A model generated the notes under the pieces. The model made no database searches. It was not told the origin of the DNA and saw only the letters and a list, made by a program, of their open reading frames with translations. The position numbers were made by a program, and so were the translations under genes. Of a stretch of DNA of 64,000 nt, positions 1 to 64,000 are shown one piece after another. Source of the DNA: Dehalococcoidia bacterium. GTDB lineage: Bacteria; Chloroflexota; Dehalococcoidia; Lucifugimonadales; Lucifugimonadaceae. Every line of letters starts with the position of its first letter. Position 1 is the stretch's first letter. The stretch is from assembly GCA_002728715.1 (NCBI GenBank), contig PBVQ01000018.1, positions 10,015-74,014 of the forward strand. The letters run 5' to 3'.

Positions 1-650
1 GTAGAAGAGCTGTTGATACATTGGCATATTCTGAAAAAGAGATAGAAAGAGTATTACGTGTAGCATTTGAACTAGCAAAATCTAGGAAAGGGATACTTCA
101 TTCACTAGATAAGGCTAATGTTATGGAATCTTCTAGATTATGGAGGCAAATTGCAATGGAAGTTGCGGTTGATTATCCTGATATAAAGCTCCACCACATG
201 TTAGCAGACTCAGCTGCTATGCAAATAATTACTAATCCCAATATTTTTGATGTTATTGTGGCTGAAAATACATTTGGAGATATTTTATCTGATGAAGCTG
301 CTGTAATCGGTGGTTCATTAGGCATGCTTCCCTCAGCCTCTTTATCATCATTACCTCCAAAGAGTGGTAGAAGACGAAGAGGTGGTAAGCCAGCATTGTA
401 TGAACCAATACATGGTTCAGCCCCAGATATAGCTGGTAGATCTGAAGCAAACCCAGTAGCATCTATACTTAGTGCAGCAATGATGCTAAGATGGTCATTT
501 GGACTCCATAAGGAAGCAGATGCTATTGAAGCAGGTGTTCAAGCATTATTAGATGAAGGATATAGAACATTTGATATTGCTTCTAAAGATGACAGGCCAT
601 TAACAACCAGTCAAGTTGGTAGCATGGTAGCTGGTTTAGTTAAGGGATAG
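1..650 (+). CDS. leuB: 3-isopropylmalate dehydrogenase, C-terminal part (gene continues off the left edge)
   Basis: Reading frame is open to the window edge. Motifs GDILSDEAAVIGGSLGMLPSASL and YEPIHGSAPDIAGRSEANPVASILSAAMMLRWS are typical of LeuB-type decarboxylating dehydrogenases. TAG stop at 648-650. Confidence 0.85.
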   Translation, partial: RRAVDTLAYSEKEIERVLRVAFELAKSRKGILHSLDKANVMESSRLWRQIAMEVAVDYPDIKLHHMLADSAAMQIITNPNIFDVIVAENTFGDILSDEAAVIGGSLGMLPSASLSSLPPKSGRRRRGGKPALYEPIHGSAPDIAGRSEANPVASILSAAMMLRWSFGLHKEADAIEAGVQALLDEGYRTFDIASKDDRPLTTSQVGSMVAGLVKG

Positions 651-652
651 AA

Positions 653-1846
653 TTAGTCAGCTGAAGGGTCATACTCAATAGGTCTATTAATATCCATCTC
701 ATTAGCGGCTAAATATTCTTCATTAAGATTGATTCCTATTCCTGGTGATTCGTCTAAATACAAATCTCCATTCTTGATATTTAATGGCTTATCTATCATT
801 TCGTTATAATAAGAAAGATCGAATCTTGAAGTTTCTAGCTTATAAAAATTCGGTACTGTCATCATTACTTGAGCCCCAGACATTACATTTATTGGCCCGC
901 TTGCATCGTGGGGTGAAATAGGAATATAGTATGCTTCGGCCATAGTTGCAATTTTTTTCAACTCAGTAATTCCTCCAGTCCAAGTTATATCAGGCATAAC
1001 AAAATCTGCAAGATTATTTTCAAAAATGGGAATAAACTCCCACCTAGTATGCAATCTTTCTCCAACTGATATTAGTGGCTTAACCTGCTCTTTTACCTGT
1101 TTTAAGGCTTTCCAACTTTCAGCTGGAACAGGTTCCTCAAACCAAAATATATTCCAGTCAGCCATCCTGTTAGCGAGTCTTGTAGCAGTTGGTACATTAT
1201 AAAGACCATGAGCATCAATAAGAATTTCAATTTTTGGTCCTACTGCTTCTCTAGCGGCTGCAACTATTTCTATCGCTTTTTCTTCCGCATCTGCACTAAT
1301 TTCACCATCAAGAAAAGTTGAATTTCCTACATGGAGATGATGCATCATTGGATCCATCTTAAAAGCCTTATATCCAGCATTAACAATATCTTTGGCATGC
1401 TTAGTTATATGCTCGGGATTCTCTGGTTCAGGAGGATGACAATATAATGCTATCTTATCTCTAACAGCTCCACCAAGTAATTTGTATACAGGCTGATTAA
1501 GCATTTTTCCTTTTATATCCCATAATGCAATATCTATACCACTTATAGCTGCACTTGTTGCACCTCTTGTACCGACATATGTCATACCTCTAAATATTTT
1601 ATTCCATATCCTTTCAATATCCTCAGGATCTTCTCCTACCAACCATGAACCAATTTGATCTACATAAGCAGATATAGCTCTGTTTGCTACTGGACCAGGA
1701 TAGGTTGTGATTTCCCCCCAACCAGTTATCCCCTCATCTGTATCAACCTGAATAAAAACAAAACCTCTATCCTTAATTTTTAGTTGATTGTCTATTTTTC
1801 TTGCAGGCTGCTTTACTACCCAAGATCTAGCTCTTGTTATTTTCAT
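653..1846 (-). CDS. enolase-superfamily enzyme (mandelate racemase / muconate lactonizing family, sugar-acid dehydratase-like)
   Basis: Motifs ITGWGE, GIDIALWDIKGK, FKMDP, LIDAHG, WFEEP and SPHD match the MR/MLE family. GGAGAA RBS lies just before the ATG at 1846; the track start at 1909 looks like an upstream extension. Confidence 0.8.
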   Translation of the reverse strand: MKITRARSWVVKQPARKIDNQLKIKDRGFVFIQVDTDEGITGWGEITTYPGPVANRAISAYVDQIGSWLVGEDPEDIERIWNKIFRGMTYVGTRGATSAAISGIDIALWDIKGKMLNQPVYKLLGGAVRDKIALYCHPPEPENPEHITKHAKDIVNAGYKAFKMDPMMHHLHVGNSTFLDGEISADAEEKAIEIVAAAREAVGPKIEILIDAHGLYNVPTATRLANRMADWNIFWFEEPVPAESWKALKQVKEQVKPLISVGERLHTRWEFIPIFENNLADFVMPDITWTGGITELKKIATMAEAYYIPISPHDASGPINVMSGAQVMMTVPNFYKLETSRFDLSYYNEMIDKPLNIKNGDLYLDESPGIGINLNEEYLAANEMDINRPIEYDPSAD

Positions 1847-1987
1847 GTTTTCTCCGATATGATTTAACTTTATATTTATGAATTTATAACATTTATTTAT
1901 TTTTTGCAAAATATTTCAAAGATTATTTAGATATAATTTTTGGTATTATTATTTTGAAGTAGTTACTTAAGGGGTAAGGGGACTTTT

Positions 1988-4330
1988 ATGAATCTAGAAT
2001 CATACCTGCCAGATTATACAAAAAATATCACTATTGATTCCCTTAATGATCAAGTAAAAATTTATCGAGATAATTGGGGGATTCCTCATATAGAAGCTAG
2101 TACTCAATATGATTTATTTTTTGCTCAAGGATTTGCAACTGCTCAAGATAGATTATTTCAAATGGATTTGGATAGATTGAGATGCTTAGGTAGATCCTCA
2201 GAATATTTAGGTTTAAAAGGAATTTCAAATGACAAATTAAATTTAAAACGAAATTTTGAGATAGTCGCTAAAGCTGACCTAAAGAAAGCAAGCTCAAATG
2301 CAAAACAAATGATTGAAGCATATACAATGGGAGTTAATTTTTATATAAATACTATAGATAACCTTCCTTTCGAATATCATCTTCTAGATACTAAGCCAGA
2401 GCCTTGGGAACTTTGGCATTCCATATTGGTTTATAAAATTAGAAATGCTGCTGAAGGGTCTTTCAATGGAAAACTCTTTTACTCTCAACTAGCAAAAGAG
2501 ATAGGTGAAGAAAAGGCAGCAAAGCTTATTCCAGGATATTTCCCTGGTGCATTATTAACATTACCACCAGGTGAAAAATATACAGGTCAGATAGAAAATG
2601 CAATTAAAGAATTATCTGAAGCTGCTAGAAACTTCAAAGCAATAGGAGCTATAGATGGGGAATCCAATGGTTGGTCGATATCAGGCAATAAAACGTATTC
2701 TGACTTTCCTCTTGTTGCAGGAGATTCTCACAGAGCTTTAGATACACCTAATGTATACTATCAGGTTCATCTAAAATGTGATGATTTTGAAGGGATTGGA
2801 TATACTATACCAGGATATCCTGGATTTATGCATTTTGCTCATAATAAAAACGTAGCATGGGGTATGACTCATGGTGGAGCAGACACACAAGATTTATTTT
2901 TAGAAAAACTTAGATATAAAAATAATAAAATACAATTTTTTTATGAAGATAAATGGTTAGACACTAAAATATATAAGAAAATTATAAATCCCAGAAATTC
3001 AGAATCTATAAATATTGAAATTATTGAAACATATAATGGTAATATTATATTTGGAGGACCTGAAAAACATTATGGTATTTCTTTATCAGATCCTGGAGGA
3101 AAAACTGCTGGTACATATTGGATTGACTCTGCATATGAGGCAATGATATCTAAATCTGCAGACGATCTTGAAAAAGCATTTGATAAATGGACTGACAGAA
3201 CCAACAATTATCCATACGGTGATAATGATAAAAATTTTGGGTATAAATTCGCAGGTGCGGTACCTGTTAGGGATCAACAGCATCATTGGGGAATAGCAAA
3301 AGGATGGGATCCAAAAAATATAGTTAATAAAGAAATTCCAAGAGAAGATTTACCCAAGTCTAGAAATCCTAAAGTCGGATGGGTGGTAACTTGTAATCAA
3401 AAGGTAGTTGACTCGGATTATCCTTATTTTATGTCGATAGCTTTTGCTCCTGAGTACAGGGCCAAGGTTTTAGTAAATTACATTAATAATTGTTCAAAAA
3501 AAATGGACATAAGTAATATGCTAGAGATGCACAATCAAATACTTTCTATTCCTGCTATGAAAATGATCAATTTTTCTAAAAAAATCGATATAAATAATAA
3601 AGGATTTTCTAACATAGAAAAAATATCATTTAAATCACTTAATCAATGGGATTTTAATATGGATAAAGAAAGCTATGAAGCTTGTATTTATACAGTAACT
3701 AAAGAGATGCTGATAGAGAAAATAATTTCAATTAACTATGGCTCACTTAGTGGAGAAATTATAAATTGGGGCAACGAAGGAGGAATATCTCATGTTAGAA
3801 GATTTCTTGTTCCTTTAATAAATGAGAATATTGGTGTTAAAGACAGTTTTTTGATAGGTGATTTGACATGGGAGGAATTATTTTTAGATGCCTTTAGAAA
3901 GGCTATTGCTTTTTTAAGAGATAAATATGGAGACAGTATTTTCGACTGGAAATGGGGTGTTCTTCATACAACAAATCATACACATCCTCTGAGTTCAGAA
4001 TTTCAGGAATATTCCGATATTTTGAATCCAAAAAAGGTGCCAGCAAGTGGAGATAACGATACACCTTTAGCCGGAAGTTACGATAGAAATTTTAAAGTTT
4101 CAGCAGCATCAGTTAATAGGTATGCTCACGACATAAGTAACTGGGAAAATAGTAGATGGATTGTGCCATTAGGTGCCTCTGGAAATCCAGGGTCAAAACA
4201 TTATTTTGATCAACTAGAACTTTGGGCGAATGGAGAAACTATACCTCAACTATGGAATTGGAATGAAATAAAGAATAATAATGAAACTATACAAATACTT
4301 ACTTCCAAAAAATTATCTAAATTTCAATAA
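1988..4330 (+). CDS. penicillin / acyl-homoserine-lactone acylase family (Ntn hydrolase, peptidase S45)
   Basis: N-terminal RDNWGIPHIEA..FFAQGFATAQDRLFQMD block, GESNGW nucleophile region and C-terminal GASGNPGSKHYFDQLELWANGE block. No obvious N-terminal signal peptide. Confidence 0.8.
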   Translation: MNLESYLPDYTKNITIDSLNDQVKIYRDNWGIPHIEASTQYDLFFAQGFATAQDRLFQMDLDRLRCLGRSSEYLGLKGISNDKLNLKRNFEIVAKADLKKASSNAKQMIEAYTMGVNFYINTIDNLPFEYHLLDTKPEPWELWHSILVYKIRNAAEGSFNGKLFYSQLAKEIGEEKAAKLIPGYFPGALLTLPPGEKYTGQIENAIKELSEAARNFKAIGAIDGESNGWSISGNKTYSDFPLVAGDSHRALDTPNVYYQVHLKCDDFEGIGYTIPGYPGFMHFAHNKNVAWGMTHGGADTQDLFLEKLRYKNNKIQFFYEDKWLDTKIYKKIINPRNSESINIEIIETYNGNIIFGGPEKHYGISLSDPGGKTAGTYWIDSAYEAMISKSADDLEKAFDKWTDRTNNYPYGDNDKNFGYKFAGAVPVRDQQHHWGIAKGWDPKNIVNKEIPREDLPKSRNPKVGWVVTCNQKVVDSDYPYFMSIAFAPEYRAKVLVNYINNCSKKMDISNMLEMHNQILSIPAMKMINFSKKIDINNKGFSNIEKISFKSLNQWDFNMDKESYEACIYTVTKEMLIEKIISINYGSLSGEIINWGNEGGISHVRRFLVPLINENIGVKDSFLIGDLTWEELFLDAFRKAIAFLRDKYGDSIFDWKWGVLHTTNHTHPLSSEFQEYSDILNPKKVPASGDNDTPLAGSYDRNFKVSAASVNRYAHDISNWENSRWIVPLGASGNPGSKHYFDQLELWANGETIPQLWNWNEIKNNNETIQILTSKKLSKFQ

Positions 4331-5104
4331 TACTTCACCTAAAGCATCAAATGATGCTATGATTTCATCATTTTTACTTACCCATTTAGTTTGAGTAATA
4401 CTTCCTAGCATTACAATTTCTCCTTGCCTAAGAAATTTATCTTTTTTTTGTAAGTTATTAATTAACCAACTAAGAGCATTAATTGGATGCTTCATTATAT
4501 TTTTCGTATTTCCTTCGGAGATTTGACATTCATTTATTACAAGCTTTCCTGTCAAGTCGTCTAGATTATTGATCTTATGGTATGGCACAGGATTACCAAG
4601 TATTATTTCAGAAGCAAAAAAATCATCAGCAATTAAGCTATTTTTATCCATTATTTTGTAGTCTATCCATCTGTTGTCAACTATTTCTATAGCAGGAAAA
4701 ACGGTTAATTTATCTAGTGGGATTTCGTCAATAGTTGTTTCATTAGCGAATTTGAAATCTTCGTTAATAAAAACTGCAATCTCGATTTCAACTCCAGGCA
4801 TGCTAAAATCCTCAAAGTTTTTATTTGCAGAAATATAATTTGTGCCTGTATTAATAATTCCACCGTAGCATGGTTCATTGATACCTAAGTACTTTCTCAT
4901 CACAGAAGAAGTACATCCAATTTTATATCCTATACGCTTCCCAAAATTTATTTCCTCAAATATATTATGCGTCTGCTCTTGAATTTTATATGCATCATTG
5001 ATATTTTTAGGTTTTAATTTATCGGGAATTTCCTTTAATTGTTGTTTTTTTATTCTATTTAGAGCTAGTATTCCAGCTGACATTTTAATATTTTTTGGGT
5101 TCAT
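4313..5104 (-). CDS. 2-keto-4-pentenoate hydratase / fumarylacetoacetate-hydrolase-fold protein
   Basis: GKRIGYKIGCTSSVMRKYLGINEPCYGGI resembles the MhpD/HpcG-type hydratase signature. Its 3' end overlaps the convergent acylase gene by 18 nt. Confidence 0.6.
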   Translation of the reverse strand: MNPKNIKMSAGILALNRIKKQQLKEIPDKLKPKNINDAYKIQEQTHNIFEEINFGKRIGYKIGCTSSVMRKYLGINEPCYGGIINTGTNYISANKNFEDFSMPGVEIEIAVFINEDFKFANETTIDEIPLDKLTVFPAIEIVDNRWIDYKIMDKNSLIADDFFASEIILGNPVPYHKINNLDDLTGKLVINECQISEGNTKNIMKHPINALSWLINNLQKKDKFLRQGEIVMLGSITQTKWVSKNDEIIASFDALGEVLLKFR

Positions 5105-5123
5105 TGAGGACTTCGAGTATTTT

Positions 5124-6746
5124 TTATTTATGAGAGCTGTTGATATTGTGTTTGTTTATCCACCATTCAAAACTATCACTAAGAGCTAGCCAGCTAGCTT
5201 CCAAAATATTGCTTGATGCACCTACTGTGTACCATACATTTTTATCGTCTGCAGATTCAATAATTACTCTAACAATTGAGCCAGTTCCTGAACCTTCATT
5301 CACTACTCTGACTTTGTAATCTGTTAAACGAATTGCTCTTAATTCAGGATAAGAATTTAATAATCCTTTTCTAAGAGCTTGATCAAGGGCATCCACGGGG
5401 CCATTGCCTTCAGCGGCAGTGTGATGTACATCTTCATTGATTCTAACTTTAACAGTTGCTTCTGATAACATTTCATGTTCTACACCATCATTTCTCCATC
5501 CTATCCCAAAAGATGATCTTCTTTTATTTTCAACAATAACCATAAAGTCGACAAGCTCAAATGGAGATTCATAATTGGGTAAAAATTGATTTAATATCAA
5601 TTCAAATGAAGCCTCAGCACCCTCATAAGAAAAACCTTTTGATTCTCTCTCTTTTATAAAATTTACAATTTTTATTGCATCTTCATTGCCTAAGATATTG
5701 TCAAGATTAAGTTCTTTTATTCTATTTATAATATTACTCTTACCTGATAATTCTGAGATAACAACACCATTAGAATTTCCAACAAGTCCAGGATCTATAT
5801 GTTGATATGCGTTTACTTGTTTTTCAGTTCCAGATGCATGTAACCCTCCTTTGTGAGCAAATGCACTTGATCCTACGAATGGCTGAAACTGAAAAGGTCT
5901 TCTATTAGCTTTCTCAGCTACAAAATTTGCAAGCTCAGTTAGTTTTGAAACATTTTCATCGTCAATTGCATCTATGTTCATCTTAAGTTTAAGATTTCCA
6001 ATTATGCTAACGATATTTGCATTTCCAGTTCGTTCACCATATCCATTAACACAACCTTGTATTTGAATTGCACCTGCTTCATAAGCTGCTATTGCAGATG
6101 CAACGGCTGTATCTGTATCATTATGTGTATGAATTCCTAATATTGCACTTTTTGGTAAAGCATTGGTTACCTCTTTGGTGATTTTATAAATCTCACTAGG
6201 TAATGTCCCTCCATTTGTATCACACAAGATTAATCTTTCAGCTCCATTGTTATGAGCTATCCTTAAGACATCTATAGAGTATTCTGGATTTGATTTATAT
6301 CCATCAAAAAAATGTTCAGCATCAAAAAATACAACTCTGTTTTTTGATTTTAAGTATGAAATAGAATCTGCTATCATATTTATATTTTCTTCAAGTGAAG
6401 TTTGTAGAATATTCTCAACTTGGAAGTCTGATGCTTTACCAACAATAGTTAAAATTTGAGCTTTAGTATCAATTAGAGCTTTAAGTGTTGGGTCAGATTC
6501 AGAATTATTATTAGCCCGTCTAGTGTTTCCAAATGCTGCAATTTTAGCATTCTTAAGTTGAAGTTTTTGAACTTTTTTGAAGTACTCATCATCTTTAGGA
6601 TTAGCTCCTGCAAAGCCACCTTCGATATAATGTACTCCTATTTCGTCTAATTTTTTAGTTATTGCTAGTTTGTCCTCAACAGAAAGAGATATTCCTTCTT
6701 GTTGAGTCCCGTCTCGCAACGTAGAATCATATATTTCAATTTTCAA
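5124..6746 (-). CDS. cimA: (R)-citramalate synthase / 2-isopropylmalate synthase family
   Basis: N-terminus IYDSTLRDGTQQEGISLSVEDKL, HTHNDTDTAVA and a LeuA-dimer-like C-terminal regulatory domain. The ~540 aa length is typical of CimA-type enzymes. Confidence 0.85.
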   Translation of the reverse strand: MKIEIYDSTLRDGTQQEGISLSVEDKLAITKKLDEIGVHYIEGGFAGANPKDDEYFKKVQKLQLKNAKIAAFGNTRRANNNSESDPTLKALIDTKAQILTIVGKASDFQVENILQTSLEENINMIADSISYLKSKNRVVFFDAEHFFDGYKSNPEYSIDVLRIAHNNGAERLILCDTNGGTLPSEIYKITKEVTNALPKSAILGIHTHNDTDTAVASAIAAYEAGAIQIQGCVNGYGERTGNANIVSIIGNLKLKMNIDAIDDENVSKLTELANFVAEKANRRPFQFQPFVGSSAFAHKGGLHASGTEKQVNAYQHIDPGLVGNSNGVVISELSGKSNIINRIKELNLDNILGNEDAIKIVNFIKERESKGFSYEGAEASFELILNQFLPNYESPFELVDFMVIVENKRRSSFGIGWRNDGVEHEMLSEATVKVRINEDVHHTAAEGNGPVDALDQALRKGLLNSYPELRAIRLTDYKVRVVNEGSGTGSIVRVIIESADDKNVWYTVGASSNILEASWLALSDSFEWWINKHNINSSHK

Positions 6747-6832
6747 TTATTATTCCAATTTAAAATTTATAAAATATTATTTTATCATTACTTGTGTCAT
6801 GAGAATAAATTTTTTAGTAATTTTTTTCATTT

Positions 6833-7702
6833 TTAATAATTGTATATGATGTTACTAGATATGTACTTAACAATTTTTTTATTTCCAGATAAGATAAGTC
6901 CTTTCCAGTTTTGTATAGAACTATAAGTATCCTCGTCATTTAAGTAGCCTTTTGACCATCCTTGGAAATTAATGAACTTATTTTCTTTTTCAGAATATTT
7001 CATTACGCTTCCTCCAGCTTCTTTTATCAATAGTATTCCTGCTGCGAAATCCCAACTATGAGCATAGCCGCTAATTGCATATTGCATTTGATTATTAGCT
7101 ACTAGAAAAAGTTCATAACATGTACTGCCTAGATTTCTAATTTCTCCCAAATTCCCAATTAATTTGTCAGATAACATAAATTTGTTTTTTAACCATTTTG
7201 GATTTCCTGATAATATACCTTTTTTGGGTAATTCAAAACTATGATTAATATCTATTTTTTTGTCATTTATCCAGGTACCTTGACCTTTTATTGCAAACAT
7301 AATAGTTTTTTTATGCTTAATACTTGGTATTGTTATAGATGATGCAACAGGTGTCCCTTTATGTAATATTGCTATTGATATTGCAAACATTGGTAGTTTA
7401 TTAACATAATTAGTTGTTCCATCTATTGGGTCTACGATCCACATCCAATCTTTTGCTTTTTTTTCGTTGTAATCTGAATCTTCTTCTCCAAGTAAAACAT
7501 GATCAGGGAAATTTTTTATCATTACTTTATATACTATTTCTTGGCTTTTTTTATCTATGCTGGTTACTAAGTTTTCTCCCTCAATAATTCCCTTGTTAAA
7601 CACATCAAAATCTTCTTCGAAATTTTTTATAACGTATTCGCTTGCAGAATTTGAAGCCTCAAGTAATGCATTTTTTAGTTTTTTTGTTAAAGATTTGTCC
7701 AT
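6833..7702 (-). CDS. inositol monophosphatase family protein (SuhB / possible HisN-type phosphatase)
   Basis: Motifs LLGEE, WIVDPIDGTTNY and WDFAAG are diagnostic of the IMPase family. Confidence 0.8.
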   Translation of the reverse strand: MDKSLTKKLKNALLEASNSASEYVIKNFEEDFDVFNKGIIEGENLVTSIDKKSQEIVYKVMIKNFPDHVLLGEEDSDYNEKKAKDWMWIVDPIDGTTNYVNKLPMFAISIAILHKGTPVASSITIPSIKHKKTIMFAIKGQGTWINDKKIDINHSFELPKKGILSGNPKWLKNKFMLSDKLIGNLGEIRNLGSTCYELFLVANNQMQYAISGYAHSWDFAAGILLIKEAGGSVMKYSEKENKFINFQGWSKGYLNDEDTYSSIQNWKGLILSGNKKIVKYISSNIIYNY

Positions 7703-7773
7703 TGTTAGAGAATTAAAAATGTAAAAATAATAAGATTAATATTATAATTATAAAAACTATAAAGGAACCTTTC

Positions 7774-8679
7774 ATGAATTCTAACCCAGTTACTAAATTT
7801 CATAAAGACAAAAGTTTAATTTTTAGAATGTATTTTACGATATTTATGCTAGGGATTTTATACGCAATTTTTTCTCTATTCTTACTTGCTAGTGGTGTCC
7901 CTGTAACTTTTATTGTTCTAATTGTTGGAGGAATGGTGGTTTTTCAATATTACACTTCCGATAAACTTTTATTAAAAAGCACGGGAGCTAAAATTATTGA
8001 CGAAAAATCAGATCAAGCTCTTTTTGATACAGTTCGAAACTTAGCAAATAACTATGGTATGCCTATGCCTAAAATTGCAGTGATTGAGTCTAAAGTTCCA
8101 AATGCTTTTGCAACAGGAAGAAATCCTGACAATTCTGTTGTTGCAGTTACGACAGGTATTAGAGAAAGATTAACTGAATTAGAACTTAGAGCTGTACTAG
8201 GTCATGAATTAGCCCATGTTTCTAATCAGGATATGAAAGTATTAGCTATTGCTAATTTCTTGACTACTATAACTAGTTTCTTGATGACAATGTTTTTTTG
8301 GAATATGATGTTTGGAGGAATGGGGAGAAATAGGAATAATGGTTCAGGCGGTTTCATGGTAGTTTATTTGGTTACAATCATTGTTTATTTTATAGGGCAG
8401 CTTCTTGTTTTAGCTCTCACCCGTCATAGGGAGTACGGAGCAGATCATACTGGTGCTGAGATAACTGGAGATCCAGAGTCATTAGCTAATGCCCTTGAAA
8501 AAATCAGTGGGTCACTTGCGAGAATTCCAGATCAAGACCTTAGAAAATTACAAACAGCTAATGCTTTTCTTATAATACCTTCAGCATTAAAAGGTGAGGG
8601 CTCGATGAATCTTTTTTCTACTCATCCACCCGTCGAAGAAAGAGTTAAGAGGCTTAGAAACTTAAAACATAGGTTTTAG
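7774..8679 (+). CDS. htpX: membrane zinc metalloprotease HtpX (peptidase M48)
   Basis: HELAHV zinc motif, NAFATG, multiple TM segments and C-terminal STHPPVEERV. Confidence 0.85.
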   Translation: MNSNPVTKFHKDKSLIFRMYFTIFMLGILYAIFSLFLLASGVPVTFIVLIVGGMVVFQYYTSDKLLLKSTGAKIIDEKSDQALFDTVRNLANNYGMPMPKIAVIESKVPNAFATGRNPDNSVVAVTTGIRERLTELELRAVLGHELAHVSNQDMKVLAIANFLTTITSFLMTMFFWNMMFGGMGRNRNNGSGGFMVVYLVTIIVYFIGQLLVLALTRHREYGADHTGAEITGDPESLANALEKISGSLARIPDQDLRKLQTANAFLIIPSALKGEGSMNLFSTHPPVEERVKRLRNLKHRF

Positions 8680-8680
8680 G

Positions 8681-9292
8681 TTGATAAATAAAATACTCCA
8701 TATTCTTAAAAATCCAAGCAAAAATCTTAACGATTGGGATATTCTAATTACTTTAGATAAAGCATATAGAGAACTCTATAGTAGAGGAGAAATTTCTGCT
8801 GCTAGAAAAGCTGGAGTTGTCTTTCATCCTGATGACAAAAATTTATATCTTTCAAATTTACAAAAAGAATTGAATACTGCTCTTTACACTGGTGAAGGAT
8901 CTACAAAAACCTCTTTTAGTATTCTGGATGATTCCCACTCCACAAAATGGATAGTATTGGAAGATGGAAAATTCTATGATTTGCTATCAAGTGTATTTAC
9001 TGTTGGAAATGCAATACGCAGCAATGGTGGAGGAGAAAATATAATAGGCTTAGTTTTTGAATTTTTTTTCATGGATAAACAAAACTCTCAAGAAAATATT
9101 GAAACAACGAAAGTTTACCTAATATACAGGTATGACCTAAAAGCTTTTTATCCATTTGTACCCACAGGAGATACGAAAGGTGAAAGAAATAGAATTATTG
9201 AGAATAGACTAGGTTATGCTTTGAAAAATTATGGAATAATAATTGAACGAAGTTTAGAAAAATGGCTCGGTTTATGGGGGATTCCTTTTTAA
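8681..9292 (+). CDS. hypothetical protein, apparently translationally coupled to htpX
   Basis: 203-aa ORF starting (TTG) 1 nt after the htpX stop. I recognise no family. The next ORF starts 3 nt after its stop. Confidence 0.5.
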   Translation: MINKILHILKNPSKNLNDWDILITLDKAYRELYSRGEISAARKAGVVFHPDDKNLYLSNLQKELNTALYTGEGSTKTSFSILDDSHSTKWIVLEDGKFYDLLSSVFTVGNAIRSNGGGENIIGLVFEFFFMDKQNSQENIETTKVYLIYRYDLKAFYPFVPTGDTKGERNRIIENRLGYALKNYGIIIERSLEKWLGLWGIPF

Positions 9293-9295
9293 ACT

Positions 9296-9922
9296 ATGGC
9301 AAATAAATTACATAACTCAGAGGTTGGGATTTTCACATCAATTAATGGGGAAAAAACAATATTAGACCAGTTAGTTAATGACATAAATGAATATGGTTCT
9401 AATGCTGTAAACATAAGATTAAGATCAAAATCTACAAAATTATCATCGCTGATTATAGTTAGTGATGAAGATTTCGAAATTAAAGAAAAAATAATGGCTC
9501 GAGAAATACTTAATGAATCCCTTTTGGCAAATATACCTATTCTTTGTATTAATTGGGGCATGTATTTATTTAACTCTTTTTTTGGAGGAGGTGATCCAAT
9601 TTTGATGAAGGATCATCATCAGCATAATGGAGAAAATTTTAAACATCCTGTATTTATATCTCCCGGAGGGAAGTTGTCATACACAATTGGTGGATCAGGC
9701 TGGGTAACTATACCTTCAGAACATAAATTTGGATTGTCACATAAGGAACTTTCAAGTAAACTAATATCCACTGTTTATTCAGAAGACATGATACTTCATG
9801 GAATTGAACTTCCAGGAAAAAACTGGGTAGTTGGTGTTCAATGGCAGGCTCATAAAATTGATGATAATCCTAAAGGCTTTGATAACCTCTTACGTTATAT
9901 ATCTGACATACCTAAGATTTAA
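9296..9922 (+). CDS. class I glutamine amidotransferase / peptidase C26-like protein with degenerate catalytic triad
   Basis: PILCINWGMYLFNSFFGG aligns with the GICRGxQ nucleophile elbow (Cys replaced by Asn). VVGVQWQAH aligns with GVQWHPE (His replaced by Gln, Glu by His). Confidence 0.55.
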   Translation: MANKLHNSEVGIFTSINGEKTILDQLVNDINEYGSNAVNIRLRSKSTKLSSLIIVSDEDFEIKEKIMAREILNESLLANIPILCINWGMYLFNSFFGGGDPILMKDHHQHNGENFKHPVFISPGGKLSYTIGGSGWVTIPSEHKFGLSHKELSSKLISTVYSEDMILHGIELPGKNWVVGVQWQAHKIDDNPKGFDNLLRYISDIPKI

Positions 9923-9942
9923 GTTTCCATACAAAAATGATC

Positions 9943-9962
9943 CGCGCGCGCACACGCGCGCG
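9943..9962. other. perfect alternating pyrimidine-purine GC tract CGCGCGCGCACACGCGCGCG (8-bp stem, CACA loop; Z-DNA-prone)
   Basis: Read directly from the sequence, in the 91-nt gap between the ORF ending at 9922 and gyrA. It is an extreme GC outlier in an AT-rich window. Confidence 0.9.
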
Positions 9963-10025
9963 AGACAAGTTTGCTGGGAAAGAATACATTCATCTCACGT
10001 ATAAAAATATATTTTGGAGAAAATT

Positions 10026-12656
10026 ATGGTCAATAATGACCTTGGAAACATAGAACCAATAGAAATACAAAAAGAAATGAGCTCGTCTTATCTTGATTAT
10101 GCTATGAGTGTAATCGTATCCAGGGCATTGCCGGATGTAAGAGATGGCTTGAAGCCTGTTCAAAGAAGAATTTTATATGCTATGTATGATCAGGGTATGA
10201 GGCCGAATTCCTCTTATAAGAAAAGTGCAAGGCTTGTTGGTGAAGTTTTAGGAAAATATCATCCACATGGGGATAGTGCAGTATATGAAGCTCAGGTAAG
10301 AATGGCTCAGCCCTTTTCATTTAGGTACCCTTTGGTTGATGGTCAAGGTAATTTTGGTTCTATTGATGGGGATAGCGCTGCAGCAATGAGATATACGGAA
10401 TGTAAGCTTTCTCCTATTACTGAAATGATATTAACTGATATAGATAGAGAAACAGTTGATTGGAGTGATAATTTTGACCAATCCCTTAAGGAGCCAAAAG
10501 TACTTCCTTCAAGATTGCCAGTTTTACTTGTAAATGGTGCCTCAGGAATAGCTGTAGGAATGGCAACAAATATACCTCCACATAATTTATCAGAAGTATG
10601 TGATGGGATAATTCAATTAATAAAGGACCCTGATTCAACAGTAGATCGACTGATGCGTCATATTAAGGGGCCTGATTTTCCTACAGGGGCTCATATATGG
10701 GGGCAAGAAGGTATTCGCAATGCTTATAATACTGGTAGAGGTCGAGTAATAGTACAGGCCACTCATAAAGTTGAAGATGTTCCAAGGCAGGAGCGTAAAA
10801 GAATCGTTTTCACCGAAATACCATTTCAAATGAACAAGTCTGTTTTAGTTACAAAAATTGCAGATTTGATAAAGACTAGAAAAATTGAGGGTATAAGTGA
10901 AATTAGAGATGAATCTGACAGAAAAGGTATGAGAATAGTACTCGAATTACGTCGTTCTGCTCATGTACCTGTTGTACTTAATAATTTATACAAATTAACT
11001 CCATTGAGAACTTCCTTCTCATTCAATATGATAGCTTTGGTTGATGGTACTCCAAAAGTATTAAATTTGAAGCAATCCCTTAATTATTATATTGAATTTA
11101 GGGTGGATGTAGTTAGAAGGCGTGCTGAATTTGATTTGAAAAAAAATAAAGCTAGACTGCATGTTTTAGAAGGTTTGAGAATAGCGATTGATAATCTTGA
11201 TAAAGCTATTGAATTGATTAGAGCTTCGGTAGATGTTGAAACTGCAAGAGAAGCATTGATGAAGGAATTTAGTCTGTCTGAGATTCAAGCCCAAGCTATA
11301 TTAGACATGCAATTGAGACGTTTAGCTGCTCTTGAGAGAGAAAAAATTGAAAACGAGTATAATGAACTTCTTGAGCAAATAAAGCAATTAGAGGAGTTGC
11401 TCTCAGATAACCAAAAAGTACTTTTAGAAGTTTCTAATGAAACTAAGGCTTTGAAAAATAAATATGGAGATGAAAGACGAACTGTTATTCATGAGGAGGA
11501 ATTGGGTGAATGGAAAAGAGAGGATACTGAGCCTAGGCTGGATGTTATAGTTACTCTTAGTAAAAATGGTTATGTAAAGAGAGTTCCTATGGATACATAT
11601 AAAAAACAAAATAGAGGTGGAAAGGGAGTTAAAGGTCAGCGAATGACTAAAGATGACGATATAGCTCACCATCTTCTATCAGGTAATACGCATGACTACA
11701 TACTTTTTTTTACTGATAAGGGTAAGGTTTTTGCTACAAGGGTTTTTGAATTATCTCCCGATCAATCCAGAAATTCAAGAGGAACTCCTGTTCAAAATTT
11801 AGGTTTTAATATGGAACCAAATGAGCAAGTTCAAGCAGTTGAAATTGTTTCAAGTTACTTAGAAGACACATATTTATTTATGACTACTAAAAAAGGTCAA
11901 GTAAAGCGAATGCATTTACCCCTGCTAAGAAATATGAATAGAAGTGGGCTAAAGTGTTTTAATCTTAAGTCTGACGATGCTTTGGTCTCAGCAAGACTAG
12001 TAAGTAATAATCAGGATGTTATTATTGTTACAAGGAATGGCCTTTCAATAAGATTTCCTTCTTCTTCTATTACACCTCGTCAAAGAGCTGCTGGAGGTAT
12101 GAGGGGTATTAGGCTAAATCCCAAAGATCAGGTTGTCGCACTTACTGTGGTAAACGAAGAAGATGGATTTTTATTTACGGTTTCTCAACAAGGGAGAGGT
12201 AAGTTTACTTCTTTGCAAGATTACAGGCAACAACAAAAGGGTGGTAAGGGTCTTATTACGCAAAAAGTAACAGAAGGAGCTAAAGGAACTGGTAAAATTG
12301 TTGATGCAACTGTAATTAGCAAAGAGCTTCGTAATGAAGGTTATATAGATAAAAGAAAAAAATATTCTGATGAAGAAATTAAGGAAATCAAAGACTCTTC
12401 TACTGGAAGATTAGCTTGTGTAACTGAGAAAGCACAGGTTCTTAGAGTTCCCACTGGTCAAATACGAGAAACTGGTAGAAATGCTCAAGGGGTAAACGTT
12501 GTTAGGCCTAACGCTGGAGACAGGGTTTCTGCCATAACTATGCTTCCTGAAGGTCCAAGAACGGCTGCTGAAAAAGTTGATTTAAGTTCTATAGATAACG
12601 AAATAAATAATTCCAGCGAAGATATTTTAGAGATTAAACCTACTAGTGAGGAATAA
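10026..12656 (+). CDS. gyrA: DNA gyrase subunit A
   Basis: [48 protein letters not shown] (catalytic Tyr region) and repeated beta-pinwheel CTD blades. GGAGAA RBS precedes the ATG at 10026; the track TTG at 10014 is less likely. Confidence 0.95.
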
Positions 12657-12674
12657 TTATTTTTTTATTGAATA

Positions 12675-14879
12675 ATGTTTGAAACTTTTGGTAAAAAAAT
12701 AATCCAACTAAGGCTTTATATTGTAATTGTCTGGTTGTTTATGGTTTTTATTTCCTTGCCATTTGCACCTCAGGCGCAAAAATATCTTAAACCTGGAGGT
12801 TTTTCCAATGAAAATTTCCCATCGGTTGAAGCTAGAAAATTGATGCAAGAAAAAATGGAAGTTTCTACTATTGCATTTGATTTAGTGTTTTCACATAAAG
12901 ATTGGTCACCTTTTGATCCAAGATTTACTGAGAGTATTCAAGGTGCATTGCTACCACTAAATCAATACAGTGAAGTATCTTCTATTGTTACCCATTTGGA
13001 TGATCCTAATAGAGCCTCAAACATGAGTAATACAGTTCACGCAACAGTTGGTTTGAGTATTGAATTAGAAGAATCACTCGACTTTCTAAAGATGGTCGAA
13101 AAAGAGATTAATCCAGGTGCTTTAGAAATGATTATCACTGGTGGACCAGCACTTTATCGGGATATATCTTTGGCTAGCGAAAAAGACTTAAGAAAAGGAG
13201 AACTATTTGCATTTCCTCTAGCAACAGTAACATTGTTGATAGTTTTTGGAACTATAATTGCTGCTTTTCTACCGGCTGCCGTGGGAGGTGGGGGTGTCAT
13301 TTTAGGGCTTGCATTAGTCTACCTAATTTCTCAAAGCATAGATATGTCTGTTTTTGCTTTGAATATTGTTACTCTTTTGGGTATAGGTTTGGGTATAGAT
13401 TATTCTTTGTTTTACACATCTAGATTTAAAGAAGAACTAAATTACTCAAAAGATGTAACCCAAGCAATTATTAATACACATAAAAGAGCTGGACCTGCTA
13501 TATTTTTTTCTGCATGTACTAGTCTTGTAGGCTTAGTGAGCTTAATTACATTCGATATAATGATGCTTAGGTCAGTTGGAATGGGTGCTGTGATTGTAAT
13601 ATTTTGTGCATTATTTGCATCATTAACTTTGATGCCTGTAATGTTATCATTCATTGGGCCTAGAATTAATTATTTTAGAATACTACCTAAAAGAAAAAGT
13701 AAATTTGAATTTTGGCTACCATTTTCAAAATGGGTAATGTCTAAGCCATGGTTAATTTTATTGCCAACAACAACAATATTAATTATACTAGCAACCCCTG
13801 TTCTAAATATGAGATTAGGAACTGTAGATGCAACAATATTACCTCAATCTATTGAAAGTCGACAAGGTTTTGATATCTTATATGAAGAATTTGATTTTGG
13901 GAAAAAAACTATTATTCCGGTGATATATACTTTTGAAGGTAAAACATTTTTACCAGAAAATTTAGAATATGCATATAATATTGGTAAAAATTTAGAAAAT
14001 ATTGAGGGGGTTACTAGGGTTAAAAGTATAGTGAATATTGATGAAACTTTTACTTTTGAACAATATTTGCTAATGTATGAAAATCCAAATTCTTTAACAG
14101 ATTTTGAGGTACGAAATATTGTTGAAAACTTTGCTAGAGATGGAGCTATTTTATTTTTATTAGAAAGTGATTTTCATCCTTTTGGTCCGGAGACAAGAAA
14201 TTTAGTTACAGAAATTAGATCTTATAAATTAGATAAAGGTGAAATGCTTGTTGATGGTGGACCAGGTGAAACGACCGATATAGTTAATAGTTTATACAAA
14301 AAATTTCCTATAGTTGTTTTGGTTGTAGTGATTGTGACTTATATTTCATTGATGATTTTGTTTAGATCTATAATTCTGCCATTAAAAGCCGTAATCTTAA
14401 ATATATTATCTATTTTTGCAAGTTATGGAGCTTTAGTATTTATTTTCCAAGATGGAAATTTTAGTGGTTTACTAAATTTTCAACCAATGGGAGTGATTGA
14501 TTCAACTTTACCTATTTTACTTTTTGCAGTAATTTTTGGACTAAGTATGGACTATGAAATTTTCTTATTATCAAGAGTTTCTGAGGCATATAAAAAAACA
14601 AATAATAATGAATTAAGTGTCTCTATAGGACTACAAAAAAGTGGGTCAATAATTACTGGTGCTGCTGCAATTTTGATTGTAGTCGCTTCAAGTTTTATTA
14701 TTGCTGATGTTGTGGTTGTTAAGGCAATAGGATTGGGATTAGCTATTGCAGTATTCGTAGATGTCACACTAGTTAGGGCATTAATTGCTCCATCTTTAAT
14801 GAGAATTGCTGGCCCATTAAATTGGTGGCTACCATCTTGGTTAGATAAAATTTTACCAAATATTTCACATGAAAATTAA
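12675..14879 (+). CDS. MMPL / RND-superfamily membrane transporter
   Basis: Two six-TM bundles, each followed by a soluble loop. Repeated GLGIDYSLFYTSRF and GLSMDYEIFLLSRV motifs are typical of the MMPL family. Confidence 0.85.
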   Translation: MFETFGKKIIQLRLYIVIVWLFMVFISLPFAPQAQKYLKPGGFSNENFPSVEARKLMQEKMEVSTIAFDLVFSHKDWSPFDPRFTESIQGALLPLNQYSEVSSIVTHLDDPNRASNMSNTVHATVGLSIELEESLDFLKMVEKEINPGALEMIITGGPALYRDISLASEKDLRKGELFAFPLATVTLLIVFGTIIAAFLPAAVGGGGVILGLALVYLISQSIDMSVFALNIVTLLGIGLGIDYSLFYTSRFKEELNYSKDVTQAIINTHKRAGPAIFFSACTSLVGLVSLITFDIMMLRSVGMGAVIVIFCALFASLTLMPVMLSFIGPRINYFRILPKRKSKFEFWLPFSKWVMSKPWLILLPTTTILIILATPVLNMRLGTVDATILPQSIESRQGFDILYEEFDFGKKTIIPVIYTFEGKTFLPENLEYAYNIGKNLENIEGVTRVKSIVNIDETFTFEQYLLMYENPNSLTDFEVRNIVENFARDGAILFLLESDFHPFGPETRNLVTEIRSYKLDKGEMLVDGGPGETTDIVNSLYKKFPIVVLVVVIVTYISLMILFRSIILPLKAVILNILSIFASYGALVFIFQDGNFSGLLNFQPMGVIDSTLPILLFAVIFGLSMDYEIFLLSRVSEAYKKTNNNELSVSIGLQKSGSIITGAAAILIVVASSFIIADVVVVKAIGLGLAIAVFVDVTLVRALIAPSLMRIAGPLNWWLPSWLDKILPNISHEN

Positions 14880-15963
14880 AGTTTTTTACATACTGTTATT
14901 ATTTGTTATGTCTGCATGCTCAGGAGGGGGAAAAATAAATACAATAAAAAAAGATATATTACCTAACCCAACTCCAATTCCTTATTATTTAGACTTAGAC
15001 TTAGGTTCAGAAATTTCTATACATGAATTTGGTCATGATAATAGGTTGGAATGGTGGTATCATAACGGCCATTTGGAAGATGAAAATGGTGAAAAATGGG
15101 GTTTTCATTTTGTAATATTTAAATCTCAGAATAGCGATAAAGATAACTACGTAGCTCAGATGAGTATAACAGATATAAAGACAGGTGAAGTTTTTCAATT
15201 AGCAAGGGCTGATAAAGGCTTAAATAACATATATCTAAATAATTTAGGAACTATATTTATTTCAGATTGGAAATATACTATTGGGCCTGAACCTGGACAA
15301 TTTGAGATAAGTATATTTACAGATGATATAGATTTGAATTTATATTTTGATTCTTTTCAAGAGCCAATGCTACATAATAAAATTGGTTGGTTCGAGACGA
15401 GTCTAGGTTATAGTTATTATTATACTTGGCCTAGACAAAAAACTACTGGAACTATAAAAATAAAAAATAAAAAGTTATCAGTTAAGGGGGAATCTTGGTT
15501 TGATCACCAATGGGGTGATTTCTTTGTACCTGGAAAACCAGCTGGATGGCAGTGGTTTGGAATAATGCTTGATAATGGAGATAATATCATGATTTCTCAG
15601 TCAAGAGACACAAAAGGGAACGTTGAATTACTTTATGGTACATATCAAATGAAAAATGGTTCAGTGAGTCATATAAATGATGGCATAAAAATAGAAGTGG
15701 TAGACGATTGGTATAGTTCAAAAACAAATACAATTTATCCTTCAGGATGGAAAATAAATATTAAAAAAATGAATTTGAATTTTACTATTAAGCCAGATAT
15801 CCTAGATCAAGAGATATATGAAGGTCTTCCTCCAACTCAGACTTACTGGGAAGGAAAATCTACAGTTTTTGATAATAATTATAATGATATCGGGGATGCT
15901 TTTGTAGAATTATCAGGATATCGAGATCCTATCCAGATAGATTGGATTAAGAATTATGAGTAA
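14869..15963 (+). CDS. lipoprotein with AttH / hydroxyneurosporene-synthase (CrtC)-like lipocalin domain
   Basis: Lipobox LFVMSAC. EWWYHNGHL..WGFHFVIF and WFDHQWGDF motifs are typical of the CrtC/AttH family. Overlaps the MMPL stop by 11 nt. Confidence 0.6.
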   Translation: MKIKVFYILLLFVMSACSGGGKINTIKKDILPNPTPIPYYLDLDLGSEISIHEFGHDNRLEWWYHNGHLEDENGEKWGFHFVIFKSQNSDKDNYVAQMSITDIKTGEVFQLARADKGLNNIYLNNLGTIFISDWKYTIGPEPGQFEISIFTDDIDLNLYFDSFQEPMLHNKIGWFETSLGYSYYYTWPRQKTTGTIKIKNKKLSVKGESWFDHQWGDFFVPGKPAGWQWFGIMLDNGDNIMISQSRDTKGNVELLYGTYQMKNGSVSHINDGIKIEVVDDWYSSKTNTIYPSGWKINIKKMNLNFTIKPDILDQEIYEGLPPTQTYWEGKSTVFDNNYNDIGDAFVELSGYRDPIQIDWIKNYE

Positions 15964-16462
15964 AAAAATAGAAAAAATTAATTTGTTTAGGGATGTTTGG
16001 TCTAAATTTCCTACTGGTGTATCAATAATTACAACATTAGATAAACATAAATCTTATCATGGTATGACTGCAGCATCAGTCACTTCAGTTTCTTTAGATC
16101 CATTATTAATTTTAGTTGTTGTTGGGAATGAGAGAAAATCTCATAATTTTATAAAATTATCAGGTGTTTTTGCCCTTAATTTTCTTACTAAGGATCAAAG
16201 AAATGTTGCAAATTATTTTTCCCATTCTCAGTCTAATTTTAATGATAGAGATTTAGATTTTGAGAAAAATACTTTTTCTACACTTGGAGGCATCCCTATA
16301 ATCAAAAAATCCTTAGCTAGTATGAAATGTGAGGTTTTCGATGATATTGGAGCTGGAGACCATACAATTTTTATAGGAAAAGTTCATGATATCATTTTTT
16401 CTGATAATGAACCTTTAGTTTGGTCAGATAGAAATTATGGCCAATTTATTCCATCACGGTAA
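15956..16462 (+). CDS. flavin reductase-like FMN-binding domain protein
   Basis: FPTGVSIITT..HGMTAASVTSVSLDPLLILV and GDHTIFIGKV resemble HpaC/RutF-type flavin reductases. Overlaps the upstream gene by 8 nt. Confidence 0.75.
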   Translation: MSKKIEKINLFRDVWSKFPTGVSIITTLDKHKSYHGMTAASVTSVSLDPLLILVVVGNERKSHNFIKLSGVFALNFLTKDQRNVANYFSHSQSNFNDRDLDFEKNTFSTLGGIPIIKKSLASMKCEVFDDIGAGDHTIFIGKVHDIIFSDNEPLVWSDRNYGQFIPSR

Positions 16463-16469
16463 ATAAATT

Positions 16470-17843
16470 ATGCGTATTGCGATTTTTTCTTTAGCACCCT
16501 TAAATGATAAAAGTATAATGGGTGGTTCTCAAAAAATTTTACATGAATTATCCGCTTCTTTAGGTGATTATGGACATGAGGTAAAAGTTTGGTGTAGTGC
16601 TAGTGAAAACAATCAGCAAAAGTTTACTATAGGTGATTCAGAAGTATATCCTAATTTATTATTTAGAGGGAAATTTCCGTCTCCTTATCAAGTTTCACCA
16701 ATAAATTTAATAAAAACTTTTAAGGTGATTAGAGAGGGTAGTGATTGGGCAGATAAAATATATTTACACGCTGATGGTATTTACCTAAGAGATTCTTTTT
16801 CTGACAAAAAAATTATTCGTTCATTTCATGACTTTATATATGATGAGTCAATAATTTCTGCTCTATCTCTTAATGCTCAATCTACAATTGTGCCAAGTGA
16901 TTACTTGAAAAATTGTATTGAAGCTACGTTAGTATTATCAAAGAAAAACATAATAGAGCCAATTTTTACAGTACCCAATGGTATTAGTTTTGATGAAAAA
17001 TTAAGTTCGATGATAAATAAGAATAAAAATTTACGCGAGGTTAATTTATTATTCCCTCATAGGCCTCAAATTACAAAAGGCATTATTGAGGCTATAAAAA
17101 TAGCTGTTAAGTTACAAAGCAAAATTCCAAAAAATAAAGTGAATCTTATGATGCCGTATTTTTGTGAAGGGGTAAATAATGATGACACTTCACTATCATT
17201 TGACCAAATACTCAATATAGCTAAAAATCAAAAAGCAGAAAATATCATAAAATTGCATGAATGGGTCCCTTATCAAAATATGAAAAGATTTTATTCTTTG
17301 GCTAATATTACAATCTGTCCAGGTAATTTTATAGAATCATTTGGTTTAGTTCCATTGGAATCAGTAGTTAATAACACACCAGCAATTTGCTCTTCAGTTG
17401 GAGGTTTTAGAAATTATACTGATATTCCTGCCATAAAACTTTTTCCTTATGGAGACATAGATAGTGCAGTTGATAATATTTTAGATTGCTTAGAAATTCC
17501 TTCAGACGATATTATCATATCCAAAGAAGTAATTTCAGATAAGTATTCCTATAAAAATATGATATCTGGATATGAAAAAATTATTACTAGTGATAGTGTA
17601 ATGCGACAAAAAATTACTATTAGGAACAATTATAATTTGAGATTGGCTCCATGGTGCTATATAGAAAATGATTATATATATAATGACTATAAATCTGAAA
17701 AGTTATTCCTCAAGAATATTGGTTCAGTAATTAGTAATAATAAAACTTTAGATGCGAAGAGCAAAGAATTAGACTCTGATATTATAAAAAAATCAATCGA
17801 TTTAGGATATTTTATAGAAGATTATAAGATTGAGAATATATAA
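16470..17843 (+). CDS. glycosyltransferase, GT4-like (GT-B fold)
   Basis: N-terminal IMGGSQKILHELS. The ESFGLVPLESVVNNTPAICSSVGGF block corresponds to the E-x7-E motif of retaining GT4 enzymes. Confidence 0.7.
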   Translation: MRIAIFSLAPLNDKSIMGGSQKILHELSASLGDYGHEVKVWCSASENNQQKFTIGDSEVYPNLLFRGKFPSPYQVSPINLIKTFKVIREGSDWADKIYLHADGIYLRDSFSDKKIIRSFHDFIYDESIISALSLNAQSTIVPSDYLKNCIEATLVLSKKNIIEPIFTVPNGISFDEKLSSMINKNKNLREVNLLFPHRPQITKGIIEAIKIAVKLQSKIPKNKVNLMMPYFCEGVNNDDTSLSFDQILNIAKNQKAENIIKLHEWVPYQNMKRFYSLANITICPGNFIESFGLVPLESVVNNTPAICSSVGGFRNYTDIPAIKLFPYGDIDSAVDNILDCLEIPSDDIIISKEVISDKYSYKNMISGYEKIITSDSVMRQKITIRNNYNLRLAPWCYIENDYIYNDYKSEKLFLKNIGSVISNNKTLDAKSKELDSDIIKKSIDLGYFIEDYKIENI

Positions 17844-17877
17844 TCTAATTTTTTCTATTATAAATGTTCAAATACAA

Positions 17878-17906
17878 TTGACCTTAGGGTTCTATTTTAA
17901 TAAAAT
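17878..17906 (+). promoter_or_regulatory. candidate sigma70-type promoter of the rplU-rpmA-rpmE operon
   Basis: TTGACC (17878-17883), 17-nt spacer, TAAAAT (17901-17906), about 30 nt upstream of the rplU ATG. AT-rich context makes chance matches common. Confidence 0.4.
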
Positions 17907-17935
17907 AGTAATTTAGTTTATTAGGAAAAAATTAA

Positions 17936-18259
17936 ATGTCGCAAGATTATGCAGTTATAAAAACTGGTGGAAAACAATATAGAGTTCGTGAAGGCGATCA
18001 AATAGATATTGAAAAAATTAATGCTGATATAGGTTCAGATGTTATATTTGAAAATGTATTATTGTCCTCCATTAATGGAACTATTGAGATTGGTAAACCT
18101 TTAGTTGAAGGTAAAAAAGTTATAGCCGAGATAGCCGAACAAAAAAAATCCGACAAAGTTCTTTCATTAAGATATAAAAATAAAACTCGTCAGCGAGTGT
18201 TGCGTGGACATCGCCAAAATTTGACTTCAGTTATCATTAAAAATATTTCAACTAAGTAA
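17936..18259 (+). CDS. rplU: 50S ribosomal protein L21
   Basis: YAVIKTGGKQYRVREGD and KKSDKVLSLRYKNKTRQRVLRGHRQ match L21. Confidence 0.95.
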   Translation: MSQDYAVIKTGGKQYRVREGDQIDIEKINADIGSDVIFENVLLSSINGTIEIGKPLVEGKKVIAEIAEQKKSDKVLSLRYKNKTRQRVLRGHRQNLTSVIIKNISTK

Positions 18260-18274
18260 AAGAAAGAGGATATT

Positions 18275-18535
18275 ATGGCACATAAAAAAGGTGGAGGTAC
18301 ATCTAGAAATGGTAGAGATAGTGCTGGTAAGAGGCTAGGTGTAAAGATTTTTGCTGGCTCTGATGTAACTCCTGGTTCAATTATAGTCCGGCAGAGAGGA
18401 ACGAAGTTCACTCCAGGGCTAAATGTTGGAATAGGTAGAGATCATACATTATATTCATTAGTTGATGGTTATGTTAGATTTGATTTTTCTTCAAAAAATA
18501 AAAGAAGAGTAAATGTTGACCCAATAAAAAGGTAG
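18275..18535 (+). CDS. rpmA: 50S ribosomal protein L27
   Basis: [34 protein letters not shown] is the canonical L27 sequence. Confidence 0.95.
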
Positions 18536-18540
18536 TACAT

Positions 18541-18753
18541 ATGAAAAAAGAATTACATCCAAAATATAATGATCAAGCAAGAATAGAATGTGCTTGTGGA
18601 AATTCAACATGGGTTGTGGGTTCAACAAAAGACAACTTGAGTGTCGAAATATGCAGTAGTTGTCATCCTTTTTGGTCTGGAGAACAGAAGATAGTTGATA
18701 CTGAGGGTAGGGTTGAAAGAATGAAGAGAAGATACAACTTAAGTAATTCTTAG
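18541..18753 (+). CDS. rpmE: 50S ribosomal protein L31 (Cys-containing zinc type)
   Basis: [41 protein letters not shown]. Confidence 0.95.
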
Positions 18754-18754
18754 T

Positions 18755-19663
18755 TTGAGTAATAATAATTTCCTATATGGTGGTCAAGCTGTAATTGAAG
18801 GTGTCATGATACGTGGTATTAAGAGGGCAACCTTAGCGGTCAGAAAACCTAATGGTGATATTGTTAAGAGGTCTATACCTTTAGAATCATGGGCTAACTC
18901 AAAATTAAGAAATCTTTTTCTAATTAGAGGAGTTTTGGTGCTATTTGAAACTTTGATAATTGGTACAAAAGCGTTAACTTATTCTGCAAGCGAAGCAGCT
19001 GAAGAAGAAGATAGTTCTGAAATGTCAAAGTTTGCAATTATAATTATGATCTCTATTTCTTTAATTTTCGGGTTATCATTTTTCTTTCTTCTGCCTCTTT
19101 TTTTGTCGAGTTTAGCCGATTCTGTTTTTTCTAATCATTTTTTAGCTAATATAATTGAGGGAATAGTCAGGTTATTTTTGTTTATTGGTTATATATTTTT
19201 TATAGGTAGAATGAACGATATAAAAAGGGTTTTTGGTTATCATGGAGCTGAACATATGACTGTACACTGCATGGAATCTAAGAAAACATTAAGGTATGAT
19301 AATATAATTAATTTTTCTCCAGCACACCCACGCTGTGGAACATCTTTTTTATTGACCGTAGTATTTCTTTCAATTCTTATATTTATATTGATCCCAAGAG
19401 AACCAGCTTGGCTATTAATATCTTCAAGGATTTTCCTGATCCCTGTAATTACGTCTGTTTCTTATGAATTTATCCGATTTACAGGAAAATATGATAATTT
19501 TGGGACAAAAATTTTATCTTTACCAAATTTATTCTTACAAAAACTAACAACTAATTTTCCTGACAAAGAAATGATAGAAGTATCAATAGTAGCCATGGAG
19601 TATGCTATTGCAATAGATAATGACGAAGTTAACCCAGAAGATAATAAATTTGTCCCAGCATAA
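18755..19663 (+). CDS. DUF1385 family membrane protein
   Basis: YGGQAVIEGVMIRG N-terminus, GYHGAEHM and HPRCGTSF motifs with TM segments are typical of DUF1385. Confidence 0.8.
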   Translation: MSNNNFLYGGQAVIEGVMIRGIKRATLAVRKPNGDIVKRSIPLESWANSKLRNLFLIRGVLVLFETLIIGTKALTYSASEAAEEEDSSEMSKFAIIIMISISLIFGLSFFFLLPLFLSSLADSVFSNHFLANIIEGIVRLFLFIGYIFFIGRMNDIKRVFGYHGAEHMTVHCMESKKTLRYDNIINFSPAHPRCGTSFLLTVVFLSILIFILIPREPAWLLISSRIFLIPVITSVSYEFIRFTGKYDNFGTKILSLPNLFLQKLTTNFPDKEMIEVSIVAMEYAIAIDNDEVNPEDNKFVPA

Positions 19664-20278
19664 TTAATTTTTCATTCTTAGGCTTAATTGTTTCCATACA
19701 TCTTCATAGTCAATAGGAGATGCTTCAATTAGTACAAGCATATGATAAAAGAGGTCTGAAAATTCATTAATAATCTCTTCCTTATCATTGCTAACGCAAG
19801 CAATTGCTACTTCTCCAGCCTCCTCGACAACTTTTTGAGATATTCTTTTAATTCCAGAATTTAGTAATTTTGATGTGTATGAATTTTCATCATTCGAAAT
19901 TTTTCTACTAGAAATTATTTCGATTAATTGGTCAATAATTTCAGATTGATTATCTTTATCTAATTCAGAAAATATTGAATCTTTATATTCTGTATTATTT
20001 TCAAAACAGGAAGTATTTCCTGTATGGCATGTGGGCCCTTGTGGTAGTGCTGTAATTAATATCGAATCCAAGTCACAATCAATTTTAATTTTTTTTACTT
20101 TTAGGTAATTACCAGAAGTCTCACCTTTTTCCCAAAGTTTTTTTCTAGAGCGAGAATAGAACCAAACATTAGGTCCATTATAAGTTTTGGTTAGGGCTTC
20201 TTCATTCATGTATCCAAGCATTAATACTTTTTTTGTATCATCATGCTGAATAATTGCTGGTAAAAGTTTTTTAATCAT
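19664..20278 (-). CDS. hisI: bifunctional phosphoribosyl-AMP cyclohydrolase / phosphoribosyl-ATP pyrophosphatase
   Basis: FYSRSRKKLWEKGETSGN, DCDLDSILI and GPTCHTGNTSCF (HisI part), followed by a HisE-like helical C-terminal domain. Confidence 0.9.
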   Translation of the reverse strand: MIKKLLPAIIQHDDTKKVLMLGYMNEEALTKTYNGPNVWFYSRSRKKLWEKGETSGNYLKVKKIKIDCDLDSILITALPQGPTCHTGNTSCFENNTEYKDSIFSELDKDNQSEIIDQLIEIISSRKISNDENSYTSKLLNSGIKRISQKVVEEAGEVAIACVSNDKEEIINEFSDLFYHMLVLIEASPIDYEDVWKQLSLRMKN

Positions 20279-20302
20279 TTTTTTTCCTCTACTATATTAT
20301 AA

Positions 20303-21043
20303 CTAAGAAACATGACTAATAATTTCTAAAATTTCTTTTAAATTTGTTATTTCAATGTTTGGCAGAGGTTCTCTGGTAATTTTTTCATTATTTCTATTTA
20401 TCCATACAGTTGTCATACCTGCTCTAAATCCGCCTAGAACGTCATCAAATAAATGATCTCCAACGTACCATATATTATTTCTTTTTTCACGTAATCCATT
20501 AGATAAAAATTCAAAAGCTTTCAGGGAAGGTTTATATGTTTGAGCCAACTCGGAAGATGCAATAAAATCAAATTTTATATTTTGGGATTCTAGAAGTTTA
20601 ATTATCCAGTCATGATCTGCATTTGAAAATAAACCAATTTTAAAATTTTTACTTAATTTTTCTAATACTTCTACAGTCTCTTCAAATATTGGTTTTTGGC
20701 TCATATGGTCACTAGACATGACACCTGCTTCAACAAAGTCACCATTAAAATTAATATCATCAAATACTTTTTTAAAGCAAATTGTCCAAGCTTCTTGGTA
20801 AGTCTTAAATTTAGGTGAATTAGAAGGCCTACCTAGATCTATTCTATTTTTACGAAAATCAACTTCATAATTTTTCCATTTTTTCCAAAAGTTTTCAGGA
20901 CTTAATGGTATTTTTTGTTTGAAAATAATTTCTTTAAATAACTCTATCCATCCATCTTCTGAGTTTGAAAATAAAGTTTTATAACAATCAAATCCTATAG
21001 CCTTTGGCTTGTTTGGTATTTCAGAATGTAGTGTTATAGGCAT
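20303..21043 (-). CDS. HAD-superfamily hydrolase (haloacid-dehalogenase type II-like motif I)
   Basis: Motif I IGFDCYKTLF (DxYxT variant), SNAD, KPS and YVGDHLFDDVLG motifs. Sits inside the his operon. Confidence 0.7.
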   Translation of the reverse strand: MPITLHSEIPNKPKAIGFDCYKTLFSNSEDGWIELFKEIIFKQKIPLSPENFWKKWKNYEVDFRKNRIDLGRPSNSPKFKTYQEAWTICFKKVFDDINFNGDFVEAGVMSSDHMSQKPIFEETVEVLEKLSKNFKIGLFSNADHDWIIKLLESQNIKFDFIASSELAQTYKPSLKAFEFLSNGLREKRNNIWYVGDHLFDDVLGGFRAGMTTVWINRNNEKITREPLPNIEITNLKEILEIISHVS

Positions 21044-21056
21044 TTTTAATTAAAAA

Positions 21057-21812
21057 TTATAATCTAATGGGTATATTTTTATCAGTAAGATATTTTTTTA
21101 GATCATTTATTGTTATCTCTTTGTAATGAAATAAGGATGCTGCCAATACAGCGTCTGCTTTTCCATCTACTATTGCGTCGTAAAAATGTTTTTGTTCACC
21201 AGCTCCACCACTTGCAATAATAGGTATATTTACTAGCTTATTTATTGAAGATAATAAATTATTATCATATCCAGTTTTTTTACCATCTGTATCCATACTT
21301 GTAACTAGTAATTCTCCAGCACCAAGTTCTGTAGCTTTTTTCGCCCATTCAAGCGCGTTAATGTTAGTATTATTTCTTCCCCCATGTGTAAAAATATTCC
21401 ATTGTTTATCATATTTTTTTACATCCATTGCTAAAACAACACATTGTGAACCAAATTCTTTTGCGCAATCCTCAATCAGCTTTGGGTTGTTTACAGCCGC
21501 ACTATTAATTGAAACTTTATCTGCGCCTGCTTCTAGCATTTTTTGCATATCTTTTTTTGTTCTTATTCCTCCCCCGACAGTTAGAGGTATAAATACTTCT
21601 GATGAAACTTTTTTTACTACATCTACCATGATATTTCTATTGTCAGAGGATGCTGTTATATCTAAGAAAACTAGTTCATCCGCTCCAGAATTATTATAGT
21701 AAATTGCTAGATCTGTTGGGTCTCCTACATCAGATATATTTAAAAAATTTATACCCTTAACTACTCTTCCTTGATCAACATCTAAGCATGGTATAATTCT
21801 ATGCGTAAGCAA
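21057..21812 (-). CDS. hisF: imidazole glycerol phosphate synthase cyclase subunit
   Basis: RIIPCLDV..GRVVKG, LTVGGGIR, ADKVSINSAAV and ASGGAG match HisF. Confidence 0.95.
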   Translation of the reverse strand: MLTHRIIPCLDVDQGRVVKGINFLNISDVGDPTDLAIYYNNSGADELVFLDITASSDNRNIMVDVVKKVSSEVFIPLTVGGGIRTKKDMQKMLEAGADKVSINSAAVNNPKLIEDCAKEFGSQCVVLAMDVKKYDKQWNIFTHGGRNNTNINALEWAKKATELGAGELLVTSMDTDGKKTGYDNNLLSSINKLVNIPIIASGGAGEQKHFYDAIVDGKADAVLAASLFHYKEITINDLKKYLTDKNIPIRL

Positions 21813-21823
21813 ATTTTACTCCA

Positions 21824-22405
21824 TCATTTTTTTCTTGCAACTATTATATATTTATGTTGGGTTAGATGCCTGGACGTTATAGTTGATAGACCATTATCCT
21901 CCAACTTTTTTCTTATATCTTCCTGTTTTAATCTTGATGATTTGTTTGGGCCGTACTTGGGTTTAGAATCTTCACTTGGTAGCCATTCTACAACGCAAAG
22001 CCATCCTGATTTTTTTAAAATTCTTATACCCTCTTTTAAGATCTTTTCGATATTTTTAGCTTCATTTAATATATCTGAAAATACTACACCTTCAACAGTA
22101 TCATCATCTATTGGAATTTTATTTTCTTCAGATAATTTTGTTTCAATATTCCCTAGTTTATATTTTTTTGCTTGGGATTTAACTTTTTTTAGCATCTCAT
22201 TTTGAATATCTATAGCTATACATTTTCCTAAATATAGATATTTTGCAAGTGGAATTGATAGCCATCCTGGCCCTGATCCTATATCTGCAACTTTTTGTTC
22301 ACAATGAATCGGTATCAAAGCAATCATCGATTGTGGGTCAAATGTTTCTTCTAGGGTAGGATTTAACATATTATTTATTTTTTTTATTGAAGTCTTAGTA
22401 ATCAT
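21824..22405 (-). CDS. class I SAM-dependent methyltransferase
   Basis: Motif I VADIGSGPGWLSIPLA followed by AIDIQ. Inserted between hisA and hisF; overlaps the hisA stop by 11 nt and ends in TGA 11 nt before the hisF ATG. Confidence 0.7.
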   Translation of the reverse strand: MITKTSIKKINNMLNPTLEETFDPQSMIALIPIHCEQKVADIGSGPGWLSIPLAKYLYLGKCIAIDIQNEMLKKVKSQAKKYKLGNIETKLSEENKIPIDDDTVEGVVFSDILNEAKNIEKILKEGIRILKKSGWLCVVEWLPSEDSKPKYGPNKSSRLKQEDIRKKLEDNGLSTITSRHLTQHKYIIVARKK

Positions 22406-23132
22406 TTTTTTTCTCCTGTAGTAGTTTTTTTATTGCTTCTTCTAAATTTATTTTCCCTTCATATAGAGCCATTCCGGAAATCGCAGAATGCACTCCTAAA
22501 TTTTTTAATTTTAAAAGTTGATTAATAGTTGCAACTCCTCCTGCTACTGTAAGTTTAATATTGAAATTTCCCAATATTTCAATAATTTGATTATAATTTG
22601 GTTCTGATAAAGTTCCATCTCTTGTAATATCTGTATAAATAAATTGTTCTACTCCAAGATTAATCATATTATTAAATAAAATATTAGATTTAAGTTCAGA
22701 ATCAAGAAGCCATCCATTTGTTTGAACTATTCCATTTTTTGCATCAATTCCTACAATTACAAATTTACTACCAAACTTTTCTATTGTTGATACAATTTCA
22801 TTTGGATTTTCAACTGCTGATGTACCAAAGATAATTTTATCAACTCCTAATTCAAAAAGATATTTTGCATCTGTAAATTTTCTTACACCTCCCCCAATCT
22901 GTACGGGAATGTCTGAAAATTCTACTAATTTTTTTATAAGAGATATATTTTTTTGGGATCCATCTTTCGCGCCATCCAAATCAACTATATGTAGTCTTTT
23001 TGCTCCCAAATCAATCCACCTACTTGCAATTTCTAGTAAATCATTTCCGAAAACTTTTTCTTTTGAGTAGTTTCCTTGGAATAACCTTACACATTTTCCA
23101 TCTTTAATATCTATTGCAGGTATAATATCCAA
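22395..23132 (-). CDS. hisA: ProFAR isomerase
   Basis: IIPAIDIKDGKCVRL, HIVDLDGA, QIGGGVR and GGVAT match HisA. Confidence 0.9.
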   Translation of the reverse strand: MDIIPAIDIKDGKCVRLFQGNYSKEKVFGNDLLEIASRWIDLGAKRLHIVDLDGAKDGSQKNISLIKKLVEFSDIPVQIGGGVRKFTDAKYLFELGVDKIIFGTSAVENPNEIVSTIEKFGSKFVIVGIDAKNGIVQTNGWLLDSELKSNILFNNMINLGVEQFIYTDITRDGTLSEPNYNQIIEILGNFNIKLTVAGGVATINQLLKLKNLGVHSAISGMALYEGKINLEEAIKKLLQEKKNDY

Positions 23133-23133
23133 T

Positions 23134-23766
23134 TTATTTGACCATATCTATAAAATTTTTATAAATGCTAATTCCTATATCTCCACTTTTTTCAGGATGA
23201 AATTGAGTCCCCACAATATTGTCATCGCTTACTATCGAACATACTTCTATGCCATAATCAGTATTTGCTATGATTTTATTTTTTTCTTTTGGTTCGCAGT
23301 AAAATGAATGAACAAAATAAAAATAAGAATGATTAGGTATATTTTTTAAAATTCTATGCTTTTGGTTGATTATACTTAACTTGTTCCATCCCATATGAGG
23401 AATTTTCATTTTTCTATTATTTATATCTACCATGTTTTCGGGAAATTTTTTTACATTTCCCTTTATTATTCCTAAACATTTTGTGTTACCTTCATCTGAT
23501 TTATCAAATAATACTTGCATTCCAACACAAATGCATAAAAGAGGTTTTCCTGAGTTTCCAAAAAATTTAATTTCATCTGTTAGGTCAAGATTTATAAGTG
23601 ATCTCATTACAGCATTGCTTGAACCAACTCCAGGCAAAATAACAGCATCAGAATTTCTAATATCTGATTTATTTTTTGATATAAAAGGAGTAATCCCAGC
23701 TTTAATTACAGCCTTGTTAACACTATGGACATTGGCAGCGCCTGTATCAATTATTATAATTTTCAA
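23134..23766 (-). CDS. hisH: imidazole glycerol phosphate synthase glutaminase subunit
   Basis: KIIIIDTGAANVHSV, LPGVGS, LCICVGMQ (nucleophile elbow) and GTQFHPEKS. The likely start is the TTG at 23766; the longer track ORF (to 23838) adds a non-homologous extension. Confidence 0.9.
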   Translation of the reverse strand: MKIIIIDTGAANVHSVNKAVIKAGITPFISKNKSDIRNSDAVILPGVGSSNAVMRSLINLDLTDEIKFFGNSGKPLLCICVGMQVLFDKSDEGNTKCLGIIKGNVKKFPENMVDINNRKMKIPHMGWNKLSIINQKHRILKNIPNHSYFYFVHSFYCEPKEKNKIIANTDYGIEVCSIVSDDNIVGTQFHPEKSGDIGISIYKNFIDMVK

Positions 23767-23863
23767 ATTTCTAAAATCTACTCTTTTTTCTATTTTATAT
23801 ATTCCAATTGTAATATACAATTGGAATATATAAATCAATCTAAAACCTAATTAAAGTGATTAT

Positions 23864-24214
23864 ATGTTAAAAAATCAAGTCCCAATAAACACAATCCAAA
23901 TAACTCAAAAAGCTGCATCAAAAGTAAAACAGTTTGCAGATGAGAAATCTATGTCTAAATTTGGACTAAAAGTTTCTGTTAAGGGCGGTGGCTGTTCAGG
24001 TTTGACTTATGTTCTAGATATCGTTGAATGTCACGATGAAGAAGATAAGATAATTAAGTCTTCTGGTATTGAAGTGTATATTCCCAAAAAAGCTTTTGTT
24101 TTCTTAGCTGGAACTGTTTTAGATTTTTCAGATGGACTAAATGGAAAAGGTTTTGAGTTTACTAATCCTAATGCAAAAAAAACTTGTGGATGTGGAACAT
24201 CTTTTTCAGTATAG
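23864..24214 (+). CDS. HesB/IscA/ErpA-family iron-sulfur cluster insertion protein
   Basis: GLKVSVKGGGCSGLTY and C-terminal CGCGTSF. Confidence 0.85.
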   Translation: MLKNQVPINTIQITQKAASKVKQFADEKSMSKFGLKVSVKGGGCSGLTYVLDIVECHDEEDKIIKSSGIEVYIPKKAFVFLAGTVLDFSDGLNGKGFEFTNPNAKKTCGCGTSFSV

Positions 24215-24291
24215 ATTATGGATAGTTTTTTTTTTATAGATGGAAAGACACTCAATCCTTAAGAATTGTAGGTTCTGATTCATTAGACTTT

Positions 24292-25101
24292 TTGAATAGG
24301 ATTACTACAAATCAAATTTCAGAAAACCTAAGTACTAGAACTTTACTACTTGATGATAATGGAAGAATAATTGATAACTTCTTAGTTTTAAACTCTACTG
24401 CCGAAGATTTGTTATTGGTGTCTGACTCATCAGAAATTAGTGATCTTAATGAACAAATTACAAAATATATAATTTTAGAAAATATTACTATAGAAGATAT
24501 TAGTAATTCTTATAAAAGAATTTCTATAGTAGGTAATGGATCATATAAATTTTTATCCAAAATCCTTAAATCTAACCCACTTAAGTCTAAAAATGTTTTT
24601 TTAAATGATTTTAATTTTTTTGTTTTTATTGATAAGTCTAAATCTATTGAATGGATAGACATAATAATTCAAAGTAAAGATTTATCTAAATTAGAAAATA
24701 TTATTTTAAAAAATATACCTGAAATCTCTGATTTAGATTTTAAAAAATTTAGATTTCATCATCTAGTTACAGTTTTGGATGAGATTATAGGTATTAATCC
24801 ACTAGAGTTATCATTGATAAATTTAATTAGTTTCACGAAAGGTTGTTATATTGGTCAAGAAGTAATAGCTAGAATGGATACGTATAGTAAAGTTACACGA
24901 AAATTAGTAAGATTAAAATCGGATTTTCCTTTCCAGCAAAAAAGAATAACTACAATAAAAAATAAAAATGCAGGCCATTTAATATCGTATTTATCGGAAG
25001 AATCTCAGAATAATAAATTTGTAGCTTTAGCTTTAATTAAGAATAAAGAGGTTGTTAATTCTATTTTTTGTGGAGGTAAACCTGTTTATATTAGTGATTA
25101 A
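24292..25101 (+). CDS. YgfZ / GcvT-like folate-binding protein (5' end uncertain, see T10 tract finding)
   Basis: TKGCYIGQEVIARMDTYSKVTRKL is the KGCYxGQE signature. Homology (SLRIVGSDSLDFLNRI) continues upstream of the TTG chosen by the track. Confidence 0.7.
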   Translation: MNRITTNQISENLSTRTLLLDDNGRIIDNFLVLNSTAEDLLLVSDSSEISDLNEQITKYIILENITIEDISNSYKRISIVGNGSYKFLSKILKSNPLKSKNVFLNDFNFFVFIDKSKSIEWIDIIIQSKDLSKLENIILKNIPEISDLDFKKFRFHHLVTVLDEIIGINPLELSLINLISFTKGCYIGQEVIARMDTYSKVTRKLVRLKSDFPFQQKRITTIKNKNAGHLISYLSEESQNNKFVALALIKNKEVVNSIFCGGKPVYISD

Positions 25102-25867
25102 AATTGATTGTTGATCCTCCATCAACTAATATATTTTGTCCTCTAATCATTTCGGCATCTGTACTGCAAAGCATGGCTACTACGTTTGCTACATCTTGAG
25201 GGCTTATTGGTCTTCCTGCTGGAGTTGCCCTTTCAGCAATTTGTACAACACTATCTTTATCAGGGAAATGATTCAGTGCATCAGTTAAGACATATCCGGC
25301 AGATACAGAATTAACCGAAATATTTTTCTCAGCTAATTCAATTGAAAGATATCTTGTTATTGCCTCTATTGCTGCTTTTGAAACACCAATTGGAAAGTAG
25401 TCTGGAAGAACCATTGAAGAACCTGGGCTGGAAATATTTATTATATTACCACCATTAACCATGTGATTTGAAAGTTTTTTTGATATATACCATGTACCTC
25501 TCGCATTGATATCCATTGTCCAGTCCCAGTGTTTCACGTCTAGATCAGTAGATTTTCTCATAACTCCTGAGGCAGCATTATTAATTAGAATATCTATTTT
25601 ATTGTGCTCTGTAACTATTTTATCTATAAACTTATCTACAGATTCAATGTCTCCAATATTACATCTATATATTGAGCAATTTATATTATTTTCATTTAGT
25701 TCTTTTTGTGTTTTTTTTGCTTCTTTATGATTGCGTAAGTAATTTAGTATTAAATTCGCACCCCTTATTCCAAATTCTGCAGATATTGCTTTTCCAATTC
25801 CTCTAGTGCCACCTGTTATTACGACTGTTTTATTCTTTAGGTTGTTTTTATTTCTTAATTGAGACAT
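25091..25867 (-). CDS. fabL: enoyl-ACP reductase, FabL-like SDR
   Basis: VITGGTRGIGKA, NNAASGV, HWDWTMDINA, GVSKAAIEAITRYLSIEL, TDALNHFP, TPAGR and AEMIRGQNILVDGG closely mirror my recollection of Bacillus FabL. Confidence 0.7.
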   Translation of the reverse strand: MSQLRNKNNLKNKTVVITGGTRGIGKAISAEFGIRGANLILNYLRNHKEAKKTQKELNENNINCSIYRCNIGDIESVDKFIDKIVTEHNKIDILINNAASGVMRKSTDLDVKHWDWTMDINARGTWYISKKLSNHMVNGGNIINISSPGSSMVLPDYFPIGVSKAAIEAITRYLSIELAEKNISVNSVSAGYVLTDALNHFPDKDSVVQIAERATPAGRPISPQDVANVVAMLCSTDAEMIRGQNILVDGGSTINFNH

Positions 25868-25872
25868 AAGAT

Positions 25873-26613
25873 TTATATAGCCATACCACCATCAACTCTT
25901 ATGATGGTTCCAGTAATATAATCAGCTTCTTTCGTTGTTAAAAAAGCTATTGTTGGAGCAACTTCATCAGGTTCTCCAAATCTACCTTGAGGTATCCAAG
26001 TCAATACTGTTTCTTTTTGTTTTTCGTTTAGTACGTCGGATGTGGCGGTTTTGATATACCCTGGTGCAACAACGTTCACAGTTATACCTCTTTTAGCAAC
26101 CTCTTTTGCCAGAGATTGACTAAATCCGTGAACAGCAGCTTTAGATGCGGAGTAATTTGATTGACCCATGTTGCCACGTAAACCTACGACTGATGAAACA
26201 TTGATAATCCTACCCCATCGATTTTTTATCATGCTCGGTAATGCATTTTTAGTGCAGTAGTATGTTCCAAACATATTTGTTTGCATTGTAAATTCAAACT
26301 GCTCATCTTTCATTCTGAGTAGCAAGGAATCGCTAATTACACCAGCGTTGTTTACTAATATGTCTACACTGCCCATATCTTTTTCAACTTTCATAAACAT
26401 TTCTTTTACATTTTCCTTATTAGTAACATCACATTTAATCTTCATACAATCCGGATTAATTTTTTTTATGTTATCTAGTACATTGTTTGCGTCATTTTCA
26501 TGAGAATTATAGGTAATTACAATATTGTAATTTAATCTTGCTAATCTGATTGCTGTTGCTTCACCAATTCCCCTGGAACCACCAGTTATTAATGCTATTT
26601 TTTTTGTATTCAA
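25873..26613 (-). CDS. fabG: 3-oxoacyl-ACP reductase
   Basis: ALITGGSRGIGEA, NNAGV, SSVVGLRGNMGQSNYSASKAAV and ITVNVVAPGYI. Confidence 0.85.
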   Translation of the reverse strand: MNTKKIALITGGSRGIGEATAIRLARLNYNIVITYNSHENDANNVLDNIKKINPDCMKIKCDVTNKENVKEMFMKVEKDMGSVDILVNNAGVISDSLLLRMKDEQFEFTMQTNMFGTYYCTKNALPSMIKNRWGRIINVSSVVGLRGNMGQSNYSASKAAVHGFSQSLAKEVAKRGITVNVVAPGYIKTATSDVLNEKQKETVLTWIPQGRFGEPDEVAPTIAFLTTKEADYITGTIIRVDGGMAI

Positions 26614-26618
26614 TTTAT

Positions 26619-27626
26619 TTACCTGTTTATTTGTTTTCTTATTTTTGTAAGTTCTTCTTTTTGTGATTCAATTAAGTTTGTTTGTATAACAAATTTAGCT
26701 GTTTCAACTGCATTTGTAATTCCAATTGCATTAGATGATCCATGGCCAACAATTGCTAGACCATTAACTCCTAATAAAGGTCCTCCACCAAATGCTGCCA
26801 ATGTATTCATTTTTTCAAATATAGAATTTTGTAAATCCCTTGATTGATTATTATCTCCTAATTCTTTTTTTATTAATTCTACTACTGCATCTCCTAGGCC
26901 TTCAGTAAGTTTAAGAACTACATTACCGACAAATCCATCGCACAATATTACATCTGCCTTAGAAAAAGGAATCTCATTTGGTTCAATATTACCAGTAAAA
27001 TTTAAGTCTGTATTACTTAATAACTTGGATGTTTCCTTAACTAAATTGTTTCCTTTTCCTTCTTCGGATCCAACACTGAGTATAGCTATTCTAGGATTAT
27101 CTACTTCATATATTTTTTTTGCCATTATATTTCATAATGCTGCAAAATCAACTAATTGATTTGGCTTTGTGTCAACATTTGTCCCTAAATCTATTATTAT
27201 AGACTTGGGTGCAAATCCAACAATTGGACCTCCAAGTGCGCCTCTATCTACTCCGTCATGAGTCCCGAAAAGAACTGTCGCTGCAGCAATAGAAGCCCCA
27301 GTGGAACCCATACTGATAAAACCATCGGCTTTACCAGATTTAACTATCCCAGCAGCTACAAATATAGAGGCTTTTGGTTTTGACTTAAAGGCCAAAGCTG
27401 GATGTTCTCCTTCGTTTACAACGCCTTCAGCTGGAAATACTTTTATAAGTTGTTTTTCTTTTTCACTATATTTATTTAGTTCAAAATTAATTTTTTCTAA
27501 ATCTCCAACTAATATAATCATTACGTCTTTATTTTTTGTAGCATTAATTGCTGCTTGTACTGTTACTTTAGGACCATGATCCCCACCCATAGCATCTATG
27601 ACTATAGTTTTTAAGTTCTTATCCAT
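26619..27626 (-). CDS. plsX: phosphate acyltransferase PlsX, interrupted by an in-frame TGA at 27132-27134 (two track ORFs, same frame)
   Basis: N-terminal half VIDAMGGDHGP..SMGSTGA and C-terminal half NPRIAILSVGSEEGKGN..DGFVGNV..IVGHGSS are collinear. They are in the same frame, separated only by TGA AAT ATA before the ATG of the second ORF. Confidence 0.85.
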
Positions 27627-27649
27627 TTAAATTACTTTCCTTGACCGAT

Positions 27650-28057
27650 TTATATTCTAATTTCAGCTTTGCCAGATATTACTTCAGTTCCATCTGTTTT
27701 TTTGCAACCAATATTGCATTTTACTATTTTTTTTTCTTCTGATTCTACTATAGAGATTACCTCTCCATATGTAATTATATATTCACTTGGAAAAACAGGT
27801 GCAGTAAATCTAACTTTTATATTTCCATTTTTATACCAACTTTTAGGAAATTCTCTAACAAGGATTTCAGATAATATGCCGAGCGTTAGCATGCCATGAG
27901 CTATTCTTTTACCATATGATGTATTTTTAGCATATCCATCATTGATGTGTATTGGGTTATTATCACCTGATGCTTTTGCATATAGATCAACTTTACTTTG
28001 ATCAACTAAAATTTTTTTTTCTTTAAACTTATAACCTTTATACATATTATTTTTCAT
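27650..28057 (-). CDS. MaoC-like (R)-specific hydratase/dehydratase, catalytic hotdog subunit (HadB-like)
   Basis: Hydratase motif YAKASGDNNPIHIN and AHGML. Overlaps the upstream hotdog gene by 11 nt. Confidence 0.7.
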   Translation of the reverse strand: MKNNMYKGYKFKEKKILVDQSKVDLYAKASGDNNPIHINDGYAKNTSYGKRIAHGMLTLGILSEILVREFPKSWYKNGNIKVRFTAPVFPSEYIITYGEVISIVESEEKKIVKCNIGCKKTDGTEVISGKAEIRI

Positions 28058-28448
28058 TTAATATTATTTTTGAAACAGATGAGCCAACTATTTCATCTCT
28101 TTTATCAGTATATTCAACTGAAAATACAAGAAATAAACTTTTCTTTATAGATTTTTTTGAAGATAATTTACCATTAGCATAAATTATTTCATTAGAAGAT
28201 ATTTCTCTATTCCAGGTTACTTCTTGTCCTGAATGTACGGCTTCTAGACCTGTATTAAATAATTGTATTTCTTCAATTAAATTCGATAAGGCTAATGCAA
28301 TAACTAAGAAAGGAGGTAAATATTCGTTATAAATTTCCTTATTTTCGGGGAAAGTTACACAGTTTATATAATCGTTGATATTTTTATCTTCAAATTTTAG
28401 TTCGTATGGACCATAATTTTGTCCAATTTCAGCATCTAAAACATTCAT
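28047..28448 (-). CDS. hotdog-fold protein lacking the hydratase motif (HadA/HadC-like partner subunit)
   Basis: Size, position and predicted fold pairing with the downstream MaoC gene. No DxNPxH motif seen. Confidence 0.45.
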   Translation of the reverse strand: MNVLDAEIGQNYGPYELKFEDKNINDYINCVTFPENKEIYNEYLPPFLVIALALSNLIEEIQLFNTGLEAVHSGQEVTWNREISSNEIIYANGKLSSKKSIKKSLFLVFSVEYTDKRDEIVGSSVSKIILNEK

Positions 28449-28527
28449 AAATTGTAAATTTTAATTTTTATTTTTATTCTATTTGATTTTATTCTTTATT
28501 TCATAATATATAAATAACTAATATCAA

Positions 28528-29097
28528 TCAATATATGGATAAGTCTAGTGAATTTTCAGAAATTTCTGCAATAAGGTTATTTAGGTCTTTTGAACTACTA
28601 GGTCCTAGTATTTTTTTTACTATTTTGCCATTTTTGTCGATTAGTATTTTTTCTGGAATAGCTGCTACACCAAAATCTACTGCTATCTGCCCAAAGTCAT
28701 CTATTACAATTGGATAATTAATATTGTATTTTTTTATGAAGTTACTTACCTCTGGCTCAGTGTCCCATATTGCAATACCTACAAATTCTACATCATAATC
28801 ATTCCATCTGTCATAGGTTGAAGCTAAAGTTTCTGCTTCAGCTATACATGGAGCGCACCAAGATGACCAAAAATCTATAAGAACAATTTTACCTTTTAGT
28901 TTTTGTAAATTAACTTCATTGCCAGAAGTTGCTTCCATAATTAATTTCCCATCAAAATATTTTGGTATTTCTCCTAGGGCAAAATTATTATTTACACCAA
29001 TATTTTTTTTATCTTCTTTAAAAAATCCAAACGTAACAATAGCAACTAAAATCAGAGATGGAATCAAGATTATTAATAATGCTTTAAGTCTGTTCAT
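28528..29097 (-). CDS. membrane-anchored thioredoxin-like thiol:disulfide oxidoreductase (TlpA/ResA/CcmG family)
   Basis: N-terminal TM anchor, FWSSWCAPC active site and AIPEKILIDKNGKIV. Confidence 0.8.
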   Translation of the reverse strand: MNRLKALLIILIPSLILVAIVTFGFFKEDKKNIGVNNNFALGEIPKYFDGKLIMEATSGNEVNLQKLKGKIVLIDFWSSWCAPCIAEAETLASTYDRWNDYDVEFVGIAIWDTEPEVSNFIKKYNINYPIVIDDFGQIAVDFGVAAIPEKILIDKNGKIVKKILGPSSSKDLNNLIAEISENSLDLSIY

Positions 29098-30131
29098 TTA
29101 TAGTGTTCCATATTTAAGTTTCTTCTTTTTATAACTGCAAATATAATAATAGAAATTAATACAACTGAGAATAAAACACCAAGAAAAATCACATATAATT
29201 TACCTTCTAAAAAGTTAATAACATTACCAGTAAAAGATGGTTCAGGTAATCCGGTAAAACTAACATTTATAATATCATTTTTTTTGAATTCATCCCCAGA
29301 AATCATTATATATTTTTTTTCTCCGATGGTTACTTCTGTTTCATCAGAAAATTGTTCGGCGGTAATTTTCCCTGCATCATAGGGAAGTAGAAACTGAATA
29401 TTTTCTCCTCCATATGGTAGTTTTAAGTCAAAATCAAAGTTGTCATTATTATAATTAATTATGTAATTAGTCAAGATTGAATACTCGCCAGGAGGAATTG
29501 GGTTACTCATAGCAAAACCCGTATTTATTTCTATAACGTTACCTGCAGGTAGTTCAGATTCAACTGCAAGATTTGACCAGCCATCTGGCAAATTAAAACG
29601 GAATAGATTAAAACCAGTCAGACTAGGGTCAGAAAAGTTAGCTGAAAAAACATTGTTTCCAGAATTTTCTATTTTTATCATTGATAAAACACCAGCTTGT
29701 CTAGAATTTTTGTCAATGCTTGGAATCATCATAATATAGGAATTTAGACTGATATCATCTAGTGAATCTGTTCTATCATAAATAGGAATTTCTAAATTAT
29801 TTGTATCATTATTTTCTACATCATAAAAATTTACATAATATCCAACATCTACAACTAATCTATAAATAGCATCTTTAGAATAATTTTCTAAGTTAAATTC
29901 AAAAGATCCATCACTATTGACTATTTGTTCTTTCACTTTTGTTATTGATTCATTTTCTTTATCAATTTGCATCAGTTGTAGGATTGTTGGTTCAGGTAAA
30001 ACACCCGGAGTAGTTATATTTATAATTTTCCCATTAATATTTTTTTCTATATTAACCTGAGAATAAGAATTTTCTACAAAAATATTTTGTAAAATAAACA
30101 TTAAGACGAATATCAACAAAAATTTATACAT
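29094..30131 (-). CDS. hypothetical exported protein with C-terminal TM anchor
   Basis: N-terminal signal-like segment (LLIFVLMFILQNIFV), long Asn/Ser-rich beta-type region and C-terminal TM helix plus KRR. 4-nt and 8-nt overlaps with its neighbours. Confidence 0.5.
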   Translation of the reverse strand: MYKFLLIFVLMFILQNIFVENSYSQVNIEKNINGKIINITTPGVLPEPTILQLMQIDKENESITKVKEQIVNSDGSFEFNLENYSKDAIYRLVVDVGYYVNFYDVENNDTNNLEIPIYDRTDSLDDISLNSYIMMIPSIDKNSRQAGVLSMIKIENSGNNVFSANFSDPSLTGFNLFRFNLPDGWSNLAVESELPAGNVIEINTGFAMSNPIPPGEYSILTNYIINYNNDNFDFDLKLPYGGENIQFLLPYDAGKITAEQFSDETEVTIGEKKYIMISGDEFKKNDIINVSFTGLPEPSFTGNVINFLEGKLYVIFLGVLFSVVLISIIIFAVIKRRNLNMEHYK

Positions 30132-30378
30132 TATTTTTTTCTTTTCTAATCAAATTTGCAGCTTGTAATTTTAAGTACTTAATTTCATTTTCATATGTCT
30201 TTAGGTTTATTTCTCCGTCCATATAATTTTTATGATAATTTTTTATCTCTAAATATAATTTTTTTCTTTCTTGATAATATGATATTTTTTGGTTGTTTAT
30301 TTTTGGCTTTATAATAGGGTAAATTAATACTACTAAACAGATAATAAATAAAAAAGTAATAATCAAAAACTCTAACAT
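30124..30378 (-). CDS. small single-TM protein with coiled-coil tail (possibly CcmI N-terminal-like)
   Basis: 84 aa with a TM helix followed by a charged helical region. Its start (ATG 30376-30378) overlaps the ccmF stop (TAA 30378-30380) by 1 nt. Confidence 0.4.
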   Translation of the reverse strand: MLEFLIITFLFIICLVVLIYPIIKPKINNQKISYYQERKKLYLEIKNYHKNYMDGEINLKTYENEIKYLKLQAANLIRKEKNNV

Positions 30379-32417
30379 TATTTACCTTCTTCTAATTTTT
30401 TATTTGGCCATAAAGCAATCATAGTTCCTAATATAAATATCGGGCCAGATATCCATAACCAAATTGCTAAAGGATTAATACTTATTGATAATGAGACTCT
30501 ACCGTCATCTAAAAAATCTCTAGGAATAACGTATAAATCTTCATAAATACTGCTTTTTATACCTGATCTTACTGAAGCCATATTAAAATTAATGTAGAAT
30601 CCATGCCACGGTTTCAGTTTGCCAATTATTTGTTCATTTTTAGCTAATTCTTCTTTTTTTAAAATAAAACTATCAGTACCTTTATTTTTTGCTTCATTAA
30701 TTTTTTCAGAGTAGTTTTTTGAATCTATTTTATATACAGTCATATTTGCCCATTGAGCTAATCTATCTGAACGATCGTCGTTAATTTTTTCATCATATTG
30801 AATTCTATAATCATCTATTACAACGCTCTCATTAATTTTTAATGCTACATCAGATTTAATCTGGTAAAAATTTGTACCTATTATACCTAGAGCTAAACAG
30901 AGCATTGATATGTGAACTATATAACCTCCATGTCTAGGCTTGTTACCATTAATCATCTTAAAAAAAGATAGGTACCATTTTTCACCATTTTTATATCTTG
31001 AATAACTACCTTTATACCACTGTTGAACTATAGAAATAAAAACAAAACCTACCATTGAAAATGAAGCCATGGCTATAATTTTTTTATCTCCAATTAGCAA
31101 CAATACAATAAATATAATCAAAGCAACTATACTCGGAAAAATCAGCCATTTAATAATTTGATAATAAGATGATTTTCTCCATGGTATTACAGGCCCAATT
31201 CCCATCAGAACAATGATGACTAAGAGTATAGGTCCATTTACTCTATTAAAATATGGTGCAGCAACTGTTACTGAAATATCTCTAGCCAAATCTGAAAAAA
31301 TTGGAAAGATTACTCCCCATAAAGTTATTGCCATGACTGTAATAAATAAGAAGTTATTTATTAGAAGCGAAGATTCTCTTGAAAGAAATGATTCTAATGT
31401 TCTATCTGATTTTAGTCTTGGTAATCTCCAGATAAAAACACCAAAAGCAAATATTATACTTGCTATCATAAACAGTAAAAATACCATTCCTAATGTGGAA
31501 GAAGCAAATGAATGGACACTAACTACAGGACCACCTCTGTTAATGAACATTCCTAATTGTGCTAAAACAAAAGCTATATTAAGTAACACAATATTCCATA
31601 TCCTAAACATTTTTCTTCTTTTTTGTACCATTATAGAATGTAAAAATGCAGTCATCACCAACCAGGGCATCAGTGCTACATTCTCGATAGGATCCCATCC
31701 CCAGTATCCTCCCCATCCTAAAATAGTATATGCCCACCATGCACCGATAAGCATACCTACTCCTAAAATACCCCATGATAAAATTGCTGTTATTCTTGCA
31801 GTATCAATCCAATCATCTGTAAAATTTCCTGAAATTAATGCACTTATGCAAATTGTAAAGGGTATAGTTATCGTTATCAGTCCTGCCATCAACATTGGTG
31901 GATGAGAAAACATAGCTGGATGTGTTAGTAAGGGATTCATTCCTCTCCCATCTACTGGTACATTTTGTAAAGTTGTGAAAGGGTTTGCACCAAATATAAG
32001 TACTAGCAAATAGAAAAGTTGGATTATGCTGAATACAGATATTATAGATTTAATTGAAGAAAATTTATAACTTTTAGGTATAAATTTTATCGTTAATGAT
32101 GAAGTTACAGAGAGAATTAATAGTATGTAGAGTAAAGAACCCTCATTGCCTGCATAAAAAGCTACCCATACAAAAGCTTTATTCATTATTGTATTTGAAT
32201 GATCTGCTACGTACTTAATTGAAAAATCATTATTTACAAATGCATAAATTAAGGTCACTGATGCTAGTAATGACGTTACACTTGTCATGTAATAGGCATT
32301 TCTACCACTAATTGAAAGTTCATTTATTTTCATCCTGGAGCCAATATTGACTGATAAGAGTGAATAAATGCACAGCAGAGTTCCTAGTACTAAAGATATA
32401 TTTCCCAAATTAGACAT
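30378..32417 (-). CDS. ccmF: cytochrome c-type biogenesis heme lyase CcmF
   Basis: WGGYWGWDPIEN (WWD-type motif) and many TM helices. The likely start is the ATG at 32417 (MSNLGN...), overlapping the ccmH stop. Confidence 0.9.
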   Translation of the reverse strand: MSNLGNISLVLGTLLCIYSLLSVNIGSRMKINELSISGRNAYYMTSVTSLLASVTLIYAFVNNDFSIKYVADHSNTIMNKAFVWVAFYAGNEGSLLYILLILSVTSSLTIKFIPKSYKFSSIKSIISVFSIIQLFYLLVLIFGANPFTTLQNVPVDGRGMNPLLTHPAMFSHPPMLMAGLITITIPFTICISALISGNFTDDWIDTARITAILSWGILGVGMLIGAWWAYTILGWGGYWGWDPIENVALMPWLVMTAFLHSIMVQKRRKMFRIWNIVLLNIAFVLAQLGMFINRGGPVVSVHSFASSTLGMVFLLFMIASIIFAFGVFIWRLPRLKSDRTLESFLSRESSLLINNFLFITVMAITLWGVIFPIFSDLARDISVTVAAPYFNRVNGPILLVIIVLMGIGPVIPWRKSSYYQIIKWLIFPSIVALIIFIVLLLIGDKKIIAMASFSMVGFVFISIVQQWYKGSYSRYKNGEKWYLSFFKMINGNKPRHGGYIVHISMLCLALGIIGTNFYQIKSDVALKINESVVIDDYRIQYDEKINDDRSDRLAQWANMTVYKIDSKNYSEKINEAKNKGTDSFILKKEELAKNEQIIGKLKPWHGFYINFNMASVRSGIKSSIYEDLYVIPRDFLDDGRVSLSISINPLAIWLWISGPIFILGTMIALWPNKKLEEGK

Positions 32418-32883
32418 TTTTTTGTTCCAATTCTGCAATTTCTTTCTCAACATATTTTAGATATTCGTTTAATGTTTCTGTATATTCTTTTTCTTGGGTA
32501 TTTGAATTTTTCATACTTTTAATAGTGTATAAAGAAATAGATAATAATAATGAAAAGATAATTACTGGCATAATCCAAGCAACTAAATTAAATCCTGTTG
32601 ATGAGGGCGATGCTATGATATCAGGGCCATACCTATCTATGAAGTACTCCCTAATTTCTTGGTTACTCATTTCTTGGTTGACAAGAGTTTTTAATTTTAG
32701 TTTCATGTCTATTGAAACTTGAGAGTTAGACCCTTCGATTGTTTGAGCGTCACAAACTGGACACATTATTTCAGATGCTAACTTATGATATTTTTGTTCG
32801 TTGGATAGATCGTCTTCTTTAATACAACCTGAAAAAAAAATTATTGATATTAAACATAAACTTATAAAATTAATTTTTACCAT
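32410..32883 (-). CDS. ccmH: cytochrome c-type biogenesis protein CcmH
   Basis: Signal/lipobox-like N-terminus (FFSGC), CPVCDAQTIEGSN redox motif and a following TM segment. Confidence 0.8.
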   Translation of the reverse strand: MVKINFISLCLISIIFFSGCIKEDDLSNEQKYHKLASEIMCPVCDAQTIEGSNSQVSIDMKLKLKTLVNQEMSNQEIREYFIDRYGPDIIASPSSTGFNLVAWIMPVIIFSLLLSISLYTIKSMKNSNTQEKEYTETLNEYLKYVEKEIAELEQKNV

Positions 32884-32913
32884 ACTTAATTTTATAACAA
32901 TAATTTAGTAAAT

Positions 32914-33489
32914 TTATTTGCTTAGCCCGTTTTCTTTATCAAAAATATAATAAACTATTTCTCGTATTTCTTTTTGAGTTAATAATTTTTTGAATGCGGG
33001 CATTAATTGACCTTCACTAACTGCATTGATATAGGTAATCATTAAGTCATGTGTATTAAGTCTGTTAGCTGCAGAATCAACTAGATTAGCAGGTGCATTA
33101 TGAGGCATGCCATTTACTTTGGAGTAAAAATTATTTTTAGAAATAATATGCTTTGTAGCACTTCCATCTCCTAAACCGGTTACACCATGACATGTTGAAC
33201 AGTTAACTCTATATAATTCTGAAGCCATTTTAACATCATAATTTTTAATATTAGGATACTCTGTGTCATTTAGAACAACTTCTGGTCCTCCTTCAGAGTT
33301 GAAAGTTACTGCGTCCACTACAGCTGCAAGTCTAGGAGGCTCTTGGGCTCTATATGATTGAGAATAATGCATTTCTGTGAATGTTTCTATTGGGTATGTG
33401 TTATTTTCTTGAACAGCACAACTAAACATGAGCACAACTAACGAAATACTTACTAAAAATCTTTTATTTAAACTAATATACTTTTTCAT
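32914..33489 (-). CDS. actE: Alternative Complex III monoheme cytochrome c subunit (ActE-like)
   Basis: Lipoprotein-like N-terminus (MFSCA) and a single CSTCHG heme motif. Position in the ACIII operon. Confidence 0.7.
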   Translation of the reverse strand: MKKYISLNKRFLVSISLVVLMFSCAVQENNTYPIETFTEMHYSQSYRAQEPPRLAAVVDAVTFNSEGGPEVVLNDTEYPNIKNYDVKMASELYRVNCSTCHGVTGLGDGSATKHIISKNNFYSKVNGMPHNAPANLVDSAANRLNTHDLMITYINAVSEGQLMPAFKKLLTQKEIREIVYYIFDKENGLSK

Positions 33490-33992
33490 GCTTTTTTTAT
33501 TTCTACAGCTCCTGCATAGTTTAAGACTTTTTCTGCGTCATCTGCCCTTGATTCATCTTCTAGATTTATAACGACCCCGATCCAACCTTCAGTTATTCTT
33601 CTGTCATATGCACCCATTTTTAAATTTGGCAACCTTGATTCAAAAATTATTCCTATAACGGTTGCAATTACACCTGATAGCATTGTTAACTCATACATAA
33701 TTATAAGCATCGCAAAAATTGATAATATAGGTTTCCCACCCGTAACAAGTGGATACGCTAATTGTGTAGCTGCAGTTAAGAATAGCGAAAGTGTAAATCC
33801 AATTATAGCTCCAAACGCTGGAAATCTAAACAATCTATGTTGAGGGACATGTTCTCCAAAAGCGCCTTCTGGATATGGAGTTCCAGTAAGAACATCAAAG
33901 GAACCTAGTTCGAAACCCGCGTTCTTCAAACCATCCATTGCATCCGCAGCTGGTGTTGCTTCTTGAAACAATCCTATCATACTAATACTCAT
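33486..33992 (-). CDS. actD: Alternative Complex III subunit ActD-like (DUF3341)
   Basis: N-terminal soluble domain (AADAMDGLKNAGF), two TM helices and a C-terminal soluble segment. 4-nt overlap with actE. Confidence 0.7.
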   Translation of the reverse strand: MSISMIGLFQEATPAADAMDGLKNAGFELGSFDVLTGTPYPEGAFGEHVPQHRLFRFPAFGAIIGFTLSLFLTAATQLAYPLVTGGKPILSIFAMLIIMYELTMLSGVIATVIGIIFESRLPNLKMGAYDRRITEGWIGVVINLEDESRADDAEKVLNYAGAVEIKKA

Positions 33993-34003
33993 AAATTTTT
34001 CCT

Positions 34004-35383
34004 TTACTCTACTTCTCTAACTATTGCAGGAACTTTTGCCCTACCTATTTGTATATCGTCAGTAAATACTTGACTTTCTTTTTGTTCAAATAATGGTACT
34101 AATGGAAAAAATCTTGAAAATAGTAGCATGAGTAACGAAACCCATGCAAAAGACCAGATCATTATTGCCCATTCTACAGGACTAGGCCTATATGCTTCCC
34201 AAGTGAAAACAAAAGGTGTTCTTCTTGCTAGTCCTGGAACTATAATCAAGAATCTTTCAAGCCACATGCCAACATTGACTAATATTGAAGTCCAAAACAT
34301 AATTGCTATGTTATTTCTATATTTTTTTACGCACCATACTGGTACAGGTATGATATAACCAGTAACCATGAAAATTATAAATAATAGATTCCAAGGCCAT
34401 TGGAATATTTGCATTTCTCTAAGTGCTATTTCAGGAGCATCTTGACCGTATAAGGCAAATATTAGCTCTAAGAATGTACATGCGAGCCATCCAGTAGCTA
34501 CAACAATCAATAATCTAGCTAGAGCATCAAAATGTTCTGGACGAATAAAATCATCCCATTTCCACAACCATCTCATTAAAGCCATCATGGTAACAACAGC
34601 TGATACTCCAGAGTGAACAGCTCCTATAACAAAGTAAGGAGCAAAAATTGTTGAATGCCAACCCTCAACTGCAGAAGCTACAGCAAAGTCCCAAGAAACG
34701 ATTGAGTGAACTGAAACGAAAATAGGTAACATAAGAGCTGAGAGTAATATTCCACCAATAGTCTGCATCTGCCACTGTCTTGGATTACCTTTCCATCCTA
34801 GTGCAAGCAAAGTATAAAAAGCATTTTTCCATCCAGTTGTTCTATCTCTAAGAACACCTAAATCAGGCAATAATGCAATATATAAAAATAGTGTTGAGCC
34901 TGTCAAGTAAGTACTTATAGCGACAGGGTCCATTATCAGTGGAGACCTAATGTTTGGATAAATTCCTCTAGAAATATCGTATGGAAGTATCCAGTATGCT
35001 ATTCTCCAAGGCCTACCTGCGTGTATAAGAGGAAATACTAGCGCAGTAAATAATGAACAAACAGTAAGAAGTTCTGCTGCTCTTGTCACTGGTCTCCTCC
35101 ATTCCGCTTGCGTCAGCCTTAAAATCGCAGATATCATAATTCCAGCATGTGAAATACCTACCCAAAATACGAAAGTAGTGATAAATAATCCCCAGTATAC
35201 TGGTCTAGAAAGTCCAGTAAGTCCTAAACCTCTATTAATCATAGTGGCTATAATAATTAACCCAATCAACACAACAAAACCAAGACCAGCAACTGTAGGT
35301 GCCCACCATTTTGGAGTTTCAAGGGTTCCGTTAAGTAGTACTCGATTCGTATATTCTTGACTTAAGTCTCTTTTTTGTTGCAT
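34004..35383 (-). CDS. NrfD/PsrC-like polytopic quinol-interacting membrane subunit of ACIII (ActC/ActF paralogue 2)
   Basis: About 10 TM helices. VYWGLFITTFVFWVGISHAGIMISA is the NrfD-family N-terminal signature. Confidence 0.75.
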   Translation of the reverse strand: MQQKRDLSQEYTNRVLLNGTLETPKWWAPTVAGLGFVVLIGLIIIATMINRGLGLTGLSRPVYWGLFITTFVFWVGISHAGIMISAILRLTQAEWRRPVTRAAELLTVCSLFTALVFPLIHAGRPWRIAYWILPYDISRGIYPNIRSPLIMDPVAISTYLTGSTLFLYIALLPDLGVLRDRTTGWKNAFYTLLALGWKGNPRQWQMQTIGGILLSALMLPIFVSVHSIVSWDFAVASAVEGWHSTIFAPYFVIGAVHSGVSAVVTMMALMRWLWKWDDFIRPEHFDALARLLIVVATGWLACTFLELIFALYGQDAPEIALREMQIFQWPWNLLFIIFMVTGYIIPVPVWCVKKYRNNIAIMFWTSILVNVGMWLERFLIIVPGLARRTPFVFTWEAYRPSPVEWAIMIWSFAWVSLLMLLFSRFFPLVPLFEQKESQVFTDDIQIGRAKVPAIVREVE

Positions 35384-35397
35384 ATTATTTATATTTC

Positions 35398-36807
35398 CTA
35401 ATCAGGCTTAGCAATCAAAGTTGCATTCCCTCTAATATATTTTATTGGTTTAGATAGCAAATTAAATTCTTGGATTTGCCATATAGATAGCACAGGGATA
35501 ATTTTTGTCATTAGCATAATTATAAGAATAGACAAAGATATACTACCGATAGCTATAACTATATCGTATACATCTGGATAAATTGTATCTGGTATTTGCT
35601 TTAACCATTTCTGATGTATATGTTCTTGTGGAACAGACCACGCAGCTACGAATAAACGTATTCTGTCAAGTAGAAGCCCAAAAATAATTACAGAGGCACC
35701 AATTGCCATACCATTAATACTTTTTCTTACCCTGTTCCATATTAGAATCCACCAAGGCACAAGCCAAATAAATGTAGCACCAGCAAAAAAAGCCCAAATC
35801 ATCGGACCCTTGACAAGTAGGTCTAGGGTTGCCTTGTCATTTTCTGATCTACCATACCAGAATACGATGAATGAAGAGTAAAAGAGATATATCCAAAGAA
35901 GAGTTAATGCAAATAATAATCTTCCCAATGACCAAAACGCATCAAGATGTATATATTTTTCTAAATTCATTTTTTTTCTTACTATCCATAATGCTATTAC
36001 AAGCGCTGCTACACCACCTTGCCATGATGATACAGTATGATATAAGGTGAAAATTGCGTCACGCCAACCTGGCACAACACCCTGAGCAAAATCAGTAGTG
36101 TAGAGAAAGTTTACCATTACCATAACAAAGAAATAGAAAGTTCCAAACATCCCTATTCTCATTCTTAGAGTTCTCCATTGTGAGTCTGTACCAACCCATC
36201 CTCTAGATAGTTTTTTCCCTAGTTTTTGCCTCCATCCAGTGGAGTTTTCTCGCATTGCTGCAAAATCAGGAAGAGCTGCAGAGTAAAATAATGCTATACC
36301 AGTTATAAGTAACAGCACCATACCTATTATTCCCCAAATATGTGGTGAATAATTAGGAGCTTCAAACCATATACTTCTTCTTCTAGTACCATCAACAATC
36401 AATGGAGGAAGTAAAAATAACAGTGGGATTAAGACTATAATTGTAGATATACCTGCGAACGAAAATATTGCTGCTAATCTTGTAAGAGGTCTTACCCAAT
36501 TTGCTTTTGCCATGACTGGCCCCATAGCAACCATTGGAGCTCCTCCAGTTATAGAAAGTAAAAAAGATACTAATGCTGCAATATAACCCCATCTTGTTGA
36601 ATCATCTCCATGGTTGATCCATTTTATTATAAGTGCAATTATCCCAAGAACAGACATTACTCCTAATGTAATAGCAATAATTTTGAAGCTGCTTGATGTT
36701 CCATTAGTTGTATCAATTAGATCCTTAACTATTACAGCGGACTCAACATTTTCAGGAGGTAATGTATGGTGAGAATCATGATTTTCTTTTCTGGATAAAT
36801 TCACCAT
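35398..36807 (-). CDS. NrfD-like polytopic membrane subunit of ACIII (ActC/ActF paralogue 1)
   Basis: About 10 TM helices with weaker NrfD-like similarity. Its start abuts the actB2 stop. Confidence 0.7.
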   Translation of the reverse strand: MVNLSRKENHDSHHTLPPENVESAVIVKDLIDTTNGTSSSFKIIAITLGVMSVLGIIALIIKWINHGDDSTRWGYIAALVSFLLSITGGAPMVAMGPVMAKANWVRPLTRLAAIFSFAGISTIIVLIPLLFLLPPLIVDGTRRRSIWFEAPNYSPHIWGIIGMVLLLITGIALFYSAALPDFAAMRENSTGWRQKLGKKLSRGWVGTDSQWRTLRMRIGMFGTFYFFVMVMVNFLYTTDFAQGVVPGWRDAIFTLYHTVSSWQGGVAALVIALWIVRKKMNLEKYIHLDAFWSLGRLLFALTLLWIYLFYSSFIVFWYGRSENDKATLDLLVKGPMIWAFFAGATFIWLVPWWILIWNRVRKSINGMAIGASVIIFGLLLDRIRLFVAAWSVPQEHIHQKWLKQIPDTIYPDVYDIVIAIGSISLSILIIMLMTKIIPVLSIWQIQEFNLLSKPIKYIRGNATLIAKPD

Positions 36808-37551
36808 TTAATGATGTCCTTCTTCTGAACCTTTTTTGTGAGGATCAACTTTAGCTAAATAAATCACATTCGGGTCTGTTCCAAACTGTTCAAGAAGCGT
36901 AAATGCTCTTTTGTTATTTTTTAATTTCGATACTCTACTATCTGGATCATTTAAGTCTCCAAACACAATTCCATGAGTTCCACATGCTGCTGAACATGCT
37001 GTTTGAATTTCTCCATCTTCCAATTCCCTACCTTCACTTTTTGCTTTTCGAGAAGTTCTATTAATTCTTTGTATGCAAAAACTACATTTTTCCATTATTC
37101 CTCTTGATCTGATTGTTACATCAGGATTTAAGTGGTTTCTTAATGACTCAGGCCAAACAGGATCCCAGTAGTTAAAAAATCTTACTATATAAGGACACGC
37201 ATTTGCACAATATCTAGTTCCAACACATCTATTGTAAACCTGAACATTCAATCCTTCCGAGTTATGATAGCTCGCATATACAGGACATACAGGCTCGCAT
37301 GGGGCATTTTCGCAATGCTGACACATTATGGGAATAAATCTAGCTTTTGTATCAGGGAAATCTCCTTCCCAGTATCTTTCAACTCTAATCCATGAAATTG
37401 ATCTAGCTCTTTCAACTCTATCTTGTGTGTTAATAGGAATGTTGTTTTCTGCTTGGCATGCAAGCACACAGGCTTGACACCCTGTACATTTATCAAGATC
37501 TGCAATCATTCCCCAGTTTCTTGTTCCAAATTTTTCGACATCTGTTGTCAT
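36808..37551 (-). CDS. actB: ACIII iron-sulfur subunit (ActB2, 4Fe-4S ferredoxin-type)
   Basis: Cys clusters CTGCQACVLAC, CQHCENAPCEPVCP, CVGTRYCANACP and CSFC. Confidence 0.85.
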   Translation of the reverse strand: MTTDVEKFGTRNWGMIADLDKCTGCQACVLACQAENNIPINTQDRVERARSISWIRVERYWEGDFPDTKARFIPIMCQHCENAPCEPVCPVYASYHNSEGLNVQVYNRCVGTRYCANACPYIVRFFNYWDPVWPESLRNHLNPDVTIRSRGIMEKCSFCIQRINRTSRKAKSEGRELEDGEIQTACSAACGTHGIVFGDLNDPDSRVSKLKNNKRAFTLLEQFGTDPNVIYLAKVDPHKKGSEEGHH

Positions 37552-37565
37552 ATATTTTTCCTTAA

Positions 37566-39938
37566 TTAGTGATCACTTTTTGATTTCGAATCTTTTTTTT
37601 CAAATAGTTCTTTTTGATATTGATGATGATTGTGCTCTTGTGCTTCCTTAGCAGTTTCGTTAGGGCTCACAACAAGTACTGGTACTCCAGGCTCTACTGG
37701 CCTTGCTTCTACTTCACCTTCCATCTTTGGAACTTTTCTCCTATTACCGGTTTTATTTACTGATACTTTAGTTGCTGCCCATGCAAGAGCACCTGATTCC
37801 GAATCTCGCATATTTGCAAGGATACTAAGAACATTAGAGCCTCTTCCTTCAGCGTATCTACCACCATTTTTATTTCCTTGACCGATTGGAACTCCAATTA
37901 CTCCTGGTCTAATTCCAGGGTGTGGATATGCTAGTGCTTCGATACTTCCATTAGAAGAGGTAATCTCAAGAACATCTCCTTCTCTGATATTTAGGTTTTC
38001 TGCTTGACGGCTATTGATCTCTACCCATGTTGACCAAGATGCTGAAGAAATTGGATCTGGAGTTTGTTGAGCCCAAGGTGCATACGCTAGTCTTCCATCT
38101 AAAATTGAGTTTGAAACAAAAGGTGCAAGGTAAAAGTCTGAAGAATGGTGGTTTACATCAGAAATATGATCTTCACCTGCGTAATTTTCTACAGATGAAA
38201 AATTACTATTGGATTTAATACTTGCAATTCCTTTGCTTGATAATTTAAAGGTTTTATTTTTGTTTGATAAATTCCACCACCCACCTCTCTGAAGTATTCC
38301 ATTCGTAAAATTATCTGGATTAGTTGATATTATCGAACCATTAGAAACATTACCATGAAGTTCTTTTAGGTCATTTTTAATTATTGATTCCATGTCGTTG
38401 CCAAAATTTTCACCTAAATCCTTAGATATTTGCAAAATTAGATCACCAAAACTTTTAGAATTACTAATAATTCCTGTACCGTCGGAGGTCATAGTTTGCC
38501 CCACAATAGGTTGCTGGGTACCTATAACCTGGTAACCTGGTGCAGGCTCAGGAATATTTGTGTCCCATGATTCAAAACAGGTGTCTTCTGGAAGTATCAA
38601 ATCAGCATATTCCATAGTGTCATTATAAACTTGTCCAAAACACACTACATTTTCTACTTTGCTTATTGCTTCTTCTATACCAGTAAATTTAGGCATCCCA
38701 TGAATTATGTCTACACCACGTATTATCAAAGTTTTTACTTCGCCATTTGACCATCTATTAATTTCATTTTCCCAGTCGCTAAGTGAATTACCAGTAGCTG
38801 TAGAATTAATTTTTGGTAACGCTGATTCTGGATTGGGTAATATACCACCCTTTGCATTGATTGAATTAGTGAGAATATTGAGAGAGTAAATGGCAATAGT
38901 AGCAAAAGTTCCATTAGTGTGAGCTTCGGACGACCCTCCCCCGAATGCTATAGAAGGGGTGTGTTTTGCAAAATGTTTGGCTGCTTCTTTTATTTTTTCT
39001 TCAGAAATGTCGCATTTATTTGCAACTATAGAAGTTGAATATTCATCCAAATTGATATCAACTACAGATAAGTATTTATTGATAAACTTTTCGTCAACTA
39101 ATTTACTGGTAATTATTTCATGTGCTATTCCCAGAGCAAGATCACCTTCAGTACCTGGTATGGGTGACAACCAAAGGTCTGAGGATGCAGCAGTATTCGA
39201 CATTCTTGGATCAACATGAATAAAATAACCTCTGTCTCCACCCTTACCTTCTCTAAATGCGCCATACATTTCATTATACTGCGCTGGGGAATGCCATGTG
39301 CTTAGCCAATCAGCTCCAAAAGAAAGAATGGTATGAGAGTTTTCTATATCAAAATGGGGTAGTCTATCTAAGTCAAAAATTCTTTTTAATGTATTTTGTT
39401 GTGTATTTTGATTGATTGGATCAAAATGCATATTTTTTGCTCCAAACTTTTTGGCAAATTCACTTGCAACATACGATGAGTGACTTCTTAGCGGGTTAGT
39501 TATGATTGTGATTTTATCCTTGGAGTCCCGAATCATATTCTTGAAGTCATTAGTCGCCTTATTCCAAGAAGTATTAATGACATTTCCAGATTTAGAATAT
39601 CTGCTCAAAGGTTCCTTAATTCTATCAGGATGATATAGTATTTGAAGAGTGGAATCATATCTTGCAGTAGCTACACCTCTATTAATTGGGTGGTCAGGAT
39701 TTCCTTCTACCTTAGTTGCTCTTCCCTGAACGACTCTGACTATAACACCATCTCCATTTGTATAATCAGGCATGCTTGTTGCGTACCAAGCATCTTCTCC
39801 TCTAACCAAATCTTCAGGATAACCGACTGGACTTTGAACAATCAGTTCTTTTTCAGGTAAGCCACACGCTGCAAAAATCATTGCTCCAGCAGCTGATTTA
39901 CCTGTAAGTGAAAGAAATTCTCTTCGATTGATTTTCAT
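37566..39938 (-). CDS. actB: ACIII molybdopterin-oxidoreductase-like subunit (ActB1) with Tat signal
   Basis: Twin-arginine signal MKINRREFLSLTG. Molybdopterin oxidoreductase-like fold, but no N-terminal CxxCxxxC cluster motif, as in ACIII ActB. Confidence 0.85.
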   Translation of the reverse strand: MKINRREFLSLTGKSAAGAMIFAACGLPEKELIVQSPVGYPEDLVRGEDAWYATSMPDYTNGDGVIVRVVQGRATKVEGNPDHPINRGVATARYDSTLQILYHPDRIKEPLSRYSKSGNVINTSWNKATNDFKNMIRDSKDKITIITNPLRSHSSYVASEFAKKFGAKNMHFDPINQNTQQNTLKRIFDLDRLPHFDIENSHTILSFGADWLSTWHSPAQYNEMYGAFREGKGGDRGYFIHVDPRMSNTAASSDLWLSPIPGTEGDLALGIAHEIITSKLVDEKFINKYLSVVDINLDEYSTSIVANKCDISEEKIKEAAKHFAKHTPSIAFGGGSSEAHTNGTFATIAIYSLNILTNSINAKGGILPNPESALPKINSTATGNSLSDWENEINRWSNGEVKTLIIRGVDIIHGMPKFTGIEEAISKVENVVCFGQVYNDTMEYADLILPEDTCFESWDTNIPEPAPGYQVIGTQQPIVGQTMTSDGTGIISNSKSFGDLILQISKDLGENFGNDMESIIKNDLKELHGNVSNGSIISTNPDNFTNGILQRGGWWNLSNKNKTFKLSSKGIASIKSNSNFSSVENYAGEDHISDVNHHSSDFYLAPFVSNSILDGRLAYAPWAQQTPDPISSASWSTWVEINSRQAENLNIREGDVLEITSSNGSIEALAYPHPGIRPGVIGVPIGQGNKNGGRYAEGRGSNVLSILANMRDSESGALAWAATKVSVNKTGNRRKVPKMEGEVEARPVEPGVPVLVVSPNETAKEAQEHNHHQYQKELFEKKDSKSKSDH

Positions 39939-39970
39939 ATTTAATTTTTTGTCCTTATATCATTCATTAA

Positions 39971-40786
39971 TTAGTGATGGCATGTTGCACAATCTGTCGG
40001 AGCACCATTATCTCTATGGCAATCAACACATTGTCTCATTTTTAGGGGTTCGACCTGGTACACTTTTTCCATAGATGCAACATTTCCATGGCAAGTTGAA
40101 CAAACTGCTGAAGGACCTGTTGTTACACCATCTGTTTCACCCTTTATATGTTCAGGGTTAGCTGATAAGTACCTTATATGAGGCTCATGAACAAATCTAA
40201 CATGGTCGGGTAACCTATGAACCCTTCTCCAATTAATTGGAGAAGTCCCATCTTCTCCAATAATTCCAGCAGCATCTCTTAGGATATTTAATTGAACATT
40301 ATCCTCTGACCCAATTACTCCGTGGCAATTGGCACAAAAATTTACAGGTGGAATATAGGCATTTGCTCCTGCTGCTGTATTTTTATTTACAGTTCTATGG
40401 CAAAAAGTACAATCGGTTCCTAAACCAACCATTACGTTACCATCTGCATCCTTATAATCTAATTGTTTTGTTGATGCATGAACCGTATGTGGAAAATTAA
40501 TGGGTTGGTCAAATGTTTGTTCAAAGCCTAGTACAGGAATGGGCTGACCCCACCACGCAGTTATTATAAACGAAGCAATAGCTCCAACAAAAGCTAAAGT
40601 GAACAGTCCTCCTATAGGTAGCAAATACATTAATGTTTTTGGTAATTCAACATCACCTAAGTGTGTGGGAGGAGGAGGGGGTTTTGGTAATTTAATGGGT
40701 AGTTTAGGAAAATTAAAGGGTAATTTAGGTAAATTGAAAATACCTGATTTAGCTTCATTATCTTTATGTTTATTTTCCAAATCCAA
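39971..40786 (-). CDS. actA: ACIII pentaheme cytochrome c subunit (ActA)
   Basis: Five CxxCH motifs (CTFCH, CANCH, CSTCH, CVDCH, CATCH) after one TM anchor. Pro/Lys-rich N-terminus PKLPFNFPKLPIKLPKPPPPP. Confidence 0.8.
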   Translation of the reverse strand: MDLENKHKDNEAKSGIFNLPKLPFNFPKLPIKLPKPPPPPTHLGDVELPKTLMYLLPIGGLFTLAFVGAIASFIITAWWGQPIPVLGFEQTFDQPINFPHTVHASTKQLDYKDADGNVMVGLGTDCTFCHRTVNKNTAAGANAYIPPVNFCANCHGVIGSEDNVQLNILRDAAGIIGEDGTSPINWRRVHRLPDHVRFVHEPHIRYLSANPEHIKGETDGVTTGPSAVCSTCHGNVASMEKVYQVEPLKMRQCVDCHRDNGAPTDCATCHH

Positions 40787-40819
40787 TTTTTTCCCTGTTT
40801 AACCTGATAGCTTCAATAT

Positions 40820-41110
40820 TTATATCCAAAATCTGGAATAAGTTTCTTGCAGAAAGTTTAAGTTTCTAGAAAACATTATGAGTGATCCAATAATACCTAA
40901 TAGGCAAAAAGTTCCAAATGCATATAGTGGCTTTCTAAGTTTTGTCCACTTTGCATCAATTGACTTATCTCCTATAGCAGAAGGAATCATTGCATGAGCT
41001 ATAAGAAGTGAAGGTCCAGCCATTAATGCAAAACCAAGTGCTAGCCATAAAAACTTCAGGGCCATTCCTACTTCAGCCCATTGATCCTTTGAAAGTGGTG
41101 CTGGATCCAT
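40820..41110 (-). CDS. small two-TM membrane protein, first gene of the ACIII operon
   Basis: 96-aa ORF with two hydrophobic helices, 33 nt upstream of actA on the same strand. Confidence 0.4.
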   Translation of the reverse strand: MDPAPLSKDQWAEVGMALKFLWLALGFALMAGPSLLIAHAMIPSAIGDKSIDAKWTKLRKPLYAFGTFCLLGIIGSLIMFSRNLNFLQETYSRFWI

Positions 41111-41369
41111 TAAAAATTAAACTCCTAAAAAATTAATTTTAAATTTTGTTTATAATTTTTCTAATCTATATAAATTTTATTGATTACCTAAAATCTATGC
41201 AATGTCATAAAACATAATTTGTTGTAAATTTTGATTAAAAATAGTGTTTTAAGCATTATTTATAATAATTATGCCAAATATCAATATACTTATAAAAGAC
41301 TTTGTGCAATTATTAAAATATTACAATACATTCTATTCTATTATAAAAATTCGGCTAGAGAGGTAAATT

Positions 41370-42368
41370 TTGACTATTCCAAAGACTAAACTTAAGTGGA
41401 TTTACGAGACTATGTATAGAATTAGACGTTTTGAGGAAACAATGCTTGAGCAAACCTTTAAGGGCAATGCTATGGGAGTAACCCATCCATCTGATGGTCA
41501 AGAAGCACCGCCCACAGGAATTTGTGCTCATCTTACTAATGATGATTGGATAGGTTCTACACATAGAGGTCACGGGCATTGTATAGCAAAGGGTCTAGAT
41601 ACAAGTGCAATGATGGCTGAAATAATGGGTCGTTCTACCGGGCAATGTGGAGGTAAGGGGGGCTCAATGCACATAGCAGATTTTTCTAAGGGTATGTTGG
41701 GAGCTAATGCTATTGTTGGGGCATCTATTCCTTTAGCAGTAGGAGCAGCACTCACAGCTAAATACAAAGATAATGAAACTAATTCAATAGGTGTCTCATT
41801 TTTTGGCGATGGAGCAACTTCCCAGGGAATTCTGCACGAATCTATGAATTTAGCTTCTGTGTGGAAATTACCTGTCATTTTTGCTTGCGAGAATAATGGA
41901 TATGCTGAAGCTACCCCTGCTTGGTATGCAGTATCAACCGAAGATATTGCATCAAGGGCTGAAGGTTATGGTATGCCTGGTATTGTAGTTGATGGTATGG
42001 ATGTTTTCGAAGTCTATGACGCAGCAGGTGAGGCTGTTAAGAGAGCTAGAGCAGGTGAAGGCCCAACACTTATTGAGATGAAAACTTATAGATACCACGG
42101 GCATTTTCACGCAGATGACACAAAAAAATACCGAACAGATGAGGAAGAAAAATTATTTCATCAAAAGGATCCTATTAGTAATTTTGAAAAAAGGGTTATT
42201 AGTCAAAAACTTATGACTAAAACTGAACTTGAATCTATAAAGTCTGAAATTGAAAAGGAAATGTTAGTAGCGGTGGAGTTTGCTATGAATAGTCCAATGC
42301 CAGATATTAAAGATTTGTATAAAGATGTCTATGTTGAATACTCTAATTCTATTCAAGGATTGAGATAA
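41370..42368 (+). CDS. thiamine-diphosphate-dependent 2-oxoacid (pyruvate/acetoin) dehydrogenase E1 alpha subunit
   Basis: RRFEE, HRGHGHCIAKG, GKGGSMH, FFGDGATSQG and YRYHGH motifs. Confidence 0.85.
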   Translation: MTIPKTKLKWIYETMYRIRRFEETMLEQTFKGNAMGVTHPSDGQEAPPTGICAHLTNDDWIGSTHRGHGHCIAKGLDTSAMMAEIMGRSTGQCGGKGGSMHIADFSKGMLGANAIVGASIPLAVGAALTAKYKDNETNSIGVSFFGDGATSQGILHESMNLASVWKLPVIFACENNGYAEATPAWYAVSTEDIASRAEGYGMPGIVVDGMDVFEVYDAAGEAVKRARAGEGPTLIEMKTYRYHGHFHADDTKKYRTDEEEKLFHQKDPISNFEKRVISQKLMTKTELESIKSEIEKEMLVAVEFAMNSPMPDIKDLYKDVYVEYSNSIQGLR

Positions 42369-42383
42369 GCAAGGAGGTAATTT

Positions 42384-43451
42384 ATGGTTGAAAAAACTAA
42401 CACAAATCCATTGGGCCCAGGATATGAAAATGTTCCTGGTAAAGAAATGAGATTTCGGGATATTTTTAGAGACACTCTTAGAGCGGAAATGATTAGAGAT
42501 GAAAATGTTTTTTTAATGGGAGAGGACATTTCTGGTGGTTTTGACAAAAAAACTAAGGAGCCGCTTGATGCTTGGGGTGGTCCCTTTGCAGCTACAAAAG
42601 GGCTTGTTCAAGAATTTGGCCCAAAAAGAATAAGAGATGCACCTATTTCTGAGGCTGCTTTTACTGGTGCTGCTGTTGGAGCTGCCTTAACTGGACTCAG
42701 GCCTATAGTTGATTTAATGTATTTTGATTTTGTTACAGTAGCTTATGATCAATTATTATCTAATGCTGCAAAGAGTAGATATATGTTTGGCGGACAAACA
42801 AAAGTACCTATGACTCTTTTTGCGCGATCTGGAGCTGGAACTGGACATGCAGCTCAGCATTCGGAAAGTTTTTATTCAATGCTAGCTCATATTCCTGGAT
42901 TAAAAGTTGTAGTTCCTTCCGATCCTTACTCTGCGAAAGGTTTATTGGCTGCATCTATCAGGGACGATGATCCTGTGTTTTTAGTGAATGATAAAAAATT
43001 GATAAATCTATCAGGTTTTGTACCTGATGAGGATTATACAATTGAACTGGGTAAAGGAAGATATTTGAGAAATGGTAATGACATAACTCTTGTTGGAATG
43101 TCATACACCTCAATTGTTTGTAAAGAGGCAGCAGAAAAATTAGAAGCTGATGGTATAAGTTGTGAAGTTATAGACATGATGTCATTGTCTCCTTTTGATG
43201 AAGATATTCTTATTGAATCTATAAAGAAAACAAATAATGTTGTAATTGTAGACGAGGACACTCCAAGAGCTTCAATGGCGTCTGAATTTGCTGCTGTTAT
43301 AGCTGACAAAGGATTTGATTATTTAGATTCTCCAATTAAGAGAGTTACGGCTCCTCATAGTCCCGTTCCTTATAATAGAGATTTAGAAAAAGCTTTCATG
43401 CCACAACCAGAGGATGTAGTTTATTCAGTTAAACAAGTTTTAGGTTTGTAG
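42384..43451 (+). CDS. 2-oxoacid dehydrogenase E1 beta subunit
   Basis: FLMGEDI, DAPISEAAFTGAAVGAALTGLRPIV and HSQ-type block (AAQHSESF), followed by a transketolase C-terminal domain. Confidence 0.85.
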   Translation: MVEKTNTNPLGPGYENVPGKEMRFRDIFRDTLRAEMIRDENVFLMGEDISGGFDKKTKEPLDAWGGPFAATKGLVQEFGPKRIRDAPISEAAFTGAAVGAALTGLRPIVDLMYFDFVTVAYDQLLSNAAKSRYMFGGQTKVPMTLFARSGAGTGHAAQHSESFYSMLAHIPGLKVVVPSDPYSAKGLLAASIRDDDPVFLVNDKKLINLSGFVPDEDYTIELGKGRYLRNGNDITLVGMSYTSIVCKEAAEKLEADGISCEVIDMMSLSPFDEDILIESIKKTNNVVIVDEDTPRASMASEFAAVIADKGFDYLDSPIKRVTAPHSPVPYNRDLEKAFMPQPEDVVYSVKQVLGL

Positions 43452-43455
43452 TTTT

Positions 43456-43493
43456 TATTAATGTGGATAAAAAATATTAATGTGGATAAAAAA
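43456..43493. repeat. perfect tandem duplication of a 19-mer (TATTAATGTGGATAAAAAA x2)
   Basis: Read directly from the sequence. Fills most of the 53-nt gap between the convergent E1 beta and DUF971 genes. Confidence 0.9.
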
Positions 43494-43504
43494 ATTTTAG
43501 TTAT

Positions 43505-43816
43505 TTATTCGCATATTACAGATTTATCAACCTGACTCATTTTACGTAATATATTATATGGATAAATACCCGTGCTGTGGCCATCTGACCATAAAAATTG
43601 TAGTGCATATTTACCCACTTCAAAATAATCAACTACGATAATATCTTCAGGTATAGTTGATACATTTAATAATTTTCTTCCTGTCATTTCTTCAACGCAA
43701 CTTGCGCACCCACATTGTGACCTTAGGTATTTATACGGATATATGCAGTGTATTTTATCTGCCCATAAAATTTTTACTCCATTATCAAGCAGTTTTACTT
43801 CATTAGGTATATCCAT
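43505..43816 (-). CDS. DUF971 (gamma-butyrobetaine hydroxylase N-terminal-like) zinc-binding protein
   Basis: YLRSQCGCASCVEE and FLWSDGHSTGIYPYNILR are typical of DUF971. Confidence 0.7.
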   Translation of the reverse strand: MDIPNEVKLLDNGVKILWADKIHCIYPYKYLRSQCGCASCVEEMTGRKLLNVSTIPEDIIVVDYFEVGKYALQFLWSDGHSTGIYPYNILRKMSQVDKSVICE

Positions 43817-43948
43817 AACTTTTCCTTGTCGGTAACATTCAAATAAATTGATTTTTATATTACAGAAAATATTGATTTTTTAAATATATATATAATACTT
43901 ATTATACGAAAATAGTTAAACATGAATAAATAATAAAGGTAAGAAGAA

Positions 43949-45010
43949 ATGTCACAAGAAGTAATAAAAGTAGGTTTTATTGGAGCAGGTACTAACACTA
44001 CATTCCGTCATATTCCTGGATTTAGAGCTATGCCTAACGTTGAACTAGTAGGAGTGGCTAATCGAAGTATTGAATCTTCAAAATTAGTAGCAGAAAAATA
44101 TGAAATTAAGAATATATATAATCATTGGATGGATCTAGTTGAAGATCCAGAAATTGATGCAATATGTATTGGCACTTGGCCCTATATGCATTCAATAATG
44201 ACTACTACTGCTCTTGAATTTGATAAGCATGTTTTATGTGAAGCAAGAATGGCTGCAAATGCTATTGAGGCACGTGAAATGCTTCATGCATCCCAATTAA
44301 AACCAAATTTGATAACTCAGATTGTTCCACCACCACACCTAATGCATTGCGAGGCACACCTAATCGATATGATTTCAGAGGGTTACTTGGGAGATATAAT
44401 AAATGTTAATATCAGAGTTAGTGATGGAAGTGCTTATCCTGATTCATTGACTGAGGTTCACTGGAGGCAGATAAGAGAATATTCAGGAAATAATGTTATG
44501 TTTTTAGGTATTTGGTATGAAAATTTAATGAGGCTTGTGGGACCTGCTAATTCAGTAATGGCTCAATCTCAAGTAGTAGTTAAGCAAAGACCAAATTGGG
44601 ATGGAGAAAAATATTTTGTATCTATTCCAGACCAAATTGATGTAATATATTCCTTGACTGGCGGTGGAAACGTTAACCTTTCAATGAGTTCTGTGAGTGG
44701 GCCTTTTTCAGAACCCATGGATCTTTGGATTTATGGATCAAAAGGTACGATTAGAATTAGAAGTAAAGGTCCAAATGAATTACCTATAGTTGAAGGAGCT
44801 TCTAAGGGGGAAAAATCTATGTCTATAATTAATATACCTTTAGAAAAGCAAGGAAAATGGAGAGTGGAGGAAGAATTTATAAATGCTATCAGGGGTAAAG
44901 AGCAAATTAGTAGGTCAAATTTTGTTGATTCATTAAAATATATGGAATTCACGGATGCTGTTCAAGAATCATGGCAAACCGGTAGTAGAATTTACTTACC
45001 TTTAGTATAA
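43949..45010 (+). CDS. Gfo/Idh/MocA-family NAD(P)-dependent oxidoreductase
   Basis: IKVGFIGAGTNTTFRHIPGF Rossmann N-terminus and the CEARMA (EKP-like) region. Confidence 0.8.
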   Translation: MSQEVIKVGFIGAGTNTTFRHIPGFRAMPNVELVGVANRSIESSKLVAEKYEIKNIYNHWMDLVEDPEIDAICIGTWPYMHSIMTTTALEFDKHVLCEARMAANAIEAREMLHASQLKPNLITQIVPPPHLMHCEAHLIDMISEGYLGDIINVNIRVSDGSAYPDSLTEVHWRQIREYSGNNVMFLGIWYENLMRLVGPANSVMAQSQVVVKQRPNWDGEKYFVSIPDQIDVIYSLTGGGNVNLSMSSVSGPFSEPMDLWIYGSKGTIRIRSKGPNELPIVEGASKGEKSMSIINIPLEKQGKWRVEEEFINAIRGKEQISRSNFVDSLKYMEFTDAVQESWQTGSRIYLPLV

Positions 45011-45018
45011 CTTTTATA

Positions 45019-45798
45019 ATGGCAGGCAAAAATATTCAAATAGATTTGAACGCGGATATAGGTGAATCCTATGGGATTTATAATTTAGGTGATGATGAAA
45101 AGATTGTCGAGATAATTACTTCTGCAAATATAGCTACTGGTTTTCATGCAGGTGATCCAAATCATATGAAAAGAACAGTAGATCTATGTGAAATAAATGA
45201 TTTTGGTATTGGAGCGCACCCTGCATATCCAGACAAACTTGGGTTTGGTAGAAGAGATATGAATCTTCAAACTGAAGAAATATCAAACATATTAACATAC
45301 CAGATTGGATCACTGATTGGTTTTACGAAACGGAAAAAAATTCAACATGTAAAGCCACATGGAGCATTATATAATTCTGCAGCAAAGGATGAAAGAATTG
45401 CCAATGCAGTTGTAGATACAATTATGAAATTTGATCCAGAATTGATACATGTGGTTTTGGCCGGTTCTATTTGGGAGGATATTGCTAGGTATAAAAAAGC
45501 AAGAGTAGCAAGAGAATGTTTTGCTGATAGAGCAGTTAATAAGGATGGTAGTTTAGTTTCAAGATCTATGCCAAACGCGGTTATAGATGACCTAGATGAA
45601 ATTATAAAAAGATCTAAAAAAATGGTAATTGAGAGTAAGGTTGTAGCTAATGATGGAACAGAGATTAATTTTGTTGCTGACTCTATTTGTGTCCATGGCG
45701 ATAACCCAAAAGCTATATTAATTGCTAGTTCTTTAGAAAGAAGCTTTTTGGATGAAGGGATAAGAATATTACCTTTATCCAAAATGGAAAATATCTAG
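45019..45798 (+). CDS. pxpA: LamB/YcsF family protein (5-oxoprolinase subunit A-like)
   Basis: IDLNADIGESYG, ANIATGFHAGDP, GAHPAYPDKLGFGRR and KPHGALYN. Confidence 0.85.
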   Translation: MAGKNIQIDLNADIGESYGIYNLGDDEKIVEIITSANIATGFHAGDPNHMKRTVDLCEINDFGIGAHPAYPDKLGFGRRDMNLQTEEISNILTYQIGSLIGFTKRKKIQHVKPHGALYNSAAKDERIANAVVDTIMKFDPELIHVVLAGSIWEDIARYKKARVARECFADRAVNKDGSLVSRSMPNAVIDDLDEIIKRSKKMVIESKVVANDGTEINFVADSICVHGDNPKAILIASSLERSFLDEGIRILPLSKMENI

Positions 45799-45800
45799 AA

Positions 45801-46460
45801 ATGAATATAAATAAACCTAAAATCTCTCATCTGGGAGATTCTAGCATAGTAGTAAGATTTTCAGATAAAATCAATTCTGAAGATAATGATAAAGTATATA
45901 GTTTTTATAAGTTGATTAAAGAAAAAAACTATTCTTTTGTTAATGATGTAATACCTACTTATAATTCTGTTGCTATTGAATATTTACAAAGTGAAAAAAC
46001 TTTTTTTGAAATTAAAGAACTTGTAAAATCTCTTACAGATGAATTAAGTGAAATAAAATTTGATTACGAAAAAAAAATTATAGATATCCCGGTAAAATAT
46101 GGAGGTAAATATGGTCCGGATATAAACTTTGTTGCTGATTACTGTAAAATTTCTAGGGAAAAATTAATTGAATTACATACTGGTGTAGATTATAGAGTTT
46201 ATATGATTGGTTTTTCACCGGGCTTCCCATACTTAGGAGGTATGAACTATAAATTAGTATGTCCTAGAGTAAAAAAGCCTAGGATAAATGTTCCAGCAGG
46301 GTCAGTAGGTATAGCTGAACAACAAACAGGAATTTATCCAATAGATAGTCCTGGAGGTTGGCAAATTATAGGTAAAACTTTCTTAAATTTATTCGATTTA
46401 AGCAATAAAAATCCATCCTATATTTCTCCAGGAAATATTATTAGGTTTAGGGAGGATTAG
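45801..46460 (+). CDS. pxpB: KipI / allophanate hydrolase subunit 1-like (5-oxoprolinase subunit B-like)
   Basis: IPVKYGG..GPD, YMIGFSPGFPYLGG, GSVGIAEQQTGIYPIDSPGGWQIIGKT. Confidence 0.85.
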   Translation: MNINKPKISHLGDSSIVVRFSDKINSEDNDKVYSFYKLIKEKNYSFVNDVIPTYNSVAIEYLQSEKTFFEIKELVKSLTDELSEIKFDYEKKIIDIPVKYGGKYGPDINFVADYCKISREKLIELHTGVDYRVYMIGFSPGFPYLGGMNYKLVCPRVKKPRINVPAGSVGIAEQQTGIYPIDSPGGWQIIGKTFLNLFDLSNKNPSYISPGNIIRFRED

Positions 46461-47531
46461 TTGCCGTACTTAAGAGTAACATCTCCAGGGCTTTTTTCAT
46501 CAGTTCAAGATAATGGTAGAGATGGTATGAAATCTATTGGTATATCTTCTGGAGGAGCCCTTGATACTCAATCATATTCTATGTCAAATTATATTCTTGG
46601 TAATTCTAAAAATGATGCAAGCATAGAAATTATAGGAGGGGGCTTTGATGCTATATTTTCTGAGCCTACTTTTTTTTGTGTAACCGGCGCACATGCTAAG
46701 AACTATTTAGACAAAAAATTAATATTAAGCAATACCCCCTATTATGCCTCATCTGGATCTAAGATAAATATTGGAATTCTCGAGGATGGCTGGATTTGTT
46801 ATATAGGTATTATTGGAGGTGTACAAAGTAAAAAATATCTTGGGTCAAGATCTGTATATATTAATTCAGAAATTTTTGGAGAGAGAATTGATAAAAATAC
46901 AAAAATTAATTACATGGAAAAAAAATATTCACCTAAACCTAAAATTTACAGAATAAAAAATGAATATACAAACCTATCAATAAGCAATGAAGTTACATCA
47001 ATTAGAGTATTAGAATCTACGGAATATAATAAATTTACTGAAAAATCTAAAAAACTATTTTTTAGTTCAATTTTTACTATCTCTGATCAATATAATCGAC
47101 AAGGTATGAGGCTTAATGGCCCAGAAATTAATACTAAAAAAGATAATCATGATATTATCTCAAATTACGTTAATAAAGGTTCGATCCAAGTTCCAGGTGA
47201 TAAAATGCCTATAGTTTTACTTTCTGACTCGCAAACAACTGGCGGGTATCCCAAGATAGCAAATGTAATTAGTGTCGATTTTACTAAATTAGTCCAGCTA
47301 AGGCCAGGTAGTAAGATAAGGTTTGTACTTACTGATATAGTTGAAGCTCAAAAAATATTTAGAAAAAATAATAAATATATTGAACATAATATTTATGAGA
47401 AAAAGCTAGAAAAAATTTCACTTAAGGTAAATGGTTCTGATATTAGTTTTGGGTATTTATTTGGAGATAATGCAAACCTAATTGACATAGATGGGCGATT
47501 ATTGCCTTTAGATTTTATTAAAGAATTATAA
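46461..47531 (+). CDS. pxpC: KipA / allophanate hydrolase subunit 2-like (5-oxoprolinase subunit C-like) with C-terminal extension
   Basis: VTSPGLFSSVQDNGRDG, SGGALD, GSIQVPGDKMPIVLLSDSQTTGGYPKIANVISVD. About 45 extra C-terminal residues. Confidence 0.85.
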   Translation: MPYLRVTSPGLFSSVQDNGRDGMKSIGISSGGALDTQSYSMSNYILGNSKNDASIEIIGGGFDAIFSEPTFFCVTGAHAKNYLDKKLILSNTPYYASSGSKINIGILEDGWICYIGIIGGVQSKKYLGSRSVYINSEIFGERIDKNTKINYMEKKYSPKPKIYRIKNEYTNLSISNEVTSIRVLESTEYNKFTEKSKKLFFSSIFTISDQYNRQGMRLNGPEINTKKDNHDIISNYVNKGSIQVPGDKMPIVLLSDSQTTGGYPKIANVISVDFTKLVQLRPGSKIRFVLTDIVEAQKIFRKNNKYIEHNIYEKKLEKISLKVNGSDISFGYLFGDNANLIDIDGRLLPLDFIKEL

Positions 47532-47606
47532 TTTTTTTGTTTTTTTGTTAGAATTTAGTTTGTTTTAACAATATTTTATTAAATATTAACTTACAGGAGA
47601 ATATTT

Positions 47607-47963
47607 TTGGATTCAAATGAATCAATATTATTAGACGGTGTATATGTTACTGCTATTGGTATGCTGACTGTTTTTTTAATATTAGTTCTTATTTTTATAT
47701 CTATAAAATTGGTAATTTTTCTTGCTTCAATTAAAAAAGACTTAAATGACAATACTGAAAATAATCAAATTATAAGAATCCCTGAACAAAATGTTAATAT
47801 TTCTGAAAGCCAAGTTGCTGCTATTGCTGTAGCTTATTTGTTGCGGGGTCATAACCAAAACATTGATCATTTTGACACTAATCAACCAGTTATAAAAAAT
47901 TCTAGTAATTGGTGGTCTAATGGCAATCAAAGAAGTTTGAACCAACCAACTACAAAATACTAA
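47607..47963 (+). CDS. oadG: OadG-like small membrane subunit of Na+-translocating decarboxylase
   Basis: N-terminal GVYVTAIGMLTVFLILVLIFISI helix is typical of the OAD gamma family, plus its position before the biotin carrier and oadB. The soluble tail is not conserved. Confidence 0.6.
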   Translation: MDSNESILLDGVYVTAIGMLTVFLILVLIFISIKLVIFLASIKKDLNDNTENNQIIRIPEQNVNISESQVAAIAVAYLLRGHNQNIDHFDTNQPVIKNSSNWWSNGNQRSLNQPTTKY

Positions 47964-47988
47964 GTTGATTTTAAGAAAGTAAATATAT

Positions 47989-48426
47989 TTGCCTGAGTCA
48001 AACTACATACAAATAAAAATAGGAAATGAATCCTACGATGTTGAAGTAGGCGATATTTCAGTATCACCTGTGGATGTAACAGTTAATGGGAATATTTATT
48101 CTGTTGATATATCTAAATATTTGAAAAATATTCAACCTAAAAAAAGAAAAATCACAAAAAAAATTCCTACAAGAACAAAAAAACAAGAAAATATTACCAA
48201 AAATAATAATACTGTTAATAACTCAGTTAAATCTCCCATGCCTGGCACTATACTAGGAGTGAAAGTATCAGTTGGGGATACTGTCAAGGCAGGGGATGAG
48301 CTATTGGTATTAGAATCAATGAAAATGGAAAATATGATTAATTCTCCTATAGATGGAACTATAAGTAAAATCTTAATATCAGAAGGTGATTCTGTTCAAC
48401 ATGGTCAGGAACTAATAATATTTTAA
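47989..48426 (+). CDS. biotin carboxyl carrier protein (MmdC/GcdC-type biotinyl domain)
   Basis: SPMPGTILGVKV..GDELLVLESMKMEN with the MKM biotinylation motif, a Lys-rich linker and N-terminal IKIGNESYDVEV / VTVNGNIYSV hairpins. Confidence 0.85.
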   Translation: MPESNYIQIKIGNESYDVEVGDISVSPVDVTVNGNIYSVDISKYLKNIQPKKRKITKKIPTRTKKQENITKNNNTVNNSVKSPMPGTILGVKVSVGDTVKAGDELLVLESMKMENMINSPIDGTISKILISEGDSVQHGQELIIF

Positions 48427-48436
48427 GGAGATAATA

Positions 48437-49624
48437 TTGGAAGACTTAATATTAGGAATAGAGACTGTTTTTGATAATCCGCGACTCATAATTATGTGGA
48501 TCATATCATTTTCTCTTTTATATTTTGGAATATTTAAGAAGAAAGAGCCTCTATTATTAATACCTATTTCTATGGGGCTATTTTTTGCCAATCTTCCATT
48601 GTCTGAGTTTGTTAGATTAGAAAAAGAAGGACATACAGCAGGACTACTAATAACCTTTCAAAAAATTGGAATGGAATCCGATATTTTCCCACTTTTGATA
48701 TTTTTAGGAGTTGGTGCTTCTACTGATTTTGGTCCTATGTTACGTAATCCAAAAACTTTGTTACTAGGAGCCGGAGCACAGATGGGTGTATTTATTTCTT
48801 TATTAGGCGCTTTATTTTTAGGATATTTTAAGATTTTTGATTTTGGCTTATTGGAAGCATCTTCTATAGGAATTATAGGAGGAGCAGACGGACCTACCAC
48901 AATATTTATTTCTACAAGAATGAGAGAACTTGGAGAATCATTGTCTGGCGTTGAGGTTATGGATATTGTTGGAGCTACAGCAATAGCTGCTTATTCATAT
49001 ATGGCATTAGTGCCAATTATTCAACCTCCTTTGATAAAGCTTTTTACTACCAAAAAAGAGAGAAGAATAAAAATGAATCAGGTAGTTCAAGATACTCCGT
49101 ATTATGTTAAGATTATATTTCCAATATTAAGTATATTGATAATAAGTATTTTAGTTCCTTCCGCATCAACATTAATAGGCATGCTTATGTTAGGAAACTT
49201 AATAAAAGTTAGTGGTGTGGTTCCTAGGCTTGCTGATGTGTCTGAAAATTCTTTGATGAACGTAACAATCATTTTTCTGGGTTTAGCGGTAGGTTCTACT
49301 ATGCCTGCAGAAGTTTTCCTTAGGTGGGAAACTATAGGTATATTTATCCTTGGACTCGTTTCATTTATATTTGCTACAATTTCTGGTATTATTTTAGCCA
49401 AAATCATGAATATTTTTAGTAAAGAAAAAGTAAATCCTATGATTGGTGCTGCAGGTGTTTCTGCTGTTCCAATGGCTGCGAGAGTAGTACAAGAAATGGG
49501 GTTGAAAGAAGACCCTGAAAATCATTTACTTATGCATGCTATGGGCCCGAATTTAGCAGGTGTAATAGGTACTGCTACTGTAGCAGGAGTTTTGTTAACA
49601 TTAGTTCCAAAGATTGTGAGTTGA
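48437..49624 (+). CDS. oadB: Na+-translocating decarboxylase beta subunit (OadB/MmdB/GcdB family)
   Basis: KKEPLLLIPISMGLFFANLP, IGIIGGADGPT, MIGAAGVSAVPMAARV and AMGPNLAGVIG are family-typical. Confidence 0.9.
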   Translation: MEDLILGIETVFDNPRLIIMWIISFSLLYFGIFKKKEPLLLIPISMGLFFANLPLSEFVRLEKEGHTAGLLITFQKIGMESDIFPLLIFLGVGASTDFGPMLRNPKTLLLGAGAQMGVFISLLGALFLGYFKIFDFGLLEASSIGIIGGADGPTTIFISTRMRELGESLSGVEVMDIVGATAIAAYSYMALVPIIQPPLIKLFTTKKERRIKMNQVVQDTPYYVKIIFPILSILIISILVPSASTLIGMLMLGNLIKVSGVVPRLADVSENSLMNVTIIFLGLAVGSTMPAEVFLRWETIGIFILGLVSFIFATISGIILAKIMNIFSKEKVNPMIGAAGVSAVPMAARVVQEMGLKEDPENHLLMHAMGPNLAGVIGTATVAGVLLTLVPKIVS

Positions 49625-50526
49625 GAATTTTGAAAAAACAAATTATAGATGGAATAATACCAATTATATCTACCCCGATTAATAGTAAAGGAAATATCGT
49701 ATTCGAAGACTTAGAGCGTCAAGTTGAATGGTTGATCTCTTCAGGTGTAAATGGTGTCGGAATAGCTGTAGCATCAGAGATATTTAAATTTAATGAGAAA
49801 GAAAAAGACTCTATTTTAAAAAATGTAGTCAAAACTAATAATGGAAGAGTTACAGTTGTTATGAATACCGGTGGAGAAAGTACGGACTTAACTATATACA
49901 ACTCTGAAAAAGCTAAAGATTTAGGTGCTAATTCATTAATGATAAGGCCTACCTCATTTTGGTCTTATCCCTATTCAGAGCACTTTAATTATTTTATTGA
50001 TATTGCTAATGCTGTAGATTTACCTATTTTTTTACAGGATCAACCAACTGCTCCAGTAACACCTAAAATGGCTGTTGAACTAGCTAATAAACACGACAAT
50101 TTAGCCTATGTAAAAGTAGAAACTCCTCCCACAATGCCAAGAGTTCATGAGACAAAATTGCTCGATAAAAAAAATAAAGTAACTATATTTGGGGGAGCAG
50201 GAGGAGCATTTGCAATTGAAGAATTTTCCAGAGGATCTGTAGGTACAATGCCGCATCCTATTTTACCTGAAATGTTTGTAAAAATTTGGAAAGAATATAA
50301 ATTAGGTAAAATTGAATCTGCAAAAATTGAACACCAAAAATATTCAGAACTAACAAAAATTTTATCTCAGGCTCTTGGTCTGGCTCCGTGGCTATATAAA
50401 TATATTTTAGTAAGGCGCGGAATTTTTACAAAAGGTTCCGATTATGCAAAATTACCCTCATTAAGACCAGACAAAGAACAATACATAGAGGTTGATGGAA
50501 TACTTGATAGATTAGGACTACTATAA
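49621..50526 (+). CDS. DapA / N-acetylneuraminate-lyase-family class I aldolase-like protein
   Basis: GIIPIISTPIN..G.I, SGVNGVG and the YVKVE (putative Schiff-base Lys) region. Overlaps the oadB stop by 4 nt. Confidence 0.7.
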   Translation: MRILKKQIIDGIIPIISTPINSKGNIVFEDLERQVEWLISSGVNGVGIAVASEIFKFNEKEKDSILKNVVKTNNGRVTVVMNTGGESTDLTIYNSEKAKDLGANSLMIRPTSFWSYPYSEHFNYFIDIANAVDLPIFLQDQPTAPVTPKMAVELANKHDNLAYVKVETPPTMPRVHETKLLDKKNKVTIFGGAGGAFAIEEFSRGSVGTMPHPILPEMFVKIWKEYKLGKIESAKIEHQKYSELTKILSQALGLAPWLYKYILVRRGIFTKGSDYAKLPSLRPDKEQYIEVDGILDRLGLL

Positions 50527-51338
50527 TGGATAATTTTTTTCAAACAGATTTTTCATTTGTAGTTCTTTTATCACTATTGTTATTATCTCTTATTATTGGA
50601 ATTGTTGGAGGAATAGTAGGAATCCCTTTAGGAATAATAAGAGTTCCAATAATGAATTTTTTTGGAGTAGATTTTTTTGTAGCTGCTAGTACAAATTTAT
50701 TTGCTAGTTGTTTAGGATCAATATCTGGCGTTATTCCTGCAATAAAACAAAAAAGGGTAATTTACCGAATTGTAATATTTATTGGTGTCCCTTCTATGAT
50801 TGGCTCCTTTATTGGAGGTTTTTTTGCAGATTCAGTTTCAGTAAGATTTGTTCTTCTTTTAGTCGCTGGTATGTTAATTTCTTCTTCATTTTTTTTGATT
50901 AAAAAAGCCATATCAGAAATAAAGAATTTATCTACAAATATAAAAGATCTCAATGAAGGTCAATTATCTTTTTTAAGGATGTCTAGTGAAGTCTCGACAG
51001 GATTCATTATAGGTGTGATTGGAGGAATAATTGGTGTAGCGTTAGGAGTTCTAAGAGTACCTTTGATGATACAGGTATTAAAAGTTAGACCAACCCTAGC
51101 AGCGGGAACAAATCTAGGATTATCAATTTTGATAACTTCATCTGGATTTATGGGGCATTTATTGAGCGGCAAGGTTGATTGGTTTTTAGTTGCTTTGGTT
51201 ACTACTCCATCAATTTTTGGAATGTATTATGGTTCAAAAATAGGTGGTAAATTTCATCAAGGCAAATTACGACTCACCATAGGCTTAGTTTTACTTTTTA
51301 TAACGCCTTTAGTTATTTACAATGCTCTAAACCAGTAA
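50526..51338 (+). CDS. TauE/SafE (TSUP) family anion exporter
   Basis: Internal duplication GIPLGIIRVPIM / GVALGVLRVPLM, each followed by TM helices. TAATG overlap with the upstream gene. Confidence 0.8.
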   Translation: MDNFFQTDFSFVVLLSLLLLSLIIGIVGGIVGIPLGIIRVPIMNFFGVDFFVAASTNLFASCLGSISGVIPAIKQKRVIYRIVIFIGVPSMIGSFIGGFFADSVSVRFVLLLVAGMLISSSFFLIKKAISEIKNLSTNIKDLNEGQLSFLRMSSEVSTGFIIGVIGGIIGVALGVLRVPLMIQVLKVRPTLAAGTNLGLSILITSSGFMGHLLSGKVDWFLVALVTTPSIFGMYYGSKIGGKFHQGKLRLTIGLVLLFITPLVIYNALNQ

Positions 51339-51341
51339 TTA

Positions 51342-51375
51342 TTATTATCATGGATATTTTGACCCATGATAATAA
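51342..51375. terminator. bidirectional hairpin between convergent tauE-like and sodN genes
   Basis: Perfect 12-bp inverted repeat TTATTATCATGG / CCATGATAATAA with a 10-nt loop, flanked by A/T runs on both sides. Confidence 0.6.
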
Positions 51376-51382
51376 ATCTTAA

Positions 51383-51823
51383 CTACTTTTTGGTTTCCCA
51401 AAAGATATTACCTATTTCTTCTAAAGCAGATTTAAATTCTTTTGCTTTATCTAAATCAACATTAACTTTTACGTAGGATCCAAGCTTGCAGGCATTCCAT
51501 ACTTTTTCATGCAAGTCTGGATATTTTTCAAGGTGCTCTGGCTTAAAGTAATCAGTCCAAATAACTAGAATGTCATTTTTAGCTTTTGTTGCATGCTCTT
51601 CTTTAGCTGCAACATATCTCATCATCGAGTTAGCTAAACTTGGAGATGGACCTCCTGAAACATCCAATTCTTCCATTAGTTCAGTCATTCTTACTACGGT
51701 TTGTGCTGCTTGTATTGCATCCCGCGGATCATATATTCCACATGGTATATCGCAATGAGCATATGCATCTCCGTCATATAATGGATTTAATTTATCTAAA
51801 GATTTAATTATTTTATTTATCAT
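51383..51823 (-). CDS. sodN: nickel superoxide dismutase precursor
   Basis: The Ni-hook HCDIPCGIYDP follows a ~22-aa pro-peptide. Four-helix-bundle-sized protein. Confidence 0.9.
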   Translation of the reverse strand: MINKIIKSLDKLNPLYDGDAYAHCDIPCGIYDPRDAIQAAQTVVRMTELMEELDVSGGPSPSLANSMMRYVAAKEEHATKAKNDILVIWTDYFKPEHLEKYPDLHEKVWNACKLGSYVKVNVDLDKAKEFKSALEEIGNIFWETKK

Positions 51824-51900
51824 TTATTTCCTCATTCAATAACAAGATATTTATTGTTAATTGTTTGTATTATAAGATAGTCTATTAAATTAAATTAAAA

Positions 51901-52356
51901 ATGTATAGAAAAACATATAAAATTTTTGAGAATTTATTACTAATTGTAATTAATTTTTTCCCTCAAATTACCAAATATCGTTACATAAGAGTAAATGGCC
52001 CTAGTATGGAACCTACTTTAAAAAATAACTCTATTTTATTTATGAAAAGATTTAATTTGAGCACAGATAAACTTAAAAGATTCTCAATTATAAGGTATAA
52101 AGATTCTGTCAATAAATTTTATATAAAAAGAATTATAGGTCTACCTTTGGAAAAAATAGAAATTATCGATAGTAAACTTTTTATTGATAGCGAATATCAA
52201 GAAACAGATATATTAGAAAAAAATAAAAATTACAGTTGGATGTTGAAAAAAAATCAAATAATACTCTTTGGAGATAATTATCTAAATTCAGGCTTTGATT
52301 CTAGAAAACTAGGTCCAATTAATCTAAGCGATATTCAGATAACGCATATTAGATAA
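51901..52356 (+). CDS. sodX: S26-family peptidase, NiSOD maturation protease SodX-like
   Basis: VNGPSMEPTL (Ser) and YIKRIIGLP (Lys) motifs, GDN..S.DSR. Divergent from sodN, as in known NiSOD loci. Confidence 0.75.
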   Translation: MYRKTYKIFENLLLIVINFFPQITKYRYIRVNGPSMEPTLKNNSILFMKRFNLSTDKLKRFSIIRYKDSVNKFYIKRIIGLPLEKIEIIDSKLFIDSEYQETDILEKNKNYSWMLKKNQIILFGDNYLNSGFDSRKLGPINLSDIQITHIR

Positions 52357-53055
52357 TTATTTAGTATTAAATTTCCCAAAATCTTTTTTATCTGACTTTG
52401 ATCCGAATAAAAATGTGTATATTATTGCTCCTGATATCCCGCCAATAATTGGAGCAGCCCAATATATCCAATGATTAGTCCATTCATTATGAATAAGGGC
52501 AGGAGCAAAAGATCTTGCTGGATTTATTGAAGCTCCAGTGAGATTTATTGCTACAAGATGAATAACTAATACGTAGAGTGATATTGCAAAAGGAGCAAGA
52601 GGATTTTTATTATTCACCACAAACATAATTACAATAACTAAAAATGCGGTAAGTATACATTCAATCAGGAACCCATCTAATGTAGAGATATTTTCTGATA
52701 ATTTATGAACGCCTAATCCATCTATATCCCACATAAAAGAGTGGATGATTAAAACTGCTAAAGATGCACCCGCTGATTGGGCAAAAATATAAATTAAGCT
52801 AATTTTCAAACTAATTTTATTACTAACAAGCATTGCTAAAGTTACTGCGGGATTAAGGTGACCTCCAGTTAAGTTACCAATCATCAATATACCTACTAAT
52901 ATACCAATAGAGTGAGCAATTGCAATTAATAGTATTGCTAATCCATCAAGATCAGAGGATAAACTCACTACTGTTCCTGCAGATCCAATACCAAGTAGTA
53001 CAAAAATGAAAGTTCCTAAAAACTCTCCCATAAATTTTGATAAAATTTTATCCAC
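52357..53055 (-). CDS. MIP-family channel (aquaporin/glycerol facilitator-like)
   Basis: Two NPA boxes (GGHLNPAVT, GASINPARS) and six TM helices. Confidence 0.9.
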   Translation of the reverse strand: MDKILSKFMGEFLGTFIFVLLGIGSAGTVVSLSSDLDGLAILLIAIAHSIGILVGILMIGNLTGGHLNPAVTLAMLVSNKISLKISLIYIFAQSAGASLAVLIIHSFMWDIDGLGVHKLSENISTLDGFLIECILTAFLVIVIMFVVNNKNPLAPFAISLYVLVIHLVAINLTGASINPARSFAPALIHNEWTNHWIYWAAPIIGGISGAIIYTFLFGSKSDKKDFGKFNTK

Positions 53056-53074
53056 AAATAACCACCTTAATATT

Positions 53075-53443
53075 TTATCCAGTTTTTTTTGATAGTATAA
53101 ACCAAATTCCCCAAATGGAAACGATTAGCACGGGTACCTTAAATAACATCCCGTATCCCGAGTATAACATAGAGATTGAAGTGAATACTATGATTGAGCA
53201 AATTGCAATTATTTTAATTTTTTTCGGAATTTTATTTGTTTCTAAGTATTTTTTTACAAACTTTCCAAATTTTCGATTATTAATTACCCAATTATACATT
53301 CTTTCATTAGATTTCATAAAAAATGATGTAGCAATAATTAGAAAAATTGTTCCTGGTAGCCCAGGCAATATATATCCAAGAATTCCTATTCCTAAAAACA
53401 AGAATCCCATAGACATAAAAAAATATTTTTTCAAATTATTCAT
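53075..53443 (-). CDS. DUF454 (YbaN-like) inner membrane protein
   Basis: GFLFLGIGILGYILPGLPGTIFLIIATSFFMKSNERMYNW is the DUF454 signature. The start at the ATG 53443 is preferred over the track start 53512, which would overlap hpnE. Confidence 0.65.
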   Translation of the reverse strand: MNNLKKYFFMSMGFLFLGIGILGYILPGLPGTIFLIIATSFFMKSNERMYNWVINNRKFGKFVKKYLETNKIPKKIKIIAICSIIVFTSISMLYSGYGMLFKVPVLIVSIWGIWFILSKKTG

Positions 53444-53495
53444 AATTAAGTTTCTAATATTAATAGTTATTTTATATAAATCTTTATAAAAATTA

Positions 53496-54836
53496 CTATA
53501 ATTTATTAGCAAAATCTTTCTTGATATCCAAAATAGTATTTTTTGCGCTAATTACTGCAGCTTCCATTGTTGATGGCCACTCAGATTCTGCCCAGTCTCC
53601 AGAAATATATAATCCTTTAATTTTTGTTCTATTTTTTGATCTTATTTTTTGTATTCCAGGTTGGCATCGAAATGTTGCATTAAGCATTTTAATAACTGAA
53701 AAATTTATCAATTTACTTTTTTTCGATTTTGGAAAAAGTTTATTTATTTCTGAAAGAAATATTTCTTTTATTATTTTTTTGGGTTTATTTTTCCATTCCC
53801 ACGCATTACTTAGTGAAATTACAATATGTTGAAAACTTGAACTAGAATTTTTAATTTTCGAATCGTTAAAGATCCACTGTATTGGACTTCCCAAAACAAC
53901 CATAAATTTTTCATCGAAAAAATAATTTTCAAACCATAAGTGTATACCGACTATTGGTGCCATATTAATTTCTTTTGATTTTTTGAAATAACTTTGATGA
54001 TTTTTTGGAATAATATCTAATATTTGATTTGGTGGCAAAGTTGATATGACTATATCAGATTTAATTTTTCTGTCGTCTTTAGTAATTACTCCTGATATTT
54101 TATCGTTTTTTACTATAATAGATTTAATTTCTTGGTTTTTAATGATTTTTGTATTTGTATTTTTAAGAAAATTTTCTGCTGAATCACCAAGAAGTTTAGT
54201 TAGCCCAACGTTAGGTATTGCAAAATTAGCATTTATGTCTGACTCTATGAAAGCTACCTGGAAAAGTCTTATTCCAATGCTTGCACTAACATTTTTAATT
54301 TCATCATTCAAAGCAGGTATCGCAAATAACTCCCAAAAACAATCGATAGTATTTTTACTTTGATTATTATTTTTTAACCAATTATAAAAATTTTCATTAT
54401 CTAATTCCTTAAGATCTTTGGGTTTCATTTTGGATATTTTATATAAGGTTTTTAGTAAACTAATTCTTTCTCGTAATTTTAGGTGTTTATATTCCAAAAT
54501 AGAAAAAACTTTACCTAGTATATTGATAGGGAAGTTGTGGGATCGTAGATTAACTAATTTATTTTTATTAAGTACCGGTATTCTTAGTTTTTTTTCAAAG
54601 GAAATTTTTTCAATTGCGTTGATTTCGTACAAGAAATTTATAAATTCTTTGCATGCTCCTACAATAATATGTTGTCCATTATCAATTTCTTCTTTTGAAT
54701 TTTTATCGAAGAATGAATAAGCTCTTCCGCCTAAGAATGGCCTTTTTTCTATAAGGATATTATCTATTTTTTCTTTTGCTAGTTTACATGAAATTGCTAA
54801 TCCACTTACTCCTCCACCTATTATGATAATTTTCAT
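53496..54836 (-). CDS. hpnE: FAD-dependent amine-oxidase-fold desaturase, hydroxysqualene dehydroxylase HpnE-like
   Basis: MKIIIIGGGVSGLA dinucleotide-binding motif, ~446 aa, C-terminal LYISGDW. 4-nt overlap with the hpnD-like gene. Confidence 0.65.
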   Translation of the reverse strand: MKIIIIGGGVSGLAISCKLAKEKIDNILIEKRPFLGGRAYSFFDKNSKEEIDNGQHIIVGACKEFINFLYEINAIEKISFEKKLRIPVLNKNKLVNLRSHNFPINILGKVFSILEYKHLKLRERISLLKTLYKISKMKPKDLKELDNENFYNWLKNNNQSKNTIDCFWELFAIPALNDEIKNVSASIGIRLFQVAFIESDINANFAIPNVGLTKLLGDSAENFLKNTNTKIIKNQEIKSIIVKNDKISGVITKDDRKIKSDIVISTLPPNQILDIIPKNHQSYFKKSKEINMAPIVGIHLWFENYFFDEKFMVVLGSPIQWIFNDSKIKNSSSSFQHIVISLSNAWEWKNKPKKIIKEIFLSEINKLFPKSKKSKLINFSVIKMLNATFRCQPGIQKIRSKNRTKIKGLYISGDWAESEWPSTMEAAVISAKNTILDIKKDFANKL

Positions 54837-55720
54837 CGAAATAATCCGATATAAAAACTTTTAATTATTGAAGGAAACATTATCTTGATTTTTTGAGTTT
54901 TTGACAACCTGATTTTTTTATTTATGACATCAAAGTTATTTTTTTCTATTTCAGTAAGAATCTCAAAATAAATATTCTTCATAATCTCAGGACAAAATCT
55001 ATATTTGTTATTTATTAGTGGTAATAGTCTTTCACCTGATATAAAATAATCTCTTACTCTTTTGGCTTGAAATTCCATAAACTTTCTTACATTTTCTTTT
55101 TTTTCTCCAGATAGAATTTCATTTTCAGATGTGTTGAAATTTCTTAGTTCATCTTCAGGAAGATAAAACCTTCCCATTTTATAATCTTCCTTAATATCTC
55201 TCAATATATTGGTTAGTTGAAGTGCAATCCCTAAATCTGTTGCATACTTATGAGCTTTTAAGTCTTTTACTCCAAAAACTTCAATCATAGCTAAACCCGT
55301 AGAACTCGCAACTTTTTTACAATATTCTGTTAGTTGATAAAAATTTTTATATTTCTTTTTATTAAGATCCATGCGACATCCATCTATAACATCTTTTAAG
55401 TGTCTAAGGTTTTGTGGATGTTTTCGTAAAGTTTCTCCTAGTGCAATCCACAGTCCATTATGTTTATATTTTTTTGGCTCTATGCAATCATTTAATTTAT
55501 TCTCAATATCAAATAACTGAGATTCAATATTTTTTTTTGGTAAATTATTATTTTTGTCTACCAAATCATCTACTAGTCTACAAAAAGCATATCCTGAATA
55601 AATTGCATTTCTTTTTTCTCTAGGAAGAATTTTAAATGCATAGTAAAAATTAGATGATGCTGACTTGGTTAATTTTGCCACAAAATTATAGGAATTATTT
55701 ATTTCAGTTGTTGGATACAT
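54833..55720 (-). CDS. hpnD: squalene/phytoene synthase family protein, presqualene diphosphate synthase HpnD-like
   Basis: YAFCRLVDDLVD and NILRDIKEDYKMGRFYLP Asp-rich motifs. Second of two tandem paralogues upstream of hpnE. Confidence 0.65.
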   Translation of the reverse strand: MYPTTEINNSYNFVAKLTKSASSNFYYAFKILPREKRNAIYSGYAFCRLVDDLVDKNNNLPKKNIESQLFDIENKLNDCIEPKKYKHNGLWIALGETLRKHPQNLRHLKDVIDGCRMDLNKKKYKNFYQLTEYCKKVASSTGLAMIEVFGVKDLKAHKYATDLGIALQLTNILRDIKEDYKMGRFYLPEDELRNFNTSENEILSGEKKENVRKFMEFQAKRVRDYFISGERLLPLINNKYRFCPEIMKNIYFEILTEIEKNNFDVINKKIRLSKTQKIKIMFPSIIKSFYIGLFR

Positions 55721-56661
55721 TATTTTAAAAAATTTTTGCCTGATATAGGATTGAGACTTAATTTTATCCTAACGTAAATGGATATGAATATCTTTATTTT
55801 ATCCAACTTACTTAATGTTGGTCTTTTGGTAATGGTATCAAAATTATTTTTTTCAATTTTACCAATAATTGATAATCCCCCCATAGTAAATAAACTAACA
55901 TCTAGTACTAATTTTTTGTCAATATAATTAATAAGATTGTACCCTTCTTCGAAAAGTTTTTTCGTTCTTGTTACTTGAAATTCCATCATTTTTTTAAAAT
56001 TTTTAGAATATTTTTTCTGTTTTATTTCTTCATAATTAACACGAAATCTTTTTAAGTCACAAATAGGAATGTATAACCTATTATTTTCTATATCTCTTTT
56101 TATATCTTGAAGAAAATTGGTTATCTGTAATGCGGTGCATATTTTGTCAGAAAGAAATATATTATTTTTATTGGAACAATTTAATAATTGAAGTAAGATT
56201 CTTCCTACTGGATTGGCAGAATATTTACAATAATTCAATAAATCACTAAATGTTTGGAAATATTGTATTTTCTGATCCATTAAGTTTGCTGTTATTATTC
56301 TTTTAAACAAATATTTTTTTATCTTAAATGTTTTAATTGTATTTTCTAAAGCTATGAAATATGGGTGGGAAGACTTAGAAATGTAACATTTATCTAATTC
56401 TTTTTCCCATATTCTTAAATTTTCTATTCTGTCACCATTAGATTCATCTCCAATATCATCAGTTAATCTACAAAATGTATAAACTGAATAAAAATGTTTT
56501 CTGATATTTTTAGGAATAAATTTTGAACCTATGGTAAAATTCTCATAATTTTCTTTCATAAATTTTTTACATTCTTCAAAACATTCAGAAAGATAATTGT
56601 CATTTGAGTGATGATTATTTAATTTTACAGATGGCAGTAAGTCATTTAGTTTTGAATTCAT
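55720..56661 (-). CDS. hpnC: squalene/phytoene synthase family protein, hydroxysqualene synthase HpnC-like
   Basis: YTFCRLTDDIGDE and NFLQDIKRDIENNRLYIP. The ATG at 56661 (MNSKLN...) lies 1 nt after the upstream stop; the track start 56718 is an extension. Confidence 0.65.
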   Translation of the reverse strand: MNSKLNDLLPSVKLNNHHSNDNYLSECFEECKKFMKENYENFTIGSKFIPKNIRKHFYSVYTFCRLTDDIGDESNGDRIENLRIWEKELDKCYISKSSHPYFIALENTIKTFKIKKYLFKRIITANLMDQKIQYFQTFSDLLNYCKYSANPVGRILLQLLNCSNKNNIFLSDKICTALQITNFLQDIKRDIENNRLYIPICDLKRFRVNYEEIKQKKYSKNFKKMMEFQVTRTKKLFEEGYNLINYIDKKLVLDVSLFTMGGLSIIGKIEKNNFDTITKRPTLSKLDKIKIFISIYVRIKLSLNPISGKNFLK

Positions 56662-56662
56662 A

Positions 56663-57361
56663 TTAATTATTTTTCTCGTATAAGCTATAAGTTTGAAAAA
56701 ACTTTGAAATATTTTCACCAGGTTCTATATTTTTTGATAATTTAAAAAGATTCAATATAGAATTTTTTTGATTGGCATTATATGTCTTATTTATAGATAA
56801 TAAAGTTATTATAGGGGTATTTATTTTTTGGAGTGTTTCAGCGATAGTAAATATATTTGAATCAATACTATTTGCTAAATAATTTTTTTGTATCCATGAT
56901 TTATATCCCAAAGCATTTATTTCATTTCTTAAAGTTACATTTTTATTTATATATAGATCAATAGCTGCAATCTCAGCAAACATTTTTAATTTTGATATGA
57001 TGGATTTATTAATTTTTATTGATGGAAGTTTTTTTCTTGAGTCCCAAGTAGTAGGATCGCCAATAAGTAAAGATAGTTCTGAAGGGATTACTATGTCTCC
57101 AATTTTATAAAAACTATTAATTGATGAGCAAAAACCAGTTAAAAATATTTTTGTTGGATTATATTTATCTATTAAATATAAAATATTATCATAGAAGTCG
57201 CTTAAGTTTTTAATAATAATTATTTTCATATTATTAAGATTGTTTGAAATGTACTCTTCATAGTTATCGTCTGAATAGTACTCAATGAATTTATTTTTAT
57301 TAATTAAGTTTTTGGTAGATATTTTATTTGTAGTTATAATTAAATTCATATTTGATCTCAA
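56663..57361 (-). CDS. divergent nucleoside phosphorylase/nucleosidase-fold protein (weak HpnG-like resemblance)
   Basis: Weak pattern only: IFLTGFCSSINSFYKIGDIVIPSE and ANSIDSNIFTIAE resemble PNP_UDP_1 blocks with non-canonical residues. Genomic context lies between the prenyl synthase and hpnC. Confidence 0.3.
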   Translation of the reverse strand: MRSNMNLIITTNKISTKNLINKNKFIEYYSDDNYEEYISNNLNNMKIIIIKNLSDFYDNILYLIDKYNPTKIFLTGFCSSINSFYKIGDIVIPSELSLLIGDPTTWDSRKKLPSIKINKSIISKLKMFAEIAAIDLYINKNVTLRNEINALGYKSWIQKNYLANSIDSNIFTIAETLQKINTPIITLLSINKTYNANQKNSILNLFKLSKNIEPGENISKFFQTYSLYEKNN

Positions 57362-57363
57362 TT

Positions 57364-58419
57364 TTAGACATTTCTTGTTAATAAAAATTTACCTAATTCT
57401 ATTAATTCAAGCTTGATTTTTTCATTTATATTTGATGAAATTATTTCTTGGTAGCAATTTTCCCATGTACTATTAAGTAAATTTTCACAATATTCTGAAG
57501 TTCTTAGTTCCTCCATAATTCTTAATATGATTTTAATTTCCTCGTTGTGAAGGTTTCTTTTTTTTATAAATAGATTTTTGATTTGTTTTTTATTTGAGCC
57601 CTTAGCGTAATTAATTGCATGAAGAATGGGCAGAGATTTTTTTTTCTTTATAATGTCTGCTCCTACTGGTTTACCAGTTTTTTCATCCCCCCATATACCA
57701 AGCATGTCATCTTTTATTTGAAAGATTTTCCCAAATTCTTTACCGATGATTTTTATTGATTCGATTTTCTGATCATTCATGGATAAATTTTTTTGTCCAA
57801 CAATTGCTCCTATGTGCAATGATGCTTCTATTAGAGCACCTGTTTTTCTTTGGATCATGTCTAGGTATTCATCAATAGTTATTTCTAATTTACTTTCAAA
57901 ATCAATATCTAAAAATTGTCCTTCCATCATCGTAAGGTATCTTGATGATAGTATATGTGAAGCTTCCAGTTTTATTTTTTCGTTGATTTTTATTTTTTTG
58001 TTTGTTGCTAAATCTGCAATTTTTAGCATGGCATTTCCAGAAATTATTGCACCAGGTATTCCCCATAATTTCCATAAAGTTGCTCTGTGATGTCTTAGTT
58101 CGTCCATATCCTCTATATCATCATGGATGAGTGAGAAATTATGTATCAATTCTATTGCTACCGCAAAAGGTATTGCTAATTCTATATCTCCATCAGCTGC
58201 TTCAGCTCCTAGTAAAACAAGGTTTGGCCTGAGTCTTTTACCACCAATAGCATTTATTTTTTTACCATTTTCATCCGTCCAGCCCATATAATATTTGTGA
58301 GTATCATAAATGTTGCCGTGTAATTTTTCATATTCTTTTCTTAATGCAAAATTAATCCTTTCCTCGTATCTTTGGAAAAATTTTGGAATACTTTTATTTT
58401 TTGAGAAGGAATGTTTCAT
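57364..58419 (-). CDS. polyprenyl diphosphate synthase (FPP/GGPP synthase family)
   Basis: First Asp-rich motif LIHDDIEDMD, second FQIKDDMLG, and GKRLRP. Confidence 0.85.
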   Translation of the reverse strand: MKHSFSKNKSIPKFFQRYEERINFALRKEYEKLHGNIYDTHKYYMGWTDENGKKINAIGGKRLRPNLVLLGAEAADGDIELAIPFAVAIELIHNFSLIHDDIEDMDELRHHRATLWKLWGIPGAIISGNAMLKIADLATNKKIKINEKIKLEASHILSSRYLTMMEGQFLDIDFESKLEITIDEYLDMIQRKTGALIEASLHIGAIVGQKNLSMNDQKIESIKIIGKEFGKIFQIKDDMLGIWGDEKTGKPVGADIIKKKKSLPILHAINYAKGSNKKQIKNLFIKKRNLHNEEIKIILRIMEELRTSEYCENLLNSTWENCYQEIISSNINEKIKLELIELGKFLLTRNV

Positions 58420-58550
58420 AAAAAAATTAATCTACAATTCATTATAAATGATTTAAATAAGTAAGTAGTAAATATAAATCTTTGTTTTTGTATTTTATAA
58501 AATATGATAAACTGTTTATAAGATTAATTATAAAAAGGTGTCATATATTT

Positions 58551-59387
58551 ATGAATGATGAATATTATAAAGTCCTAGGATTGTCAAAAAATGCCTCTGA
58601 CAAGGAGATCAAGATTGCTTTTAGAAAGTTAGCAAGAAAATATCATCCTGATGTTAATCAAAATGACCATGAATTAAAGAATAAGTTTCTAAAAGTTAAT
58701 GAGGCTTATGAGGTACTGAGCGATAAAAAATCTCGTCGAGATTACGATGAATTTGGCGAAAAATGGAAACATGCTGAACAACTCAGATCAATGAGAACAG
58801 GTTTTAATAATTCAAATTCATTCGATATGCATGATTTATTTTCTGGAATGAGAAACCAAAATATCAACGATATATTTAGTTTTAACTCTAATAGGCAAAT
58901 ACATAAACATAAATGCGATGTCTTTTTGACTATTGAAGAAATTTATACTGGTACCAAAAAAATGTTAAATCTATCAGGTGCTACAAAAAATTCAAAAAAT
59001 ATTGAAGTAAATATACCAAAAGGTGTAAGATAAGGTCAAAAATTAAGACTCAAAATTAAAAATGATACTCAAATTATTGTAACTATAAAGATAAAGAAAA
59101 ATAAGCAATATATGATAAATAATGAAAATCTGATTATGACCATTAATTTGCCATATATAGATATGATTCTTGGGACAGAAATTAAGATTGACTCATACGA
59201 AGGGTCATTTATGTTATCTATTCCAAAGCTTACTCAAAATAATCAAATTTTCAGAATACCTAATAAAGGGTTGCCTATGTACAAAGAAAACAAACATGGA
59301 AATTTGTTAATTAAAGTAACAGCTGAATTGCCCAATCAAATTCATGAGGGTGAACAAGAAATATATGAAAAATTAAAGTCAAAATAA
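58551..59387 (+). CDS. J-domain co-chaperone (CbpA/DnaJ class II-like, no zinc finger) interrupted by an in-frame TAA at 59031-59033
   Basis: J domain YYKVLGL..KYHPDVN..AYEVLSD. The C-terminal substrate-binding domains continue in the same frame after the TAA (GQKLRLK..., [16 protein letters not shown]). RBS AAAAGGTG precedes the ATG at 58551. Confidence 0.75.
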
Positions 59388-59403
59388 TGAAAGATTTATA
59401 CCG

Positions 59404-59733
59404 ATGAATATGGAATTTAATCAGCCAGTTTTTGCAATTGGAATAGTTGCTCATATGGTAGGGGTGCATCAACAAACACTTAGAAACTATGAAAGATGGG
59501 AGCTTGTTGTCCCTCATAGGTCTGAGGGTGGTACTAGATTATACTCAAATAAAGATGTAGAAATTATTAGGCAAATATTGAAATGGAAAGAAGAATTAGG
59601 TCTCAATCTGGCTGGAATAGAGGTAATGACAAAATTATTAAGAAAAATAAATCTTTTGGAAGAAAAACTTGATAATTTGACTCTTGAGATTGTAAGGCTT
59701 AGGGATGGAAATTATAAGTTTCCAATAGAATAA
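59404..59733 (+). CDS. hspR: MerR-family heat-shock repressor HspR-like
   Basis: FAIGIVAHMVGVHQQTLRNYERWELVVPHRSEGGTRLYS helix-turn-helix. Located between the J-protein gene and clpB. Confidence 0.8.
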   Translation: MNMEFNQPVFAIGIVAHMVGVHQQTLRNYERWELVVPHRSEGGTRLYSNKDVEIIRQILKWKEELGLNLAGIEVMTKLLRKINLLEEKLDNLTLEIVRLRDGNYKFPIE

Positions 59734-59750
59734 ATATAAGGAGAATATAA

Positions 59751-62186
59751 ATGGTTATGCCAACTGAAAATGAATGTACTGAACAAGCTTTTAGAGCTTT
59801 ACAAGACTCTCAACAACTTCTTATTCCAATGAAACATAATCAATGGGATGTTGAGCACTTGTTTTGTGGGCTATTAGAGGTTCAAAACTCACTTTCAGCA
59901 AAAATTCTTGAGAACATGGGAGTCAATGTTAGTTCTTTAATACTAGAGGTTAGAGAAAAACTTGAAAAAGCACCTAAAATTGGATCTCAGGGTCAATTTT
60001 ATATTACTCCTAGAATGCAAAATATTTTTAGTATATCTAAGCAAGAAGCTAGGAGGCTAAAGGATGAACTTATTGGAGCAGATCATTTATTAATTGCTAT
60101 AGTAAAGCAATCTGATGGCGATACAGGAGAAATTTTATCAAAATACAATATTACTGAAGAAAATGTATATAAATCCTTACTTGAAGAGAGGGGGTCGGCT
60201 AGGGTTGTAGATCCAAGAGCTGAAAGTAAATATAAAGCTTTGTCAAAATATAGTGTAGATCTTACTAATCTTGCTAGAGAATCAAAATTAGACCCAGTTA
60301 TTGGTAGAGATTTAGAAATTAGAAGAGTCATGCAGACCCTTACAAGAAGAACAAAAAATAATCCAGTTCTCATTGGTGATGCAGGAGTGGGAAAAACTGC
60401 AATTGCGGAAGGTTTAGCACAAAGAATTGTTTCTGGAGACGTTCCTGAAAGTTTGATTGGCAGAAGAGTAATTGCACTAGAGATGGGATCTTTAGTTGCT
60501 GGAGCGAAATTTAGAGGTGAATTTGAAGAAAGATTAAAGGCTGTGATGGATGAAATTCGTCAAGCTTCCGGCGAAATAGTATTATTTATAGATGAAATTC
60601 ATACCGTAGTTGGAGCTGGAGCTGGAGAAGGCGGATTAGATGCTTCTAATATGATGAAACCTGCCTTAGCTAGAGGAGAATTGCAAACTATTGGTGCAAC
60701 TACACCAAATGAATACAGAAGATATATAGAATCTGACCCTGCCTTAGAAAGGAGATTTTCTCCTGTGTGGGTTGATGAACCCGAAAAAGAAGTTGCTTTG
60801 GAAATGCTTGAAACATTAAGGCCAAGATATGAAAAACATCATGGTTTCACTATTAAGTATTCTGCTTTGAAAGCTTCAGTTGATTTGTCCTCGAGATATA
60901 TATCGGATAGATTATTACCTGATAAAGCAGTTGACCTGATTGATGAAGCTGCTGCAAAAAAAAGAATTCAAAATGAATCACTTCCAAGCGAATTAAAAAA
61001 TTTACAGCATCGTATACAAAAAATTGATGAAGATCAGCAAGCTGCATCAAATAGAGGTGATCATGAAAAAGCAGCAAACTTAAAAGTAGAAAAAATCAAT
61101 CTAGACAAGGACTATACTAAACAAAAAAAAGAGTGGGAAAAATCTCATGAGATAAGTAATACTGTAACGGATGAAGACATTGCTTCTTTGATATCAGAAA
61201 GAACAGGCATCCCAGTCACAAGATTGGTTGAAGACGAATCTAAAAGATTGCTAAATCTTGAAAAAAGACTACATAAGCGTGTAATTGGTCAAGAGCATGC
61301 AGTGGAAATTTTATCAGATGCAGTAAGAAGGGCAAGAGCTGGTCTAAAGGATCCCAAAAAGCCAATAGGAAGTTTTGTCTTTTTAGGTCCTACTGGAGTT
61401 GGAAAAACGGAATTAGCTAGGGCATTAGCTGAATGTATGTTCGACGATGAGGATAATATGATAAGAATTGACATGTCAGAATTTCAAGAAAGGCATACGG
61501 TTTCAAAATTAATTGGAGCCCCCCCAGGGTACGTGGGTTATGATGATGCAGGACACCTTACTGAGGCTATAAGAAGGAGACCATTTTCAGTTGTGTTATT
61601 TGATGAAATTGAAAAAGCGCATCCAGAGATATTTAACACTTTATTACAGGTGTTGGATGATGGTAGGCTTACTGATAGTCATGGAAGGACAGTTGATTTC
61701 AGAAATGCAATAATTATCATGACTAGTAATCTGGGTTCAGATGGAGTAACAAGAGAGTCATTTGGGTTTCAAAAAAAGTCAAGAGCAGAAAACGAGAGTG
61801 CTCAGATAAGATCAAATGTTGAAGAAACATTAAAAAAAGCATTTAGGCCAGAATTTATAAACAGAATTGACGAGTTTGTTATTTTCGATTCTTTGGATGA
61901 AAATGATATTAAACAAATTGTAGACAAATTTATAAATGAATTTACCAATAGACTTACAGGCATGAACCTAAGTATTAAATTATCTGAATCTGCAAAAACA
62001 CACCTAGCAAAAATAGGTTTTGACCGAATGTATGGTGCTCGTCCTCTCAAAAGGACTATTCAAAAATTAATTGAAAACCCGTTATCTAAAGAAATAATTT
62101 CAGTAAATATTGAAGAAAATATTGAAATAATTGTTAGTGAAATTAATGGAGAGTTAAAATTTGATTATAAAACATTAAAAAATTAG
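59751..62186 (+). CDS. clpB: ATP-dependent disaggregase ClpB
   Basis: Clp N repeats, Walker [14 protein letters not shown] and [14 protein letters not shown], a coiled-coil middle domain and GARPLKR. Confidence 0.95.
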
Positions 62187-62232
62187 ATAAAAAGCCATTA
62201 AAAAAAACTAGAGTATAAATTTAAAAAATAAT

Positions 62233-62799
62233 TTGCTAGATACAAAAAATTATAAAATTCCAAAAATATATTCATATTTAGTTTTGTCTATATTATTTGT
62301 AAGTTTAATATGGTTATTAATTTGGATGAATAACTCAATACCCTATGAGACTTTAGGTTATTTGGGTATTTATATTGCAAGCTTGATTTCAGCGAGTTCT
62401 ATATTAATACCTGTACCTGGTATTGCTTCTGTTTGTGTGGGTTCTCTCCCTAGTTTAGGGCTAAATCCACTATTAATAGGTTTTATAGCAGGTTTAGCTG
62501 AATCGATTGGAGAACTTACGGGCTATTTTGCAGGCAGGAGTTTTAGCGGTAGTTTTAAAGAAAATAAGCTTAAGAATTATATTTACCAAAAAATGAAAAA
62601 AAATGGCTATATAATTATTTTTTTTGGTAGCATATTTCCTAATCCCTTTTTTGATATTATAGGAATTATATCCGGAAACATGAAATATCCTATCAGAAAG
62701 TTTATCGTGATTTTATTTTTCTCAAAGTCAATTAAGTCCATAGTTATATCCTATTCGTGTTACTCTGGATTAGAAATAGTTATTGGATGGTTCAGATGA
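62233..62799 (+). CDS. small polytopic membrane protein (DedA/VTT-like resemblance)
   Basis: Four to five hydrophobic helices and an ESIGELTGYFAGRS loop. TGA stop overlaps the ispDF ATG (ATGA). Confidence 0.5.
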   Translation: MLDTKNYKIPKIYSYLVLSILFVSLIWLLIWMNNSIPYETLGYLGIYIASLISASSILIPVPGIASVCVGSLPSLGLNPLLIGFIAGLAESIGELTGYFAGRSFSGSFKENKLKNYIYQKMKKNGYIIIFFGSIFPNPFFDIIGIISGNMKYPIRKFIVILFFSKSIKSIVISYSCYSGLEIVIGWFR

Positions 62800-63983
62800 A
62801 ACAACCTTTTCTTGATGTGATCATACTTTCTGCTGGAAAAAGTTCCAGAATGGATGGAATAGACAAACAGTTAGTTGAAATAGGAGGTAAAAATGTAATC
62901 AAATATAGTATTGAGTTATTCAGTAAAATCCCGGAGACTCGATCCATAACATTAATGTTGTCTGAAAAAAACGCTAATGAAGTAAAAACAATTGTAAAAA
63001 ATATGGATATAAACAAAGACATTCATACTATGATTGGAGGCGCACTTAGACAGGATACTGTAAGCATAGCCCTGAAAAATCTTAATTCAATTTATACTGA
63101 TAAAGATTTAGTTGCAATCCATGATGGAGCTCGCCCATTTGTTAGTAAAACTATAGTTGAGAATGGTATAAAATCAGCTCAGGCATCTGGCGCTGCAATT
63201 CCAATCATTAGATTATCAGATACTGTAAAAAAGACCTCAAATAATTTGATTATAAAAACATACGATAGATCAAAGCTCGCTGCTGTACAAACACCACAAT
63301 TTTTTAGGTTTGATGTTTTGAATACAGCATATGAACTTTTGAATGAGGAAATTACTGATGATGCATCTGCTGTAGAACTTTCAGGCGGTTTAGTTTCATC
63401 TTTTCCTGGTTCTTTAGAAAATATTAAAATAACTAATCCAATAGACTTAAAAATTGCCTACTCTATAATAGATAAAGAACAAGCAATTAGTAATGTAAAA
63501 CCTAATTCAAATAGGTATGGAACGGGTTTTGATTGTCATAAATTAGTAGTTGGAGGACCATTAGTTTTAGGTGGAGTAAAAATTCCTTTTGAAAAAAGTT
63601 TAGCAGGGCACTCAGACGGAGGTGTTTTATTACATGCAATAGCGAGTTCTTTTTTAGGCGCTGGTAATTTTGGAGATCTAGGTAGTAATTTTCCCTCTAA
63701 CCAAAAAAAATATAAAAATATTAGTTCTGAATTTTTTGTCAACCAGTCTAAAAAACTTTTGATTGAAAATGGATGGAAAATTTTATATTTAGATACTACT
63801 ATCATTGCTCAAAAGCCACGCTTGAGTAAATTTGTAGAAGTCATAATTGATAATTTATCTAAAATTCTACTCCTTGATAGAGATTGTATTAACTTGAAAA
63901 TAACTTCTACAGATTCTGTTGGATTCATAGGAAATTCAGAAGGAATTGCTGCTCAGTCAATTGCAACGATTGCAAAAATATAG
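62796..63983 (+). CDS. ispDF: bifunctional IspD/IspF (MEP cytidylyltransferase / MEcPP synthase)
   Basis: IspD: VIILSAGKSSRM, VAIHDGARPF, VQTPQFF. IspF: GTGFDCHKL, GHSDGGVLLHAI, TIIAQKPRL. The ATG at 62796 is preferred over the track start. Confidence 0.9.
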   Translation: MKQPFLDVIILSAGKSSRMDGIDKQLVEIGGKNVIKYSIELFSKIPETRSITLMLSEKNANEVKTIVKNMDINKDIHTMIGGALRQDTVSIALKNLNSIYTDKDLVAIHDGARPFVSKTIVENGIKSAQASGAAIPIIRLSDTVKKTSNNLIIKTYDRSKLAAVQTPQFFRFDVLNTAYELLNEEITDDASAVELSGGLVSSFPGSLENIKITNPIDLKIAYSIIDKEQAISNVKPNSNRYGTGFDCHKLVVGGPLVLGGVKIPFEKSLAGHSDGGVLLHAIASSFLGAGNFGDLGSNFPSNQKKYKNISSEFFVNQSKKLLIENGWKILYLDTTIIAQKPRLSKFVEVIIDNLSKILLLDRDCINLKITSTDSVGFIGNSEGIAAQSIATIAKI

Positions 63984-64000
63984 GAAAATAAATTCTTATG

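Follow-up and report, generated by a model that had tools for sequence, protein, structure and literature searches.

Conserved linkage of pxpABC to sodium-pump genes in SAR202 bacteria suggests a biotin enzyme coupling ring opening to the sodium gradient

The locus described here shares its parts with three known kinds of enzyme: the prokaryotic 5-oxoprolinase PxpABC (E. coli YbgJKL, B. subtilis KipI/KipA/YcsF), urea carboxylase/amidolyase, and the Na+-translocating biotin decarboxylases (OadABG, MmdABCDE, GcdABCD, Mad). Urea carboxylase transfers a carboxyl group onto a nitrogen of urea, and KipI and KipA act on a kinase in Bacillus. To our knowledge every characterised OadB-family enzyme is a decarboxylase pump, and no OadB-type pump has been shown to run physiologically in reverse in vivo. 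In a 2026 cryo-EM study, M. smegmatis homologues of PxpC and PxpB bind biotin on its carrier protein (BCCP), 'positioned to participate in a carboxylation reaction' (PMC13012033). These homologues sequester BCCP-biotin, urea carboxylase activity was not detected, and the authors lean towards seeing MSMEG_0435-0436 as a regulator of the mycobacterial acyl-CoA carboxylase (PMC13012033). The equilibrium constant Keq([Glu]/[5-OP]) is ~0.035 (PMC13274462), which by our own calculation amounts to only ~+8 kJ/mol, comfortably within reach of one or two Na+.

The window, by which we mean the whole 64 kb stretch analysed, belongs to a low-GC SAR202 (Dehalococcoidia) genome. Its ORF listing gives nine ORFs at 43949-51338, all on the + strand, with gaps of 8, 2, 0, 75, 25, 10, -4 and -1 nt in gene order from GFO to TauE. 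ORF listing, Pfam and RNA folding agree with a preliminary description of this DNA on the ORFs, their families, their spacings and the closing hairpin, and its six central assignments (LamB_YcsF, CT_C_D, CT_A_B, OAD_gamma, Biotin_lipoyl, OAD_beta) were all matched by HMM. The features are as follows.

43949-45010, + strand: Gfo/Idh/MocA oxidoreductase, GFO (Pfam GFO_IDH_MocA, 4.9e-19)
45019-45798, + strand: PxpA (LamB/YcsF), putative lactam/amide hydrolase subunit (Pfam LamB_YcsF, 5.4e-88)
45801-46460, + strand: PxpB (KipI, CT_C_D), half of a urea-carboxylase-type carboxyltransferase fold (Pfam, 3e-66)
46461-47390, + strand: PxpC core (KipA, CT_A_B), the other half of that fold (Pfam, 1.5e-65)
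47391-47531, + strand: PxpC tail (residues ~311-356), putative docking element of two beta-hairpins, beyond the YbgK alignment
47543-47554, + strand: promoter-like extended -10 motif TTTGTTAGAAT, in the pxpC-oadG gap
47607-47963, + strand: OadG-like membrane anchor (Pfam OAD_gamma, 2.6e-8; 34.9 bits against a gathering score of 27)
47989-48426, + strand: BCCP of the MmdC/GcdC type (Biotin_lipoyl, 4.5e-21)
48437-49624, + strand: OadB, carboxybiotin decarboxylase / Na+ channel subunit (OAD_beta, 8.5e-136; TIGR01109, 450 bits)
49621-50526, + strand: DHDPS-family Schiff-base enzyme (Pfam DHDPS, 2e-26), its start overlapping the oadB stop
50526-51338, + strand: TauE/SafE-family anion permease (Pfam TauE, 1.5e-36), with a 1-nt overlap of the DHDPS stop
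51342-51375, no strand: perfect 12-bp inverted repeat (hairpin stem) between the convergent TauE and Ni-SOD genes

The hairpin folds as RNA at -12.9 kcal/mol (z = -4.4; 0/200 shuffles as stable) and is probably a bidirectional terminator. The flanks of the cluster vary among lineages, through RadC insertion, DHDPS duplication and presence or absence of a prpBCD block. GFO, previously listed among the nine genes, proves to be a regionally conserved neighbour that does not always adjoin pxpA: RadC sits between the two in Lucifugimonas, L087 and L092, and Lucifugimonas and L092 have an additional reverse-strand gene there. The DHDPS gene lies directly 3' of oadB (or of the BCCP gene if there is no oadB) in all related loci reaching that far. 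Its product scores under every NCBIfam equivalog cut-off, has L-2-keto-3-deoxyarabonate dehydratase as best PDB match (73 bits), and conserves the lysine context YVKVETP. TauE is kept downstream in SAR202 loci.

PxpA scores 326 bits against NCBIfam NF003814 (cut-off 226), with P. horikoshii PH0986 as best PDB match (260 bits); PxpB scores 211 bits against TIGR00370 (cut-off 145) and matches PH0987 and E. coli YbgJ in the PDB. PxpC (full gene 46461-47531, + strand) passes only a domain-level NCBIfam model and fails the PxpC equivalog (202 bits against a cut-off of 500). The top Foldseek matches of its AF2 model (pLDDT 86.5) are YbgK (5dud), MSMEG_0435 (3mml) and the CT domain of urea carboxylase (3va7), and it matches urea carboxylase entries 3va7 and 5i8i at E ~1e-26. 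PxpB and PxpC each have all the residues that are invariant in the family alignment, and they are the only carboxyltransferase-fold proteins in the window.

OadG has a TM helix at its N-terminus and, in the SAR202 alignment, a conserved soluble C-terminal region (AAIAVA..., with a W-x2-G-x-x-R motif). The BCCP starts with two association hairpins at its N-terminus, followed by a basic linker and then the biotinyl domain; its NCBIfam matches also take in the part of OadA that precedes the biotinyl domain (model positions 469-581). Its biotinyl-lysine motif LESMKMEN lines up with EAMKMEN in the P. horikoshii carrier, and the MKM lysine with that of solved carriers. OadB scores 356 bits against S. 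typhimurium OadB and conserves D203, Y229, N373, G377, S382 and R389 (S. typhimurium 6iva numbering). Read from the sequence, the catalytic residues of OadB and BCCP are intact.

The order pxpA-pxpB-pxpC-oadG-BCCP-oadB-DHDPS-TauE is intact in all ~25 SAR202-type loci inspected in genomes and metagenomes (L001-L012, L087, L092 and metagenomic PxpC loci), including 9/9 of the metagenomic PxpC loci with downstream room, while PxpC identity drops to ~34%. Indels in the region never split pxpABC from the oad genes in these loci. The linkage first described from a single genome is found in every SAR202-type locus examined. It suggests a new enzyme complex coupling ring opening to a sodium gradient instead of ATP. 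Coupling of PxpBC to the BCCP/Oad module, in whichever direction, we hold to be fairly probable, and given coupling the carboxylating direction is modestly favoured; the full reading, with PxpB/PxpC as the alpha-equivalent carboxyltransferase of a membrane-bound biotin enzyme whose module runs in that direction, is put forward tentatively.

On this reading the dedicated MmdC-type BCCP would carry carboxybiotin back and forth, linking PxpBC to the OadB/OadG sodium module, with docking through the OadG C-terminal region, the N-terminal pair of hairpins on the BCCP and the hairpin tail of PxpC, mirroring the binding of OadG by the OadA association domain. Na+ influx through OadB would load CO2 onto biotin; PxpBC would move it on to a 5-oxoproline-type lactam, at the ring nitrogen, much as urea carboxylase does with urea; PxpA would hydrolyse the activated ring; and the resulting carbamate would lose CO2 spontaneously. 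The DHDPS-like enzyme and the TauE permease may handle the downstream product or a transport step. In the scheme as a whole the sodium gradient would replace ATP in an amidolyase-type ring opening, in bacteria that are abundant in the ocean.

We scanned 52 ORFs of the window, covering every ORF of at least 200 aa except two that run antisense over identified genes. Among them is no Carboxyl_trans, PYC_OADA or ACCA-type carboxyltransferase and no biotin carboxylase, which bears out the absence of both within 64 kb that had been remarked on before; the precomputed Pfam matches for genes called in L001-L006, L087 and L092 likewise contain neither. The only HMGL-like protein in the window (5124-6746, - strand) was considered as an OadA and rejected, as its LeuA dimer domain makes it a LeuA/CimA-type synthase. 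As a special feature of this locus, the missing adjacent carboxyltransferase has lost weight: the nearest non-SAR202 OadB, from Archaeoglobus, also belongs to an oadG-BCCP-oadB trio with no carboxyltransferase adjoining, so an unlinked alpha subunit has a real precedent.

The Archaeoglobus trio lends support to two independent systems lying side by side, namely an ATP-dependent 5-oxoprolinase PxpABC and a Na+ decarboxylase trio whose canonical carboxyltransferase is encoded elsewhere, for example an MmdA-type subunit making propionyl-CoA for the methylcitrate genes downstream in most relatives. We consider this arrangement doubtful, though it draws on several observations. PxpA and PxpB pass 5-oxoprolinase models, and most SAR202 relatives have prpB, prpC and prpD behind the oad unit; the window, however, retains the trio though its prp genes are lost, which counts against independence. 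Synteny among SAR202 extends over the entire ~20 kb region, so part of the pxp-oad linkage may be inherited gene order, but independence does not explain why indels spare the pxpABC-oad junction. In Peptoniphilus a lone oadB belongs to a glutamate-catabolic setting, and pxp genes occur a few kb away but outside that setting.

The gap between pxpC and oadG bears on the same alternative. At 66-157 nt in the SAR202 lineages looked at, it is the widest gap in the cluster, and just past the pxpC stop it holds the promoter-like motif, in the form TTTG(T/C)TAGAAT, conserved across deeply diverged SAR202 lineages: L012, L011 and L002 have it 10-15 nt beyond the stop, and L087 has a variant, at a PxpC identity of ~34%, and the 45 nt flanking it are near-invariant among five close relatives. 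Because of this motif the nine genes, presented as one operon in the preliminary description, likely do not form one simple operon; the pxpABC half and the oad half can probably be transcribed separately.

The PxpC tail points the other way, since independence leaves an association-type tail on SAR202 PxpC unexplained. By alignment PxpC runs ~47 residues past the end of E. coli YbgK, and the tail is present on all SAR202 PxpC; in the model it forms five short strands in a small beta-sheet (pLDDT 72-82). Against an association-hairpin HMM for MmdC/GcdC/OadA proteins, for which 0/76 reversed-sequence controls fell under E 0.01, the homologous tails of L114 and L122 match at E 1.4e-4 and 6e-3, and the L092 tail behaves likewise at a weaker score (5.2 bits, the top-scoring non-BCCP ORF). 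By hhalign the tail resembles the canonical association hairpin (P = 1e-4); the window's own tail matches the hairpin models only weakly. The likeness to the BCCP hairpins pointed out earlier holds for a clade-wide tail, with HMM matches in some members and the form of a canonical association hairpin in deep branches; hairpin-like PxpC tails are also found in clusters without any Oad genes.

Variant clusters in other lineages add to the case for coupling. In a related lineage (L128, L106) oadB is absent, and between pxpC and DHDPS lie a BCCP and an OadG homologue without the membrane helix, retaining the C-terminal region alone (HMM E 3.6e-4 and 2.5e-7). BCCP and soluble OadG therefore belong with Pxp and not only with OadB; two independent systems would not account for such a remnant beside pxpC. 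In L135 the order is pxpB-pxpC-BCCP-biotin carboxylase-pxpA, so in other lineages a supplier of carboxybiotin takes that slot beside PxpBC-type proteins, which favours the carboxylating direction. The preliminary description had accB/accC-like genes often accompanying LamB-KipI-KipA clusters; such clusters do exist but are rare (~2/80 loci), and a literature search found no paper on their function.

The evidence for coupling applies equally to the same complex (PxpBC, BCCP, OadG, OadB) working in the classical direction, with PxpBC handing biotin the carboxyl of its substrate, a carboxylated amide or lactam derivative that PxpA might make or consume, and OadB decarboxylating carboxybiotin and exporting Na+. 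Such an enzyme would add a fifth type to the Na+-translocating decarboxylases. The characterised OadB-family enzymes all work this way, OadB here retains all residues for Na+ binding and proton-dependent decarboxylation, and the neighbours are catabolic (the DHDPS-like enzyme, the permease and, in most relatives, prpBCD). We nevertheless think this direction unlikely: we can think of no naturally occurring N-carboxy or activated C-carboxy compound that a urea-carboxylase-type carboxyltransferase could use, the role of PxpA goes unexplained, and neither the ATP-dependent biotin carboxylase beside PxpBC in L135 nor the absence of OadB in L128 and L106 fits a PxpBC that produces carboxybiotin for discharge.

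PxpBC might instead be a regulator that sequesters the biotinylated carrier and turns the sodium pump off, on the model of MSMEG_0435-0436 or Bacillus KipI/KipA. Sequestration of BCCP-biotin without detected urea carboxylase activity in M. smegmatis agrees with this (PMC13012033), but PxpA is always present, PxpB and PxpC keep every family-invariant residue, AccC-containing clusters argue for catalysis, and a catalytic alpha subunit would still be needed; we rate it very improbable.

The earlier proposal that PxpB/PxpC act as the carboxyltransferase is thus supported in part, by the linkage, the tail, the OadB-less and AccC variants and the cryo-EM precedent, with the promoter-like motif and the Archaeoglobus trio standing against it. 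In weighing coupling we also counted in its favour the lack of a nearby canonical partner, the energetics and the intact parts, and against it the regional synteny, the ordinary 5-oxoprolinase scores of PxpA/PxpB, the weak match of the window's tail, the hairpin tails on PxpC without Oad genes and the undemonstrated reversal of OadB. From the genes, their intact catalytic motifs, the conserved linkage and the variants we infer the physical complex, its direction and its substrate.

Among known systems, urea carboxylase/amidolyase joins CT_A_B and CT_C_D into a biotin-dependent carboxyltransferase acting on an amide nitrogen, with a hydrolase that then takes over the carboxylated product; SAR202 PxpBC is made of the same two modules. 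Unlike it, the SAR202 system is without an ATP-grasp biotin carboxylase, its subunits are separate polypeptides, and LamB/YcsF stands in place of an amidase-signature allophanate hydrolase. MSMEG_0435-0436 on the long-chain acyl-CoA carboxylase (PDB 9yx5) shows a PxpC/PxpB homologue holding BCCP biotin in a carboxyltransferase-like pose, but that BCCP is part of a housekeeping carboxylase with no sodium pump. Pxp clusters with accB/accC, such as L135, likewise place a dedicated BCCP behind pxpC; its partner there is an ATP-dependent biotin carboxylase in place of OadB/OadG, and the PxpC tails are helical where those of SAR202 are hairpins.

With the Na+-translocating decarboxylases the locus shares a beta subunit with all key residues, a small gamma/delta-type anchor with an N-terminal TM helix, and a BCCP with the N-terminal association hairpins and MKM lysine of MmdC/GcdC. 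It differs in its OadG, which is longer than usual with a clade-specific C-terminal motif, and in having no HMGL-like/PYC_OADA, Carboxyl_trans or MadC/D alpha subunit in the window or in the Pfam listings of L001-L006, L087 and L092. The 5-oxoprolinase PxpABC has the same three families in an equally tight arrangement; SAR202 PxpA and PxpB pass the curated models and the PxpC fold is YbgK-like. Unlike that enzyme, SAR202 PxpC fails the equivalog and bears the ~47-residue hairpin tail, and the SAR202 pxp genes always precede a BCCP and sodium-pump module.

Nine co-directional open reading frames (ORFs) lie exactly where the preliminary description had placed them (43949–51338, + strand), with gaps of 8, 2, 0, 75, 25, 10, −4 and −1 nt between successive ORFs, and the hairpin said to close the row has a perfect 12-bp stem (z = −4.4). 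Pfam searches returned the families claimed for the encoded proteins, here in gene order:

GFO, oxidoreductase: GFO_IDH_MocA, E 4.9e-19
pxpA: LamB_YcsF, E 5e-88
pxpB: CT_C_D, E 3e-66
pxpC: CT_A_B, E 1.5e-65
oadG: OAD_gamma, E 2.6e-8 (34.9 bits; gathering score 27)
BCCP, biotin carrier: Biotin_lipoyl, E 4.5e-21
oadB: OAD_beta, E 8.5e-136
DHDPS-like gene, 49621–50526, + strand, overlapping the oadB stop: DHDPS, E 2e-26
TauE: TauE, E 1.5e-36

By the NCBIfam models, PxpA (NF003814, 326 bits against 226) and PxpB (TIGR00370, 211 against 145) exceed their 5-oxoprolinase cut-offs; PxpC falls far under its equivalog cut-off (NF045499, 202 against 500 bits) and passes a domain-level model only (TIGR00724, 237 against 230). 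OadB scores 450 bits with TIGR01109 and 356 bits against the solved S. typhimurium subunit, and its alignment to 6iva conserves D203, Y229, N373, G377, S382 and R389, which we take to be the key Na+/H+ residues of OadB. The hydrophobic N-terminal segment of OadG, a transmembrane helix, is kept in SAR202 homologues. The biotinylation motif of BCCP, ESMKMEN, aligns with EAMKMEN of the MmdC-type carriers 2d5d and 5gu8, and the N-terminal part of the protein aligns to the stretch of OadA that precedes the biotinyl domain (model positions 469–581). L-2-keto-3-deoxyarabonate dehydratase is the closest match of the DHDPS-like enzyme, which keeps the Schiff-base lysine context; in related loci reaching that far, the DHDPS-like gene comes after oadB or, if oadB is missing, after BCCP.

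To our knowledge, sodium-pumping biotin decarboxylases all draw their carboxyltransferase from a small number of families. We scanned 52 ORFs of the window, among them all those of at least 200 aa except two in antisense overlap with identified genes. As the preliminary description had claimed, these 52 include no Carboxyl_trans, PYC_OADA or AccA/AccD-type carboxyltransferase and no biotin carboxylase (CPSase_L_D2 or Biotin_carb). Nor do they include an alpha subunit, the usual carboxyltransferase partner of these decarboxylases, of the HMGL-like plus PYC_OADA, Carboxyl_trans or MadC/D kind, and a canonical alpha is likewise absent from the precomputed Pfam matches for genes called in the related loci L001–L006, L087 and L092. 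Three other candidates were set aside. The HMGL-like protein at 5124–6746, considered as a hidden OadA, has a LeuA dimer domain, lacks PYC_OADA and biotin domains, and is a LeuA/CimA-type synthase. A PrpB-like PEP-mutase protein is absent from the window, yet the Oad trio is kept there. The DHDPS-like enzyme was dropped despite its tight linkage, since we know of no precedent for a member of that family as a carboxyltransferase; its use as a second carboxyl acceptor, transcarboxylase-fashion, would be pure speculation. Near a dedicated carrier, PxpB and PxpC are the only proteins with a carboxyltransferase fold. Because of this, and because the fold is that of the urea carboxylase carboxyltransferase, we propose that PxpC and PxpB would together be the alpha-equivalent of the cluster's biotin enzyme.

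The linkage of pxp and oad genes, suggested earlier as a check on such coupling, is conserved: the order pxpA-pxpB-pxpC-oadG-BCCP-oadB occurs in all of the SAR202 loci L001–L012, L087 and L092, and DHDPS and TauE come next wherever the contig is long enough. Every SAR202-type locus examined has the cluster, with its core never interrupted, and in a PxpC-seeded metagenome scan BCCP and OadB lay downstream in all SAR202-type PxpC loci with room for them (9/9). Across these lineages OadB is 70–99% identical, while identity falls to ∼41–47% for PxpB and ∼34% for PxpC. At least 8000 proteins matched OadB at E ≤ 1e-30; the best 120 of these are all at least 70% identical, and many come from Tara or other marine metagenomes. 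The closest relatives listed carry the annotation Dehalococcoidia or Chloroflexi, and among them is Ca. Lucifugimonas marina, a SAR202 bacterium in culture; OadB of the MAG ‘Chloroflexota bacterium SAT13’ is 99% identical to that of the window. An apparent pxpB-pxpC fusion in L011 (5048–6736) is an assembly gap bridged by masked or unknown bases (X).

The flanks vary more. RadC, with or without a reverse-strand gene, stands between GFO and pxpA in several lineages, and DHDPS is duplicated in one. A prpB-prpC-prpD-TPP enzyme(-cupin) block lies between TauE and the nickel superoxide dismutase (Ni-SOD) gene in most relatives (L004, 14047–19209; L092, 13252–18820) and is missing from the window (51339–51382), which fits a streamlined genome of ∼30% GC. 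The wider region is nevertheless syntenic in SAR202, running through alternative complex III, E1 alpha/beta, the cluster, Ni-SOD, signal peptidase and aquaporin, so inherited gene order accounts for part of the pxp-oad linkage. Other gene sets seen in the window were:

33486–40786, − strand: alternative complex III-like row just upstream of E1 alpha/beta, syntenic in L004, with a multihaem cytochrome c7-like protein, molybdopterin oxidoreductase, 4Fe-4S protein, NrfD-like membrane protein and a 469-aa protein without a Pfam match
51383–52356: Ni-SOD-like gene with an HCDIPCGIY motif (L004 homologue listed as PF09055, Sod_Ni), adjoining a divergent ORF where L004 and L092 have the S26 peptidase gene, likely a sodN-sodX pair
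53496–58419, − strand: isoprenoid/carotenoid-like set of an amine-oxidase-type desaturase, two squalene/phytoene synthase paralogues and a polyprenyl synthase
12675–17843, + strand: second isoprenoid/carotenoid-like set, with an MMPL transporter, CrtC-like hydratase and glycosyltransferase

The nine genes had been described as a single operon. The gap between pxpC and oadG is the widest of the core in each lineage inspected (66–157 nt), and its first ∼45 nt (window 47532–47575) are near-invariant in five relatives whose PxpC is 67–89% identical. An extended −10 promoter-like motif, TTTG(T/C)TAGAAT, lies 10–15 nt past the pxpC stop in the window, L012 (7034–7052), L011 (6737–6755) and L002 (9069–9087), with a variant in L087, and is kept despite ∼34% PxpC identity and widely differing GC content. 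We read it as a putative internal promoter for oadG-BCCP-oadB-DHDPS-TauE. The leader that follows, CATCGTATTTT...GGTGAC in L012 and L002, looks conserved and could be regulatory; an Rfam scan of the window, this gap included, found no RNA family. Consensus scans of 43.4–52 kb performed at chance level for both promoter-like sites (49 against 49.8 expected) and terminator-like sites (4 against 3.9), so a weak hairpin within the pxpC 3′ end is no evidence of termination. With no convincing terminator found behind pxpC in that scan, read-through into oadG is likely too. The conserved motif therefore weakens the single-operon claim, and unrelated expression of the two halves is not demonstrated.

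Outside SAR202, the nearest OadB proteins are archaeal. Desulfurococcales encode a 587-aa OadA-like alpha subunit directly upstream of oadB. Archaeoglobus (L013, 7225–9059; also L014, L015 and L021) has oadG-BCCP-oadB without an adjacent carboxyltransferase, and with HMG-CoA reductase upstream; its alpha subunit would have to be unlinked or unconventional. SAR202 is therefore not alone in having such a trio, and nothing speaks more strongly for the view that the pxp and oad genes are independent neighbours, the trio being served by an unlinked alpha subunit. We find that explanation somewhat doubtful. Among 74 distant OadB loci, pxp genes lay within 8 kb in two, both from Peptoniphilus (L043 and L051). 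There (923–9068) the order is pxpA-Nramp-pxpB-pxpC-D-glutamate cyclase-formate/nitrite transporter family protein-glutamate dehydrogenase, followed by a lone oadB with no alpha, gamma or BCCP gene visible beside it; the locus is a glutamate/5-oxoproline catabolic island adjoining a pump subunit.

Two kinds of variant cluster show what else the slot after pxpC can hold. The first lacks oadB and comes from related GC-rich organisms. L128 (4417–9074) has pxpA-pxpB-pxpC-(121-aa ORF)-BCCP-DHDPS-GFO-RadC, with PxpA 69% and DHDPS 64% identical, and the shorter L106 (129–3200) has its pxpC-to-DHDPS stretch in the same order; TauE, prpB and prpC lie upstream on the opposite strand. The small ORF has no membrane helix and matches only the soluble C-terminal two-thirds of SAR202 OadG (E 3.6e-4 and 2.5e-7 among 156 ORFs), over the AAIAVA segment and a W-x2-G-R-x-R-Q motif, and the BCCP retains its double hairpin. 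This gene content suggests that, with the pump lost, PxpABC and the DHDPS-like enzyme kept the carrier and the anchor's soluble part. The second kind confirms that some Pxp clusters hold accB/accC, as stated earlier: L135 (4103–8517) is a tight operon of pxpB-pxpC-BCCP (174 aa)-biotin carboxylase (449 aa)-pxpA, and L151 is similar. Such a cluster would depend on both biotin and ATP; we found no paper on its function. Its order indicates that an ATP-driven or a Na+-coupled partner of the biotin carrier can follow pxpC.

In the oxaloacetate decarboxylase OAD, the association domain of OadA docks with OadG. PxpC extends ∼47 residues beyond the end of E. coli YbgK, a tail shared by every SAR202 PxpC. 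In the full-length model (pLDDT 86.5) it is predicted as five short strands after the last helix (pLDDT 72–82). An HMM whose only sources were Desulfurococcales OadA-like alpha subunits and the N-terminal hairpins of MmdC/GcdC carriers from outside SAR202 matches the Oad-linked PxpC tails of L114 (E 1.4e-4) and L122 (E 6e-3), which follow the pattern ...IDGADYRVEI...VNGIEYVVHI. By the same HMM the L092 tail (IAVNGETYNVELV) is the best non-BCCP ORF of 669, weakly (5.2 bits). Profile-profile alignment of SAR202 tails with the hairpin motif gives P = 1e-4 over 17 columns. The resemblance to biotin-carrier hairpins proposed earlier draws its support from the tails of other members of the clade and from the profile alignment; the window's own tail, a diverged copy, gets no score from this HMM. 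Foldseek with a tail-only model (pLDDT 67.6) gave no match at E < 0.7; a two-subunit pyruvate carboxylase, matched at rank 6, was not significant and was left unused.

Hairpin ends are not confined to this clade. A clear hairpin (E < 0.01) was found at 8/76 sampled PxpC C-termini and at 0/76 reversed controls, and six of the eight belong to plain pxp clusters that have neither Oad nor BCCP genes close by, which marks the hairpin as a recurrent PxpC accessory and not a SAR202 invention. Canonical hairpin ends were seen on ordinary PxpC of L105, L107, L109, L113, L144 and L154 (weaker in L140 and L155) and on PxpC P0138 (L088) and P0145 (L091); the cluster order is pxpA-(Nramp)-pxpB-pxpC, and one such hairpin is YNLKVNGKLYNITVEEI. 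For the proposed enzyme we envisage an OAD-like docking module built from the PxpC tail, the BCCP hairpins and the C-terminus of OadG.

As to direction, a Na+ gradient reportedly reversed the oxaloacetate and methylmalonyl-CoA decarboxylases in vitro (Dimroth and Hilpert, 1984). If PxpBC and the sodium module are coupled, three considerations incline us towards carboxylation: the sister architecture of L135 pairs PxpBC with an enzyme able only to supply carboxybiotin; the OadB-less variant would be viable with a substitute housekeeping biotin carboxylase, and would not be if carboxybiotin needed discharge; and no natural donor is evident for a reverse urea-carboxylase reaction. Coupling in this carboxylating direction is the reading we tentatively prefer. 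On the same three points, coupling as a classical decarboxylase pump seems rather unlikely. In current reviews PxpBC are only ‘assumed’ to phosphorylate 5-oxoproline with ATP, and Keq([Glu]/[5-OP]) is ∼0.035 (PMC13274462), from which we calculate a cost of ∼+8 kJ/mol for ring opening. By our estimate two Na+ should be enough for this at ∼0.47 M external Na+. The substrate need not be 5-oxoproline itself, given the divergent PxpC and the DHDPS-like enzyme and permease always attached.

A 2026 cryo-EM study found that the PxpC/PxpB homologues MSMEG_0435-0436 of M. smegmatis bind the long-chain acyl-CoA carboxylase at two BCCP domains and hold one biotin ‘positioned to participate in a carboxylation reaction’; urea carboxylase activity was not detected (PMC13012033). 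That PxpBC binds its carrier as regulatory sequestration strikes us as very improbable. In a broader view, accB/accC-linked clusters, the hairpin-tailed ordinary PxpC (8/76) and the mycobacterial complex would reflect an interchangeable supply of carboxybiotin. The full proposal, that SAR202 OadB is reversed in vivo, with seawater Na+ and not ATP carboxylating biotin, that PxpBC spends this carboxybiotin on activating a lactam, later hydrolysed by PxpA, and that PxpBC may be biotin-dependent carboxyltransferases in many bacteria, is a speculative one that we put forward with some doubt.

We found no literature linking Pxp genes to OadB-type pumps or describing the SAR202 cluster, and nothing relevant on SAR202 oxoprolinase or oxaloacetate decarboxylase, on KipI/KipA with sodium decarboxylases or on YcsF with biotin carboxylase; the Lucifugimonas cultivation paper leaves the cluster genes unmentioned. 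All the parts belong to known families, and their combination is undescribed in the literature searched. If coupling is true, the PxpBC partner would be a new carboxyltransferase family and bring a new substrate class to sodium-pumping biotin enzymes. If the pump is reversed, this would be the first natural enzyme in which sodium-motive force replaces ATP in biotin carboxylation, and a cheaper payment, ∼8 kJ/mol, for opening 5-oxoproline-type rings in an energy-limited ocean bacterium. The question bears on the PxpABC mechanism and on why the mycobacterial homologues bind BCCP. Presence in every SAR202-type locus examined and the marine origin of many OadB matches suggest that the cluster may be important to how nitrogen-containing dissolved organic matter is turned over in the deep ocean, and since the cultured Ca. 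Lucifugimonas marina carries it, the idea is directly testable.

Three known systems resemble the cluster in part. Like the Na+-translocating decarboxylases (OAD, MMD, GCD and MAD), it has a beta subunit, a gamma/delta-type anchor and an MKM biotin carrier; unlike them, it shows no canonical alpha among the 52 window ORFs. Compared with the PxpABC 5-oxoprolinase, its PxpA and PxpB pass the curated models, whereas PxpC fails the equivalog model. With urea carboxylase it shares the CT_A_B and CT_C_D modules and BCCP, PxpC matching 3va7 and 5i8i structurally (Foldseek), although here the modules are separate polypeptides, and the ATP-grasp biotin carboxylase of that enzyme, absent from the window ORFs scanned, is present in L135.
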